Shown in pieces: positions 1-32,000 of a stretch of DNA of 32,000 bases. The notes beneath the pieces are model-generated. The model made no database searches and was not told the DNA's origin. It worked only from the letters and a program-made list of their open reading frames with translations. The stretch is from Thermofilum pendens Hrk 5 (GTDB taxonomy: Archaea; Thermoproteota; Thermoprotei; Thermofilales; Thermofilaceae), in contig NC_008698.1 in assembly GCF_000015225.1 (NCBI RefSeq), positions 1,710,001-1,742,000 on the forward strand. Reading direction: 5' to 3'. Made by a program: the position numbers and the translations under genes. Within the stretch, counting starts at the first letter, position 1. Each line of letters opens with the position of its first letter.

Positions 1-169
1 TGCCCGGGTCGAGTACTTCCTCGGAACCGAGAAGGGAGGGTTAAGGGTAAGGGGGCTCCTCGCTCGGTATACATAGACCCCTCTCATCGCTGAATCAACG
101 TGTACGCCAGGAAGGATAGCTTGTTCAAGGACTTGCCGGGAGTTCTCTGCATTGGCGACTAGGCATGCC

Positions 170-874
170 TCAGTAGAGGGCCGGCAGGTAGGGGCCCAGG
201 AGCCTTAGGGCGGCTAGGTACCGTGGAACGTAGAGCTTTTTCTTCCTCTTCTCGACAGCGTCCAGTATCTCTACCGCGACTCTCCGGGCGGGGTACCCTT
301 TCTGCCTGCCGAGCCCAGCTCTCTCGTGGAAGCTCGTCTCCACGACTCCCGGGAAGACTTCGAGGAGGTTTACGCCCCTGTCTGACAGCTCCCTCCTGAG
401 GGCCTCCGATGCGTAGTGCAGGGCGATTTTCGTGGCCCCGTAGAGCGGTAGCCTGGTCATGAGCACGTGTATACCCGCCGTTACAACGTTCACCACGGTG
501 CCGCTCCTCTCCATGTAGGGTAGAAGTAGCTTGGTTAGGAGGAGCGGGGCTGCGAAGTTCACGTTTACCGTGTCGAGGATCTCCCTCGGCGTCATCTCGA
601 GAATCCCCCTGCCGACCCCGTACCCCGCGTTGTTAACGAGCAGGCTGAGGCTACGGAACTCGCTGGAGACGAACTCTGCTACCCGCTCGGCGCTAGCCGG
701 GTCCGAGAGGTCTAGGACGAGGTACGCGAAGCAGTCCGGGTGCTCGGAGGCTAGCTCCCTCAGTGCCGCCTCGTTCCGCCCGATCCCGAGGACCCTGTAA
801 CCCCGCCTGCAGGCCTCTGCCGATAGCTCCCTGCCTATCCCGGAGGACGCGCCCGTTATTACTGCGCTGGCCAC
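170..874 (-). CDS. Short-chain dehydrogenase/reductase (SDR) family oxidoreductase
   Basis: N-terminal TGASSGIGRE Rossmann motif, NNAG, and catalytic YGATKIAL (YxxxK). GTG start at 874. A/T-rich box (tctttaaaaaagg, 889-901) lies just upstream on the minus strand. Confidence 0.9.
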   Translation of the reverse strand: MASAVITGASSGIGRELSAEACRRGYRVLGIGRNEAALRELASEHPDCFAYLVLDLSDPASAERVAEFVSSEFRSLSLLVNNAGYGVGRGILEMTPREILDTVNVNFAAPLLLTKLLLPYMERSGTVVNVVTAGIHVLMTRLPLYGATKIALHYASEALRRELSDRGVNLLEVFPGVVETSFHERAGLGRQKGYPARRVAVEILDAVEKRKKKLYVPRYLAALRLLGPYLPALY

Positions 875-912
875 GGCTCTCTCGGGGCGGCCGTCTTTAA
901 AAAAGGATTCGT

Positions 913-926
913 TTACCTTATATCTC
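913..926 (+). promoter_or_regulatory. TATA-box promoter (TTACCTTATATCTC) for the C/D box sRNA at 944-1010
   Basis: TTATAT core at 918-923 sits about 26 nt upstream of the first nucleotide of the sRNA terminal stem (944). The identical 14-mer recurs at 13592-13605 in front of nre. Confidence 0.45.
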
Positions 927-943
927 CGCGCGAACCTTTCTAA

Positions 944-1010
944 GCGCCCGGGTGACGAGGCACGTCGAGCCGAGCGTGCGTGAAGAGATTGGTCTTTGCT
1001 GACGGGCGCC
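944..1010 (+). ncRNA. C/D box sRNA (2'-O-methylation guide), candidate 1
   Basis: Perfect 7-bp terminal stem: GCGCCCG (944-950) pairs with CGGGCGC (1003-1009). C box GUGACGA 952-958, 11-nt guide, D' CCGA 970-973, 6-nt spacer, C' GUGAAGA 980-986, 12-nt guide GAUUGGUCUUUG, D box CUGA 999-1002. The stem/3-nt bulge/GA geometry fits a K-turn, and there is an own TATA box upstream. Confidence 0.6.
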
Positions 1011-4000
1011 TAGACCTTCTCGCCGCGCCTGCGCCGGAGCCTCCGGGCGGCTAGGACCGCCACGGCTAACAGCGCGATGGACGCGTATATAGGCACCTCG
1101 TACCTCAGTATGAAGTCGGAGTACTCTATCAGCTTCTCGTCCCCCTCGGTAGCCCACCTCTCCGAGAGGCTCTTTGCGAGCATCGCCAGTGGGTCTGCCG
1201 CCTTAGCCTTCTCGCGCGACTCCTCGTAGACCTTCAGCGCGCGGGAAAGGCTACCCCACTCCCCCGAGACCACCGCGAGCCTTATGCGTTCCTCGAGGCT
1301 CGCCGGGCTTCCGAGCTCCCTGCTCACGTTGACTGCCTTCAGGTAGAGGGTCGCCGGCACTAGGAAAGCTTTGACCGTGGTTTCGTTGTGCCAGCCGAGG
1401 TACTCCACGGAAAGCCTGAATACCCGTTCGCCCGTCTCCGCCACGGTTACCGAGTACTCGCCGTCGACCTTCACCCTGGCGGGTACGGCGGACCCGTTTG
1501 CAAAGTAAGCCCTGCCCGTCACCGTGCCGTTACCCACTATGGGGGCCCCGTCGAGGGTTCCGAGCACGTTCTCAAGCGCCAGGTTGAGGTAGTCCCAGTA
1601 AATCCTCCTGGAGGCCGTGAAGTTGAGCACGGACACCGTTACTACGGCGGAGCAAGCCTTGTCGAAGCGTAGCGTTAAGGACTGGTTCCCGAGGATCCTC
1701 CTGTACTCGCCCACCCCGCATCCGGCCACGGAGAGGTTCGCGTGGATCGGTAGCTTCGGGTAGACGTACAGCTTTACGTGAACCTCTGCCTGCTCGTTTA
1801 CGAGCACGAAGGGAGGCGCTTCGACGTCGACCCCCTTGACTACCACGTAGAAGAAGGACGCCTCGCTCCCGCCGAACCAGGAGCCTACGCTCAGCGTGTA
1901 CACTCCGGGGGCGCCCGGCTTCAGCTCGAACACGAACGAGGTCCTGTTCAGCGACGTGTCTACCGGAAGCTCTCTCTGCAGGGAGGAGTTCAGCCTGACC
2001 TCCAGGGAGGCTTTGACGACAGCCTCCGTCTCCACGGTTACCCTCACGGTGACGGCGTTGGGTATGAGGACTACCTCGGGCGCAGAGACGTGGACCTTCA
2101 CGGGCGGCATCTCGAGGCGCAACTTGGCGAAGCCGGTGTCCACGTCGAGCGCCTTGACGCCGGCCGGCAGGCTCCGGGTCAGCGTGAAGCTCTCGTTCGA
2201 CAAGACCCTGCCGAGAACCAGGTACTTGTGCGGCCCCGCGACCGCGACCTTAGCCTCCACGATGCTACCGTTCCCAAGTACAGTCCACCTGACCAGGGAG
2301 GCGCTGATGGTCGGGGGTACTACCCTGACCTTTGCGCTCCAGGAGGGGTTCCCGTTGAGCACGAAGAGGTAGACCTCCCTGTCTGAGCGCGACGCGTTAA
2401 CCGTTGCCTCCACGTCCTTGGAGGCTCCGCATGCGAAGTAGGCGCTCCCGATGTCGGAGCCGTTCACCCTCAGGCTCAGCGAGTAACTCACGGGGTACGG
2501 CGGACAGCTACCCTGAGCCGACAGCGAGACGGAGACTCTAGCCGTAAACCAGGACGGCGCCACGAGCTCTGGCTTTGCGGACAGGGACGCCGACGGTGCT
2601 GGTATCGATACCTCCACCACGCCCACGATGTACGTGGAGAGAGGCACAGCCGCCTTCCCGCCGAGCCCGCCTACCTCGACGGTAACCGTTAGGGCGGCTG
2701 GTTGAACCGCGACGTCTACTATCGTCTTGCCGCGCGCCCCGTCGTAGCTAGCCTTTACGACCGAGAGAGACGCTGGGACAACGGAGAAGGGCACGGATAC
2801 CTTGTCGTTGCTCCCCGTGAGTACGTCCACGTAGCCCGTCCCCTGGGCGGGCGCGCCCGTCACCGAGAAGCTCAGCCTAACGGTGTTATCGCCGGGGCTA
2901 AGGCTCAGGGTCTGGCTTAGGCTCTGGAAAGCTAGGGAGCTGTTCACCGGCGGGCGTACCACCAGGGGGAGCGAGAGAGCGACCTGGTTCGGGTTCGACA
3001 CTTTGAGGACGAGGTCCCCGTACCCGCTCGGCGACAGGAAGAGCGGGGTCTGCGTGTATAGAGTAACCGATGGTTTCTGCAGTGCGACGCTCAGCGTGGA
3101 GGAGTAGCCGGAGTACTCCACCGTTAGCTGGACGCTACCCCAGGTAACGTTCGTCAACGTTACGGACGCGTAGCCCGAGGATGCCTGGACGTCTACCCCG
3201 TTTACCCTCACCGTCCCCGTCACGGGTTGACCCGCGTACGTTACGTAGAGCTGGAGGCTGAGCCTGCCGTCCACGGGGTAGAAGGTCCCGCCGGACACCT
3301 TTACCAGGAGCGGCGGCGAGAAGGTTATCGTAACCTGGTAGGTAGCGCTGGAGGTAGACGGGTTGACCAAGGCTAGGAGGAGCGAGGAGTTAGACTCGTA
3401 GAAAGCCTGGTTCAAGGCTATGTTGCTACGCACGTTGCCGGACACGCTCACCGTGACCATGCCGGGCCCCGGTAGCGAGACGCTGTAGTACGATGCGCTG
3501 AGACCGCTGAGAGACACCTGGAAGCTCGTAGATGTGCCGGTAACGGAGACGCTCTGAAAGCTCGGCTTGTAGATGCTTCCGCAGATGGATACGCCCTTGA
3601 CTATCGCTAGGAGGAAGGACACGTAGGTGGAGTCAACCCACGCAGAGTCCACGCTACTACCCGAGACGCTACCGGAAAGGGCTCCCGGAACTGTAGAGGT
3701 CCCGGAAGCGAGCACCCAGTAGTAGAAGGCTCCGTAGGCGTAGCTCTGCCACGCGGAGCCCGAGTAGCTGTAGGGGTTGCTGGAGTAGAGGGAGTTGCTG
3801 AAGTAGTAGGGCTCCCACCCGCAGACACCGCTAAGCTCGCTGGAGATCCCCTCCGCGCTGGCCTCTATGTACCACGGGTAGCTACTCGGCACCGCAGTGT
3901 ACCTGAAGTAGGAGACTTGCGACACGTGAACCATTTCGTGGAAGGCGACATGCCTCAAAGTCGACGAGGTAAGCCCAGGCGCTATCGCGATGTAGTTCAC

Positions 4001-4345
4001 ACAGGAAGAAGTTATCCTGCCCGACGAATCGTAGTAGTACGTCCATCTCACGTATCCTCCCTCCCCGCCAGGCAACTGGGTCACGTTCACGACGTAGAGG
4101 CTACCAGAGCACGGAGGCGCTAGGCTAGCCCCGGAGCCGCTGAGAGCCGAGTACGCCGACTCCAGCTCCGCGGCGACACTCTGCGCGTACGCTACGCCCG
4201 CTCCCGCGGAGTCGTAAACCTCGAAGTGCGTGGAAGTGTATGCAGGCGCGGAGACGGCTACCCGTACCAGCGCCACCAGGAGGACAGCCAGGAAAGCTAC
4301 GAGTAGCCTCGAGCGCGTGCCGCCTAAAAGGGGGTAGCCGCGCAT
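1010..4345 (-). CDS. Large membrane-anchored surface (glyco)protein with N-terminal gluzincin-like metallopeptidase (peptidase MA-like) domain
   Basis: 1111-1116 aa ORF. N-terminal signal/TM (LLVAFLAVLLVALV) and C-terminal TM plus basic tail (IYASIALLAVAVLAARRLRRRRGEKV). HEMVH motif followed 20 aa later by WYIEASAEG (HExxH...E). Long S/T/V-rich beta-type middle with about 18 NxS/T sequons. ATG at 4345 is preferred over TTG at 4360 because the TATA box at 4367-4382 is then about 22-37 nt upstream. Confidence 0.8.
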   Translation of the reverse strand: MRGYPLLGGTRSRLLVAFLAVLLVALVRVAVSAPAYTSTHFEVYDSAGAGVAYAQSVAAELESAYSALSGSGASLAPPCSGSLYVVNVTQLPGGEGGYVRWTYYYDSSGRITSSCVNYIAIAPGLTSSTLRHVAFHEMVHVSQVSYFRYTAVPSSYPWYIEASAEGISSELSGVCGWEPYYFSNSLYSSNPYSYSGSAWQSYAYGAFYYWVLASGTSTVPGALSGSVSGSSVDSAWVDSTYVSFLLAIVKGVSICGSIYKPSFQSVSVTGTSTSFQVSLSGLSASYYSVSLPGPGMVTVSVSGNVRSNIALNQAFYESNSSLLLALVNPSTSSATYQVTITFSPPLLVKVSGGTFYPVDGRLSLQLYVTYAGQPVTGTVRVNGVDVQASSGYASVTLTNVTWGSVQLTVEYSGYSSTLSVALQKPSVTLYTQTPLFLSPSGYGDLVLKVSNPNQVALSLPLVVRPPVNSSLAFQSLSQTLSLSPGDNTVRLSFSVTGAPAQGTGYVDVLTGSNDKVSVPFSVVPASLSVVKASYDGARGKTIVDVAVQPAALTVTVEVGGLGGKAAVPLSTYIVGVVEVSIPAPSASLSAKPELVAPSWFTARVSVSLSAQGSCPPYPVSYSLSLRVNGSDIGSAYFACGASKDVEATVNASRSDREVYLFVLNGNPSWSAKVRVVPPTISASLVRWTVLGNGSIVEAKVAVAGPHKYLVLGRVLSNESFTLTRSLPAGVKALDVDTGFAKLRLEMPPVKVHVSAPEVVLIPNAVTVRVTVETEAVVKASLEVRLNSSLQRELPVDTSLNRTSFVFELKPGAPGVYTLSVGSWFGGSEASFFYVVVKGVDVEAPPFVLVNEQAEVHVKLYVYPKLPIHANLSVAGCGVGEYRRILGNQSLTLRFDKACSAVVTVSVLNFTASRRIYWDYLNLALENVLGTLDGAPIVGNGTVTGRAYFANGSAVPARVKVDGEYSVTVAETGERVFRLSVEYLGWHNETTVKAFLVPATLYLKAVNVSRELGSPASLEERIRLAVVSGEWGSLSRALKVYEESREKAKAADPLAMLAKSLSERWATEGDEKLIEYSDFILRYEVPIYASIALLAVAVLAARRLRRRRGEKV

Positions 4346-4366
4346 AAGTAAGCCTAGCAAATCCCC

Positions 4367-4382
4367 ATTTACATATATTTAT
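4367..4382 (-). promoter_or_regulatory. TATA-box promoter of the surface-protein gene
   Basis: Minus-strand ATAAATATATGTAAAT lies 22-37 nt upstream of the ATG at 4345, giving a leaderless arrangement. Confidence 0.5.
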
Positions 4383-4394
4383 GCCTTGAGCTTC

Positions 4395-5531
4395 CTAAGG
4401 CTCGCCCGCGCCTAGCTCCCCGCTGGACGCCGCCTCTACGAGCTTCTCGTGAAGTATCGTGGCGAGCGCTATCAGCCCGGAGGAAAGGGCGTACTCCGTC
4501 GAGATAACCACCCCGGGGGCCACGTCGAGAACGAAGTCCGCAAACCGGAAAAGCCCCGTCGGCACGCCTTCTCTAGCCCCAACCATTATCGCTACCTCCT
4601 CTTTCTCCTTGAAGACCTTCCTTATTATGAAGTCCGCGACCTCCCCGGCCACCCTGGACACGGGCTCCCCCTCGGGCTCGAATATTATGAGCGGCTTCCC
4701 GAGCCTGGACCTCGCGAACTGGTACATGTCCTGCACGTACACCTCCGTCTTGACGACCTCCCTCCCGTAGCTCCTCTTCTGCAACTCGAACCGGGACCTC
4801 TGCCCCTCGAAGGCGCCCCTCAGGAAGCTGTAGAGGGAGTACGCGTCAACCGCCCCCACGGGCGTTACGTACAGCTTTCCGACCTCGAACACCTGGACCT
4901 CCCTGCCGATACGGGTACCCATGACGTACGACGCGTCCGGAGGACCGAGGTACGGCTCGTGTGCCACGACGAGCTTTCTGAAGACCTTGTACACGGGGTA
5001 CTTCGAGGAGGGCATCTTCTTGTAGAACTCGGAGCCCGGGACCAGGGACAGGTAAGCTTTGTCCTGCAGTATCTGCACGAAGATTACCTTGTCGGGGTTC
5101 TCCAGGTCGACCCTGGCCCCCGTTGCTTCCTTCACTGCTGAACCCACGGCTACGTTCACGTCTAGGCTTGTAAAGCCGTGGCTACCCCTCCTCACAGTCC
5201 TAACGGCGAAGCTCTCCTCCCGGCTTATCCCGGCGCTTATCCCCACCGCGCACCTGACTATCTCCTCTATGCTCGCGTTGCACTCAGCGTCCGCGACGAA
5301 CACCTTCTCGGCTTCCGGAACCCTCTCTTTAACCGCGCGTGCGAGCTCCTCGGCTTTAAGGTTGCCCGGCCGAACCAGTACAAGCCCGGCGAAGCCTTGC
5401 GGCGTAGCCTCAACCTCCGCCGCCGGGTCGAGCTCCTCTACGTAGGACGCTACTACCCTCTCGAAGCCGAGCTTACACGTTATGATCAAAGCGCTACCGC
5501 CCATAGGGTTCCGCGTACTCTCCTCGCGCAA
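4395..5531 (-). CDS. THUMP domain protein fused to a SPOUT-like domain (putative RNA/tRNA methyltransferase)
   Basis: N-terminal half has a THUMP-like signature (FAVRTVRRGSHGFTSLDVNVAVGSAVKE...VDLENPDKVIFVQILQDKAYLSL). C-terminal end resembles the SPOUT motif region (MVGAREGVPTGLFRFADFVLDVAPGVVISTEYALSSGLIALATIL). TTG start at 5531; the alternative ATG at 5504 (MGGSALIITCK) is equally plausible. Confidence 0.65.
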   Translation of the reverse strand: MREESTRNPMGGSALIITCKLGFERVVASYVEELDPAAEVEATPQGFAGLVLVRPGNLKAEELARAVKERVPEAEKVFVADAECNASIEEIVRCAVGISAGISREESFAVRTVRRGSHGFTSLDVNVAVGSAVKEATGARVDLENPDKVIFVQILQDKAYLSLVPGSEFYKKMPSSKYPVYKVFRKLVVAHEPYLGPPDASYVMGTRIGREVQVFEVGKLYVTPVGAVDAYSLYSFLRGAFEGQRSRFELQKRSYGREVVKTEVYVQDMYQFARSRLGKPLIIFEPEGEPVSRVAGEVADFIIRKVFKEKEEVAIMVGAREGVPTGLFRFADFVLDVAPGVVISTEYALSSGLIALATILHEKLVEAASSGELGAGEP

Positions 5532-5550
5532 CCTTAATTGGATTTCGACG

Positions 5551-6027
5551 CTAGAGTACCTCCTGTATTTCTCCGATGAAGAGGGACTTCGAGAGAACCG
5601 CGAGCTTGTCGAGCCCCCTATGGATGACTACCTTCCCGCAGTCTACTATCCTCAGGACCTTCTCCTCGAAGAGCTTAGTGTCCACCGAGGGGTCGAACAC
5701 GAGCTCGCCGACGCCGAATATGAACAGGGAGCCGTCGACCTTCTCGAGGTCCTCTCTCGATAAAACCAGCCTCCCAACGTGCCTGATGAACACAGGCTTC
5801 CTGCGCTTCTCCACGGCGAGAGCCCTGCCTATAAAGCCCGGGAGATCCCCCTTGAAGCCCGCAAGCTGTGGGCCTGCGTCTAGAAGCGCTAAGAAGACCT
5901 TGAACGCCTGAGACGCCAGGTAGCCAACGCTGACACCCATCCTCTTGGCAGCCCTAGACAGCTCGCCGTAAGCCTCCCCGTCGACCCCCCTCAGCAACAC
6001 GTTCTTCGTGGATGCTTCAGGCACCAA
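5551..6027 (-). CDS. Hypothetical protein with possible N-terminal ribbon-helix-helix fold
   Basis: 158-aa ORF overlapping the upstream gene's end by 11 nt. N-terminal pattern NVLLRGVDGEAYGELSRAAKRMGVSVGYLASQAFKVFL looks like a strand-helix-helix (RHH/Arc-MetJ type). The C-terminal ~100 aa are unrecognised. Confidence 0.55.
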   Translation of the reverse strand: MVPEASTKNVLLRGVDGEAYGELSRAAKRMGVSVGYLASQAFKVFLALLDAGPQLAGFKGDLPGFIGRALAVEKRRKPVFIRHVGRLVLSREDLEKVDGSLFIFGVGELVFDPSVDTKLFEEKVLRIVDCGKVVIHRGLDKLAVLSKSLFIGEIQEVL

Positions 6028-7783
6028 CCCCCACCTCTATCCTCGAGATCCTCTCCTTGAGGCTCCTTATCCTCGAGAGAGCCTCCTCGCTCGCCGGCGA
6101 AGACTGCCTGGAGCCCCGCTTACCGAGAGCTAGCGCGGCGCCGGCGAAGACTACGAGTAGCGCGAGCGGCCACGCAGAGGCAACCCTCCTGGAGGGGGAC
6201 TCGAGCTTCACCCCGGAGACGTCCGGCACGCTTCTCTTCACCTTGATGTACGGCAAGGAGAAGTAGTAGACCTCGCCCATCATCTCCGTTCTTAGCTCTA
6301 CACCCGGCGTCAGGCTTACCGCTACCTGGCTGTAGAACGTCCTGTTGTACTCGTCGAACCCTTCCGGCATCACGCTGGACGAGCCCAGCTTCGAAAGCTT
6401 ACCCAGCGAGGAGTCTATGAGGGAAGCCGCCCTCGCGAGCCCTTCGGACAGAGACCTCAGGTTGTAGGCCGCCTCTCTAAGCATGCTCGACATCAGCCTT
6501 AGCCTCTGGGCCCCCGAGGCGAGGTTCTCGGCCGCCTCAGAGGCCTGCCCCTGGAGCCCCTCTATCTCTGCGAGGATCGATTTGTACCTTTCTAGGAGTC
6601 CTTCGACCTCGCCAAGCTGGTTCCGGGAGACCTCTATCAGGGAGGTAACCGCCGACACGTTCACATAGGCAGAGGAGTTCAGAGCCGCGAGTACCTTCTT
6701 TACCTTTTCATCGGTCAAAGACGCGTTGCGCGAGGCACTGCCCAGCGCTTCCTTCGCCTTAGCCACGAGCTCCGACGCGTTCTGCAACCACGCCGCCGCT
6801 TCTCCTCGGAGGCTCCCAGCCCTTCCCGAGAGGTTCTTTATCTGCTGAGCCGCTGTAAACATGTAGCTCGAAGCCTGCTCCGCCTGCCCCGCCGCCGATT
6901 CCAGCATTGAAGCCTCCTCTCCGAACCCCTTGCTGAGATTGTAGAGAAGGTCCCTCAGTTGCGTCACGTTCTCCTCGAGCTGCGTGAGGTTTCCCAGGTT
7001 TGACTCGAGGAACTTGTACATGAAGGACTTGTACCTCGACATCAGGGCTGCTTGCACGCGCGGGTCGAGTGTCACCGTCACTATCGGTGGGGACACGGCT
7101 ACCTCGCCCCAGGGGTTCTCGCCTCGAATCTCGAAGACCACGCTCAGAGAGTACGAGCCGTTAATCACGGAGCTCCACTGGAAGCTCACCTCGGTCCCGG
7201 ACTCGCGTACGCTCTGGGGGTTCTCGGAGTAGGCTACCGGGTAAAGGTACGCGGGGTCAACGCTCCAGCTGACGGAGATGGGGAGCTGTAGCTTGCTTAG
7301 CAACGGGTCGATAGCCGAAACTGTCAACGTGTACTCGAGAGTCTTAGCCTTGAGGGCTTGCGCCACGCAGTAGCCGCTGGAGCAGTTGAGCTTAAGCGGT
7401 TTTCCGTCGGCGCTCAGCTGGACCGACACGTTGAAGAGGCTCCTGGAGGGAACACTGTACTTTAAACTGTAACCCTTCGTTACGTTGAGGTTTCTCCACG
7501 TAGTTGCGCGTAGATTACCCGTGACCAGCGAGGAAGCCGGGGGCTCCGTGGAGGCCACGTCCCCCTCCTCCGGGTACGCCACGTAGTCCGTGAAGTTCAG
7601 CACGACGTCCCCGTCAAATATGAGCGTGACGGTCGCCGTGGTATTGTAGCTACACCCTGGCACTACGTCCATCTCCCTTACGACTGTCTTCTTGACCCCG
7701 ATAACCGGTTGCGCGTACAAAGCCGGAGCTAGCACGGTTAAGGCTACGAGCACCGCCAATACACGTCTAAGCATGGCATTCAT
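6017..7783 (-). CDS. Type I membrane-anchored extracellular protein: beta-rich N-domain plus long coiled-coil/helical region
   Basis: Signal peptide MNAMLRRVLAVLVALTVLAPALYAQP. About 230 aa beta-rich domain, then about 220 aa Ala/Leu/Ser/Glu-rich heptad-like region with many NxS/T sequons. C-terminal TM (AWPLALLVVFAGAALAL) and a cytoplasmic tail ending IRSLKERISRIEVGVGA. Own TATA box upstream. Confidence 0.8.
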   Translation of the reverse strand: MNAMLRRVLAVLVALTVLAPALYAQPVIGVKKTVVREMDVVPGCSYNTTATVTLIFDGDVVLNFTDYVAYPEEGDVASTEPPASSLVTGNLRATTWRNLNVTKGYSLKYSVPSRSLFNVSVQLSADGKPLKLNCSSGYCVAQALKAKTLEYTLTVSAIDPLLSKLQLPISVSWSVDPAYLYPVAYSENPQSVRESGTEVSFQWSSVINGSYSLSVVFEIRGENPWGEVAVSPPIVTVTLDPRVQAALMSRYKSFMYKFLESNLGNLTQLEENVTQLRDLLYNLSKGFGEEASMLESAAGQAEQASSYMFTAAQQIKNLSGRAGSLRGEAAAWLQNASELVAKAKEALGSASRNASLTDEKVKKVLAALNSSAYVNVSAVTSLIEVSRNQLGEVEGLLERYKSILAEIEGLQGQASEAAENLASGAQRLRLMSSMLREAAYNLRSLSEGLARAASLIDSSLGKLSKLGSSSVMPEGFDEYNRTFYSQVAVSLTPGVELRTEMMGEVYYFSLPYIKVKRSVPDVSGVKLESPSRRVASAWPLALLVVFAGAALALGKRGSRQSSPASEEALSRIRSLKERISRIEVGVGA

Positions 7784-7804
7784 GGTGGTCTACTGCGATA
7801 TCAC

Positions 7805-7818
7805 ATATTTAAACATAT
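7805..7818 (-). promoter_or_regulatory. TATA-box promoter of the 588-aa ectoprotein gene
   Basis: Minus-strand ATATGTTTAAATAT lies 22-35 nt upstream of the ATG at 7783. Confidence 0.5.
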
Positions 7819-7927
7819 CTTTTCTACAAACAATGTTTTTAGCCATTTGTCGAAACACTTGTCCCCCTGAAACTACACGCCACTCTCGCCACGGCTACTT
7901 CCAGGGCAGAAGGCTTGTACCTGCGCC

Positions 7928-8824
7928 TTACGAGGAGGCGTACTTCTCCAGCTTGGATATCCTGGCTTCGAGGGACTTCAACTCTCCTTCCAGAACCTCT
8001 GGGGGGATTTTCCCCTGCTTGGCTGCGGCCTCCAAGGCTTCCAGCTTTATTTTCAGCAGGTCTAGCTGTACCTTCGCGAAGCTCCCGTAACCAGCGGAGG
8101 ACTTTAGCTCCTTCACTTTGTCGGCGAGAGTCGACGTGGGTGGTTGCTGGTATATTTCCCCGCCCCTTATGTAGAACGTCCTCGTGGCGAGCTCGGCTAT
8201 CTCCGGGTTGTGAGTAACGATTATTATCGTCTGCCCGAAGGCCTCGTTGAGCCACTTAACGAGCGAGAGGACTCTCGACGCTGAGTCCACGTCGAGGCTA
8301 CCCGTCGGCTCGTCCATGAGTATTATGTCGGGGCTCGGGGCGAGCGCCCTCGCGATGGCGACTCTCTGTTGCTGCCCCCCGCTAAGCTGCCTAGGGAACT
8401 TCTCCTCGTGTCCCTTGAGCCCCACTATTTCCAGCATTTTGAGTGCTATCTCGCGGGCCTGCCTCCAGGAGTACATACCCGTGAATATCAGCGGCATCAT
8501 TACGTTCTCCACGGCCGTGAGGTTGCGTATCAGGTTGAATGACTGGAATACGAAGCCTATCTTCCTCGCCCTTATCTTCGTCAGCTCGTCCTCGTCTAGG
8601 TCCGTTATGTCGACACCGCCCACGATGACCCTCCCCTTCGATGGCCTTTCGAGCCCTCCCGCTATGGAGAGCAGGGTGCTCTTACCGCTACCGCTGGGCC
8701 CCATTATGATTGCTAGCTCCCCCTGATTCACCGAGAGGTTAACGCCCTTCAGGACGGGGATCTCCTCGGACTGCGTCCTGTAGATCTTCCAGATGTCCCT
8801 TAAGACTAGGGCTTCCTCACTCAC
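7928..8824 (-). CDS. ABC transporter ATP-binding protein (MacB/LolD/FtsE-type) with ~70-aa C-terminal coiled-coil extension
   Basis: Walker A GPSGSGKST, Q-loop, signature LSGGQQQRVAIARAL, Walker B ILMDEPTGSLD, H-loop VTHN. The extra C-terminal segment KVQLDLLKIKLEALEAAAKQGKIPPEVLEGELKSLEARISKLEKYASS is absent from typical ~230-aa homologues. Overlaps the permease gene by 8 nt. Confidence 0.95.
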   Translation of the reverse strand: MSEEALVLRDIWKIYRTQSEEIPVLKGVNLSVNQGELAIIMGPSGSGKSTLLSIAGGLERPSKGRVIVGGVDITDLDEDELTKIRARKIGFVFQSFNLIRNLTAVENVMMPLIFTGMYSWRQAREIALKMLEIVGLKGHEEKFPRQLSGGQQQRVAIARALAPSPDIILMDEPTGSLDVDSASRVLSLVKWLNEAFGQTIIIVTHNPEIAELATRTFYIRGGEIYQQPPTSTLADKVKELKSSAGYGSFAKVQLDLLKIKLEALEAAAKQGKIPPEVLEGELKSLEARISKLEKYASS

Positions 8825-9968
8825 TCTTCAACACCTCGACAGGCCTTATCGAGGTAGCCTTCCAGACCGGGTATAGCGACGACAGAACGCTGAGCCCCGC
8901 GGCGAGCAGGAAGCCCAGCAGTAGGGTCGCGGGCTCGAGTATGAGCGGAGGGTTCAGGAAGCCGTAGGAAGACACCACCTCTATACCTACCTGGGCGCCG
9001 ACTATGCCGAACACTATCCCAAGGATGCCTCCCGACACGCCGTAGACCAGCGACTCGAGCATGAATATCAACGCTATGTCCCTCCTCGAAGACCCTCCCG
9101 CGCGCATAATCGCTATCTCGCGTTGATGCTCCCTAACCGTGGAGGTAATCGTGCTCGTAGTCCCGAAGACTGCCACAGCGAGGCCTACCAGCGTTGTGGA
9201 GAGGAGGAGGCCCTCTATCAGCGACATTACCTTGAAGACTACCCCTATGACCTCCTCGCGGAGCATCACCCTAGACCCCGGGTATACAAGCGAGATCAGT
9301 GTTTTGACCTCCTGCGGGTCGACGCCGTCCTCGACCTTCACGACCGCCATGCTCACGTAGCCGGGCCTCCCGAGGAGGTTCTGCGCCTCCCTGAGGGGAA
9401 GGATCAGGTAGCCCCCCGCCGCTCCTATCTCCTCGATCTTCATAGCGACCTCGGCTATCCCTACTACCTCGTACTGCTTGAAGTAGGTCCCGTAGGGGGG
9501 CTTAACGGTGACCTTGTCGCCCACCTTTAACCCCAGCTTTCTAGCCAAGCCGACGTCCGCTATCGCGTAGGCCCCCGTCAACCCCGTGAAGGGCTGACCG
9601 TCGACGAACCTCGAAACCACGTTCTTTATGTCCTCGGGGCGGACGCCGAGCAGGAAGACGGCGTTCCTCCCAACGTACCCCGTGACTAGGATTGCCGGTG
9701 TAACGTCCTTCACGCCGGGAAGCCTCTTGATATCGGAGAGAACGTCCTCGGACACGTCGTAGAGCCCCTGCCCGTAGACAACGACCTCCCCGGGGAGAAC
9801 CTGCTGTACAATGTTCATAGCCGCCGTGCGGCTTCCAAGGCTTAGGATCCTGAGGCTTACGAACGTGGCGACGCCGCTCGCTATCGCGAGGATCGTTAGC
9901 GCGGCTATGAGCTTCTTGAAGAGTATGTCCCTCTCGACGAACTTTAACGCGAGCCTCCAAACGCTCAC
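8817..9968 (-). CDS. ABC transporter permease, FtsX/MacB-type (4 TM with large extracytoplasmic domain)
   Basis: TM1 near residue 20, an extracytoplasmic domain of about 200 aa, then three C-terminal TMs with an FtsX-like pattern (REIAIMRAGGSSRRDIALIFMLESLVYGVSGGILG). GTG start, translationally coupled to the ATPase. Confidence 0.9.
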   Translation of the reverse strand: MSVWRLALKFVERDILFKKLIAALTILAIASGVATFVSLRILSLGSRTAAMNIVQQVLPGEVVVYGQGLYDVSEDVLSDIKRLPGVKDVTPAILVTGYVGRNAVFLLGVRPEDIKNVVSRFVDGQPFTGLTGAYAIADVGLARKLGLKVGDKVTVKPPYGTYFKQYEVVGIAEVAMKIEEIGAAGGYLILPLREAQNLLGRPGYVSMAVVKVEDGVDPQEVKTLISLVYPGSRVMLREEVIGVVFKVMSLIEGLLLSTTLVGLAVAVFGTTSTITSTVREHQREIAIMRAGGSSRRDIALIFMLESLVYGVSGGILGIVFGIVGAQVGIEVVSSYGFLNPPLILEPATLLLGFLLAAGLSVLSSLYPVWKATSIRPVEVLKSE

Positions 9969-9990
9969 GCGGGGTCTACGGCGGGTTAGG

Positions 9991-10000
9991 TATTTAAAGA
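9991..10000. promoter_or_regulatory. TATA box in the divergent intergenic region (permease operon / methyltransferase)
   Basis: TATTTAAAGA lies 23-32 nt upstream of the minus-strand GTG at 9968 and 42-51 nt upstream of the plus-strand ATG at 10042. Confidence 0.45.
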
Positions 10001-10041
10001 TCGCCTACACGAGAAACGGGGGCAGGGGTTTGCATCGAGGA

Positions 10042-10617
10042 ATGCCCAGCGGCGCGCCGGGGCAACGCCTGCTACGCCTCCTGTACAGGTTCGTCCCCCA
10101 GGCTTACTACCGCTCCAAGGCGAGGGAGGTTCCGTATTCCCCCATGCTGATTGATGTGGGTAGCGGGAGGGGGCTTTTCCTCGGATCCCTTGCTGGGAGG
10201 TACGGTTTCGCTGTCGGGGTTGATGTCGACGCGGAACTCGTGAAGGCTTCGCCGAGGAGCCCTCATGCCTGCTACGTAGTGGCATCTGCGTGCATGCTAC
10301 CGTTCAGGGACTCCTGCTTCGATACCGCGGTTTTCCACGACTCGCTACACCACTTCGTGCGGCCGTTCGACGCGCTGGAAGAAGCCCTGAGGGTGTCTAG
10401 GAAAAGCGTCCTCATATTCGACTACGACGGAGGCGGGGCTCTCGCTAGGATAATCGCCACCGTGGAGAAAGCTCTAGGGTTTCCCGCCAGCTTTCTTCAA
10501 GCCTCGATGCTCGCTGAGAGGTACGGGGCGAGGGTAAGGGTCGGGCGGCTCGGATCGATGACCGCAGAGATAGACGCAGGCTCCTGGAGGAAAAAGCCGT
10601 CAAGCCAAGGCCTCTAG
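10042..10617 (+). CDS. Class I SAM-dependent methyltransferase
   Basis: Motif I LIDVGSGRGLF, motif II VGVDVD, and FDTAVFHDSLHHF. The ORF-track start at 9811 would overlap the permease gene on the opposite strand, so the ATG at 10042 downstream of the TATA box is preferred. Confidence 0.8.
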   Translation: MPSGAPGQRLLRLLYRFVPQAYYRSKAREVPYSPMLIDVGSGRGLFLGSLAGRYGFAVGVDVDAELVKASPRSPHACYVVASACMLPFRDSCFDTAVFHDSLHHFVRPFDALEEALRVSRKSVLIFDYDGGGALARIIATVEKALGFPASFLQASMLAERYGARVRVGRLGSMTAEIDAGSWRKKPSSQGL

Positions 10618-12164
10618 GTTTGTACGAGGTCCGGGTAGTACTCCCTCAGTGCCCTCACTATGTCGACGCGCATCGTCAGCGAGAGGACAGCGCTCAGCGC
10701 GACCTTGAGGAAGCCTTCCCTGTCGTTCGCGTAGAGATCCTTAGCCTGGGCGTACTTCCTCTTGAACTCCTCGTAGTCCTTCTCGTCGATCTCGCTCACG
10801 CGGGGGTCTTTCCCGAAGTCTATCAGTTCCCTTATGTCCTCCCCGAACAGCCACCCGTTCACCCCGTCCGTGAGGAGTTCTACTACGGCGCCGTCGCGCG
10901 AAGCGATGGACGGGACAGCGTTAACCCCTGCCTTCATGAAGCTCGTCCCCGAAGCCTCCCACCCGGGGAAAGGCGTAAATGCCAGCACATCGGCCCCCGA
11001 GAGTATGATCTTAGCGCTCTCCACGGAGTAGTCGTGGACGTAGACAACGTTGGGCCGCGTTTTCTCCAGCTCCTTGAACTTCCTCATGTACTGCAACCCC
11101 TCCTTGTCCTCCGGGTGCGCTTTCCCGCCGAGAACGAAGAGCGTGTCCCTGTCGCCGAGCTCCTCTATGAGCCTGACGGGGAAGTAGGGCCTCTTGTACT
11201 TCGTCACTCTGCGCGTCCACGCGAAGATAAAGGTGTCCTGGTCAACGTTGACCTGTTTCCTGGACTTCAGGAACCTGACGAGCTGGTCCCGCATCTCGAG
11301 CCTGACGCCTCTCAGCGTAGCGACGTCGAGGCTCCCGCTCGCGAACAGGTTTCTCAGCTTGGGGTTCATCCACCTATCTATGTTTACGCCGTTAGTCACG
11401 AACCTCGCTTTGTGGTAGTACTGGGGTATCACGCGCCTCATTATGTCGAAGTGCTTCGAGCTGACCATTACTACCTCGTAGGCGGTGGCTGCCCCGATAC
11501 TTGTCAGCACAACGGGGTTCTCGATGAACCGGTAGCCGAGCTCCTTGGCAAAGAGGTCCCTCGGGAAGGACGGGTGCCCCCAGGGCCCGGGAGTGTGTAT
11601 CACCAGCCGGTACCTCCCGGGTATCTTGAACACTAGGGGTATCACGGCGGTGTACGCCTCCTGGAGGTCTATGTACGCTATGTTCTCCAGGCCTATCCTG
11701 TCCTTCATGTAGGCTACGGCGGCGCGCGCGAGGAGGATGTACTTGTAGAACCTCTCCTCCGCGTCCCTCTCCAGGAAAACCCTCTCGCCGAGGCTACGCG
11801 CCCAATCCGGGCTTACGGGCTCGAAGAACACAGCCTTAGCGCTTCCATGCTCGTACTCCCATGCCTTGACGGCTACCTTCTCCCCCTTCAGGAAGACCTC
11901 CAGCTCGCCGCCGTCCTTGAGAGACCCCAGGAAGCTCGCAGGCTGGGGTTGCGGCTTGGCGACCGGGTTCAGCGAGTCATCGAACGCGTAGTCCACGTAG
12001 CCGTTCCTGTAGAACAGCGTCAAGGCGTAGTACTTCAGCCCCAGCTTCGCCGCCGCGTAGAACTTGTCGCCTTCCAGCACGCCTAGGCCTCCGGCGAACG
12101 TGTAGCCGTCGTCAAGGGCCAGCTCGGGCGTAACGCTAACCACAACCCTGGGCTCGGAGTCCAT
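10614..12164 (-). CDS. Alpha-glucan (glycogen/maltodextrin) phosphorylase family protein, short archaeal GT35 type
   Basis: N-terminal FAGGLGVLEGDKFYAAAKLGL resembles the GGLGVLAGD motif of the short phosphorylase family. The later LGGKAHPEDKEGLQY resembles the PLP-lysine region (GKAHP). Length 516 aa. Confidence 0.75.
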   Translation of the reverse strand: MDSEPRVVVSVTPELALDDGYTFAGGLGVLEGDKFYAAAKLGLKYYALTLFYRNGYVDYAFDDSLNPVAKPQPQPASFLGSLKDGGELEVFLKGEKVAVKAWEYEHGSAKAVFFEPVSPDWARSLGERVFLERDAEERFYKYILLARAAVAYMKDRIGLENIAYIDLQEAYTAVIPLVFKIPGRYRLVIHTPGPWGHPSFPRDLFAKELGYRFIENPVVLTSIGAATAYEVVMVSSKHFDIMRRVIPQYYHKARFVTNGVNIDRWMNPKLRNLFASGSLDVATLRGVRLEMRDQLVRFLKSRKQVNVDQDTFIFAWTRRVTKYKRPYFPVRLIEELGDRDTLFVLGGKAHPEDKEGLQYMRKFKELEKTRPNVVYVHDYSVESAKIILSGADVLAFTPFPGWEASGTSFMKAGVNAVPSIASRDGAVVELLTDGVNGWLFGEDIRELIDFGKDPRVSEIDEKDYEEFKRKYAQAKDLYANDREGFLKVALSAVLSLTMRVDIVRALREYYPDLVQT

Positions 12165-12187
12165 AGGGACCCATAACCCTTGGGAGG

Positions 12188-12208
12188 CTAAAAACTTTTA
12201 ATTATTCC
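12188..12208. promoter_or_regulatory. Bidirectional A/T-rich promoter region (phosphorylase / ZIP transporter)
   Basis: CTAAAAACTTTTAATTATTCC: one half lies 24-31 nt upstream of the minus ATG at 12164, the other half 26-36 nt upstream of the plus ATG at 12232. Confidence 0.45.
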
Positions 12209-12231
12209 TGGGTGCTAATTCTCAGAAGTTT

Positions 12232-13008
12232 ATGCTTCGAGAGGTAGGGCTCGCCCTGCCGGGAGACCCTGTACTGGCGAGCCTAGCCATGGGGCTATTC
12301 GTGGCTTTCACGACGAGCCTCGGCGCGGTGCCCGTTCTCTTCGGGAAGAAGGCCTGGAGGCACTTCACCCTGGCCCTCTCGTTCTCTGCCGGAGTGATGC
12401 TCGTCTCGAGCTTTACCAGCTTGATACTGCCGGCCCTCGAGGCGACGAGGTCCTTCGCGCTAGTATCCTCGGGGATACTTCTAGGCGTGCTGGCGATAAT
12501 GGCTGTCGACAGGCTGGTTCCCCACGAGCACCTCCTCAAGGGTTACGAGGGTCCCCCCGAGGGCAGGAGGCTCCTCAAGAAGAGCTGGCTCATAGCCCTG
12601 GCTGTCATCATCCACAACATACCGGAGGGGCTAGCGGTCGGCACGTCCATAGCCTACTCCGTCCCCCTGGGAGTAGCCACGGGCCTCGCGATAGGCTTGC
12701 AGGACATCCCGGAGGGGTTCGCCGTGGCATTCCCCATGGCTCAGGTAGCGGGTCCAAGGAAGGGGCTAGCCTACGGAGTGCTGAGCGGGCTCTCGGAGAC
12801 CCTGATGGCAGTGCTAGGGGCTTACTTCTTCACCGTGTTCTCCGCGCTCCTCCCCATAGGCATGAGCTTCTCGGGAGGGGCAATGCTCTACGTGACAGTC
12901 AAGGAGGTAGTCCCGGAGATATACAGGGAGCAAAGCGGCGAGTACGCGGCTACCGCGGGCTTCCTGCTCGGGTTCCTGCTCATGCTCTTCCTCGACTCGA
13001 TGCTTTAG
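12232..13008 (+). CDS. zupT: ZIP family (ZupT-like) divalent metal transporter
   Basis: Multi-TM protein with the paired signatures HNIPEGLAVG and QDIPEGFAVA typical of ZIP/ZupT. Confidence 0.88.
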   Translation: MLREVGLALPGDPVLASLAMGLFVAFTTSLGAVPVLFGKKAWRHFTLALSFSAGVMLVSSFTSLILPALEATRSFALVSSGILLGVLAIMAVDRLVPHEHLLKGYEGPPEGRRLLKKSWLIALAVIIHNIPEGLAVGTSIAYSVPLGVATGLAIGLQDIPEGFAVAFPMAQVAGPRKGLAYGVLSGLSETLMAVLGAYFFTVFSALLPIGMSFSGGAMLYVTVKEVVPEIYREQSGEYAATAGFLLGFLLMLFLDSML

Positions 13009-13037
13009 CGTGCGCAGAGTATAAATCTCTAGACTGG

Positions 13038-13562
13038 GTGTTGTACACCGTGTCCGGGGACATTGAGAGCTCCATACTGAGTAGCGAGAAGGTTAAGTTG
13101 GAGATGCGCGACTTCGAGGAGTGGTTTAAGCGCTACGGCGACTACCTGCTCGCGTACGAGCCCTCCAAGGTTGTCGTGAGGACAGCTTGGATTGCCCGCG
13201 TAATGCTCGACGAGGGCTACGCGCTCTACCCGGGGAGAGAGGAGGAGGTGAGGAAGGCGGTCGCTGGGATCCTAGTCGGGAAGCTCGAAGAGCTGGGCGT
13301 TCCGAGGGGCGCGATCAGGAAGGGGGACCTCAAGGGGAGCAGGCAGGACGTAGTCGAGGTGCTGAAGATAGTGTACCCCAACGTGTCCCAGACGGATAGA
13401 CCCTCGCTTCCGGCGGTGATAGCCCAGGAACGCGAGGCGAAAGTCGCGGAGGCACGGTTCTCAGCCTTCTCCCCGCGGAACCCCGGAAGCAAGTACATCT
13501 ACGCTTACTTGGCTACGCTCGTCCTGTCGGCCTTGCTTATCGCGCTCCTCTCCAGGATCTAG
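13038..13562 (+). CDS. Hypothetical tail-anchored membrane protein
   Basis: 174-aa ORF with coding-like codon usage and a single C-terminal TM (YIYAYLATLVLSALLIALLSRI). The GTG start is uncertain: TATAAATCT at 13019-13027 suggests the true start may lie downstream, for example the ATG at about 13104. Confidence 0.5.
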   Translation: MLYTVSGDIESSILSSEKVKLEMRDFEEWFKRYGDYLLAYEPSKVVVRTAWIARVMLDEGYALYPGREEEVRKAVAGILVGKLEELGVPRGAIRKGDLKGSRQDVVEVLKIVYPNVSQTDRPSLPAVIAQEREAKVAEARFSAFSPRNPGSKYIYAYLATLVLSALLIALLSRI

Positions 13563-13591
13563 CGCGGGGAAACTTTCAGTAAACTCTCCGC

Positions 13592-13605
13592 TTACCTTAT
13601 ATCTC
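13592..13605 (+). promoter_or_regulatory. TATA-box promoter of the nre/radical-SAM operon
   Basis: TTACCTTATATCTC with TTATAT at 13597-13602, 30-35 nt upstream of the ATG at 13632 (near-leaderless). Confidence 0.5.
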
Positions 13606-13631
13606 GGCGCACGCCGATAGCGCAGGGCAGG

Positions 13632-14858
13632 ATGGGCGAGCGCGCGGCGGCCACGTGCCTGCAGTGCAGGGGGGCTAAGAGGCTCTGCGGTAAGAGTAGC
13701 TGCCCTGTGCTCGACTTGTGGCTAGCACTCGAGAGGGTCAGGGTTCCGGAGACAAGAGAGATCGACGGTTACTCTCCGCCCACCGTTTTCGTCGGGAGGC
13801 ACGGGTACCCAGAGGTCAGGTTCAGCGTCGGCGTCCCGTCCATCGAGGGAGACCCCGCGCTGTTCGAGGACCAGGAGCGGTGGCTCTCGATGCCCCTACG
13901 CGACGTGATAGGCATGAGGCTCGGGATAGTAAGGGGCGAGGTACGGGTCAAGGTCGACGGTCGGGGGCTCTCGGACGAGGTTAGGCTTGCCGCTCTCTCC
14001 TCTAGGCCCGTCGACGTCGAGATCCTACTGGAGAAAGCCCCCAGGGCGAGGCCACTGGTAGACCTCTTCTCCCCTCCCCTGGGGCCCGCCGGCCCGGCTG
14101 CGAAGATAAGCGTGCTGGGTAACCCGAGCGTGCCCAGGAGCCTGGAGAAAGCCTACTACGACTACGACCTGGGCGCCCGCGAGGCTATATATGCACTCTA
14201 CAGGGAGGGCGTGCCGGTACACTACATCCAGAGGGCTCTATCCGTGGGGGCTCTGGGGCTGGGAGGGCGTAGGAGGATCGTCCCGACTAGGTGGGCTATA
14301 ACAGCCGTGGACTCGACGCTGTCGCAGGAGCTGATCGAAGAGGTTAAGAGGCTGGACTACTTCGACGAGTACCTGTTCTTCGAGAGAAAGTTCTCGGATA
14401 ACACGTTCGTGGCGATAATAGCGCCCGGCGCGTGGAGCTACGAGTGGATAGAGGCGTGGTTCCCGCACACGACGTGGAACCCCTCGGCGAGGCTCGAGGT
14501 CGAGGGGGACTGGGAGGGGTTCAAGGGTAGAACCACGTACGCCTCGCTGGGAGGCTGCTACTACGCCGCCAGGCTTGCAACCGCGGAGTTCATGCTCCGG
14601 GAGAAGAGGCAGGGAACGGCGATACTCCTCCGCGAGATATACGAGGGCTTCTTCCTGCCGATAGGGGTCTGGTTCGTACGGGAAAACGTGAGGGAGCTCT
14701 TCAGGTCCAAGCCGGAGAGGTACGAAAGCCTCGAAGAGGTGCTACGCAGGTTGGAGAAGTCTACGAGGCTACCCCTGGGCACGTGGCTCGCCGCGTCAAC
14801 CCTCCTGAGGAGGCTTTTGAGGCAGAGTAGCATCGAGGCGTACATATGGAGGGGGTAG
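13632..14858 (+). CDS. Archaeal Nre-family DNA repair protein (NreA/NreB-like, COG1602)
   Basis: N-terminal Cys cluster CLQCRGAKRLCGKSSCP typical of Nre_N, about 400 aa in length, and a C-terminal PIP-like box QSSIEAYI(W) five residues from the end, matching the known C-terminal PCNA-interacting motif of NreA. Confidence 0.75.
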   Translation: MGERAAATCLQCRGAKRLCGKSSCPVLDLWLALERVRVPETREIDGYSPPTVFVGRHGYPEVRFSVGVPSIEGDPALFEDQERWLSMPLRDVIGMRLGIVRGEVRVKVDGRGLSDEVRLAALSSRPVDVEILLEKAPRARPLVDLFSPPLGPAGPAAKISVLGNPSVPRSLEKAYYDYDLGAREAIYALYREGVPVHYIQRALSVGALGLGGRRRIVPTRWAITAVDSTLSQELIEEVKRLDYFDEYLFFERKFSDNTFVAIIAPGAWSYEWIEAWFPHTTWNPSARLEVEGDWEGFKGRTTYASLGGCYYAARLATAEFMLREKRQGTAILLREIYEGFFLPIGVWFVRENVRELFRSKPERYESLEEVLRRLEKSTRLPLGTWLAASTLLRRLLRQSSIEAYIWRG

Positions 14859-15691
14859 TGTACAGGAGGATCAGGGTTGAGAGCGTTCTCTCCAAGTCCG
14901 GGCTCTACGACCTAGACTACGCCTACAACCCCTACGTCGGCTGCTCCCACGGGTGTGCCTACTGCTACGCGAGGGCGTACACGAGGCACACCGAGGTGGC
15001 GAGGAACTGGGGCAGGGTCGTCTACGTAAAGGAAAACGCCGTGGAGGTGTTAAGGCGGGAAGTAAGGGTGGCGAGGAAAGGCGTGGTAGGAGTGTCGACC
15101 CTAACGGACCCCTACCAGCCCGTGGAGGAGGTTGAAGAGCTTACAAGGCGCGGGCTAGAGGTGCTCCTAGGAGAGGGGTTCAGGGTGAGCGTGCAGACGA
15201 AGTCCCCGCTAGTCGTGAGGGATCTCGACGTCCTGGAGAAGTACGCGGGCCTTGTGGATGTGGGCTTCACGGTAACGACGCTAGACCCCGAGACCGCTCG
15301 CCTAGTGGAGCCGGGAGCCCCGCCCCCTGCCAGCAGGGTGGGAGCGTTGAGAAAGGTGAGCGAGGCCGGCGTGGAGACGTGGGTCTTCGTGGGGCCTATA
15401 ATGAGGGGGGTGAACGACTCGGCGGAGAACCTCAGGAAAATAGTGGAGACGGCGGGGCGCGTGGGCGCCAAGGTTTTCTACGACTTCTTCCACTTCAAGC
15501 CCGCGCTCGACGAGTCCATGTCCCCCGTCCTCGAGAAGCACCCCGACGCTACGTCCACCGACCCGCGGTGGCGCGCGCTCGTGGAGCGAGTCCTCCTGGA
15601 GGCCTGCAGGGACGAAGGCGTAGAGTGTAGGCCAGCCTTCCCGAAAAAGAGCACTAGCCGCCAGTCGAGGCTTACCAGCTTCCTTGACTAG
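14846..15691 (+). CDS. Radical SAM protein, SplB/DNA-photolyase-like family (COG1533)
   Basis: NPYVGCSHGCAYCYAR contains the CxxxCxxC radical-SAM cluster motif in the context typical of the SPL-like family. The ATG lies inside the last codons of nre (13-nt overlap). Confidence 0.88.
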   Translation: MEGVVYRRIRVESVLSKSGLYDLDYAYNPYVGCSHGCAYCYARAYTRHTEVARNWGRVVYVKENAVEVLRREVRVARKGVVGVSTLTDPYQPVEEVEELTRRGLEVLLGEGFRVSVQTKSPLVVRDLDVLEKYAGLVDVGFTVTTLDPETARLVEPGAPPPASRVGALRKVSEAGVETWVFVGPIMRGVNDSAENLRKIVETAGRVGAKVFYDFFHFKPALDESMSPVLEKHPDATSTDPRWRALVERVLLEACRDEGVECRPAFPKKSTSRQSRLTSFLD

Positions 15692-15702
15692 CCCCCGGGG
15701 CG

Positions 15703-16413
15703 TTACCACTTGTAGGGGACGAGGCAGGACTGGTAGCTCCCCGGCGGGAGGTAGGATATCTTCAGCGTGAACTTTGCGCAACCGTGGCAGAAGCCCCCAG
15801 GGTCCTCCACGGGGTCCAGCTCGTACACAACCTCGCTCGGCGACGCCTTCACGAGGCGCGGTTTAATGGAGTAGCACTTGTCCATCGACACCGGTATGGT
15901 TACGTCGACGTAGGCCACTCCCCCCTCTGTCCTCTGCTTCATCGTGGCGACGCAGGATCCCTGGTAGCCGCTCCGATCCACGGATACAACCTCCACGCTG
16001 AGGTTGCCTAGAACGGGCACCGCGCTCGCATTGGACTCTGGACCCCCTGTAACGATTATCTTCAACGCGTAGATAACCCTCCAAGCTCCGGGAGACCAGT
16101 TCCCCGGCGCCGACACGTTGCAAGACGGGCAAGGCGAGCCTCCCCCGGTCAGGTTGCCCGCGACAGGCGCGGTGCCCCCTTGCCCAGCCGTCGAGCCCGA
16201 GGTGCTAGGAAGGCTGGCGTTCCGCGGTTCTCCGCCTGTCTCCGGGCCCTGCTCGGCGCCGGCCGGGGGTTGCCGCGGCTGCGGAGTGGGGTTAACCCTG
16301 GGCAGTGGCGCGGTCCTGCTCTCTACGTCGTACCAGGCGAGAGCTACAAGTAACAACGTCGCCGCCACTAGTAGCCCGACAGCCAGGATTGGCTTCGCGT
16401 CCACGAGCCCCAC
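15703..16413 (-). CDS. Hypothetical membrane-anchored extracellular Cys-rich protein
   Basis: N-terminal signal-anchor (ILAVGLLVAATLLLVALAWY), a Pro/Gly/Thr-rich linker, and a ~140-aa C-terminal domain with 8 Cys including CPSC and CHGC pairs. GTG start. Confidence 0.6.
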   Translation of the reverse strand: MGLVDAKPILAVGLLVAATLLLVALAWYDVESRTAPLPRVNPTPQPRQPPAGAEQGPETGGEPRNASLPSTSGSTAGQGGTAPVAGNLTGGGSPCPSCNVSAPGNWSPGAWRVIYALKIIVTGGPESNASAVPVLGNLSVEVVSVDRSGYQGSCVATMKQRTEGGVAYVDVTIPVSMDKCYSIKPRLVKASPSEVVYELDPVEDPGGFCHGCAKFTLKISYLPPGSYQSCLVPYKW

Positions 16414-16459
16414 GATAAAGGCGGTTGGATATATCTGTGCTCAAACTATATAGGTAGGG

Positions 16460-16882
16460 GTGGGTTTTTCGGGCTACGTGCAGAAAAGCCGCGAGACGCG
16501 CGTAAAGCAGGCTTTGAGGGAAGCCAGGGAGATCATTAGGAGGACGCTCGGCGGGCAACCCGGCGGCTCCTTGGAGGAGGCTTTGAGGGACCTCTACGAG
16601 AGGGTTCCTAGGGAGGAGTGGCTGAGGAGGGCTTTGGCGCGCTACCTCCTGGGTACTGTCGAGAGGCAGGGGTCGTCGACGTGGGTCGTGAGAGGTGTCC
16701 CGGAGCTGGGCGACAGGAAGCCGCTGTACATCGTCACCTTCACGGGCGACCGCTACGAGTGCTCGTGCTACAGGGGTGCGTACGGCTGGGCTCGGCGGAG
16801 GAGTATCTGCACGCATATAGGCGCAGTTATGCTCGAAAGGCGCCGGAGACGCATAGACGACTACGCCTATGGCTCGCAGTGA
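16460..16882 (+). CDS. SWIM zinc-finger domain protein
   Basis: CSCYRGAYGWARRRSICTH matches the SWIM pattern CxC-x(n)-CxH near the C-terminus. GTG start with a TATA-like GGATATATCTG 23-33 nt upstream. Confidence 0.75.
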   Translation: MGFSGYVQKSRETRVKQALREAREIIRRTLGGQPGGSLEEALRDLYERVPREEWLRRALARYLLGTVERQGSSTWVVRGVPELGDRKPLYIVTFTGDRYECSCYRGAYGWARRRSICTHIGAVMLERRRRRIDDYAYGSQ

Positions 16883-16887
16883 GCGGG

Positions 16888-17724
16888 CTACCCGGGTAGC
16901 GCGTCAAGCAAGACCTCCTCGAGCGACACCTTGGAGAGCACGTGGGCGCCGTAGTTCTCGTCCAGCCTGACGTAGTGGTGGTCTATGTAGCCCTTCGAGA
17001 AGTAGTACTGGAAGGCCTTCCTGGTCTCCAGCCTCCACTTGAGCGCCAGCTCCGGGTCCCTCGATTTAACCCCGCCTATATCCAGCGGGACGAGTACAAG
17101 CACGCTGGTAGACTCGGCGGGCTCGAAGACGGGCTCCGAGCCCCTAACCCTTATGACCGGGACCGCCCCGCCCGGCGCGGCGGGCCTCCTACCGCCCAGC
17201 CTGTTGACCACCCTGGGGCTCTCCAGGTACCACTCCGCGACCACCCTGTCGGAAGGCAGGCCCCTGTTCAGCTGGTCCGTGAGCTCCCCGTAGTAGTTCA
17301 CGTGGTACTCTCTAACCACCGCGCCGAGCTTGACGAGGTTGAAGTAGGAGTTCCTGCTCTGCAGGGGGTCGAAGGTCCACTTCACCCTGCTGAGACCCAT
17401 CCTCAGCGCGTACTCCCTCTGCTTAGCCTTCAGGGCGAAGCCCACACCCTTGTCCTCGTACTCCGGGATCACCCCCGTGTGGTGGCTGTAGAGGTAGAGG
17501 CCCTGCGAGTCCCTAGCCAGGAAGCCGAAGGAGTACCCTACGAGCCTTCCGCGCGCAAACGCGCCGAGAACGAGGCCCCCGTTCCTGGCTATGGCTATCA
17601 GGATCCTGGACGGTATGACCTCTATGTCCGGCATCCCCCAAGCCGTTTTCTGCACCTCCATTGCCTGCGAGAACTCCTCCGCTTTTTCGAGAGGCCTAAC
17701 CTCTACCTCCTCCACGCCCGGCAC
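16888..17724 (-). CDS. GNAT-superfamily acetyltransferase-like protein (COG3375-type)
   Basis: Conserved-looking block GYSFGFL...HHTGVIPEYEDKGVGFALKAKQREYALRMGLSRVKWTFDPLQSRNSYFNLVKLGA, recognised from memory as the predicted GNAT family of about 280 aa. GTG start. Confidence 0.7.
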   Translation of the reverse strand: MPGVEEVEVRPLEKAEEFSQAMEVQKTAWGMPDIEVIPSRILIAIARNGGLVLGAFARGRLVGYSFGFLARDSQGLYLYSHHTGVIPEYEDKGVGFALKAKQREYALRMGLSRVKWTFDPLQSRNSYFNLVKLGAVVREYHVNYYGELTDQLNRGLPSDRVVAEWYLESPRVVNRLGGRRPAAPGGAVPVIRVRGSEPVFEPAESTSVLVLVPLDIGGVKSRDPELALKWRLETRKAFQYYFSKGYIDHHYVRLDENYGAHVLSKVSLEEVLLDALPG

Positions 17725-17862
17725 CCCGCAAGACTACGCGGTGAAGGATAGTAATAGCTTTCGCAACACTAGACAAGCTTAAGATGGCGGTGGGACTGGA
17801 AATCCCGAAGCCCCGCCTCGCGCGCGTCGACAGCTTTTTCTAAGCCACGGCGCGCTAAGCCT

Positions 17863-18591
17863 GTGCCCAGGAAAGTACTGGTCGTAGCGCATAGAGGGGC
17901 TAGCGCCGTTGCCCCGGAGAACACGATGCCAGCGTTCGAGGAAGCCGTGAGGGCAGGGGCAGACTTCGTGGAGACAGACGTGCACAGGACGCGGGACGGC
18001 GCGCTCGTCTGCATTCACGACGCAACGCTGAACCGGACCACGAACGGGGACGGGTACGTCTCGGAGAAGACTGTGGACTACGTTAGGAGCCTGGACGCCG
18101 GCTCCTGGTTTTCCGGGAGGTACGCGGGAGTACAGGTACCGCTCTTCGAGGAGTTCCTCGATTACATCGCCTCGACGAGCGCGGGGGTGTTCGTCGAGGT
18201 TAAGGTCCCGGGTATAGAGGAGGAGGTCGTCGGGAGGATCCTGCAGTGGGGGCTAGAGGAGAGAGCGGTTGTGCTCTCGGGGTATTGGAGCGTGCTGAGG
18301 AGGGTGAAGGAGCTCGACCCGGGGATAGCTACTCTCGCCGACCTGCCCAGCCCGTCTCCCCAGTCCATATCCTCGGCGGTGAAAGTGGCAAATATCGTCA
18401 GCATCCACGCCGCGCTCTTCGAGGAAGAGCACGCCCTGCAGGCTCACAGAAGGGGGCTACTGGTAAATGTCTGGGGCGTAAACGGCTGCGAGGATGCGTT
18501 AAGGGTGGTCGAGCTGGGCGCCGACTTCGTAACCGTGGACAACCCGGGCGCTATTGTTGAGTGCTTGAGGGCGCGGGGTCTCCACGCCTAA
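17863..18591 (+). CDS. Glycerophosphodiester phosphodiesterase (GDPD family)
   Basis: VVAHRGASAVAPENTMPAFEEAVRAGADFVETDVHRTRDGALVCIHDATLNRTTNG is the canonical GDPD N-terminal catalytic signature (HRG...ENT...E.D...HD). Confidence 0.92.
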   Translation: MPRKVLVVAHRGASAVAPENTMPAFEEAVRAGADFVETDVHRTRDGALVCIHDATLNRTTNGDGYVSEKTVDYVRSLDAGSWFSGRYAGVQVPLFEEFLDYIASTSAGVFVEVKVPGIEEEVVGRILQWGLEERAVVLSGYWSVLRRVKELDPGIATLADLPSPSPQSISSAVKVANIVSIHAALFEEEHALQAHRRGLLVNVWGVNGCEDALRVVELGADFVTVDNPGAIVECLRARGLHA

Positions 18592-18631
18592 AAGCATCTT
18601 TTTTAGCCCGGAAGCTGTAATAGTATCGGCT

Positions 18632-20518
18632 ATGCTCGAAAAGAAGTTCCTCGGGTTACCTCTAGCTTTGCTCGTAGCCTTGTCCGCGGTGGTCGTCGCG
18701 GCGAGCCCGCCTACCGCTCAGCTCAAGGTAATCGGCTCAGCCTGGATACTCGCCCCCGCGGTGGCGCAGACTGAGTCCGGCCTCGTAGGCTCCGCTACCA
18801 ACATCTCGGTATTCGTAACGGAGGGTTGGGGAGACGTCTACGTCTCCACGTACTCCCTGACCCAGGAGGACTTCCAGGGAGCAGCTACGGCCGCCGCGAG
18901 GGTCGTCACGAGGCTCCTCGGGCTTAACTTCTCGCAGTACAACTACTACTTCAAGGTGCAGGGCGACGCCGTGATAGTGGGTGGGCCCAGCGCGGGAGTC
19001 GCCATGGCGGTCGCCGTATACTCGGCGCTCACGGGTAAGCCGATCAACCGAACAGTCTTCGTCACGGGTATGATCTCGCCGGACGGCACCGTCGGCCCGG
19101 TGGGCGGAGTTTTCGAAAAAGCTCAGGCAGTGGCTCAGGCGGGTGCGAAGGTGTTCCTAGTCCCACCCGGGCAAAGCATCGTAACGCAGTACCAGACCGT
19201 CGAGAGGAAGATTGGGCCCTTCAGGCTCTACACGACCCAGCCCGTCACCGTAAACCTGACGGAGTACGCCTACAAGAACTGGCACCTCAGGGTCGTGGAG
19301 ATATCCACCCTCTCCGAAGCTTTACGCTACTTCTTCGGCGTCAGCGTCGCGCGGCCACCGTTAGGGAAGCCTTACCTGAGCGCAGACACGAGGGAAAAGA
19401 TAGCCTCGGTGAAAAGCTCGCTAACCTCGCTGGCGCGGAAAGAGCTCGGCGAGGCTTACTCCTACGTTAACTCCTCGCGGCTAACACAGCTCGGAAAATC
19501 CACGCTGAAGTCTTACCTGGACAGGTACGCGAAGAGCTACCTGGATTCGGCGACGAGGGCGGAGGGCATCTCGTCGATACCCCTCCTCACGTCCAGCATA
19601 GCCGTGTCGAGGTGGATTAAGCTACTGGTAGACTACTACTCTGGCCTGCAACTGGACCAGCAGGTACAAGAGGTCAGCGACAGGCTCTCCCGGCTCGCGG
19701 GCGCGGTCGAGGACTCCGCGCCAAGGAGCATAGGAGAGATCAATGCACTCATACTGGCAACAGACAAGGTGATCCACGCTTTGAAGCTCTTCAACGAGTC
19801 GGCCGCCGCGTGGAGTAGCGACCCGGCGACAGCCCTGCAGAAGCTAGCTTACTCGTCAGCCCTGCTGGACGAGGCAGAGAACTGGCTGAGCGGCATCCCG
19901 AGGGGAGGGGGCATCCAGGCATCTCAAGCGGCGGCAACATACCTCTCGGTGGCAAGAAGCACGTGGCCGTACATATACTCCGTGCTCAGCGAGGCTGGCG
20001 GAGACCTAACTCTCATTGACGCAGCAAGCGCCTATTACCAGATCTCTGCCAGGCTGTACTCCTCCAGGAAGCCTTTGCTAGCGGCGGTGGCCGCCGCTAG
20101 GAGCGTGGCGCTGGCCGAGGCCGCAATGCTCTACTTCCAAGTGCAAGCCTCCGGGAAAGACCCCTACTCCGGGGTATCCCTGGAGAACGCTCTAAGCGTA
20201 GCCTCCGCCACGAGCGACATGCTTGTAACCGTGTACTACATCAATCAGTCCTACGGCGCCGAGCTGAGAGATTCGCTCGCATACCTCAAGCTTGGCTCAC
20301 AACTCGGGCAACTCACCCTGGACCTAGCGCGCGTAAAGCCGGGACAACCGGCGGAAACTCAAAAGACGCCCAGCGCTCCCACCCAGCCGGAGCAACCTCC
20401 CCAGAAACCTAGCCAACCCGGTAAAAGCTTAACGGACTGGCTACAAGAGATCCTCCTGAGAATATCACTATTTATAGAAAGCATCGTAGACTGGTTTAGA
20501 AGGCTACTCGGAAAATAA
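18632..20518 (+). CDS. Secreted/membrane-associated Lon-like S16 serine peptidase (no AAA+ module) with long helical C-terminal domain
   Basis: Signal peptide (LGLPLALLVALSAVVVAASP). Lon proteolytic-domain motifs GGPSAGVAMAVAVYSALTG (catalytic Ser) and PVGGVFEKAQAVAQAGAKVFLVP (catalytic Lys). About 380 aa of unassigned helical region, a P/Q-rich linker (PTQPEQPPQKPSQPG) and a terminal amphipathic helix. Confidence 0.85.
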   Translation: MLEKKFLGLPLALLVALSAVVVAASPPTAQLKVIGSAWILAPAVAQTESGLVGSATNISVFVTEGWGDVYVSTYSLTQEDFQGAATAAARVVTRLLGLNFSQYNYYFKVQGDAVIVGGPSAGVAMAVAVYSALTGKPINRTVFVTGMISPDGTVGPVGGVFEKAQAVAQAGAKVFLVPPGQSIVTQYQTVERKIGPFRLYTTQPVTVNLTEYAYKNWHLRVVEISTLSEALRYFFGVSVARPPLGKPYLSADTREKIASVKSSLTSLARKELGEAYSYVNSSRLTQLGKSTLKSYLDRYAKSYLDSATRAEGISSIPLLTSSIAVSRWIKLLVDYYSGLQLDQQVQEVSDRLSRLAGAVEDSAPRSIGEINALILATDKVIHALKLFNESAAAWSSDPATALQKLAYSSALLDEAENWLSGIPRGGGIQASQAAATYLSVARSTWPYIYSVLSEAGGDLTLIDAASAYYQISARLYSSRKPLLAAVAAARSVALAEAAMLYFQVQASGKDPYSGVSLENALSVASATSDMLVTVYYINQSYGAELRDSLAYLKLGSQLGQLTLDLARVKPGQPAETQKTPSAPTQPEQPPQKPSQPGKSLTDWLQEILLRISLFIESIVDWFRRLLGK

Positions 20519-20536
20519 AAAATTTTTTGAATTTTT
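20517..20536. terminator. Bidirectional oligo-T terminator between convergent genes
   Basis: AAAAAATTTTTTGAATTTTT: T6 and T5 tracts on the plus strand just after the TAA at 20516-18, and a T6 tract on the minus strand just after the minus-strand TAA at 20535-37. Confidence 0.55.
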
Positions 20537-21635
20537 AGGGCTTACCTTTACGGTGCCCAGGCCTGCAGGCGAACCTGGCCTCTACGAGGAGGTCCCTCAG
20601 CTGCGCGGACAGCTCCCGCACCTTTTGGAGATCCCTTTTGCTCGCAGCATCCCTTAGTTGCGCTGCAACCTTGGAGATCTCGCCTGCAAGCGTTGCGTTG
20701 CACACCTTGATAACGCTGGCTACGCGTTCGCCCTCGCGCGCTAAGGCCTCTACTCTTCCAAGCTCCGCTAGGCCTGCGACGACCCAGCCCATCCTGTGGA
20801 AGCTCTTCCTGATCTCCTCAAGCGCGGCGACGTGCTTACCTTCGCTTATGAGCTTCTTGATCTCGCTTATACGCGCGTCAGACCAGTTCTTGAACTGAGC
20901 GGCGAGCCCCGGCGAAACTTTCAGGAGCCTCTCGTACACCTTTCTCGACGCGTTCGCGAAGAGCTCTAAGTCCTTCTCCGCCCTCTTAGACCTCAGCTGG
21001 ACGGCCAGAGACCATATAGACCTCTCGGCCTCCTTAACCTTCAACCTCGCCTGCTCGACTAGCTGCGAGGCCTGCGCCATGTTGTTCTGCTTCAACGAGT
21101 TAAGAGCCTGATCGAGTAGGCTTGATGCCTCGTCGATAAGCCTTGTGACATTCGAAGTATCAGCGCCGAGGCTTCCAAGCCTCGAAGCGACGTTCCTCAA
21201 AGCGCGTAGCTGGTTCTGCAGAACCCTTATCTCCACCTCTAGTAGGTGCGCGGCTCTGAGCTTTTCCCGCTCCCTAATCTCCTTGTAGAGTTGAAGCGCC
21301 ACGCTCCTAAGCTCCGCGGAGGCTTCCCGTACGAGCTCCTTGGTGCCGTTCACGTCCCCGGACTGGAGGGTTTGAAGCGCCTGCTGCAACGTGGATCTCG
21401 CAGTGGATATCTGCTGCAACAAGAGTTCTTTCAGAGTGGCGTTCGAAACCCTAGAGTTCACGAAGTTCTCGAGCCTCGCAGTCTGGTTGAGCAGGAAGCT
21501 TATGTGCCTCTGGAGCCGCTCCTGCTCCGTCGACGCCTGCTGTGCGGAGACTACTGGAGCTACGCCCGCAAGGGAGGCTACTAGCAACAGTAGCAGTACT
21601 AGGCCCAGGGTTTTCCGGTGCATCCCGTTCACCAA
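20535..21635 (-). CDS. Secreted all-alpha/coiled-coil protein, function unknown
   Basis: Signal peptide (MHRKTLGLVLLLLLVASLAGVAPVVSAQQ) followed by about 330 aa of Leu/Ala/Gln/Arg/Glu-rich heptad-like sequence with NxS/T sequons. TTG start at 21635; an ATG at 21623 is an alternative. Confidence 0.7.
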   Translation of the reverse strand: MVNGMHRKTLGLVLLLLLVASLAGVAPVVSAQQASTEQERLQRHISFLLNQTARLENFVNSRVSNATLKELLLQQISTARSTLQQALQTLQSGDVNGTKELVREASAELRSVALQLYKEIREREKLRAAHLLEVEIRVLQNQLRALRNVASRLGSLGADTSNVTRLIDEASSLLDQALNSLKQNNMAQASQLVEQARLKVKEAERSIWSLAVQLRSKRAEKDLELFANASRKVYERLLKVSPGLAAQFKNWSDARISEIKKLISEGKHVAALEEIRKSFHRMGWVVAGLAELGRVEALAREGERVASVIKVCNATLAGEISKVAAQLRDAASKRDLQKVRELSAQLRDLLVEARFACRPGHRKGKP

Positions 21636-21749
21636 GTCTTCGATACCAGCCTTCGACTTAAGGGTTTAAACGGTTTTAAGTGAAATTCTACTATTAACTA
21701 CGTTCACGGGGTAAAATATGATAAAATGACAACTTTTCCCCTTTAGAAC

Positions 21750-22577
21750 CTACCCGTGGGCGCGAGGTAGCACTCCGACCTTTAAAGCGTCATACATGCA
21801 GACGTCGTAGCATCTGAGACACATTATGCACTCAGTCCGCGAAACCTCCCCAGTTTTAAAGCTGTCCTCCGTTATGGCTCCCGTCGGGCAAACCCTCATG
21901 CAGGCCTTACAGTTTATACACTTCTCGGTATCTATCTTGACTCCGAAGACCTTCCTAAAGCCTACGGCTCCCAGCACGGCGCCCACGGGGCAGAAGTAGC
22001 GGCACCAAGCCCTCTTCTCGCTGAACTCTAAGACTACAGGGGCCGCGGCGAGGGCAAGCTCTACGCCTTTAAGTGAGCCGTAGGCCGTGCACAGCCCCCT
22101 TATCGGGCAAATAGTGCAGAAAGCCGGGAAACCCGTCAATGTAGACGCCGCCGCGAACGAAGCAGCAACGGCGTACTTGTTGTGCTTGTTGTTTAGCCTC
22201 AGCTTTCCGAGGAAGTTGACCCTCTTAACCTTTCCAAACAGGTCTAGCAGGGTGCCCACTGGGCACATCAGCCCGCAGAAGAACCTGCCCAGGAGGAGCG
22301 AGCCGAGGAGCGGTACCGCGGCGAAAGTCAGTAGAAGCCAGAGGGCGACGTTGAGGGGCGATGAGAGTATCCTCTGCGCGGTGCCGAAGAGGCAGTCGAC
22401 CCTGAAGCTCCCGAGGGGTATAGAGCATATGCCGGCCGGTATAGCTAGTACGCCGATCGGTACTAGGAGGACGAGGGCGACGAAGCTTACAGCCTGGAAA
22501 GCGTACCTCAACGGTTTAAGCTTTCTGCGCTTAACGACCCTTGGAACCCTCCTCCGCTCAGCCGCGCTCATCCTCAA
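21750..22577 (-). CDS. NapH/MauN-like integral-membrane iron-sulfur protein (polyferredoxin)
   Basis: TM segments carrying the GRFFCGLMCPVGTL and CRYFCPVGAV (CxxxCP) motifs. C-terminal 2x[4Fe-4S] motifs CINCKACMRVCPTGAI and CIMCLRCYDVCMYDAL. Confidence 0.85.
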   Translation of the reverse strand: MRMSAAERRRVPRVVKRRKLKPLRYAFQAVSFVALVLLVPIGVLAIPAGICSIPLGSFRVDCLFGTAQRILSSPLNVALWLLLTFAAVPLLGSLLLGRFFCGLMCPVGTLLDLFGKVKRVNFLGKLRLNNKHNKYAVAASFAAASTLTGFPAFCTICPIRGLCTAYGSLKGVELALAAAPVVLEFSEKRAWCRYFCPVGAVLGAVGFRKVFGVKIDTEKCINCKACMRVCPTGAITEDSFKTGEVSRTECIMCLRCYDVCMYDALKVGVLPRAHG

Positions 22578-23188
22578 CCACCCTTAGGCCACTTCCACGA
22601 GGGGCGGTAAGCACCGCTCGGAGTAAGGGACAGCGCGCCCACCGGGCACTCCTTTACGCATGCACCGCACCCCAGGCACTTCGCCGCGTCGACTTCAACC
22701 TTCCTCCCCGACTTTCTCCACTTGATAGCCCCTGCTATTGATGCACACACGCTTACGCAAGCACCACAACCAATACACTTGTCTTTGTCTAGAAGCGCGG
22801 TGCCCATCTTCGCTTTTTCCTTCGGTAACCGCTGAAGAGCGCCAGTCGGGCACACGTCGACGCACTTAAAGTCTAGGACACAGACACCCCCATCCACGAG
22901 CACCGGGGTTCCAGCCGCGACAACGCTTTCCCACACGGGTACCTGCACTATTATCTTCTGGGGGCATACCTCCGCGCAACGTCCGCACCGAGCGCAGACA
23001 ACAACGAACTCGGCTTCGTCCACCGCTCCGGGAGGCCTCCTCTTATCTACAGTCTTCGCCGCCACGAGAGGCACCGAGGTGACAATGCCTGTCAACACCG
23101 CTACTTTTGCTACGAAGAAGACGAAGTCCCTACGCGTTACTCTAAAAGACTGTTTCTTGGTGACGTTGAAGGCTTCATCGCCGGACAT
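22574..23188 (-). CDS. NapG/MauM-like Tat-exported 4x[4Fe-4S] ferredoxin
   Basis: Twin-arginine signal VTRRDFVFFVAKVAVLTG. Cluster motifs CARCGRCAEVCP, CVLDFKCVDVCP, CIGCGACVSVCA and CLGCGACVKECP. ATG at 23188 is preferred over the ORF-track start at 23263 because TTAAAT (23218-23227) lies about 30 nt upstream and the Tat motif then sits at the N-terminus. 4-nt overlap with the NapH-like gene. Confidence 0.85.
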   Translation of the reverse strand: MSGDEAFNVTKKQSFRVTRRDFVFFVAKVAVLTGIVTSVPLVAAKTVDKRRPPGAVDEAEFVVVCARCGRCAEVCPQKIIVQVPVWESVVAAGTPVLVDGGVCVLDFKCVDVCPTGALQRLPKEKAKMGTALLDKDKCIGCGACVSVCASIAGAIKWRKSGRKVEVDAAKCLGCGACVKECPVGALSLTPSGAYRPSWKWPKGG

Positions 23189-23317
23189 GGTGTTCGTCAA
23201 GAACCAATCGAACCACGAATTTAAGGATTCAAGTGAAAATGAATGAAACAACGGGTAAAGCATGGCTGGGGTGGTACGGCGTTAAGAGTATAAGGGTTCC
23301 CCGTTCTATGCTCTAGC

Positions 23318-23869
23318 GTGGAGCGAGAATTCTTCGCGAGACAGCCGGACGCGGTTGCAAGAATGCTACTCGGGAAGCTGCTAGTGAGGAGGCTGGAGGG
23401 AGGAGTGAGGGCGGGGATTATAATCGAGGTTGAGCCTTACTTCGGCGCGGAGGACCCGGCTTCGAGGGCTAGGCGTGGAGGCGACTTGGCCCGCGTTATG
23501 TGCGGGGAGGTCTGCACCGCGCTGGTGTACGGTGTTCACAGGCAGTGGTTACTCAACGTGGTGGCCCACGAGCCGGGGCTCTGCGGGGCTATCCTCATTA
23601 GAGGTATTTTACCGGTCGACCCGGGCACCCTGAAGCCCCTCGGGAGGGAGGTTCTAGGCCCCGGGAGGGTTACCAGGTACTTCTCCGTGGACAAGGCCCT
23701 GCATAGAACATACCTCTGCGACGAGGACTCCCCCTTAAGGATACTCGACGGGCTGACCTTCGACGACGAGTGTATCTCGAGGTCTCCCCGCGTCGGTGTG
23801 CGGGAGGACCTACCGATACCCCTGAACTTCCGCATACGCAGAGAGTGTCTTACACGCGAAGATTTTTGA
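23318..23869 (+). CDS. mpg: DNA-3-methyladenine glycosylase, Mpg/AAG family
   Basis: FFARQPDAVARMLLGKLLVRR...IIIEVEPYFGAEDPASRARRG...ALVYGVHRQWLLNVV matches the Mpg (PF02245-type) signature blocks. GTG start. Confidence 0.86.
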   Translation: MEREFFARQPDAVARMLLGKLLVRRLEGGVRAGIIIEVEPYFGAEDPASRARRGGDLARVMCGEVCTALVYGVHRQWLLNVVAHEPGLCGAILIRGILPVDPGTLKPLGREVLGPGRVTRYFSVDKALHRTYLCDEDSPLRILDGLTFDDECISRSPRVGVREDLPIPLNFRIRRECLTREDF

Positions 23870-23892
23870 GCCTCCGCGTATACTTTTTTCCC

Positions 23893-23950
23893 GAGGGATG
23901 ACGAGGGGACAAAGCTCTGAGTGCTGACGACGCCGCTACTAGCCGACCTC
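23893..23950 (+). ncRNA. C/D box sRNA, candidate 2; D-guide complementary to a conserved LSU rRNA domain I sequence
   Basis: Terminal stem GAGG (23893-96) pairs with CCUC (23947-50). C box AUGACGA 23898-904, 12-nt guide, D' CUGA 23917-20, 3-nt spacer, C' CUGACGA 23924-30, 12-nt guide CGCCGCUACUAG, D box CCGA 23943-46. The spacing is exactly canonical. The D-guide complement CUAGUAGCGGCG contains AGUAGCGGCG of the universally conserved 23S motif AGUAGCGGCGAGCGAA. Fills the 83-nt gap between convergent genes. Confidence 0.6.
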
Positions 23951-23952
23951 CT

Positions 23953-24234
23953 CTAGACTTCCTTCTCGGTAGCCCTCCTCTTGACCGCTCTGTCGAATAT
24001 TATCCAGTTCCTGTACCACTCCTCGTTCTCCTCCTTTAGTAGAGCCAGGACCTCCTTCATTAAGTCCTTCGTCGTGACCTCCGAGACCTTCCTCTTCAGC
24101 AGGTCCCCTTCGACTATCTTTGCTATTTTCCTGGCGACCTCCAAGGGGGCTCCCGCCTTCAGGCAACTTACGACTATCTTCTCGTAGGCGAACTCCTCCT
24201 TCCTTCCGTCCCTCTTAACTACGTAAATGGTCAT
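23953..24234 (-). CDS. Stand-alone ATP-cone domain protein
   Basis: MTIYVVKRDGRKEEFAYEKIVVSCLKAGAPLEVARKIAKIVEGDL is a typical ATP-cone opening (V.KRDG..E.F...KI). ATG at 24234 is preferred, with the TATA AAGAATATAAATG 30-42 nt upstream; the ORF-track start is 24264. Confidence 0.8.
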   Translation of the reverse strand: MTIYVVKRDGRKEEFAYEKIVVSCLKAGAPLEVARKIAKIVEGDLLKRKVSEVTTKDLMKEVLALLKEENEEWYRNWIIFDRAVKRRATEKEV

Positions 24235-24300
24235 ACCGACCCATGTAAAGCTCGACCTAGACATTTATATTCTTATTTGCCGGGGCTAGTCCTGGTAGAA

Positions 24301-24314
24301 AAGCATTTATGCTT
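24301..24314 (+). promoter_or_regulatory. tupA promoter TATA box embedded in an inverted repeat (candidate operator)
   Basis: AAGCAT-TT-ATGCTT: perfect 6-bp inverted-repeat arms around the A/T core, 27-40 nt upstream of the tupA ATG at 24341. Confidence 0.4.
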
Positions 24315-24340
24315 GTGAATGAAAAGTAATAACGGTTGCC

Positions 24341-25297
24341 ATGAAGAAAACCCTCGTCATCCTGCTAGCCGTGGTAGCGGTAGCGCTGATCGCAGCGGCC
24401 ATCCTTGTCCCTCCGATGCTACGGCAAGCCGCTCCGGGAGTACAGGCCCAGCAACCCGGTAAGCGTGTAACGTTGCGGATCGCTACTACCACGAGCATGG
24501 ACGCCACGGGGCTTCTCGACGCAGTCAAAAAGAGGTTCGAGGCTAAGTACCCGTGGATCAACGTGACCTGGGTTGCCGTTGGGACGGGACAGGCAATAGA
24601 GATCGCGAAGAGGGGGGACGCGGACCTCGTAATAGTCCACAACAGGGACTTGGAGAACCAGTTCATAGCGCAGGGTTACGGCGTGCACGGGATTACGTTT
24701 GCCTACAACGACTTCGTTCTGCTAGGTCCCCCTGAGGACCCCGCAGGGGTTTCCGGCGCGGGAAGCGCGGTAGAGGCGTTCAAGAAGATATACGAGGCGG
24801 GGGTCGCGGGTAAGGCTGTCTTCGTGTCTAGGGGCGACAAGTCCGGGACGCACCTCAGGGAGCTCTCGATATGGAAGCAGGCTGGACTGAAGCCTCAGGG
24901 GCAGGCGTGGTACAAGGAGACGGGGCAGGGTATGAGCCAGACGCTGATGGTGGCGGACCAGCTAAACGCGTACACACTGAGCGACAGGTCTACTTACCTG
25001 GCGTTTAAGGATAAGATCCACCTCGTGATACTGCATCAGGGAGACCCGCTCTACCTGAACCTCTACCGCGCTATCCCGGTGAACCCCGAGAAATTCCCCC
25101 ACGTGCACTACAATGAGTCGCTACTCTTCGTGAAGTTCCTCGTATCACCCGAGGGGCAGTACCTCATAGGCACGTACCAGAGGGGCGGGGCTAAGCTCTT
25201 CAACGTGTGCTTCGGGAACCTCACGAAGCTTGGGATATACGACCCCTACGAGGAAGAGCAGGTAAAGTTCTACAAGAGCCTCTTGTCCCAGCCTTAA
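24341..25297 (+). CDS. tupA: Tungstate ABC transporter substrate-binding protein TupA
   Basis: Signal anchor, then the TupA hallmarks RIATTTSMDATGLLD (TTTS..D.GL), VGTGQAIEIAKRGDADLVIVH and VSRGDKSGTH. Confidence 0.9.
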   Translation: MKKTLVILLAVVAVALIAAAILVPPMLRQAAPGVQAQQPGKRVTLRIATTTSMDATGLLDAVKKRFEAKYPWINVTWVAVGTGQAIEIAKRGDADLVIVHNRDLENQFIAQGYGVHGITFAYNDFVLLGPPEDPAGVSGAGSAVEAFKKIYEAGVAGKAVFVSRGDKSGTHLRELSIWKQAGLKPQGQAWYKETGQGMSQTLMVADQLNAYTLSDRSTYLAFKDKIHLVILHQGDPLYLNLYRAIPVNPEKFPHVHYNESLLFVKFLVSPEGQYLIGTYQRGGAKLFNVCFGNLTKLGIYDPYEEEQVKFYKSLLSQP

Positions 25298-25336
25298 ACG
25301 CGAAACTCTTAAAGCCTTTTTCCGTGGTGCTCGGCG

Positions 25337-25993
25337 ATGGATGCAGGAGAGCTTGCCCAGATAACGTTGCTATCGCTGAGAGTCTCTCTAACCGCAGTCT
25401 CGCTGTCGACGCTGGTAGGGGTTTTCCTCGGGTCCCTCATAGCCACGTCCTCCTCTAAGTACAAGAACGCGCTCGTAACGCTCGTCAACACGTTCATGGG
25501 GACTCCGCCTGTACTCCTGGGGCTAGTGCTCTACCTACTGCTCTCAAGGTCGGGGCCGCTGGGGTTCCTCGGGATGCTCTTCACCCCGGAGGCCATGGTA
25601 CTAGCCCAGTTCCTGCTAACCCTCCCGATAATAACGGGGTTAACGATATCGGCTGTGGAGTCCCTTCCCAGCGAGCTCCGCGAGTTCGTGAAGTCCATCT
25701 CGCCGTCGAGGCTACACGAGTCGGTGCTCCTACTGAACGAGTCGAGGATAGGCGTGTTCGGAGCAGTGCTGGCTGCGCTGGCCCGCGCGGTGTCCGAGGT
25801 TGGAGCGGTGATAATAGTCGGCGGGAACATAAGGTACTACACAAGGGTGCTCACAACGGCTATAGTGTACTACACGAACACGGGAGAGTTCGAAACCTCG
25901 CTCTGGCTGGGAGCCACGCTTACAGCAATATACCTCGCGATAAACGTCGTGCTGGTGTACGTGAGGACCAGGCTGGGTGCCCGGAGTGATTAG
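25337..25993 (+). CDS. tupB: Tungstate ABC transporter permease TupB
   Basis: Five to six TM helices. SEVGAVIIVGGNIRYYTRVLTTAIVYYTNTGEFETSLWLG matches the TupB-type conserved loop. Follows tupA. Confidence 0.87.
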   Translation: MDAGELAQITLLSLRVSLTAVSLSTLVGVFLGSLIATSSSKYKNALVTLVNTFMGTPPVLLGLVLYLLLSRSGPLGFLGMLFTPEAMVLAQFLLTLPIITGLTISAVESLPSELREFVKSISPSRLHESVLLLNESRIGVFGAVLAALARAVSEVGAVIIVGGNIRYYTRVLTTAIVYYTNTGEFETSLWLGATLTAIYLAINVVLVYVRTRLGARSD

Positions 25994-26681
25994 AGCAGTA
26001 GACTTGGTAAAGTACCTCGGCGGCATCCAGGTGGTGAGGGGGGTCAGCCTAGACGTCGAGAGGAGCAGGATAACGGTGATCATGGGCCCCAACGGCTCCG
26101 GGAAGACTACGCTCCTACGCATGCTGGGGCTCCTCCTGCCGCCCGACGGCGGCCTCCTCGAGATGGACGGGGTAAACCTGTTAAGCCTCGACGAGGAGGG
26201 CAGGAGGGGCTTCCTCAGGCGGGTCGCCTTCGTCCCGCAGAAACCCGTAGTGCTGACCGCGAACGTGTACAGGAACATAGCGATACCCCTGAGGCTGAGG
26301 GGGCTTGACCCGAGAACCGCCGACGCCGAGGCTTGGCGCTGGCTGAAGGAGGTGAACCTTGAGAAACACGCCTGGAAGAGCGCGCACTCCCTCTCGGGCG
26401 GCGAGAGACAGCTACTCGCCTTGGCGAGGGCTCTCGCACTTTCGCCCGACGTCCTGCTACTCGACGAGCCAACGTCGCACCTCGACCCCAAGAACGCCGC
26501 TTTCATCCAGCGACTGGTGAAGGAGTACGTGTCCGAGAGGGGCATCCACTGCGTCGTAGTCTCCCACAACGTTAGGGAGGCGAAGTTCCTGGCGGACGAA
26601 ATCCTCGTCATGGTCTCCGGGAGGATTAAAGCGAGGTACGGCCCCGACGCCCCCGAAAGCGAGCTACTGAAGTGGATATAG
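25977..26681 (+). CDS. tupC: Tungstate ABC transporter ATP-binding protein TupC
   Basis: Walker A GPNGSGKTT, signature LSGGERQLLALARAL, Walker B LLLDEPTSHLD, H-loop VSHN. 17-nt overlap with tupB. Confidence 0.92.
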   Translation: MPGVIRAVDLVKYLGGIQVVRGVSLDVERSRITVIMGPNGSGKTTLLRMLGLLLPPDGGLLEMDGVNLLSLDEEGRRGFLRRVAFVPQKPVVLTANVYRNIAIPLRLRGLDPRTADAEAWRWLKEVNLEKHAWKSAHSLSGGERQLLALARALALSPDVLLLDEPTSHLDPKNAAFIQRLVKEYVSERGIHCVVVSHNVREAKFLADEILVMVSGRIKARYGPDAPESELLKWI

Positions 26682-26726
26682 CGCAAGCCCCACAAGTTCG
26701 CGCTACGAATAATTAGGGGGTACGCG

Positions 26727-27797
26727 TTGCCGGTAAGCGTGGGAGTAGAGGAGGAGCTGTCAAAAGTTCTGGGCTCAACGCGCTTAGCAGTCAGCGTCGA
26801 GCTCATGGTAAACGGTGAGAGAGTCGGAGCCGAAGACGTTGCCGTACTCCGCGCCCTCCAGTCTACGGGCTCTCTTCTAGCCGCATCCGAGGCTTTAGGG
26901 GTTAACTACAGGGTTCTTTGGAGCAGGGTGAGTAACCTCGAGAGGAGGCTCGGGGTACAGCTCGTTAGGAGGACGCGCGGCGGGCTCGGCGGCGGGAGGG
27001 TGATGCTGACGGCGACCGCGCAGCTTCTCGTAGAGCGGTTCCGCGTAGCCGAGAGGAAAGCTTCGAGAATGCGGCTAGGCGAGGCTCTTGGGGCGGAGCT
27101 GAGGATATACGGGAGCGACTGCCCCGGCGTGGAGGTCGCGGCCTCGCTCCTAGAGGAGAGGGGCGTCTTCGCCGAGTACCTGCGCGTCGGGTCTATCGCT
27201 GGCCTCGACCTGCTGAAGAGGGGGTACTGCCACCTGGCCGGCGTACACGTAGTCGACCCAGAGACGGGGAGGTACAACGAGGTCGTAGTTAGGGAGGGGT
27301 TAGCGCTTATACGCGGCTACTGGCGCGAGATAGGCTTCATGGTGCTACCTGGAAATCCCAAGAACATCTACTCGCCCGCCGACCTGCTTAGACGCAACGT
27401 GGTGCTCGCAAACAGGAACCGTGGGAGCGGGTCCTACGTCCTACTCGAGAAGCTCTTAAAGGATCTTTCCTCGTCGCTCGGCGTCCCGGTGCAAGCCTTG
27501 AAGAGGAGGATAAGGGGCTTCGAGACGGAGTACATCTCGCACGGGGAGGCGGGGCTCGCCGTGCTGAACGGGAAGGCTGACGTAGCCATAGGGCCGAGGT
27601 GGACTGCGCGTCAACTAGGGTTGGATTTCGTGCCGCTGGCCAAGGAGAGGTTCGACTTCGCCACACGGAGAGAGCTCCTCAAAGACGAGAACGTTGAAAC
27701 ATTCGTAGAGGTCTTAAGGTCGAAGGAGTTCGCGGAGAAAGCCGCGAGCGTCGGGCTCGCGGTAGACGAGGAAACAGGGAAGGTGCTTGTACCCTGA
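26727..27797 (+). CDS. Transcriptional regulator: ModE-type N-terminal HTH fused to a periplasmic-binding-protein-like oxyanion-sensing domain
   Basis: VLRALQSTGSLLAASEALGVNYRVLWSRVSNLERRLGVQLVRRTRGGLGGGRVMLT matches the ModE N-terminal HTH (compare E. coli ModE SGSISQGAKDAGISYKSAW...ERATGGKGGGGAVLT). The ~240-aa C-terminal domain is PBP-like. Lies directly after tupC. Start is TTG at 26727 or GTG at 26739. Confidence 0.78.
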   Translation: MPVSVGVEEELSKVLGSTRLAVSVELMVNGERVGAEDVAVLRALQSTGSLLAASEALGVNYRVLWSRVSNLERRLGVQLVRRTRGGLGGGRVMLTATAQLLVERFRVAERKASRMRLGEALGAELRIYGSDCPGVEVAASLLEERGVFAEYLRVGSIAGLDLLKRGYCHLAGVHVVDPETGRYNEVVVREGLALIRGYWREIGFMVLPGNPKNIYSPADLLRRNVVLANRNRGSGSYVLLEKLLKDLSSSLGVPVQALKRRIRGFETEYISHGEAGLAVLNGKADVAIGPRWTARQLGLDFVPLAKERFDFATRRELLKDENVETFVEVLRSKEFAEKAASVGLAVDEETGKVLVP

Positions 27798-27837
27798 AGG
27801 GACTAAGTTTTTAAGCGTCGACGCGTAGTGGCGAGGC

Positions 27838-28359
27838 GTGAACGCGAAGAGTCTGTCGGTAGCCGCAGTCCTGGGGGCGCTCTACGCCGCGCTTGTCATA
27901 GTGCTACAGCCCATATCGTTCCTAGCTTTCCAAGTGAGGCTGGCAGACGCACTGCTCCCGCTCTCCATGGTTCTCGGAGTCCCAGCCGCGGTTGGCGTGA
28001 GCGTTGGATGCTTCTTCGGAAACCTCGTAGCCGCTCCCTGGGGGAGCCTCGCTCTGGGGCTCTTCGACGCGGTGTTCGGTTCGCTCGCTAACTTCGCGGC
28101 GTCGTACCTGGCGTACATCGTGGCGTACAACAAGGGGAGGCGCGCGAAACTAGCGGGGGCTGTTCTAGAGGCAGTCGTTGTAAGTGGGATCGTGGGGTTC
28201 TACCTCAAGTACCTACTGCTGTGGGCAATGGGCGTCGATATGCCCTTGGAAGCCGTCTTCCTGGGAGTCTTGGCGGGCTCGGTGGTGTCTATAATCGCCA
28301 TAGGATACCCCCTGGCAATCCTCGTAGAAAAGCCCTTGAAGAACCTCGTAAAGGAATGA
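27838..28359 (+). CDS. queT: QueT-like transporter (queuosine-precursor ECF S-component family)
   Basis: Five-TM 173-aa protein. AAVLGALYAALVIVLQPISFLAFQVRLADALLPLS and FDAVFGSLANFAASYLAY resemble QueT conserved blocks. GTG start with the TATA AAGTTTTTAAGCG 21-32 nt upstream. Confidence 0.65.
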   Translation: MNAKSLSVAAVLGALYAALVIVLQPISFLAFQVRLADALLPLSMVLGVPAAVGVSVGCFFGNLVAAPWGSLALGLFDAVFGSLANFAASYLAYIVAYNKGRRAKLAGAVLEAVVVSGIVGFYLKYLLLWAMGVDMPLEAVFLGVLAGSVVSIIAIGYPLAILVEKPLKNLVKE

Positions 28360-28419
28360 CCTTAAGAACATAGAGAGCATACTAAACGTTTATATTTTAG
28401 GCTTGGAGTTAAACATGCT

Positions 28420-29079
28420 ATGCAGAAAATGGATCCTGGGTCGATAATTTCGAAAAGTATAGACTTCTCCGGGAAGCTGATAAAGGATCCTGGCAACCTT
28501 CTACTCTTAATCGTGCTGAGCATAGTGCCGATCATAAACTTCATCGTGATAGGCTACTTCGTGTACGTGGTTAGGCACGACTTAGAGGAGCCGCCCAAGC
28601 TGGATACCTCTAAGCTCGGGGACTACTTCGTGGAGGGGCTCAAGGTGTTCCTCGCGTCACTGATAATCCTCGTACCCGTGCTCATCCTAGGCGTGCTCGC
28701 AGGACTCGTAGCGGGGCTCGCTTACCCCCTCGGCGCCTTCCCGTTTTACTTCCACAGGGCTTTCGTGCTGGCGCTTTTCATACCTGTTCTCTTCGTGGCT
28801 CTCGCGATAGCCTTCATTGCCGTGCCGCTTCTCGCCATAGTGATGAGGACCGGGGACCTCTCCAAGATCCTCGCGTTTCAGGAGGCGTTAAGCCTCATTC
28901 AGTCCTACGGGCTCGTAGACTACGCGGTGCTATTCCTCGTACTCGTGGTCGTAGGCTTCCTGCCGTACTACGTGCACTGGTTGCTGGGAGCAATCCTCGC
29001 GCCGTTCATCTACGCCTTCACATTCAAGGCGCTCTCGCTACTCGTGAATATCAAGTACCCGGCTAAGCCCGCATCCTAG
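28420..29079 (+). CDS. DUF4013-like integral membrane protein
   Basis: N-terminal pattern NLLLLIVLSIVPIINFIVIGYFVYVVR followed by four to five TMs, as in DUF4013. TATA TTTATATTTTA lies about 30 nt upstream of the ATG (leaderless). Confidence 0.65.
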   Translation: MQKMDPGSIISKSIDFSGKLIKDPGNLLLLIVLSIVPIINFIVIGYFVYVVRHDLEEPPKLDTSKLGDYFVEGLKVFLASLIILVPVLILGVLAGLVAGLAYPLGAFPFYFHRAFVLALFIPVLFVALAIAFIAVPLLAIVMRTGDLSKILAFQEALSLIQSYGLVDYAVLFLVLVVVGFLPYYVHWLLGAILAPFIYAFTFKALSLLVNIKYPAKPAS

Positions 29080-29408
29080 GTAGCTTCCTCCTCCGCGGAG
29101 ACGTCCTTAGGTAGAAGCGAACCGTACAGTTTTTTGAGAAACTCGATCCTAAACTTTACCCTCCTTACACGGAGTCTGCGTAGCTTATCCCAGAAACTCT
29201 CGCCGCCCACGAACACTGTAGCGGTGAACCCGTATATATGTGCGCGCTCAGATACCCCAGGATGCGATCACCAGTCACGTTGGCATGACTTTCATCATCC
29301 GCTTTTCCTACCTTTTCGCGGGCTTAAATACATTCTCTCTTCGATTCCGCAAACCCTCGCGTGATAACAAGGAATATATGCGCGTAACCCCGGTAGGGTT
29401 CAGAGAGG

Positions 29409-30155
29409 ATGCGCGGCGAGAGAGTGCTCGTTAAGCCCTTGGAGGCTGGGTGGGTGCCTGCTTACCTTCGAGGAGTAGCCGTGGTTCTCGTGGGGCTACT
29501 CTCGGCTTTGAAGTACGAGTTCTGGGTTGCCCCTCTAGCCTACCTCGGGGCTGAGGCACTGGCGGTAGGCGGCGTGTCGAGGTTTGAGAGGGTAGCGGTC
29601 GGGGTGTTCTACGCCCTGCTCTCCGCTTTGTGGCTTGCAGGTGTGCAGGCGGCGCCGGCGCTGTCCGGGATAGTGCTTGCCTTCGCGGGGCTTCTCTACC
29701 TAGCGTTGCTGGAAGCCGAGGTTAAGAGCGCTGTCTACGTGCTGACTAGAGACGAGTTGGTCCTGCCTTTCTCGGACGTCGAGAACCTGGTATTCAAGGA
29801 GCGCAGAGTGAGGGTGGGCTCCCGGAAGGTAATCCTCAGGGTTCGAAGGCCGTTCTGGAGCAGGCTCCTAGGAAAACGCTTCGAAGAGGTGGAGGTGGCG
29901 GCGGAGGAGGGTGTGGTGCGGCTCAGAGGGATTCCGGACGGCAACAGAGTGGCGCAACTCATCGAGGAGAGAGCCGGCCGTAGGCGCACCTTGAGGAGCA
30001 CCGCTACCCGCGCGAAGCCCCGGGAACAGCGCGGCAGCCTCCAAGGCTACCTCGGGGTGACCGACGGGAGCCCTGGGAGGCCGGAGGAGCCCCCGAGAAA
30101 GGGTAACAGTGAAATACTCCACAGGAAAAACCTTATCGACGACCTGTTACCCTGA
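29409..30155 (+). CDS. Membrane protein with three to four N-terminal TMs, a PH-like (bPH/YdbS-type) cytoplasmic domain and a disordered basic tail
   Basis: Hydrophobic N-terminal ~100 aa. AVYVLTRDELVL...SRLLGKRFEEVEV...VRLRGIPDGNRVAQLIEE resembles the bacterial PH-domain pattern (Y.LT..RL...), a low-certainty assignment. TATA AATATATG lies about 30 nt upstream. Ends 11 nt before the next gene. Confidence 0.6.
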   Translation: MRGERVLVKPLEAGWVPAYLRGVAVVLVGLLSALKYEFWVAPLAYLGAEALAVGGVSRFERVAVGVFYALLSALWLAGVQAAPALSGIVLAFAGLLYLALLEAEVKSAVYVLTRDELVLPFSDVENLVFKERRVRVGSRKVILRVRRPFWSRLLGKRFEEVEVAAEEGVVRLRGIPDGNRVAQLIEERAGRRRTLRSTATRAKPREQRGSLQGYLGVTDGSPGRPEEPPRKGNSEILHRKNLIDDLLP

Positions 30156-30166
30156 GGTGTAGCTAC

Positions 30167-31576
30167 TTGGCCGGCAGCCTCGACGAGAAGGTTAAGAGTA
30201 TATTCGGCATGGTGGCTATAAACAAGGCCGTTGCGAACAACGTGGCTATTTCCCGCGTGCCTAGGTTCATCTCCGAGTACTTGATAAACTTCAAGTGCGG
30301 GGAGAGCCAGGACGCCGAGTGCGTTTCGAGGTTGTCGAGGTACATAAGCGAGCTCTACCCTGATCCCTCCGACAGGGAGCTCTTCCTGAGCAGGCTGAAG
30401 GAGAGGGGCTCCCTGAAGCTTCTCGACGAGTTCAAGGTTAGGGTAGACCTCAAGAGAAACACGTACCTACTGGAGATCCCCTCTCTGCAGATAGCCGACG
30501 CCTTCGTAAACGAGGATATAGTGAGGGAGAATGCGAGGCTTTTCTCCGGGCTGTGGGGGGTCGGGCTCCTCTACTACAAGCCTGAGCTCTCGAGAAGCAA
30601 GAACAGAACCCCCGTCGTGCTACACGACTACAGGCCCTTCCAGGCGTCCTACGTGGATCTCAAGCTGTTCGTGGAGAGCCGGTCTAAGTTCACGTTCGAG
30701 GAATGGGTAGACCTGCTGGTCACGAGCATAGGGCTAAACCCCAAGGCGTACACGCTTGGGCAGAGGCTACTCCTACTGTCCAGGCTGATCCCCGTCGCGG
30801 AGCCAAACGTGAACATCCTGGAGCTAGGGCCCAGGGCTACGGGTAAGACCTCGCTGTACCGCAACGTGGCCTACTACTCGAGGATCTACGCCGGGGGGAC
30901 TATAACCCCGGCGAGGCTGTTCTTCGACGCCAGGCTATCCGTACCAGGGGACCTGGCGCTACACGACGTGATAGTATTCGACGAGATAAGCCGGGTAAGG
31001 CTTTCGAACCCCGACGAGCTCGTAGCCAAGCTGAAGGACTATATGGTCGACGGCTTCTTCGAGCGCGGAGCCCTCAAGAGAGCCCACAGCACCTGCTCGC
31101 TGGTATTCCTCGGAAACGTCGACGTGGAGAGAATAGCGGACCCGAGCCACATCCTCGAGTACCTTCCAAGCTTCATGAGGGACTCGGCATTCCTGGACAG
31201 AATCCACGGGTTTATCCCCGGGTGGAGGTTGCCGAAGATTATGAGGAGCGAGGAGTCCCTCGCGAGCGGCTACGGGCTAGCCTCAGACTACCTAGCGGAG
31301 GTGTTGCACAGGCTCCGAGACGTAGCCGCCGAGAGCGTGGTAGCCGACCATGTGGAGTTCGTCGGGAAGTACACCATCAGGGACGAGAAAGCCGTGAAGC
31401 GCCTACTCTCGGGAGCCGTGAAGATACTCTTCCCGAACTTCGAGTTCGACAACGCGGAGCTTGCGAGGGTGGCTAGGGGCATAGTAGGGCTTAGAAACAA
31501 CGTGTCTAGACTGCTGACAGCCATCTCGCCCTCCGAGTTCCCCCCGAAAAAGCTCGAAGTAAAGGTTAGAGGGTAA
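30167..31576 (+). CDS. BrxL-like AAA+ ATPase (short ~470-aa form lacking the C-terminal Lon protease domain)
   Basis: Collinear with the BrxL N-terminal/ATPase region as I recall it: LDEKVKSIFG...VPRFISEYLI, Walker A ELGPRATGKTSLY, Walker B VIVFDEISRV, FLDRIHGFIPGWRLPKI, and YGLASDYLAEVL. TTG start preceded by the SD-like GAGGTG 7 nt upstream. 469 aa against about 680 aa for full BrxL. Confidence 0.78.
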   Translation: MAGSLDEKVKSIFGMVAINKAVANNVAISRVPRFISEYLINFKCGESQDAECVSRLSRYISELYPDPSDRELFLSRLKERGSLKLLDEFKVRVDLKRNTYLLEIPSLQIADAFVNEDIVRENARLFSGLWGVGLLYYKPELSRSKNRTPVVLHDYRPFQASYVDLKLFVESRSKFTFEEWVDLLVTSIGLNPKAYTLGQRLLLLSRLIPVAEPNVNILELGPRATGKTSLYRNVAYYSRIYAGGTITPARLFFDARLSVPGDLALHDVIVFDEISRVRLSNPDELVAKLKDYMVDGFFERGALKRAHSTCSLVFLGNVDVERIADPSHILEYLPSFMRDSAFLDRIHGFIPGWRLPKIMRSEESLASGYGLASDYLAEVLHRLRDVAAESVVADHVEFVGKYTIRDEKAVKRLLSGAVKILFPNFEFDNAELARVARGIVGLRNNVSRLLTAISPSEFPPKKLEVKVRG

Positions 31577-31584
31577 AAAGGGAC

Positions 31585-31989
31585 CTATTTCTTCTGGGAA
31601 GCCCTCCCCAAGGCCTTGAGAACCTCTATCGCGACTCCTAGGCCTCTTTGAACCTCGGGGTCGGACAAAGCTCGGAGTAGCCCGGCTAGCCCCACGGGCT
31701 TCGGCTCTTTTTGAAGCGCCTCTAGGACTGCCTTCAGAGTCCCCACGTTGCTCTTAACGGCGTCCACGTCTACTTCGCCCAGTAGGCCCACCAGCTCGTC
31801 TACGCGGTCTAGCAACTTCAGGGTGGAAGGCGTTATCAGTATCTCGGCGAGCCTACCTATGAGCTCCGGGTCCACAAGCCCGTTAACAGCGTCCAGCAAC
31901 CCGTACTCGTCCAGCTTCACCAGCGTGTCCAGGAACTTCTCGAAGGCCGCCCTCCTCTCCGGCGTGAACAGCTCTTCCACTCCTACCAC
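31585..31989 (-). CDS. DUF1641-like small helical protein
   Basis: 134-aa ORF. LDTLVKLDEYGLLDAVNGLV...LKLLDRVDELVGLL...LLRALSDPEVQRGLGVAIEVLKALG resembles the DUF1641 pattern. GTG start close to the window edge, so the true N-terminus may lie beyond it. Confidence 0.5.
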   Translation of the reverse strand: MVGVEELFTPERRAAFEKFLDTLVKLDEYGLLDAVNGLVDPELIGRLAEILITPSTLKLLDRVDELVGLLGEVDVDAVKSNVGTLKAVLEALQKEPKPVGLAGLLRALSDPEVQRGLGVAIEVLKALGRASQKK

Positions 31990-32000
31990 CCCTCCCCCCT

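Follow-up and report, generated by a model that had tools for sequence, protein, structure and literature searches.

Gene content and conservation of the locus

Four minus-strand ORFs in the window, the whole 32,000 bp stretch of DNA analysed here, raise the question of whether an ABC transporter pair and the surface protein encoded beside it make up a single envelope machine and, if so, of what kind. In the original prediction they were read as a possible archaeal analogue of FtsEX-EnvC, to be checked for synteny across Desulfurococcales/Thermoprotei; the source organism is a heat-loving archaeon of the Thermofilaceae (Thermofilales) and not a member of the Desulfurococcales. The ORFs encode a permease (8817–9968), an ABC ATPase (7928–8824), a 588 aa ectoprotein (6017–7783) and a small probable regulator, here named p158 (5551–6027). 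These ORFs, both gene overlaps and both TATA boxes are all at the positions originally given. An 8 nt overlap joins the permease stop to the ATPase start, and p158 overlaps the ectoprotein stop by 11 nt from its TTG start or 8 nt from the next GTG, a start that agrees with a 157 aa database entry.

The synteny check that had been set beforehand as the refutation clearly failed to refute: among 23 non-redundant lineages whose context was usable, 22 have the ABC pair beside the ectoprotein gene, a linkage kept at ectoprotein identities down to 23–28%. When the search was made from the permease side (21 co-directional loci and the divergent L056+L052 locus), an ectoprotein gene was present at every locus with enough DNA. 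The linkage persists through inversion (L017, L056), and the flanking genes are different and unrelated from locus to locus. The permease, ATPase, ectoprotein and p158 genes are thus a real conserved functional module, which is confined to the Thermofilaceae and related uncultured Thermoprotei.

The original prediction had cautioned that the ectoprotein gene has its own TATA box, so that co-transcription with the ABC pair is not required. In the window the two units do have separate TATA boxes, but the caveat falls because the ectoprotein gene is translationally coupled to the ABC pair in several lineages (in L020 and L059, as judged from called gene coordinates, and apparently also in L053, as judged from stop-to-stop ORFs). 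The separate promoters, together with a distant ectoprotein relative (P0047, locus L013) that has no ABC pair nearby, would fit a reading in which the ectoprotein–p158 unit and the ABC pair are independent, adjacent by chance or through shared regulation and coupled neither physically nor mechanistically. We regard this as very unlikely, given that adjacency is retained in all but one lineage despite deep divergence, inversion and changing flanks, that the ATPase and ectoprotein genes overlap in several lineages, and that the ATPase tail and the charge correlation described below tie the two units together.

The permease is related to LolC and MacB

The 383 aa product of the GTG-initiated permease gene is a type VII ABC permease. 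The 4-TM topology and extracytoplasmic domain of approximately 200 aa originally proposed are borne out by a hydropathy scan, which places one TM at the N-terminus and three at the C-terminus, and by Pfam matches of residues 23–224 to MacB_PCD (1.5e-16) and 260–374 to FtsX (5.7e-20), with TM2–4 forming an FtsX-type TM bundle. Permeases from the module loci share 40–82% identity. Their best full-length matches are LolC, LolE and LolF, and the window permease matches the lolCE model over its full length, though below threshold (115 bits against an NCBIfam cut-off of 362). In profile alignments of the family, LolE is matched over residues 17–381 and FtsX over residues 199–328 only, the latter match being confined to the TM region. 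The ectodomain aligns unbroken with the entire periplasmic domain of LolE, LolC and MacB, Sabre included, and by these alignments is of the Porter plus Sabre, LolC/MacB type. Identification of the permease as FtsX was rejected, as its ectodomain contains Sabre and lacks an X-lobe, and similarity to FtsX is found only in the TMs.

Judged from sequence, permease and ATPase together fall in the type VII (mechanotransmission) superfamily. Members of this class carry no substrate across their own membrane; ATP hydrolysis in the cytoplasm drives movement of an extracytoplasmic domain. That part of the FtsEX-EnvC analogy therefore stands, as does the conserved module, while membership of the FtsEX family does not.

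The ATPase carries a tail specific to the module

The ATPase (298 aa) consists of a nucleotide-binding core (residues 1–227; 8144–8824, minus strand) of the LolD/MacB-NBD/MJ0796 kind and a C-terminal tail of approximately 70 residues (228–298; 7931–8143). The Pfam ABC_tran core ends near residue 227. Like the permease, the ATPase scores below the NCBIfam cut-off against its nearest model (218 bits for LolD, cut-off 308). MJ0796, LolD and the MacB NBD resemble it more closely than does FtsE, which is absent from the 60 nearest solved ATPases in a PDB sequence comparison; the second nearest is Spr0694.

The tail comprises two heptad-patterned helices with a G-K-I-P-P turn between them, and ends in LKSLEARISKLEKY. 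As most PDB sequence matches stop near residue 227 and none extends beyond approximately residue 263, no solved sequence matches at least the last 35 or so residues, among them the final heptad helix. The original prediction had singled this coiled-coil tail out as unusual, and it is indeed exclusive to the module clade, where it is always accompanied by the ectoprotein. The division between tail-bearing and tail-less NBDs is sharply bimodal. All complete module ATPases have the tail, including the most divergent (P0153 in L059), and the sole tail-less variant found, in L045, has no ectoprotein gene in the 800 nt downstream.

The ectoprotein

The 588 aa protein, which is previously undescribed, is a predicted type-I membrane glycoprotein with 15 N-glycosylation sequons. 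The AlphaFold2 model (mean pLDDT 81) has, after a signal peptide (residues 1–24), two beta-sandwich domains (27–238; nt 7070–7705), an antiparallel coiled-coil hairpin (266–468; nt 6380–6988) and a conserved C-terminal beta module (470–520, or 488–516 in the model; nt 6224–6376). These are followed by a TM (approximately 532–555; nt 6119–6190) and a cytoplasmic amphipathic helix in the 33-residue tail (556–588; nt 6020–6118). The long coiled coil that had been predicted is therefore a hairpin, with arms of approximately 100 residues (266–368 and 377–468) that would be roughly 15 nm long; both arms show 3.5-residue periodicity across the 31 non-redundant members of the family, in which the sequons are conserved. 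Because there is a single a/d hydrophobic seam along the hairpin, nothing points to a hairpin barrel or channel. Conservation is highest in the second beta domain, the hairpin base and the C-terminal beta module, and lowest in the distal hairpin, which is variable and carries glycosylation sequons.

No sequence match to the ectoprotein was found in Pfam, NCBIfam or the PDB. Sub-threshold Mce4_CUP1 matches in six of nine family members are probably coiled-coil composition noise. Foldseek returned only loose matches to mu-homology-like double beta-sandwiches, with no MFP (membrane fusion protein, the adaptor of MacA type) fold, which would comprise lipoyl, beta-barrel and membrane-proximal domains, and Pfam and NCBIfam searches revealed no LytM, CHAP, NlpC or other hydrolase-related domain.

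These features bear on whether the module is an FtsEX-EnvC-like regulator, in which the permease ectodomains would clamp the hairpin and motion along the coil would switch an effector surface to activate a separate envelope-remodelling enzyme. FtsEX with EnvC, PcsB, CwlO or RipC shares with the module the ABC superfamily and the notion of mechanotransmission, with no transport, to a partner outside the cytoplasm. The tight gene linkage and the genuine antiparallel heptad hairpin also fit, as the hairpin is similar in length to that of EnvC, which is antiparallel and has 25 heptads (PMC7668044). However, the EnvC binding mode needs Sabre to be absent and an X-lobe to be present (Cook et al., PMC7668044), the reverse of what is found in the module permease. 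FtsX grips EnvC on the distal coil, but in the ectoprotein this region shows the lowest conservation of all and bears sequons; the conserved surface is the base. In contrast to EnvC-type partners, the ectoprotein is an integral membrane protein without a hydrolase or hydrolase-activator domain, and no substrate, effector or enzyme partner is encoded in the module. To our knowledge, the host archaea also have no peptidoglycan. With FtsE missing from the closest ATPases as well, we consider regulation of this kind unlikely.

The net charge of the ATPase tail falls as that of the ectoprotein cytoplasmic helix rises (Spearman rho −0.69, p=0.001, n=19, the 19 being related lineages taken with no phylogeny correction), and the correlation is seen within each of two broad clades (rho −0.63 and −0.71). 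For the five pairs of regions used as controls, |rho| was 0.24 or less and in no case significant. The inverse correlation suggests that tail and helix may be in contact inside the cell. C-terminal extensions of ABC ATPases may merely stabilise the ATPase dimer.

Could the ectoprotein instead be cargo, a glycoprotein that a LolCDE-like ABC pair extracts, inserts or assembles for release or hand-over to the S-layer? The best full-length permease matches and the LolD-like ATPase point to LolCDE and LolDF, and fast evolution and a strong promoter of its own are what would be expected of the ectoprotein if it were an abundant surface protein. As the module has a single permease gene, its complex would be a homodimer like LolF. 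However, all scores are far under the NCBIfam cut-offs, and there is no gene for a LolA-like acceptor. Recognition in the Lol system is directed at lipid moieties, and the ectoprotein sequences contain no lipobox. A conserved cytoplasmic helix that is charge-matched to the ATPase tail fits a stable partner better than a transient cargo, and we consider the role of cargo quite unlikely.

Promoters and p158

The TATA box of the permease–ATPase unit (TTTAAATA; 9991–9998, minus strand) precedes the GTG start by only 22 nt, which would make for a leaderless or nearly leaderless transcript. A GATATAC-type box was not found at this promoter in the window. At the ectoprotein–p158 promoter (7797–7819, minus strand), GATATG (7814–7819) is followed by the TATA box TTTAAATA (7806–7813, originally placed, essentially correctly, at 7805–7818), TGT and GATATC (7797–7802), and the ectoprotein ATG is 13 nt downstream. 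This arrangement is unique in the window and is a variant (GATATC) of a conserved TATA-N3-5-GATATAC box; it is a candidate operator for p158. The TTCGAC at 7849–7854 (minus strand) forms a half-site of TTCG(N)CGAA, a second motif that recurs 45–60 nt upstream of the ectoprotein start in many lineages.

All 34 genuine TATA-adjacent GATATAC sites in approximately 505 kb of DNA lie at module promoters. p158 adjoins the module in 18 of the 23 lineages and is missing from five. The exact box is present in 13 of the 18 lineages with p158, with variants in three more and only a degenerate copy in L031, and in none of the four ABC-linked lineages lacking p158; the outlier L013, also without p158, carries a box with one mismatch.

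p158 (158 aa, cytoplasmic) has an RHH-like N-terminus (residues ~8–55; nt 5863–6006), joined by a disordered linker to a novel alpha/beta C-terminal domain (76–158; nt 5554–5802) in the AlphaFold2 model (mean pLDDT 80.5). It had been labelled RHH-like, and the RHH pattern is present in its sequence, but each test of the label was insignificant: matches to RHH_1 and FitA are weak (Pfam RHH_1 at E=0.023 in two of 14 members), and RHH proteins are the best local Foldseek matches to the N-terminus, none of them significant. Because p158 co-varies with the GATATAC-type box beside module TATA boxes, it is probably the box-binding RHH-type repressor of the module.

A dedicated RHH-like regulator and a box at the module promoters recall sensing and detoxification of the BceAB type, in which a type VII transporter is coupled to a regulator (PMC5985334). 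Detection of an envelope-active compound by the transporter and ectoprotein would be signalled through the cytoplasmic tails to p158, whose confidently folded C-terminal domain could bind them, and the operon would be de-repressed. However, as the other three genes persist without p158 in five of 23 lineages, the module cannot have such signalling as its core function. Nothing found points to p158 touching either tail, and BceB differs from the 4-TM module permease in having 10 TMs and another ectodomain. We therefore consider a sensing role improbable.

Proposed mechanism

We give an even chance to the reading that the region encodes a four-component envelope machine made up of a type VII ABC complex, the ectoprotein as its dedicated partner and p158 as its repressor. 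The module looks like an undescribed archaeal machine that turns ATP inside the cell into mechanical work outside. That it works like a mechanotransmission system is plausible, and it is probably a previously undescribed archaeal example of type VII ABC mechanotransmission, with partner engagement nearer to MacAB than to FtsEX-EnvC.

Gene content, predicted architectures, co-occurrence, the distribution of cis-elements and the charge correlation are results of the analysis; the physical contacts, direction of regulation and output that we infer are as follows. The ABC complex would hold the 588 aa glycoprotein from either side of the membrane. On the outer side, the conserved beta-sandwich base of the glycoprotein and its C-terminal beta module would lie against the exterior of the permease Porter and Sabre domains, with its TM helix beside the permease TMs; inside, its amphipathic helix would pair with the ATPase coiled-coil tail that is specific to the clade. 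So held, the ectoprotein would be moved as the ATPase dimer and the ectodomain close and open with ATP. The glycosylated hairpin would project into the sub-S-layer space, where the output would be mechanical work, most likely in the form of a hydrophobic or peptidic molecule moved away from the membrane along or through the hairpin assembly. Alternatively, the output might be a switch of hairpin conformation. p158 would bind GATAT(A)C boxes placed either on both sides of the TATA box or after it and, in the window, would thereby autoregulate the ectoprotein–p158 unit.

Comparison with known systems

Docking of the base on Porter and Sabre would amount to MacA-like engagement by a non-homologous protein. 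MacA touches the exterior of both domains, and its TM and cytoplasmic segment stimulates the ATPase (PMC7668044, PMC5985334), which may be a further likeness to the module. MacAB(-TolC) and its monoderm relatives YknXYZ and Spr0693-0695 are likewise type VII ABC systems in which a 4-TM permease with a Porter plus Sabre ectodomain is served by a separate LolD/MacB-type ATPase, and a gene beside the pump encodes an accessory protein that is anchored in the membrane and has a long alpha-helical hairpin. In the monoderm relatives, the adaptor presumably forms a chimney through which compounds are taken away from the membrane. However, the ectoprotein is not an MFP and has none of its three domains, and its anchor is C-terminal where that of MacA is N-terminal. 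Its cytoplasmic coiled-coil helix and the matching ATPase tail, the latter present in no solved homologue, also set it apart, as do heavy N-glycosylation, judged by sequons, and an archaeal host.

The MCE, PqiB and LetB lipid-transport needles are also ABC-powered, and their membrane-anchored accessory protein has a beta-rich base from which helices project far across the envelope space. The likeness is no more than an analogy, as the module has no MCE domain and its ABC is of type VII rather than the MlaE/YrbE type.

SlaB-type stalks of Thermoproteota resemble the ectoprotein in having a signal peptide, beta-sandwiches, a coiled coil and a C-terminal TM, and in occupying the space between membrane and S-layer. 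Comparison with SlaB (8QOX) revealed no sequence or fold match, and the coil of the ectoprotein folds back as a hairpin to a beta base near the membrane, whereas SlaB is a membrane-proximal trimeric stalk. For the Thermofilales, a PySLP-like S-layer protein has been proposed instead (10.64898/2026.08.21.746120).

Gene organisation and promoters

All four minus-strand ORFs of the original prediction were found at the positions it had given. The first encodes a 383 aa permease (8817–9968, GTG start) and the second a 298 aa ATPase (7928–8824), the start of which overlaps the permease stop by 8 nt. They are followed by the gene for a 588 aa membrane-anchored surface glycoprotein, here called the ectoprotein (6017–7783, ATG start), and by a 158 aa ORF, p158 (5551–6027), that overlaps the 3′ end of the ectoprotein gene. 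One TTTAAATA box lies 22 nt before the permease GTG (9991–9998) and another 22 nt before the ectoprotein ATG (7806–7813). The window therefore contains two units in tandem, both leaderless or nearly so. By lineage, the genome is one of the Thermofilaceae and not of the Desulfurococcales. The genes surrounding the module are ordinary chromosomal genes, and Rfam and tRNA scans of the window returned no match.

The listed start of a plus-strand SAM-methyltransferase ORF (9811–10617) falls antisense inside the permease gene. As its first ~50 codons are matched at other loci only as permease antisense, the true start is probably downstream, near 10040 or later.

The permease and ATPase are a type VII ABC pair

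MacAB, LolCDE, FtsEX and YbbAP are textbook examples of ATP-driven work performed outside the membrane, in which the partner protein sets the function. To our knowledge, all characterised type VII ABC systems are bacterial. The permease has the defining architecture of this class, namely four TMs with a large extracytoplasmic domain that includes a Porter subdomain between TM1 and TM2. By hydropathy, a single TM at the N-terminus precedes an ectodomain of ~200 residues, and the other three TMs are C-terminal to it. Residues 23–224 and 260–374 match Pfam MacB_PCD and FtsX, respectively, both above gathering thresholds. The ATPase, with its overlapping gene, is the adjacently encoded LolD/MacB/FtsE-type nucleotide-binding subunit expected of a type VII system.

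A profile of the permease family aligned continuously with LolE, LolC, LolF and MacB through the whole periplasmic domain, whereas the alignment with FtsX (8idb) was confined to the TM region (query residues 199–328, E=9e-6). The NCBIfam FtsX models also matched only the TM part, with 22–41 bits against cut-offs of 225–255. Together, these alignments point to an ectodomain of the Porter+Sabre type. The FtsX-type ectodomain is made up of Porter and an X-lobe, without Sabre, and an EnvC-type grip needs Sabre to be absent and the FtsX-specific X-lobe to be present (Cook et al., PMC7668044). We rejected this type, as the ~200 aa domain aligns through the periplasmic domain of LolE.

The best NCBIfam models for the ATPase were LolD, MacB and DevA. 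Membership of LolCDE or LolDF was rejected: lolCE matched the permease over its full length, but at 115 bits was far under its equivalog cut-off of 362, and LolD reached 218 bits against 308. There was no LolA-like acceptor gene in the module or in the flanks examined, and a Lol-like system with the ectoprotein as its cargo seems to us quite improbable, despite the continuous alignment with LolC and LolE. The solved ATPases nearest to that of the module are MJ0796, Spr0694, YtrE, the MacB NBD, LolD, YbbA and BceA, and FtsE is not among the top 60 PDB matches. We regard a Bce-like sensor as a doubtful reading of the module.

The ectoprotein represents a new candidate partner family

The ectoprotein begins with a signal peptide, carries 15 N-glycosylation sequons and is anchored by a C-terminal TM, beyond which 33 residues form a cytoplasmic tail. 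Pfam, NCBIfam and PDB sequence searches returned no match (in PDB, nothing at E<=1), and the sub-threshold Pfam and NCBIfam matches, to SMC, MCPsignal and Mce4_CUP1, are probably coiled-coil noise. An AlphaFold2 model based on an 11-sequence alignment (mean pLDDT 81) predicts two beta-sandwich domains (residues 27–238; window 7070–7705, minus strand), an antiparallel helical hairpin (266–368 and 377–468), a small beta module (488–516) and, at the C-terminus, a TM helix followed by a cytoplasmic helix (564–583). Computed at 1.5 Å per residue, the ~100-residue arms of the modelled hairpin would be ~15 nm long. Both arms have a clean 3.5-residue periodicity and a single a/d seam in 31 non-redundant family members; one hydrophobic seam per helix neither favours nor rules out a barrel. 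In MacAB-type pumps, the adaptor forms a hexamer that makes a channel above the MacB dimer. The conserved sequons are N265, N272 and N282 at the hairpin base and N369 at its tip.

When the model was used in a Foldseek search, no membrane fusion protein (MFP; the MacA-type adaptor) was found in the top 50 PDB matches, and neither EnvC nor SlaB was returned. Residues 27–238 resemble the mu-homology domains of AP-2 mu2, COPI delta and SGIP1 (E ~1e-7, with a TM score of only ~0.4), which probably reflects a generic double beta-sandwich and not homology. The MFP fold comprises an alpha-hairpin, a lipoyl domain, a beta-barrel and a membrane-proximal domain. MFP adaptor identity was rejected, as there was no HlyD, MFP or Biotin_lipoyl Pfam match even at E<=1 and the hairpin is the sole common element. 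SlaB was ruled out as a relative by the same sequence and Foldseek searches.

The original prediction was of an archaeal analogue of FtsEX–EnvC. The ABC pair and the linked coiled-coil ectoprotein that it described are both present. However, the permease appears to carry Sabre and has no FtsX-type ectodomain, and though the ectoprotein has the coiled-coil hairpin of an FtsEX-type partner, the hydrolase-type domain of such partners (LytM, CHAP or NlpC-P60) was absent in Pfam, NCBIfam, PDB and Foldseek searches. We therefore consider it unlikely that the ectoprotein acts as an EnvC-like lever.

The ABC pair and the ectoprotein gene are linked

A word-indexed search found only 11 relatives of the ectoprotein, every one in Thermofilum or Infirmifilum. 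About 16 further, remote full-length relatives came from an exhaustive profile search and belong to MAGs of uncultured ‘Thermoprotei archaeon’. The contexts of these genes were examined and the identities of their neighbours verified with HMMs, and a permease-side metagenome scan yielded 38 loci. Every permease-side locus with enough downstream DNA has an ectoprotein gene after the ATPase gene. The ectoprotein gene is divergently upstream in L017 and in the locus shared by contigs L056 and L052. L052 had appeared to be an exception, with the ABC pair but no ectoprotein gene downstream. However, its start overlaps the end of L056 with 100% identity over 123 nt, and the two contigs are therefore one divergent locus.

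After de-replication at 80% identity, the ABC pair adjoins the ectoprotein gene in 22 of the 23 lineages with usable context, and the predicted synteny is thus borne out. The sole unlinked lineage is that of the most divergent relative, P0047 (714 aa, locus L013), which is found beside an M50 protease. At divergent loci, identity to the window proteins falls to 40–46% for the permease, 52–60% for the ATPase, 24–46% for p158 and 23–28% for the ectoprotein, and the flanking genes differ between loci and are mutually unrelated. It is unlikely that the ectoprotein and the ABC pair are mere neighbours. It had also been cautioned that the ectoprotein gene has a promoter of its own. As the ATPase gene abuts or overlaps that of the ectoprotein in L020 and L059 (from called gene coordinates), and apparently in L053 (from stop-to-stop ORFs), that caveat falls.

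A fifth conserved gene was sought and rejected. The ~360 aa products encoded after p158 in L001, L002 and L007 are three unrelated proteins, of which one is helical and secreted, another is an archaeal AAA ATPase and the third is of unknown type. Assignment to a defence system was also rejected, as PADLOC gave only generic P-loop and coiled-coil matches. One MAG, GCA_964587325.1, contains two paralogous modules, L018 without p158 and the GATATAC box described below, and L019 (same lineage as L041) with both.

The ATPase tail and possible contacts with the ectoprotein

The ABC core of the ATPase stops near residue 227, where most PDB sequence matches end, and none extends beyond approximately residue 263. 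The remaining tail consists of two heptad-patterned helices with a short turn between them. The best matches to the window ATPase fall sharply into a tail-bearing group of 293–304 aa, all from Thermofilum, Infirmifilum or Thermoprotei, and a tail-less group of 223–260 aa from bacteria and methanogens. Downstream of P0153, the most divergent of the tail-bearing ATPases, there is once more a member of the ectoprotein family. The single tail-less close relative is at locus L045, where the available 800 nt of downstream sequence contain no ectoprotein gene. The L045 permease (contig OGCA01002160.1) is 79% identical to that in the window, while its partner ATPase, which is 239 aa and tail-less, is only 59% identical. 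This may be a paralogous pair without the tail, and so a natural control for the association of tail with ectoprotein.

Conservation in the ectoprotein is concentrated in the second beta domain, the hairpin base and the C-terminal beta module, and the distal hairpin is variable and carries glycosylation sequons. From this pattern, the base is a likelier contact for the conserved permease ectodomain than the coil is. MacA touches Porter and Sabre on their outer surface (Cook et al., PMC7668044), and the mode of engagement in the module appears closer to those of MacAB, monoderm YknXYZ and Spr0693–0695 than to that of FtsEX–EnvC. Unlike MacA, the ectoprotein is not homologous to MFPs, and its topology is reversed.

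On the cytoplasmic side, the ATPase tail and the ectoprotein tail both terminate in similar three-heptad helices. The net charges of the ATPase tail and the ectoprotein cytoplasmic helix are inversely related across 19 related lineages (Spearman rho −0.69, p = 0.001, uncorrected for kinship), and also within each of the two broad clades (−0.63, n = 8; −0.71, n = 11). Five control charge pairs gave |rho| <= 0.24; these were the ATPase core against the ectoprotein tail, the hairpin and the ATPase tail, and the ATPase tail against the hairpin and the whole ectodomain. The inverse correlation fits an electrostatic pairing of the two tails but, being uncorrected for phylogeny, is only suggestive. 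It parallels the requirement for the TM and cytoplasmic segment of MacA in stimulating the MacB ATPase (PMC5985334).

p158 is a candidate repressor of the module

AlphaFold2 (mean pLDDT 80.5) modelled p158 as a low-confidence strand, an N-terminal two-helix unit and, beyond a disordered linker, an alpha/beta domain (residues 79–157) that is confidently modelled and for which Foldseek found no structural match. An RHH motif consists of an N-terminal beta-strand, a helix, a G-x-S/T/N turn and another helix. The p158 sequence pattern fits this, with a strand (KNVLLRGVD, the part modelled at low confidence), a helix, a G-V-S turn and a second helix. Matches to Pfam RHH_1 (E=0.023 in 2 of 14 family members) and to FitA-like RHH (0.12) were weak, and Foldseek matched seven RHH proteins locally, with TMt values of 0.4–0.7 but E>1. 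While no single test was significant, the pattern and these matches make ‘RHH-like’, as p158 had been described, a reasonable label.

When the promoters of the different loci were aligned, a conserved GATATAC(A) element emerged 3–5 nt downstream of the TATA box. Of 38 TATA-adjacent GATATAC sites flagged by regex in the ~505 kb of DNA fetched, 34 belong to the module, where they mark promoters of the ectoprotein or the permease, and the other four are replicates of one site whose TATA box is spurious. The exact box is present in 13 of the 18 lineages that carry p158, and the promoter is off the contig in two. Variants are found in the window, L033 and L015, and L031 has only a degenerate copy. 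In the window variant (7797–7819, minus strand), GATATC is accompanied by a second motif copy, GATATG, on the upstream side of the TATA box. The composite TATA-box element occurs once in the 32 kb. None of the four ABC-linked lineages without p158 (L018, L046, L049 and L059) has the box; the outlier L013 has a copy with one mismatch.

The box lies downstream of the TATA box and upstream of the transcription start, where archaeal repressors classically bind. RHH proteins bind repeated operator half-sites at their own promoters, and here the presence of the box follows that of p158. As no other protein of the module is a candidate for DNA binding, p158 is probably the repressor that recognises the box. 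It would control only the ectoprotein–p158 unit in Thermofilaceae, and both units, or one four-gene operon, in deeper lineages. Because it is dispensable in 5 of 23 lineages, p158 would be an accessory regulator rather than a part of the machine. The conserved TATA-adjacent box and a dedicated RHH-like protein make a compact candidate archaeal repressor–operator pair.

A second motif, found 45–60 nt upstream of the ectoprotein start, is an inverted repeat TTCG(N6–10)CGAA or a TTCGAC/GTCGAA half-site. It is present in the window (7849–7854, minus strand) and in the equivalent upstream regions of L001, L002, L007, L046, L048 and L049. As these include lineages without p158, the motif is presumably recognised by some other regulator. 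Distant relatives of p158 were found in Bathyarchaeota (L003–L006, gene at 7001–7672; P0029 and P0030). They are 223 aa, share 30–35% identity and have an extra N-terminal coiled-coil segment. They adjoin a 161 aa protein of unknown function and an ABCE1/RLI gene, with no MacB-type pair, and so the p158 fold also occurs outside the module; for the same reason they were set aside as evidence on the module.

Proposed mechanism

The best-supported interpretation of the module is type VII ABC mechanotransmission in a new, archaeal form. The motor would be a LolC/MacB-like homodimer with a dedicated single-pass glycoprotein partner, which it would hold at the membrane-proximal base and probably also through a cytoplasmic coiled-coil contact with the ATPase tail. 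The likeliest forms of output would be the movement of hydrophobic or peptidic molecules off the membrane along a hairpin assembly, or a switch in hairpin conformation beneath the S-layer. As a tentative but possible elaboration, the coiled coil of the ATPase would be a ‘hook’ that grips the cytoplasmic end of the partner, and a two-sided transmembrane clamp would drive a ~15 nm glycosylated lever or conduit under the S-layer. Movements of the ATPase would then act on the partner via its own TM helix and via the permease ectodomain. If true, Archaea would gain their first described type VII ABC machine that depends on a partner. Thermofilum cells are very long and filamentous, and need membrane lipids from other organisms. 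Such a machine could serve envelope or S-layer remodelling in these cells, or the extraction or scavenging of membrane lipids.

The module was not described in the literature on archaeal MacB/FtsX partners and Thermofilum ABC coiled-coil proteins, and no archaeal partner of a type VII ABC was found in the literature searched. A preprint on Thermoproteota S-layers (10.64898/2026.08.21.746120) does not mention it. The module is a candidate archaeal type VII example with a new partner family that has no detectable homologue among known adaptors, and is further unusual in its clade-specific ATPase tail and in the comparative evidence suggesting a cytoplasmic contact between partner and motor. If confirmed, it would widen the mechanotransmission repertoire and provide a first molecular handle on active processes between the membrane and S-layer of Thermoproteota. 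As it is limited to a narrow, genetically intractable clade, biochemistry and structure are the realistic route, and the thermostable proteins suit cryo-EM.

Other genes in the window

A 366 aa protein (20535–21635, minus strand) is secreted, sequon-rich and, from its sequence, apparently all-helical, with no family match. Homologues with 40–56% identity are found in L001 (10501–11580), L033 (about 12068–13087) and L027 (about 13695–14678). In L001, an Infirmifilum locus, the gene immediately follows p158. The distance from p158 is ~0.7 kb in L033, 2.3 kb in L027 and 10.6 kb in the window. Its tie to the module is loose and lineage-specific.

On the plus strand, 30167–31576 encodes a BrxL-like Lon-related ATPase (BrxL_N and BrxL_ATPase), and 18632–20518 a separate 628 aa protein with a Lon_C domain. 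No further BREX components were seen among the window ORFs scanned.

Two genes downstream of the module, a 1116 aa ORF (1010–4360, minus strand) has a signal peptide, an HExxH motif (HEMVH) near the N-terminus, a long Ser/Thr/Val-rich body that looks beta-rich by composition, and a C-terminal TM with the basic tail RRLRRRRGEKV. It had no Pfam, NCBIfam or PDB sequence match. A PySLP-like S-layer protein has been proposed for Thermofilales (10.64898/2026.08.21.746120), and the 1116 aa product could be a compact candidate of this kind or a surface metalloprotease.

What the first reader, a model, noticed from the sequence alone, without database searches (positions are those of the whole stretch)
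29409..31576. Two-gene module: membrane PH-like protein plus BrxL-like AAA+ ATPase lacking the Lon domain and outside any BREX context
Seen: one TATA box (29373-80) precedes a 248-aa protein with three to four TMs, a PH-like domain and a basic disordered tail ending NLIDDLLP. After an 11-nt gap and an SD-like GAGGTG comes a 469-aa protein, collinear with the N-terminal and ATPase regions of BrxL and with intact Walker A and B, that stops before the Lon-like domain. Established, from memory: BrxL is the ring-forming, DNA-binding AAA+/Lon-like component of BREX phage defence. A ~470-aa short family exists that is usually found just downstream of a PglZ-domain protein. No PglZ, PglX methyltransferase, BrxA/B/C, integrase or other defence gene is visible in the 30 kb upstream, and the downstream neighbour is an opposite-strand DUF1641 gene. 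Inference: this is either a minimal, membrane-tethered BrxL-type system (defence or DNA handling at the membrane) or a domesticated ATPase with a new partner. The C-terminal peptide of the membrane protein could be a docking motif. This pairing is, as far as I know, undescribed.
Basis: partly seen in the sequence, partly recalled or inferred. Interest (0 to 1): 0.7.

Follow-up and report, generated by a model that had tools for sequence, protein, structure and literature searches.

The report
Membrane anchor tethering a BrxL ATPase
In the archaeon Thermofilum pendens a DNA-clamping motor protein known from the BREX antiviral system is paired with a small membrane protein instead of its usual partners, and that protein's last eight residues look like the hook that holds the motor, which suggests how this motor is recruited in general.

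Summary
Window 29409-30155 encodes a 248-aa protein with four N-terminal helices, a PH-like domain, a disordered basic linker and the tail NLIDDLLP. Window 30167-31576 encodes a 469-aa short BrxL (TIGR02688, 434.6 bits against a cut-off of 329.3) with intact ATPase motifs and no Lon-like domain. No BREX gene lies in the 30 kb upstream or about 9.5 kb downstream.

The pair recurs in 8 loci (7 lineages, Thermofilum and Infirmifilum) at the same chromosomal position. The membrane protein diverges fast (23-34% identity, against 59-72% for BrxL) but keeps the tail N-x-I-[D/E]-x-[L/F]-L.

The sister BrxL clade is paired with an unrelated ~1,100-aa DUF499-like protein that ends in a near-identical tail (...SPIDRLLPA). 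In that family, all three tail-less lineages lack BrxL and all six inspected tail-bearing loci have it.

I conclude that the tail is a BrxL-coupling peptide and that the membrane protein tethers a single-ring, DNA-encircling ATPase to the cytoplasmic face of the membrane. Docking was not tested physically. The biological role, exclusion of incoming DNA or domesticated DNA handling, remains open.

I rate it a new variant of a known kind, undescribed in the searched literature. Interest is about 0.66.

The parts
29373..29380 (+). TATA-like box (AATATATG) about 29-36 nt upstream of the ATG; putative promoter of the two-gene operon
   Evidence: Sequence read. A/T-rich boxes at similar distance occur in most orthologous loci. 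Promoter activity is inferred, not tested.
29409..30155 (+). Gene for the 248-aa membrane PH-like adaptor (family restricted to Thermofilaceae)
   Evidence: ORF. The exhaustive HMMER search found only 4 cluster representatives, all ending in the tail. Orthologues lie upstream of BrxL in 8 loci. dN/dS is about 0.25 in the one comparison where dS is not saturated.
29442..29729 (+). Four hydrophobic helices (residues 12-34, 41-53, 58-76, 82-107); predicted N-in/C-in membrane anchor
   Evidence: AF2 secondary structure with pLDDT 79-94. The hydropathy scan finds 3 segments. K+R counts follow the positive-inside rule: N-terminus 3, loop 54-61 2, loops 35-40 and 77-81 1 and 0.
29730..30002 (+). PH-like beta-sandwich capped by a C-terminal helix (residues ~108-198), net charge about +8, predicted cytoplasmic
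   Evidence: AF2 strands 110-177 and helix 181-198, pLDDT 76-88. Foldseek top hits are PH domains, best 3DCX bacterial PH, E 0.013, prob 1.0. 21 K+R against 13 D+E. No Pfam bPH profile hit.
30003..30122 (+). Disordered, unalignable, variable-length linker (residues ~199-238)
   Evidence: pLDDT below 50 for residues 194-241. Linker length varies by tens of residues and does not align between orthologues.
30123..30152 (+). C-terminal tail RKNLIDDLLP: proposed BrxL-coupling peptide
   Evidence: N241, I243, L246 and L247 are invariant in the five-sequence family alignment. In the 8-locus alignment L246 is F in L138, so the conserved pattern is N-x-I-[D/E]-x-[L/F]-L. The clade motif occurs at the C-terminus of 18 of 1,289 ORFs, 17 of them the gene just upstream of BrxL. 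Unrelated partner families share it. It is lost together with BrxL three times.
30154..30159 (+). SD-like GAGGTG overlapping the stop codon, 7 nt before the BrxL start; translational coupling
   Evidence: Gaps of 0-12 nt with (GA)GGTG-like elements occur in most orthologous loci.
30167..31576 (+). Gene for the 469-aa short BrxL (TIGR02688 type): N-terminal DNA-binding region plus MCM-like AAA+ ATPase, no Lon-like or HKD C-terminal domain
   Evidence: dN/dS is about 0.09-0.10 where measurable.
30200..30577 (+). BrxL_N domain (residues 12-137); candidate receptor for the tail (inferred)
   Evidence: PF20442, 1.8e-29. [quoted passage not shown] K96/R97 align with the DNA-proximal pore residue R104 of 8EMC.
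30827..30850 (+). Walker A, GPRATGKT (residues 221-228)
   Evidence: P222, T225, G226 and K227 are invariant in the 12-sequence alignment.
30968..30985 (+). Walker B, VIVFDE (residues 268-273); E273 aligns with the catalytic E280 of Acinetobacter BrxL
   Evidence: The E280Q mutant is described in PMC10164562.

Best explanation
This is a conserved two-gene operon of Thermofilaceae.

Gene 1 encodes an integral membrane adaptor. It has four helices (N-in/C-in), a basic cytoplasmic PH-like domain, a flexible linker of about 40-120 residues, and a C-terminal peptide [R/K]-x-N-x-I-[D/E]-x-[L/F]-L(-P).

Gene 2 encodes a short BrxL. It keeps everything that contacts DNA in the solved BrxL structure (the N-terminal domain and the MCM-like AAA+ domain). 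It lacks the Lon-like domain that glues two hexamers tail to tail, so it most likely forms a single ATP-dependent ring around dsDNA.

The terminal peptide docks on BrxL and leashes the ring to the cytoplasmic face of the membrane. In related archaea the same peptide sits at the end of DNA-modification or restriction-associated proteins. BrxL therefore looks like a plug-in motor recruited through a C-terminal peptide, and in Thermofilaceae that peptide has been moved onto a membrane anchor.

Most likely role (inferred, not shown): the tethered ring engages DNA at the membrane, for example the free end of an entering linear viral or foreign genome. In that case location and DNA topology would replace methylation as the self/non-self cue.

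Shown: gene structure, family assignment, conservation of the pair, and the statistical and phylogenetic link between tail and BrxL.

Inferred: physical docking, ring stoichiometry, membrane topology and biological role.
For: - Family and domains.
- ATPase motifs are invariant.
- In 8EMC/8EMH, DNA contacts come only from the NTD and ATPase domains, and the CTD mediates hexamer-hexamer pairing (PMC10164562).
- Membrane plus PH-like architecture.
- The pair is conserved in 8 loci (7 lineages, two genera) at the same QueT-adjacent position, with 0-12-nt gaps.
- The tail is kept (invariant N, I and final L, with [L/F] before it) while the rest of the protein is 23-34% identical, against 59-72% for BrxL.
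- The Thermofilaceae BrxL clade is sister to a clade whose unrelated DUF499/HmaC-like partner ends RS(S)[F/W/I]D[R/K][F/L]LP, and next to a SWIM-partner clade ending RSWDxΦΦ.
- The clade motif occurs at 18 of 1,289 ORF C-termini, and 17 of those are the gene just upstream of BrxL. The internal 12-residue-window frequency is 0.17%.
- Natural knock-outs: all three tail-less lineages of the DUF499-like family (P0153, P0180, P0189-92) have the same operon without BrxL. Six of six inspected tail-bearing loci have BrxL directly downstream. A further 18 tail-bearing members share a contig length with a BrxL hit.
- In Cloacimonadota, only the BrxL-adjacent member of two tandem paralogues carries the tail.
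- Seven of seven sampled PglZ type A proteins preceding brxL end in an acidic-aromatic tail.
- Both genes are under purifying selection where measurable.
Against:
- A pre-registered generic motif was only marginally enriched when counted by new partner families (2 of 8, p=0.045). The looser motif was not significant.
- The clade-specific motif was defined after seeing the data.
- Several BrxL genes have no tail-bearing neighbour (L004/7, L005, L010, L013, L048). One PglZ class ends TTVGGE with no such tail although BrxL follows.
- In E. coli BREX, a C-terminal Strep tag on BrxZ (PglZ) did not abolish defence (PMC11842806). A free C-terminus may therefore not be essential there.
- Fixed synteny across two genera is atypical of defence genes. 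No methylase or nuclease is present, so a defence role is speculative.
- The PH-like assignment rests on a 4-sequence AF2 model and weak Foldseek E-values.
Confidence: 0.55

Rival explanations
1. The physical arrangement is the same (membrane adaptor leashing BrxL through the tail), but the pair is a domesticated housekeeping device, for example anchoring, segregating, repairing or importing chromosomal or environmental DNA at the membrane. On this reading it is not an antiviral system.
For: The locus sits at a fixed position (QueT-(DUF4013)-pair-DUF1641) in Thermofilum and Infirmifilum, consistent with vertical inheritance. No mobile-element, methylase, nuclease or other defence genes lie nearby. 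BrxL is under strong purifying selection, with dN/dS about 0.1.
Against: All the closest BrxL relatives sit in RM-like or defence-like operons. The partner evolves 2.5-6 times faster than BrxL, as is often seen for conflict genes. The membrane-protein family is confined to one archaeal family, which is unexpected for a core DNA-handling function.
Confidence: 0.3
2. The C-terminal peptide is a degenerate archaeal PIP box that binds PCNA rather than BrxL. The membrane protein and the other partners would be PCNA clients that merely happen to be encoded next to BrxL.
For: The tail has the h-x-x-a-a pattern at the extreme C-terminus, preceded by basic residues, as archaeal PIP boxes do (from my own knowledge of PIP boxes; tail sequences).
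Against: No tail has the canonical Gln. The tail is lost exactly when BrxL is lost, in three lineages that keep the rest of the operon. Analogous acidic-hydrophobic tails occur on bacterial BrxL partners, and bacteria have no PCNA. A membrane protein is an odd PCNA client.
Confidence: 0.06
3. BrxL acts on the membrane protein as a substrate. On this reading the tail is a recognition tag (degron-like) through which a Lon-related AAA+ ring extracts or remodels the membrane protein, with no role for DNA.
For: BrxL is annotated as Lon-related. C-terminal tags are a common way for AAA+ unfoldases to recognise substrates (general knowledge).
Against: Solved BrxL binds dsDNA in its pore, its ATPase is stimulated by dsDNA, and its AAA+ domain is MCM-like (PMC10164562). 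The short form has no protease domain at all. The same tail sits on large DNA-modification-associated proteins, which are implausible turnover substrates.
Confidence: 0.05
4. The pair is an inert remnant of a degraded BREX or BREX-related island, and the adjacency has no functional meaning.
For: Every other BREX or BR component is absent.
Against: The ATPase motifs are intact. Both genes show purifying selection. The operon structure, coupling signals and tail are conserved across two genera.
Confidence: 0.03

Closest known systems
Type-4 BREX BrxL (short BrxL, TIGR02688)
   Same: Same family and architecture: BrxL_N (tri-helical plus OB) and an MCM-like AAA+ domain, with no C-terminal Lon-like or HKD domain (PMC12839542 section 19).
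   Different: Type-4 BREX also has BrxC, PglZ and PAPS-reductase/DUF4007, often with a cysteine desulfurase (seen here in L031-L037). None of these is near the T. pendens gene. Here the partner is a membrane protein.
Type-1 BREX BrxL (Acinetobacter, PDB 8EMC/8EMH)
   Same: Collinear over residues 29-458 (E 1.4e-66), with conserved Walker A/B and basic residues near the pore loops. The DNA-contacting domains are retained.
   Different: It lacks the ~200-residue Lon-like CTD that forms the tail-to-tail double hexamer, so it is expected to form a single ring. It is not encoded after PglZ.
Archaeal DUF1156-methylase / DUF499(HmaC)-like / short BrxL operons (related to the 'BR' systems of PMC12839542 and to the Hma system in PADLOC)
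   Same: These carry the closest BrxL relatives (54-56% identity, sister clade). The gene just upstream of BrxL ends in a near-identical tail...R-S-x-[I/F/W]-D-[R/K]-[L/F]-L-P.
   Different: The partner there is a soluble ~1,100-aa ATPase-like protein, accompanied by an adenine methylase and two small unknown proteins. The Thermofilaceae locus has none of these. As far as I could find, BrxL is not described as a component of BR or Hma systems.
Bacterial membrane-anchored PH-domain proteins (bPH families; solved example 3DCX; YdbS/YdbT-type architecture recalled from memory)
   Same: An N-terminal transmembrane helical hairpin or hairpins, followed by a small cytoplasmic PH-like domain.
   Different: No Pfam bPH profile matches. 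It has four helices rather than the usual two. It also has a long disordered linker and the BrxL-type tail. The family is confined to Thermofilaceae.
C-terminal peptide docking onto ring proteins (PIP boxes on PCNA, clamp-binding motifs, SSB tails): an analogy only
   Same: A short hydrophobic/acidic motif at the extreme C-terminus, on a flexible tether, shared by otherwise unrelated client proteins.
   Different: The inferred receptor is BrxL, not a sliding clamp. There is no canonical Gln. The interaction has not been demonstrated.

Membership tests
BrxL family (short form, TIGR02688) | Full-length match to the family HMM above the curated cut-off | tested here: met
   TIGR02688: 434.6 bits against a cut-off of 329.3, profile positions 1-448 of 449.
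BrxL family (short form, TIGR02688) | BrxL_N domain followed by the BrxL-type AAA+ ATPase with intact Walker A and B | tested here: met
   PF20442 at 1.8e-29 and PF13337 at 1.3e-107. K227, D272 and E273 are invariant columns. Collinear with 8EMC.
BrxL family (short form, TIGR02688) | Forms hexameric or heptameric rings that bind dsDNA in an ATP-dependent way | not testable with these tools
   Inferred only from homology to 8EMC/8EMH.
Long BrxL (TIGR02653, Type-1 BREX) | C-terminal Lon-like (or HKD) domain | tested here: not met
   The protein ends at residue 469. It covers only positions 4-452 of 675 in TIGR02653, scoring 286 bits against a cut-off of 628. No Lon_C hit.
BREX system (any type) | PglZ and BrxC/PglY encoded in the same locus | tested here: not met
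   Neither is present in the 30 kb upstream or about 9.5 kb downstream. They are also absent from the orthologous loci. The rest of the genome could not be searched.
Type-4 BREX | PAPS-reductase/DUF4007 phosphorothioation module together with PglZ, BrxC and short BrxL | tested here: not met
   Only the short BrxL is present.
DUF499-centred BREX-related (BR/Hma-like) systems | DUF499/HmaC-like ATPase plus DUF1156-type adenine methylase | tested here: not met
   Both are present in the sister-clade loci but absent from the T. pendens locus and its orthologues.
Bacterial PH-domain (bPH) membrane proteins | PH fold (beta-sandwich capped by a C-terminal helix) following transmembrane helices | tested here: met
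   AF2 topology with pLDDT about 76-88 in this region. Foldseek top hits are PH domains, best 3DCX, but the E-value is only 0.013. This is a moderate-confidence result.
Bacterial PH-domain (bPH) membrane proteins | Sequence match to a Pfam bPH profile | tested here: not met
   No Pfam family at E<=1.
PIP-box PCNA clients | Canonical Q-x-x-[ILMV]-x-x-[FYWL]-[FYWL] motif | tested here: not met
   None of the 8 representative tails matches.

The most novel reading that the evidence does not exclude
BrxL-type ring ATPases, including those of canonical BREX, may be recruited to their partners by a short acidic-hydrophobic peptide at the extreme C-terminus of the protein encoded just upstream. Those partners include PglZ, DUF499-like ATPases, BrxC/D-like ATPases, Type IIG enzymes, SWIM proteins and, here, a membrane anchor. 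BrxL would then be a portable plug-in motor whose wiring can be read from the tail. The Thermofilaceae pair would be a previously unrecognised, minimal, methylation-independent system that uses membrane location to decide which DNA is clamped.
Probability: 0.3. Interest if true: 0.85.

Novelty: new variant of a known kind. Interest (0 to 1): 0.66.

Why it matters
How BrxL joins the BREX machinery, and what it does there, is explicitly unresolved in the current literature (PMC13326643, PMC11842806, PMC11974810). A C-terminal recruitment peptide that appears and disappears with BrxL gives a concrete, cheap experiment: delete or transplant about 10 residues.

The Thermofilaceae pair is the simplest natural context in which to study BrxL. 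It has two proteins and no methylase, PglZ or BrxC. It also shows that a component of a defence system can be rewired to a membrane anchor and then fixed in a lineage's core genome.

If the role is defence, it would be a system that discriminates by location or DNA topology rather than by an epigenetic mark. If the role is housekeeping, it would be a clear case of domestication of an immune-system motor in archaea.

Tried and rejected
1. A universal tail motif for all BrxL partners. The pre-registered motifs A and B were tested on 80 independent metagenome loci. Raw enrichment for A was 15/71 against 15/343. By new family it was only 2/8 (p=0.045), and B was not significant. I therefore claim the link firmly only for the Thermoproteota-type clade and the DUF499-like family, and treat generality as a hypothesis.

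4. I looked for DUF499-like homologues far from BrxL as controls. The search returned one tight family. The tail-less members within it served as the control instead.

5. I looked for PglZ type A without a following brxL in plasmids. All seven sampled had brxL, so no negative control was obtained there.

6. dN/dS: synonymous sites are saturated in most pairs, and only three or four estimates are usable.

7. A functional link to the neighbouring QueT or DUF4013 genes was considered and rejected. QueT is absent from the L002/L139 version of the locus, and it has its own spacing.

8. A link to the Lon_C-domain protein 10 kb upstream (18632-20518) was considered. There is no evidence for one, and it was not pursued.
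Full report
**1. Observation**

The window comes from Thermofilum pendens; both proteins are 100% identical to its annotated products.

AATATATG lies at 29373-29380. GAGGTG lies at 30154-30159, overlapping the stop codon of gene 1 and 7 nt before the TTG of gene 2. The downstream neighbour is an opposite-strand DUF1641 gene.

**2. The ATPase**

- It matches PF20442 BrxL_N (1.8e-29) and PF13337 BrxL_ATPase (1.3e-107).
- It matches the short-BrxL equivalog TIGR02688 end to end (434.6 bits, cut-off 329.3).
- It covers only the first two thirds of the long-BrxL models.
- It aligns collinearly with residues 34-463 of the solved Acinetobacter BrxL (8EMC, E 1.4e-66).
- Walker A (K227), Walker B (D272/E273; E273 aligns with the catalytic E280 of 8EMC), N317, R345 and R405 are invariant in an alignment of 12 diverse BrxL proteins.

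The structure paper reports that DNA contacts come entirely from the NTD and ATPase domains. The Lon-like CTD mediates the tail-to-tail pairing of two hexamers (PMC10164562). A short BrxL should therefore still encircle DNA, but as a single ring. That is an inference.

**3. Context**

Profile searches of the ORFs in the upstream 30 kb found only housekeeping genes: transporters, ferredoxins, an RNA methylase, Nre, QueT, DUF4013 and others. No PglZ, PglX, BrxA/B/C or integrase was found.

An identical contig extends about 9.5 kb beyond the window. It carries DUF1641/HMP, Pyr_redox_2, TusA, DrsE, creatininase and an ABC transporter.

**4. The membrane protein**

It has no hit in Pfam, NCBIfam or PADLOC. 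An AF2 model built from a 4-sequence alignment (pLDDT 74, pTM 0.64) gives:

- four helices (12-34, 41-53, 58-76, 82-107);
- a beta domain (110-177) capped by a helix (181-198);
- disorder from 194 to 241.

Foldseek against the PDB returns a bacterial PH domain (3DCX; E 0.013, prob 1.0) as best hit and PH domains for almost all other top hits. The E-values are weak, partly because the query included the membrane helices.

The distribution of K and R residues fits an N-in/C-in topology. That places the basic PH-like domain (net charge about +8) and the tail in the cytoplasm.

**5. The pairing is conserved**

An exhaustive HMMER search of 1.84 billion representatives found only four clusters of this protein. 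All end in N-[L/R]-I-[D/E]-x-L-L(-P). All whose contig extends far enough sit immediately upstream of a short BrxL.

I then sampled BrxL homologues from 72% down to 59% identity. Four of four had a membrane-protein homologue upstream.

In total there are 8 loci in 7 lineages, including the complete genomes of Infirmifilum lucidum and Infirmifilum sp. SLHALR2. They lie at the same position (QueT-(DUF4013)-pair-DUF1641) and have 0-12-nt gaps with (GA)GGTG-like elements.

The membrane protein is 23-34% identical between lineages, against 59-72% for BrxL and 52-64% for QueT. Where synonymous sites are not saturated, dN/dS is about 0.25 for the membrane gene and about 0.10 for BrxL. Both genes are therefore maintained by selection, the partner much more loosely.

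The exception is the tail. Four of the 15 invariant columns of the five-sequence family alignment lie in the last eight residues, after an unalignable linker of variable length. In the wider 8-locus alignment one of these (L246) is F in L138, so the conserved pattern is N-x-I-[D/E]-x-[L/F]-L.

**6. The tail is linked to BrxL, not to the partner family**

I fetched 53 BrxL loci from genomes and 80 from metagenomes. The gene upstream of BrxL belongs to many unrelated families:

- PglZ;
- BrxC/D-like ATPases;
- Type IIG RM enzymes or their fragments;
- a SWIM-finger family;
- a Sorangium family of about 555 aa;
- a ~1,100-aa DUF499/HmaC-like family next to a DUF1156/HmaB-like adenine methylase.

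Many of these end in a short hydrophobic-acidic-hydrophobic peptide.

I pre-registered a generic motif and tested it on the metagenome set. It was enriched in raw counts (15/71 against 15/343, p=1.6e-5). Counted by new partner families it was only marginal (2/8, p=0.045). I therefore do not claim a universal motif.

The signal is sharp in the part of the BrxL tree that contains T. pendens. The Thermofilaceae clade is sister to the clade with the DUF499-like partner, and next to the clade with the SWIM partner. All three unrelated partners end in [S/N]-x(0-1)-[W/F/I]-[D/E]-x-[L/I/F]-[L/I/V/F]. Compare NLIDDLLP and NRIERLL with SPIDRLLPA, SSFDKFLPM, RSWDRLLPS and RSWDDLL.

That pattern occurs in the last 12 residues of 18 of 1,289 ORFs in all fetched loci. 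Seventeen of those 18 are the gene just upstream of BrxL. Its frequency in internal 12-residue windows is 0.17%. The motif was defined post hoc, which is a caveat.

**7. Natural knock-outs**

Across 68 members of the DUF499-like family, the tail is conserved down to about 36% identity. Three lineages lack it, and I inspected all three.

- P0189 (L144/L145) and P0180 (L146) have the same operon: methylase, DUF499-like protein, d1, d2. All flanking genes are homologous to those of L001/L003. There is no BrxL gene and no BrxL-like sequence in any frame.
- P0153 (L147) is nested among tail-bearing members at 49% identity. It stops exactly where the tail would begin (VFGEYKLQGA* against VFGEYLKAKRSSFDRFLPM*). 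It is followed directly by d1.

Conversely, six of six inspected tail-bearing loci have BrxL immediately downstream. Eighteen more tail-bearing members share a contig length with a BrxL hit.

Two further observations point the same way. In Cloacimonadota loci with two tandem BrxC/D-like paralogues, only the BrxL-adjacent copy has the acidic linker and the ETxLxxΦF tail. And seven of seven PglZ type A proteins that precede brxL in annotated plasmids from four phyla end in an acidic-aromatic tail such as DDFF, NDFGDF, DDGWDF or DEFDFFS.

**8. Mechanism**

The best-supported reading is that the C-terminal peptide couples its bearer to BrxL. In Thermofilaceae, the bearer is a membrane anchor. It would leash a single-ring, DNA-encircling AAA+ ATPase to the cytoplasmic face of the membrane through a flexible linker.

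The physical interaction is inferred.

What the tethered ring does is open.

- I favour engagement of DNA at the membrane, such as the free end of an entering linear genome. Location and topology would then replace methylation as the discriminator. The reasons are that every close BrxL relative sits in an RM-like operon and that the partner evolves fast.
- The fixed, vertically inherited locus with no other defence gene argues almost as well for a domesticated DNA-handling role.

**9. Evidence against, and limits**

- Some BrxL genes have no tail-bearing neighbour.
- One PglZ class ends TTVGGE.
- C-terminal Strep-tagging of E. coli BrxZ did not abolish defence (PMC11842806).
- The PH-like call rests on a shallow alignment.
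- The tail resembles a degenerate archaeal PIP box. It lacks the Gln, and PCNA binding would not explain its co-loss with BrxL or the analogous bacterial tails.

**10. Novelty**

NCBI already annotates the ATPase as BrxL. I found three things that are not in the held literature:

- the membrane partner;
- short BrxL as a module of non-BREX archaeal operons;
- a BrxL-linked C-terminal peptide.

Recent papers state that BrxL's role and recruitment remain unresolved. I rate the finding a new variant of a known kind, with a testable general hypothesis attached.

Noticed in passing
L001:5500-12777, L003:1467-10575, L057-L059; compare L144:4050-11529, L146:1-5971, L147:694-4797: An archaeal operon encodes a DUF1156/HmaB-like adenine methylase, a ~1,100-aa DUF499/HmaC-like protein and two Pfam-less proteins (d1 ~250-290 aa, d2 ~147-177 aa). 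It exists with or without a short BrxL inserted after the DUF499-like gene. BrxL is not described as a component of DUF499-centred (BR/Hma) systems in the papers I read.
   Followed up: partly
L036:6720-11449 and L039-L046: Cloacimonadota loci encode a ~253-aa protein, two tandem BrxC/BrxD-like ATPases (~400 and ~430 aa) and a short BrxL (~495 aa). No PglZ or methylase lies among the immediately adjacent upstream genes I examined. This may be another compact BrxL-containing system.
   Followed up: partly
L014:6334-11383, L016, L017, L060-L066, L073: In several archaeal lineages, short BrxL genes lie directly downstream of Type IIG restriction-methyltransferase genes or their C-terminal (TaqI_C-like) fragments. 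Some of these enzymes end in ...MDELFG or ...EELEDLFR; others end in ...PRRRRGLPPGSG.
   Followed up: partly
L142:1333-3930, L143, L148-L152 (PglZ genes): Canonical BREX-1 PglZ type A proteins from E. coli, Acinetobacter, Vibrio, Nostoc, Rhodococcus and Ligilactobacillus all end in an acidic-aromatic tail (...AFQDDFF, ...IANDFGDF, ...SDDGWDF, ...VDEFDFFS). A separate PglZ class in metagenome loci (e.g. L097, L110-L112) ends ...TTVGGE(E) instead, although BrxL follows.
   Followed up: partly
L031:3428-12595 and L032-L037: These are typical Type-4 BREX loci: BrxC ~1,411 aa, a PglZ-like protein of 703 aa, a 66-aa Cys-rich protein, short BrxL of 477 aa, and a class-V aminotransferase (cysteine-desulfurase-like). 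The PglZ-like protein ends ...INDDILGLP, which resembles the T. pendens tail, but a small gene lies between it and BrxL.
   Followed up: no
L004:9947-13027, L007:3894-6977: In Pyrodictiaceae/Desulfurococcales loci the short BrxL has no tail-bearing upstream gene. It is followed 6 nt later by a conserved 541-544-aa protein with no Pfam hit and a weak PADLOC CARF_TM hit.
   Followed up: no
window 1010-4360 (-) and 6017-7783 (-): Two large ORFs (1,116 aa and 588 aa) have no Pfam match at E<=0.001.
   Followed up: no
window 18632-20518 (+): A 628-aa protein whose only Pfam hit is a Lon_C proteolytic-domain match at residues 99-178. This is curious next to a BrxL that lacks its Lon-like domain, but it lies 10 kb away and there is no evidence of a link.
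   Followed up: no
window 13632-14858 (+): A full-length archaeal Nre protein (Nre_N plus Nre_C), followed by a radical SAM gene that overlaps it by 13 nt.
   Followed up: no
L054/L138 tails compared with P0126-P0150 tails: The similarity between the membrane-protein tail and the DUF499-like tail may extend about 14 residues (VYRARGNLIDELLP against EYLKAKRSSFDRFLP). This hints at either a longer binding element or a common origin of the tail-coding segment.
   Followed up: no
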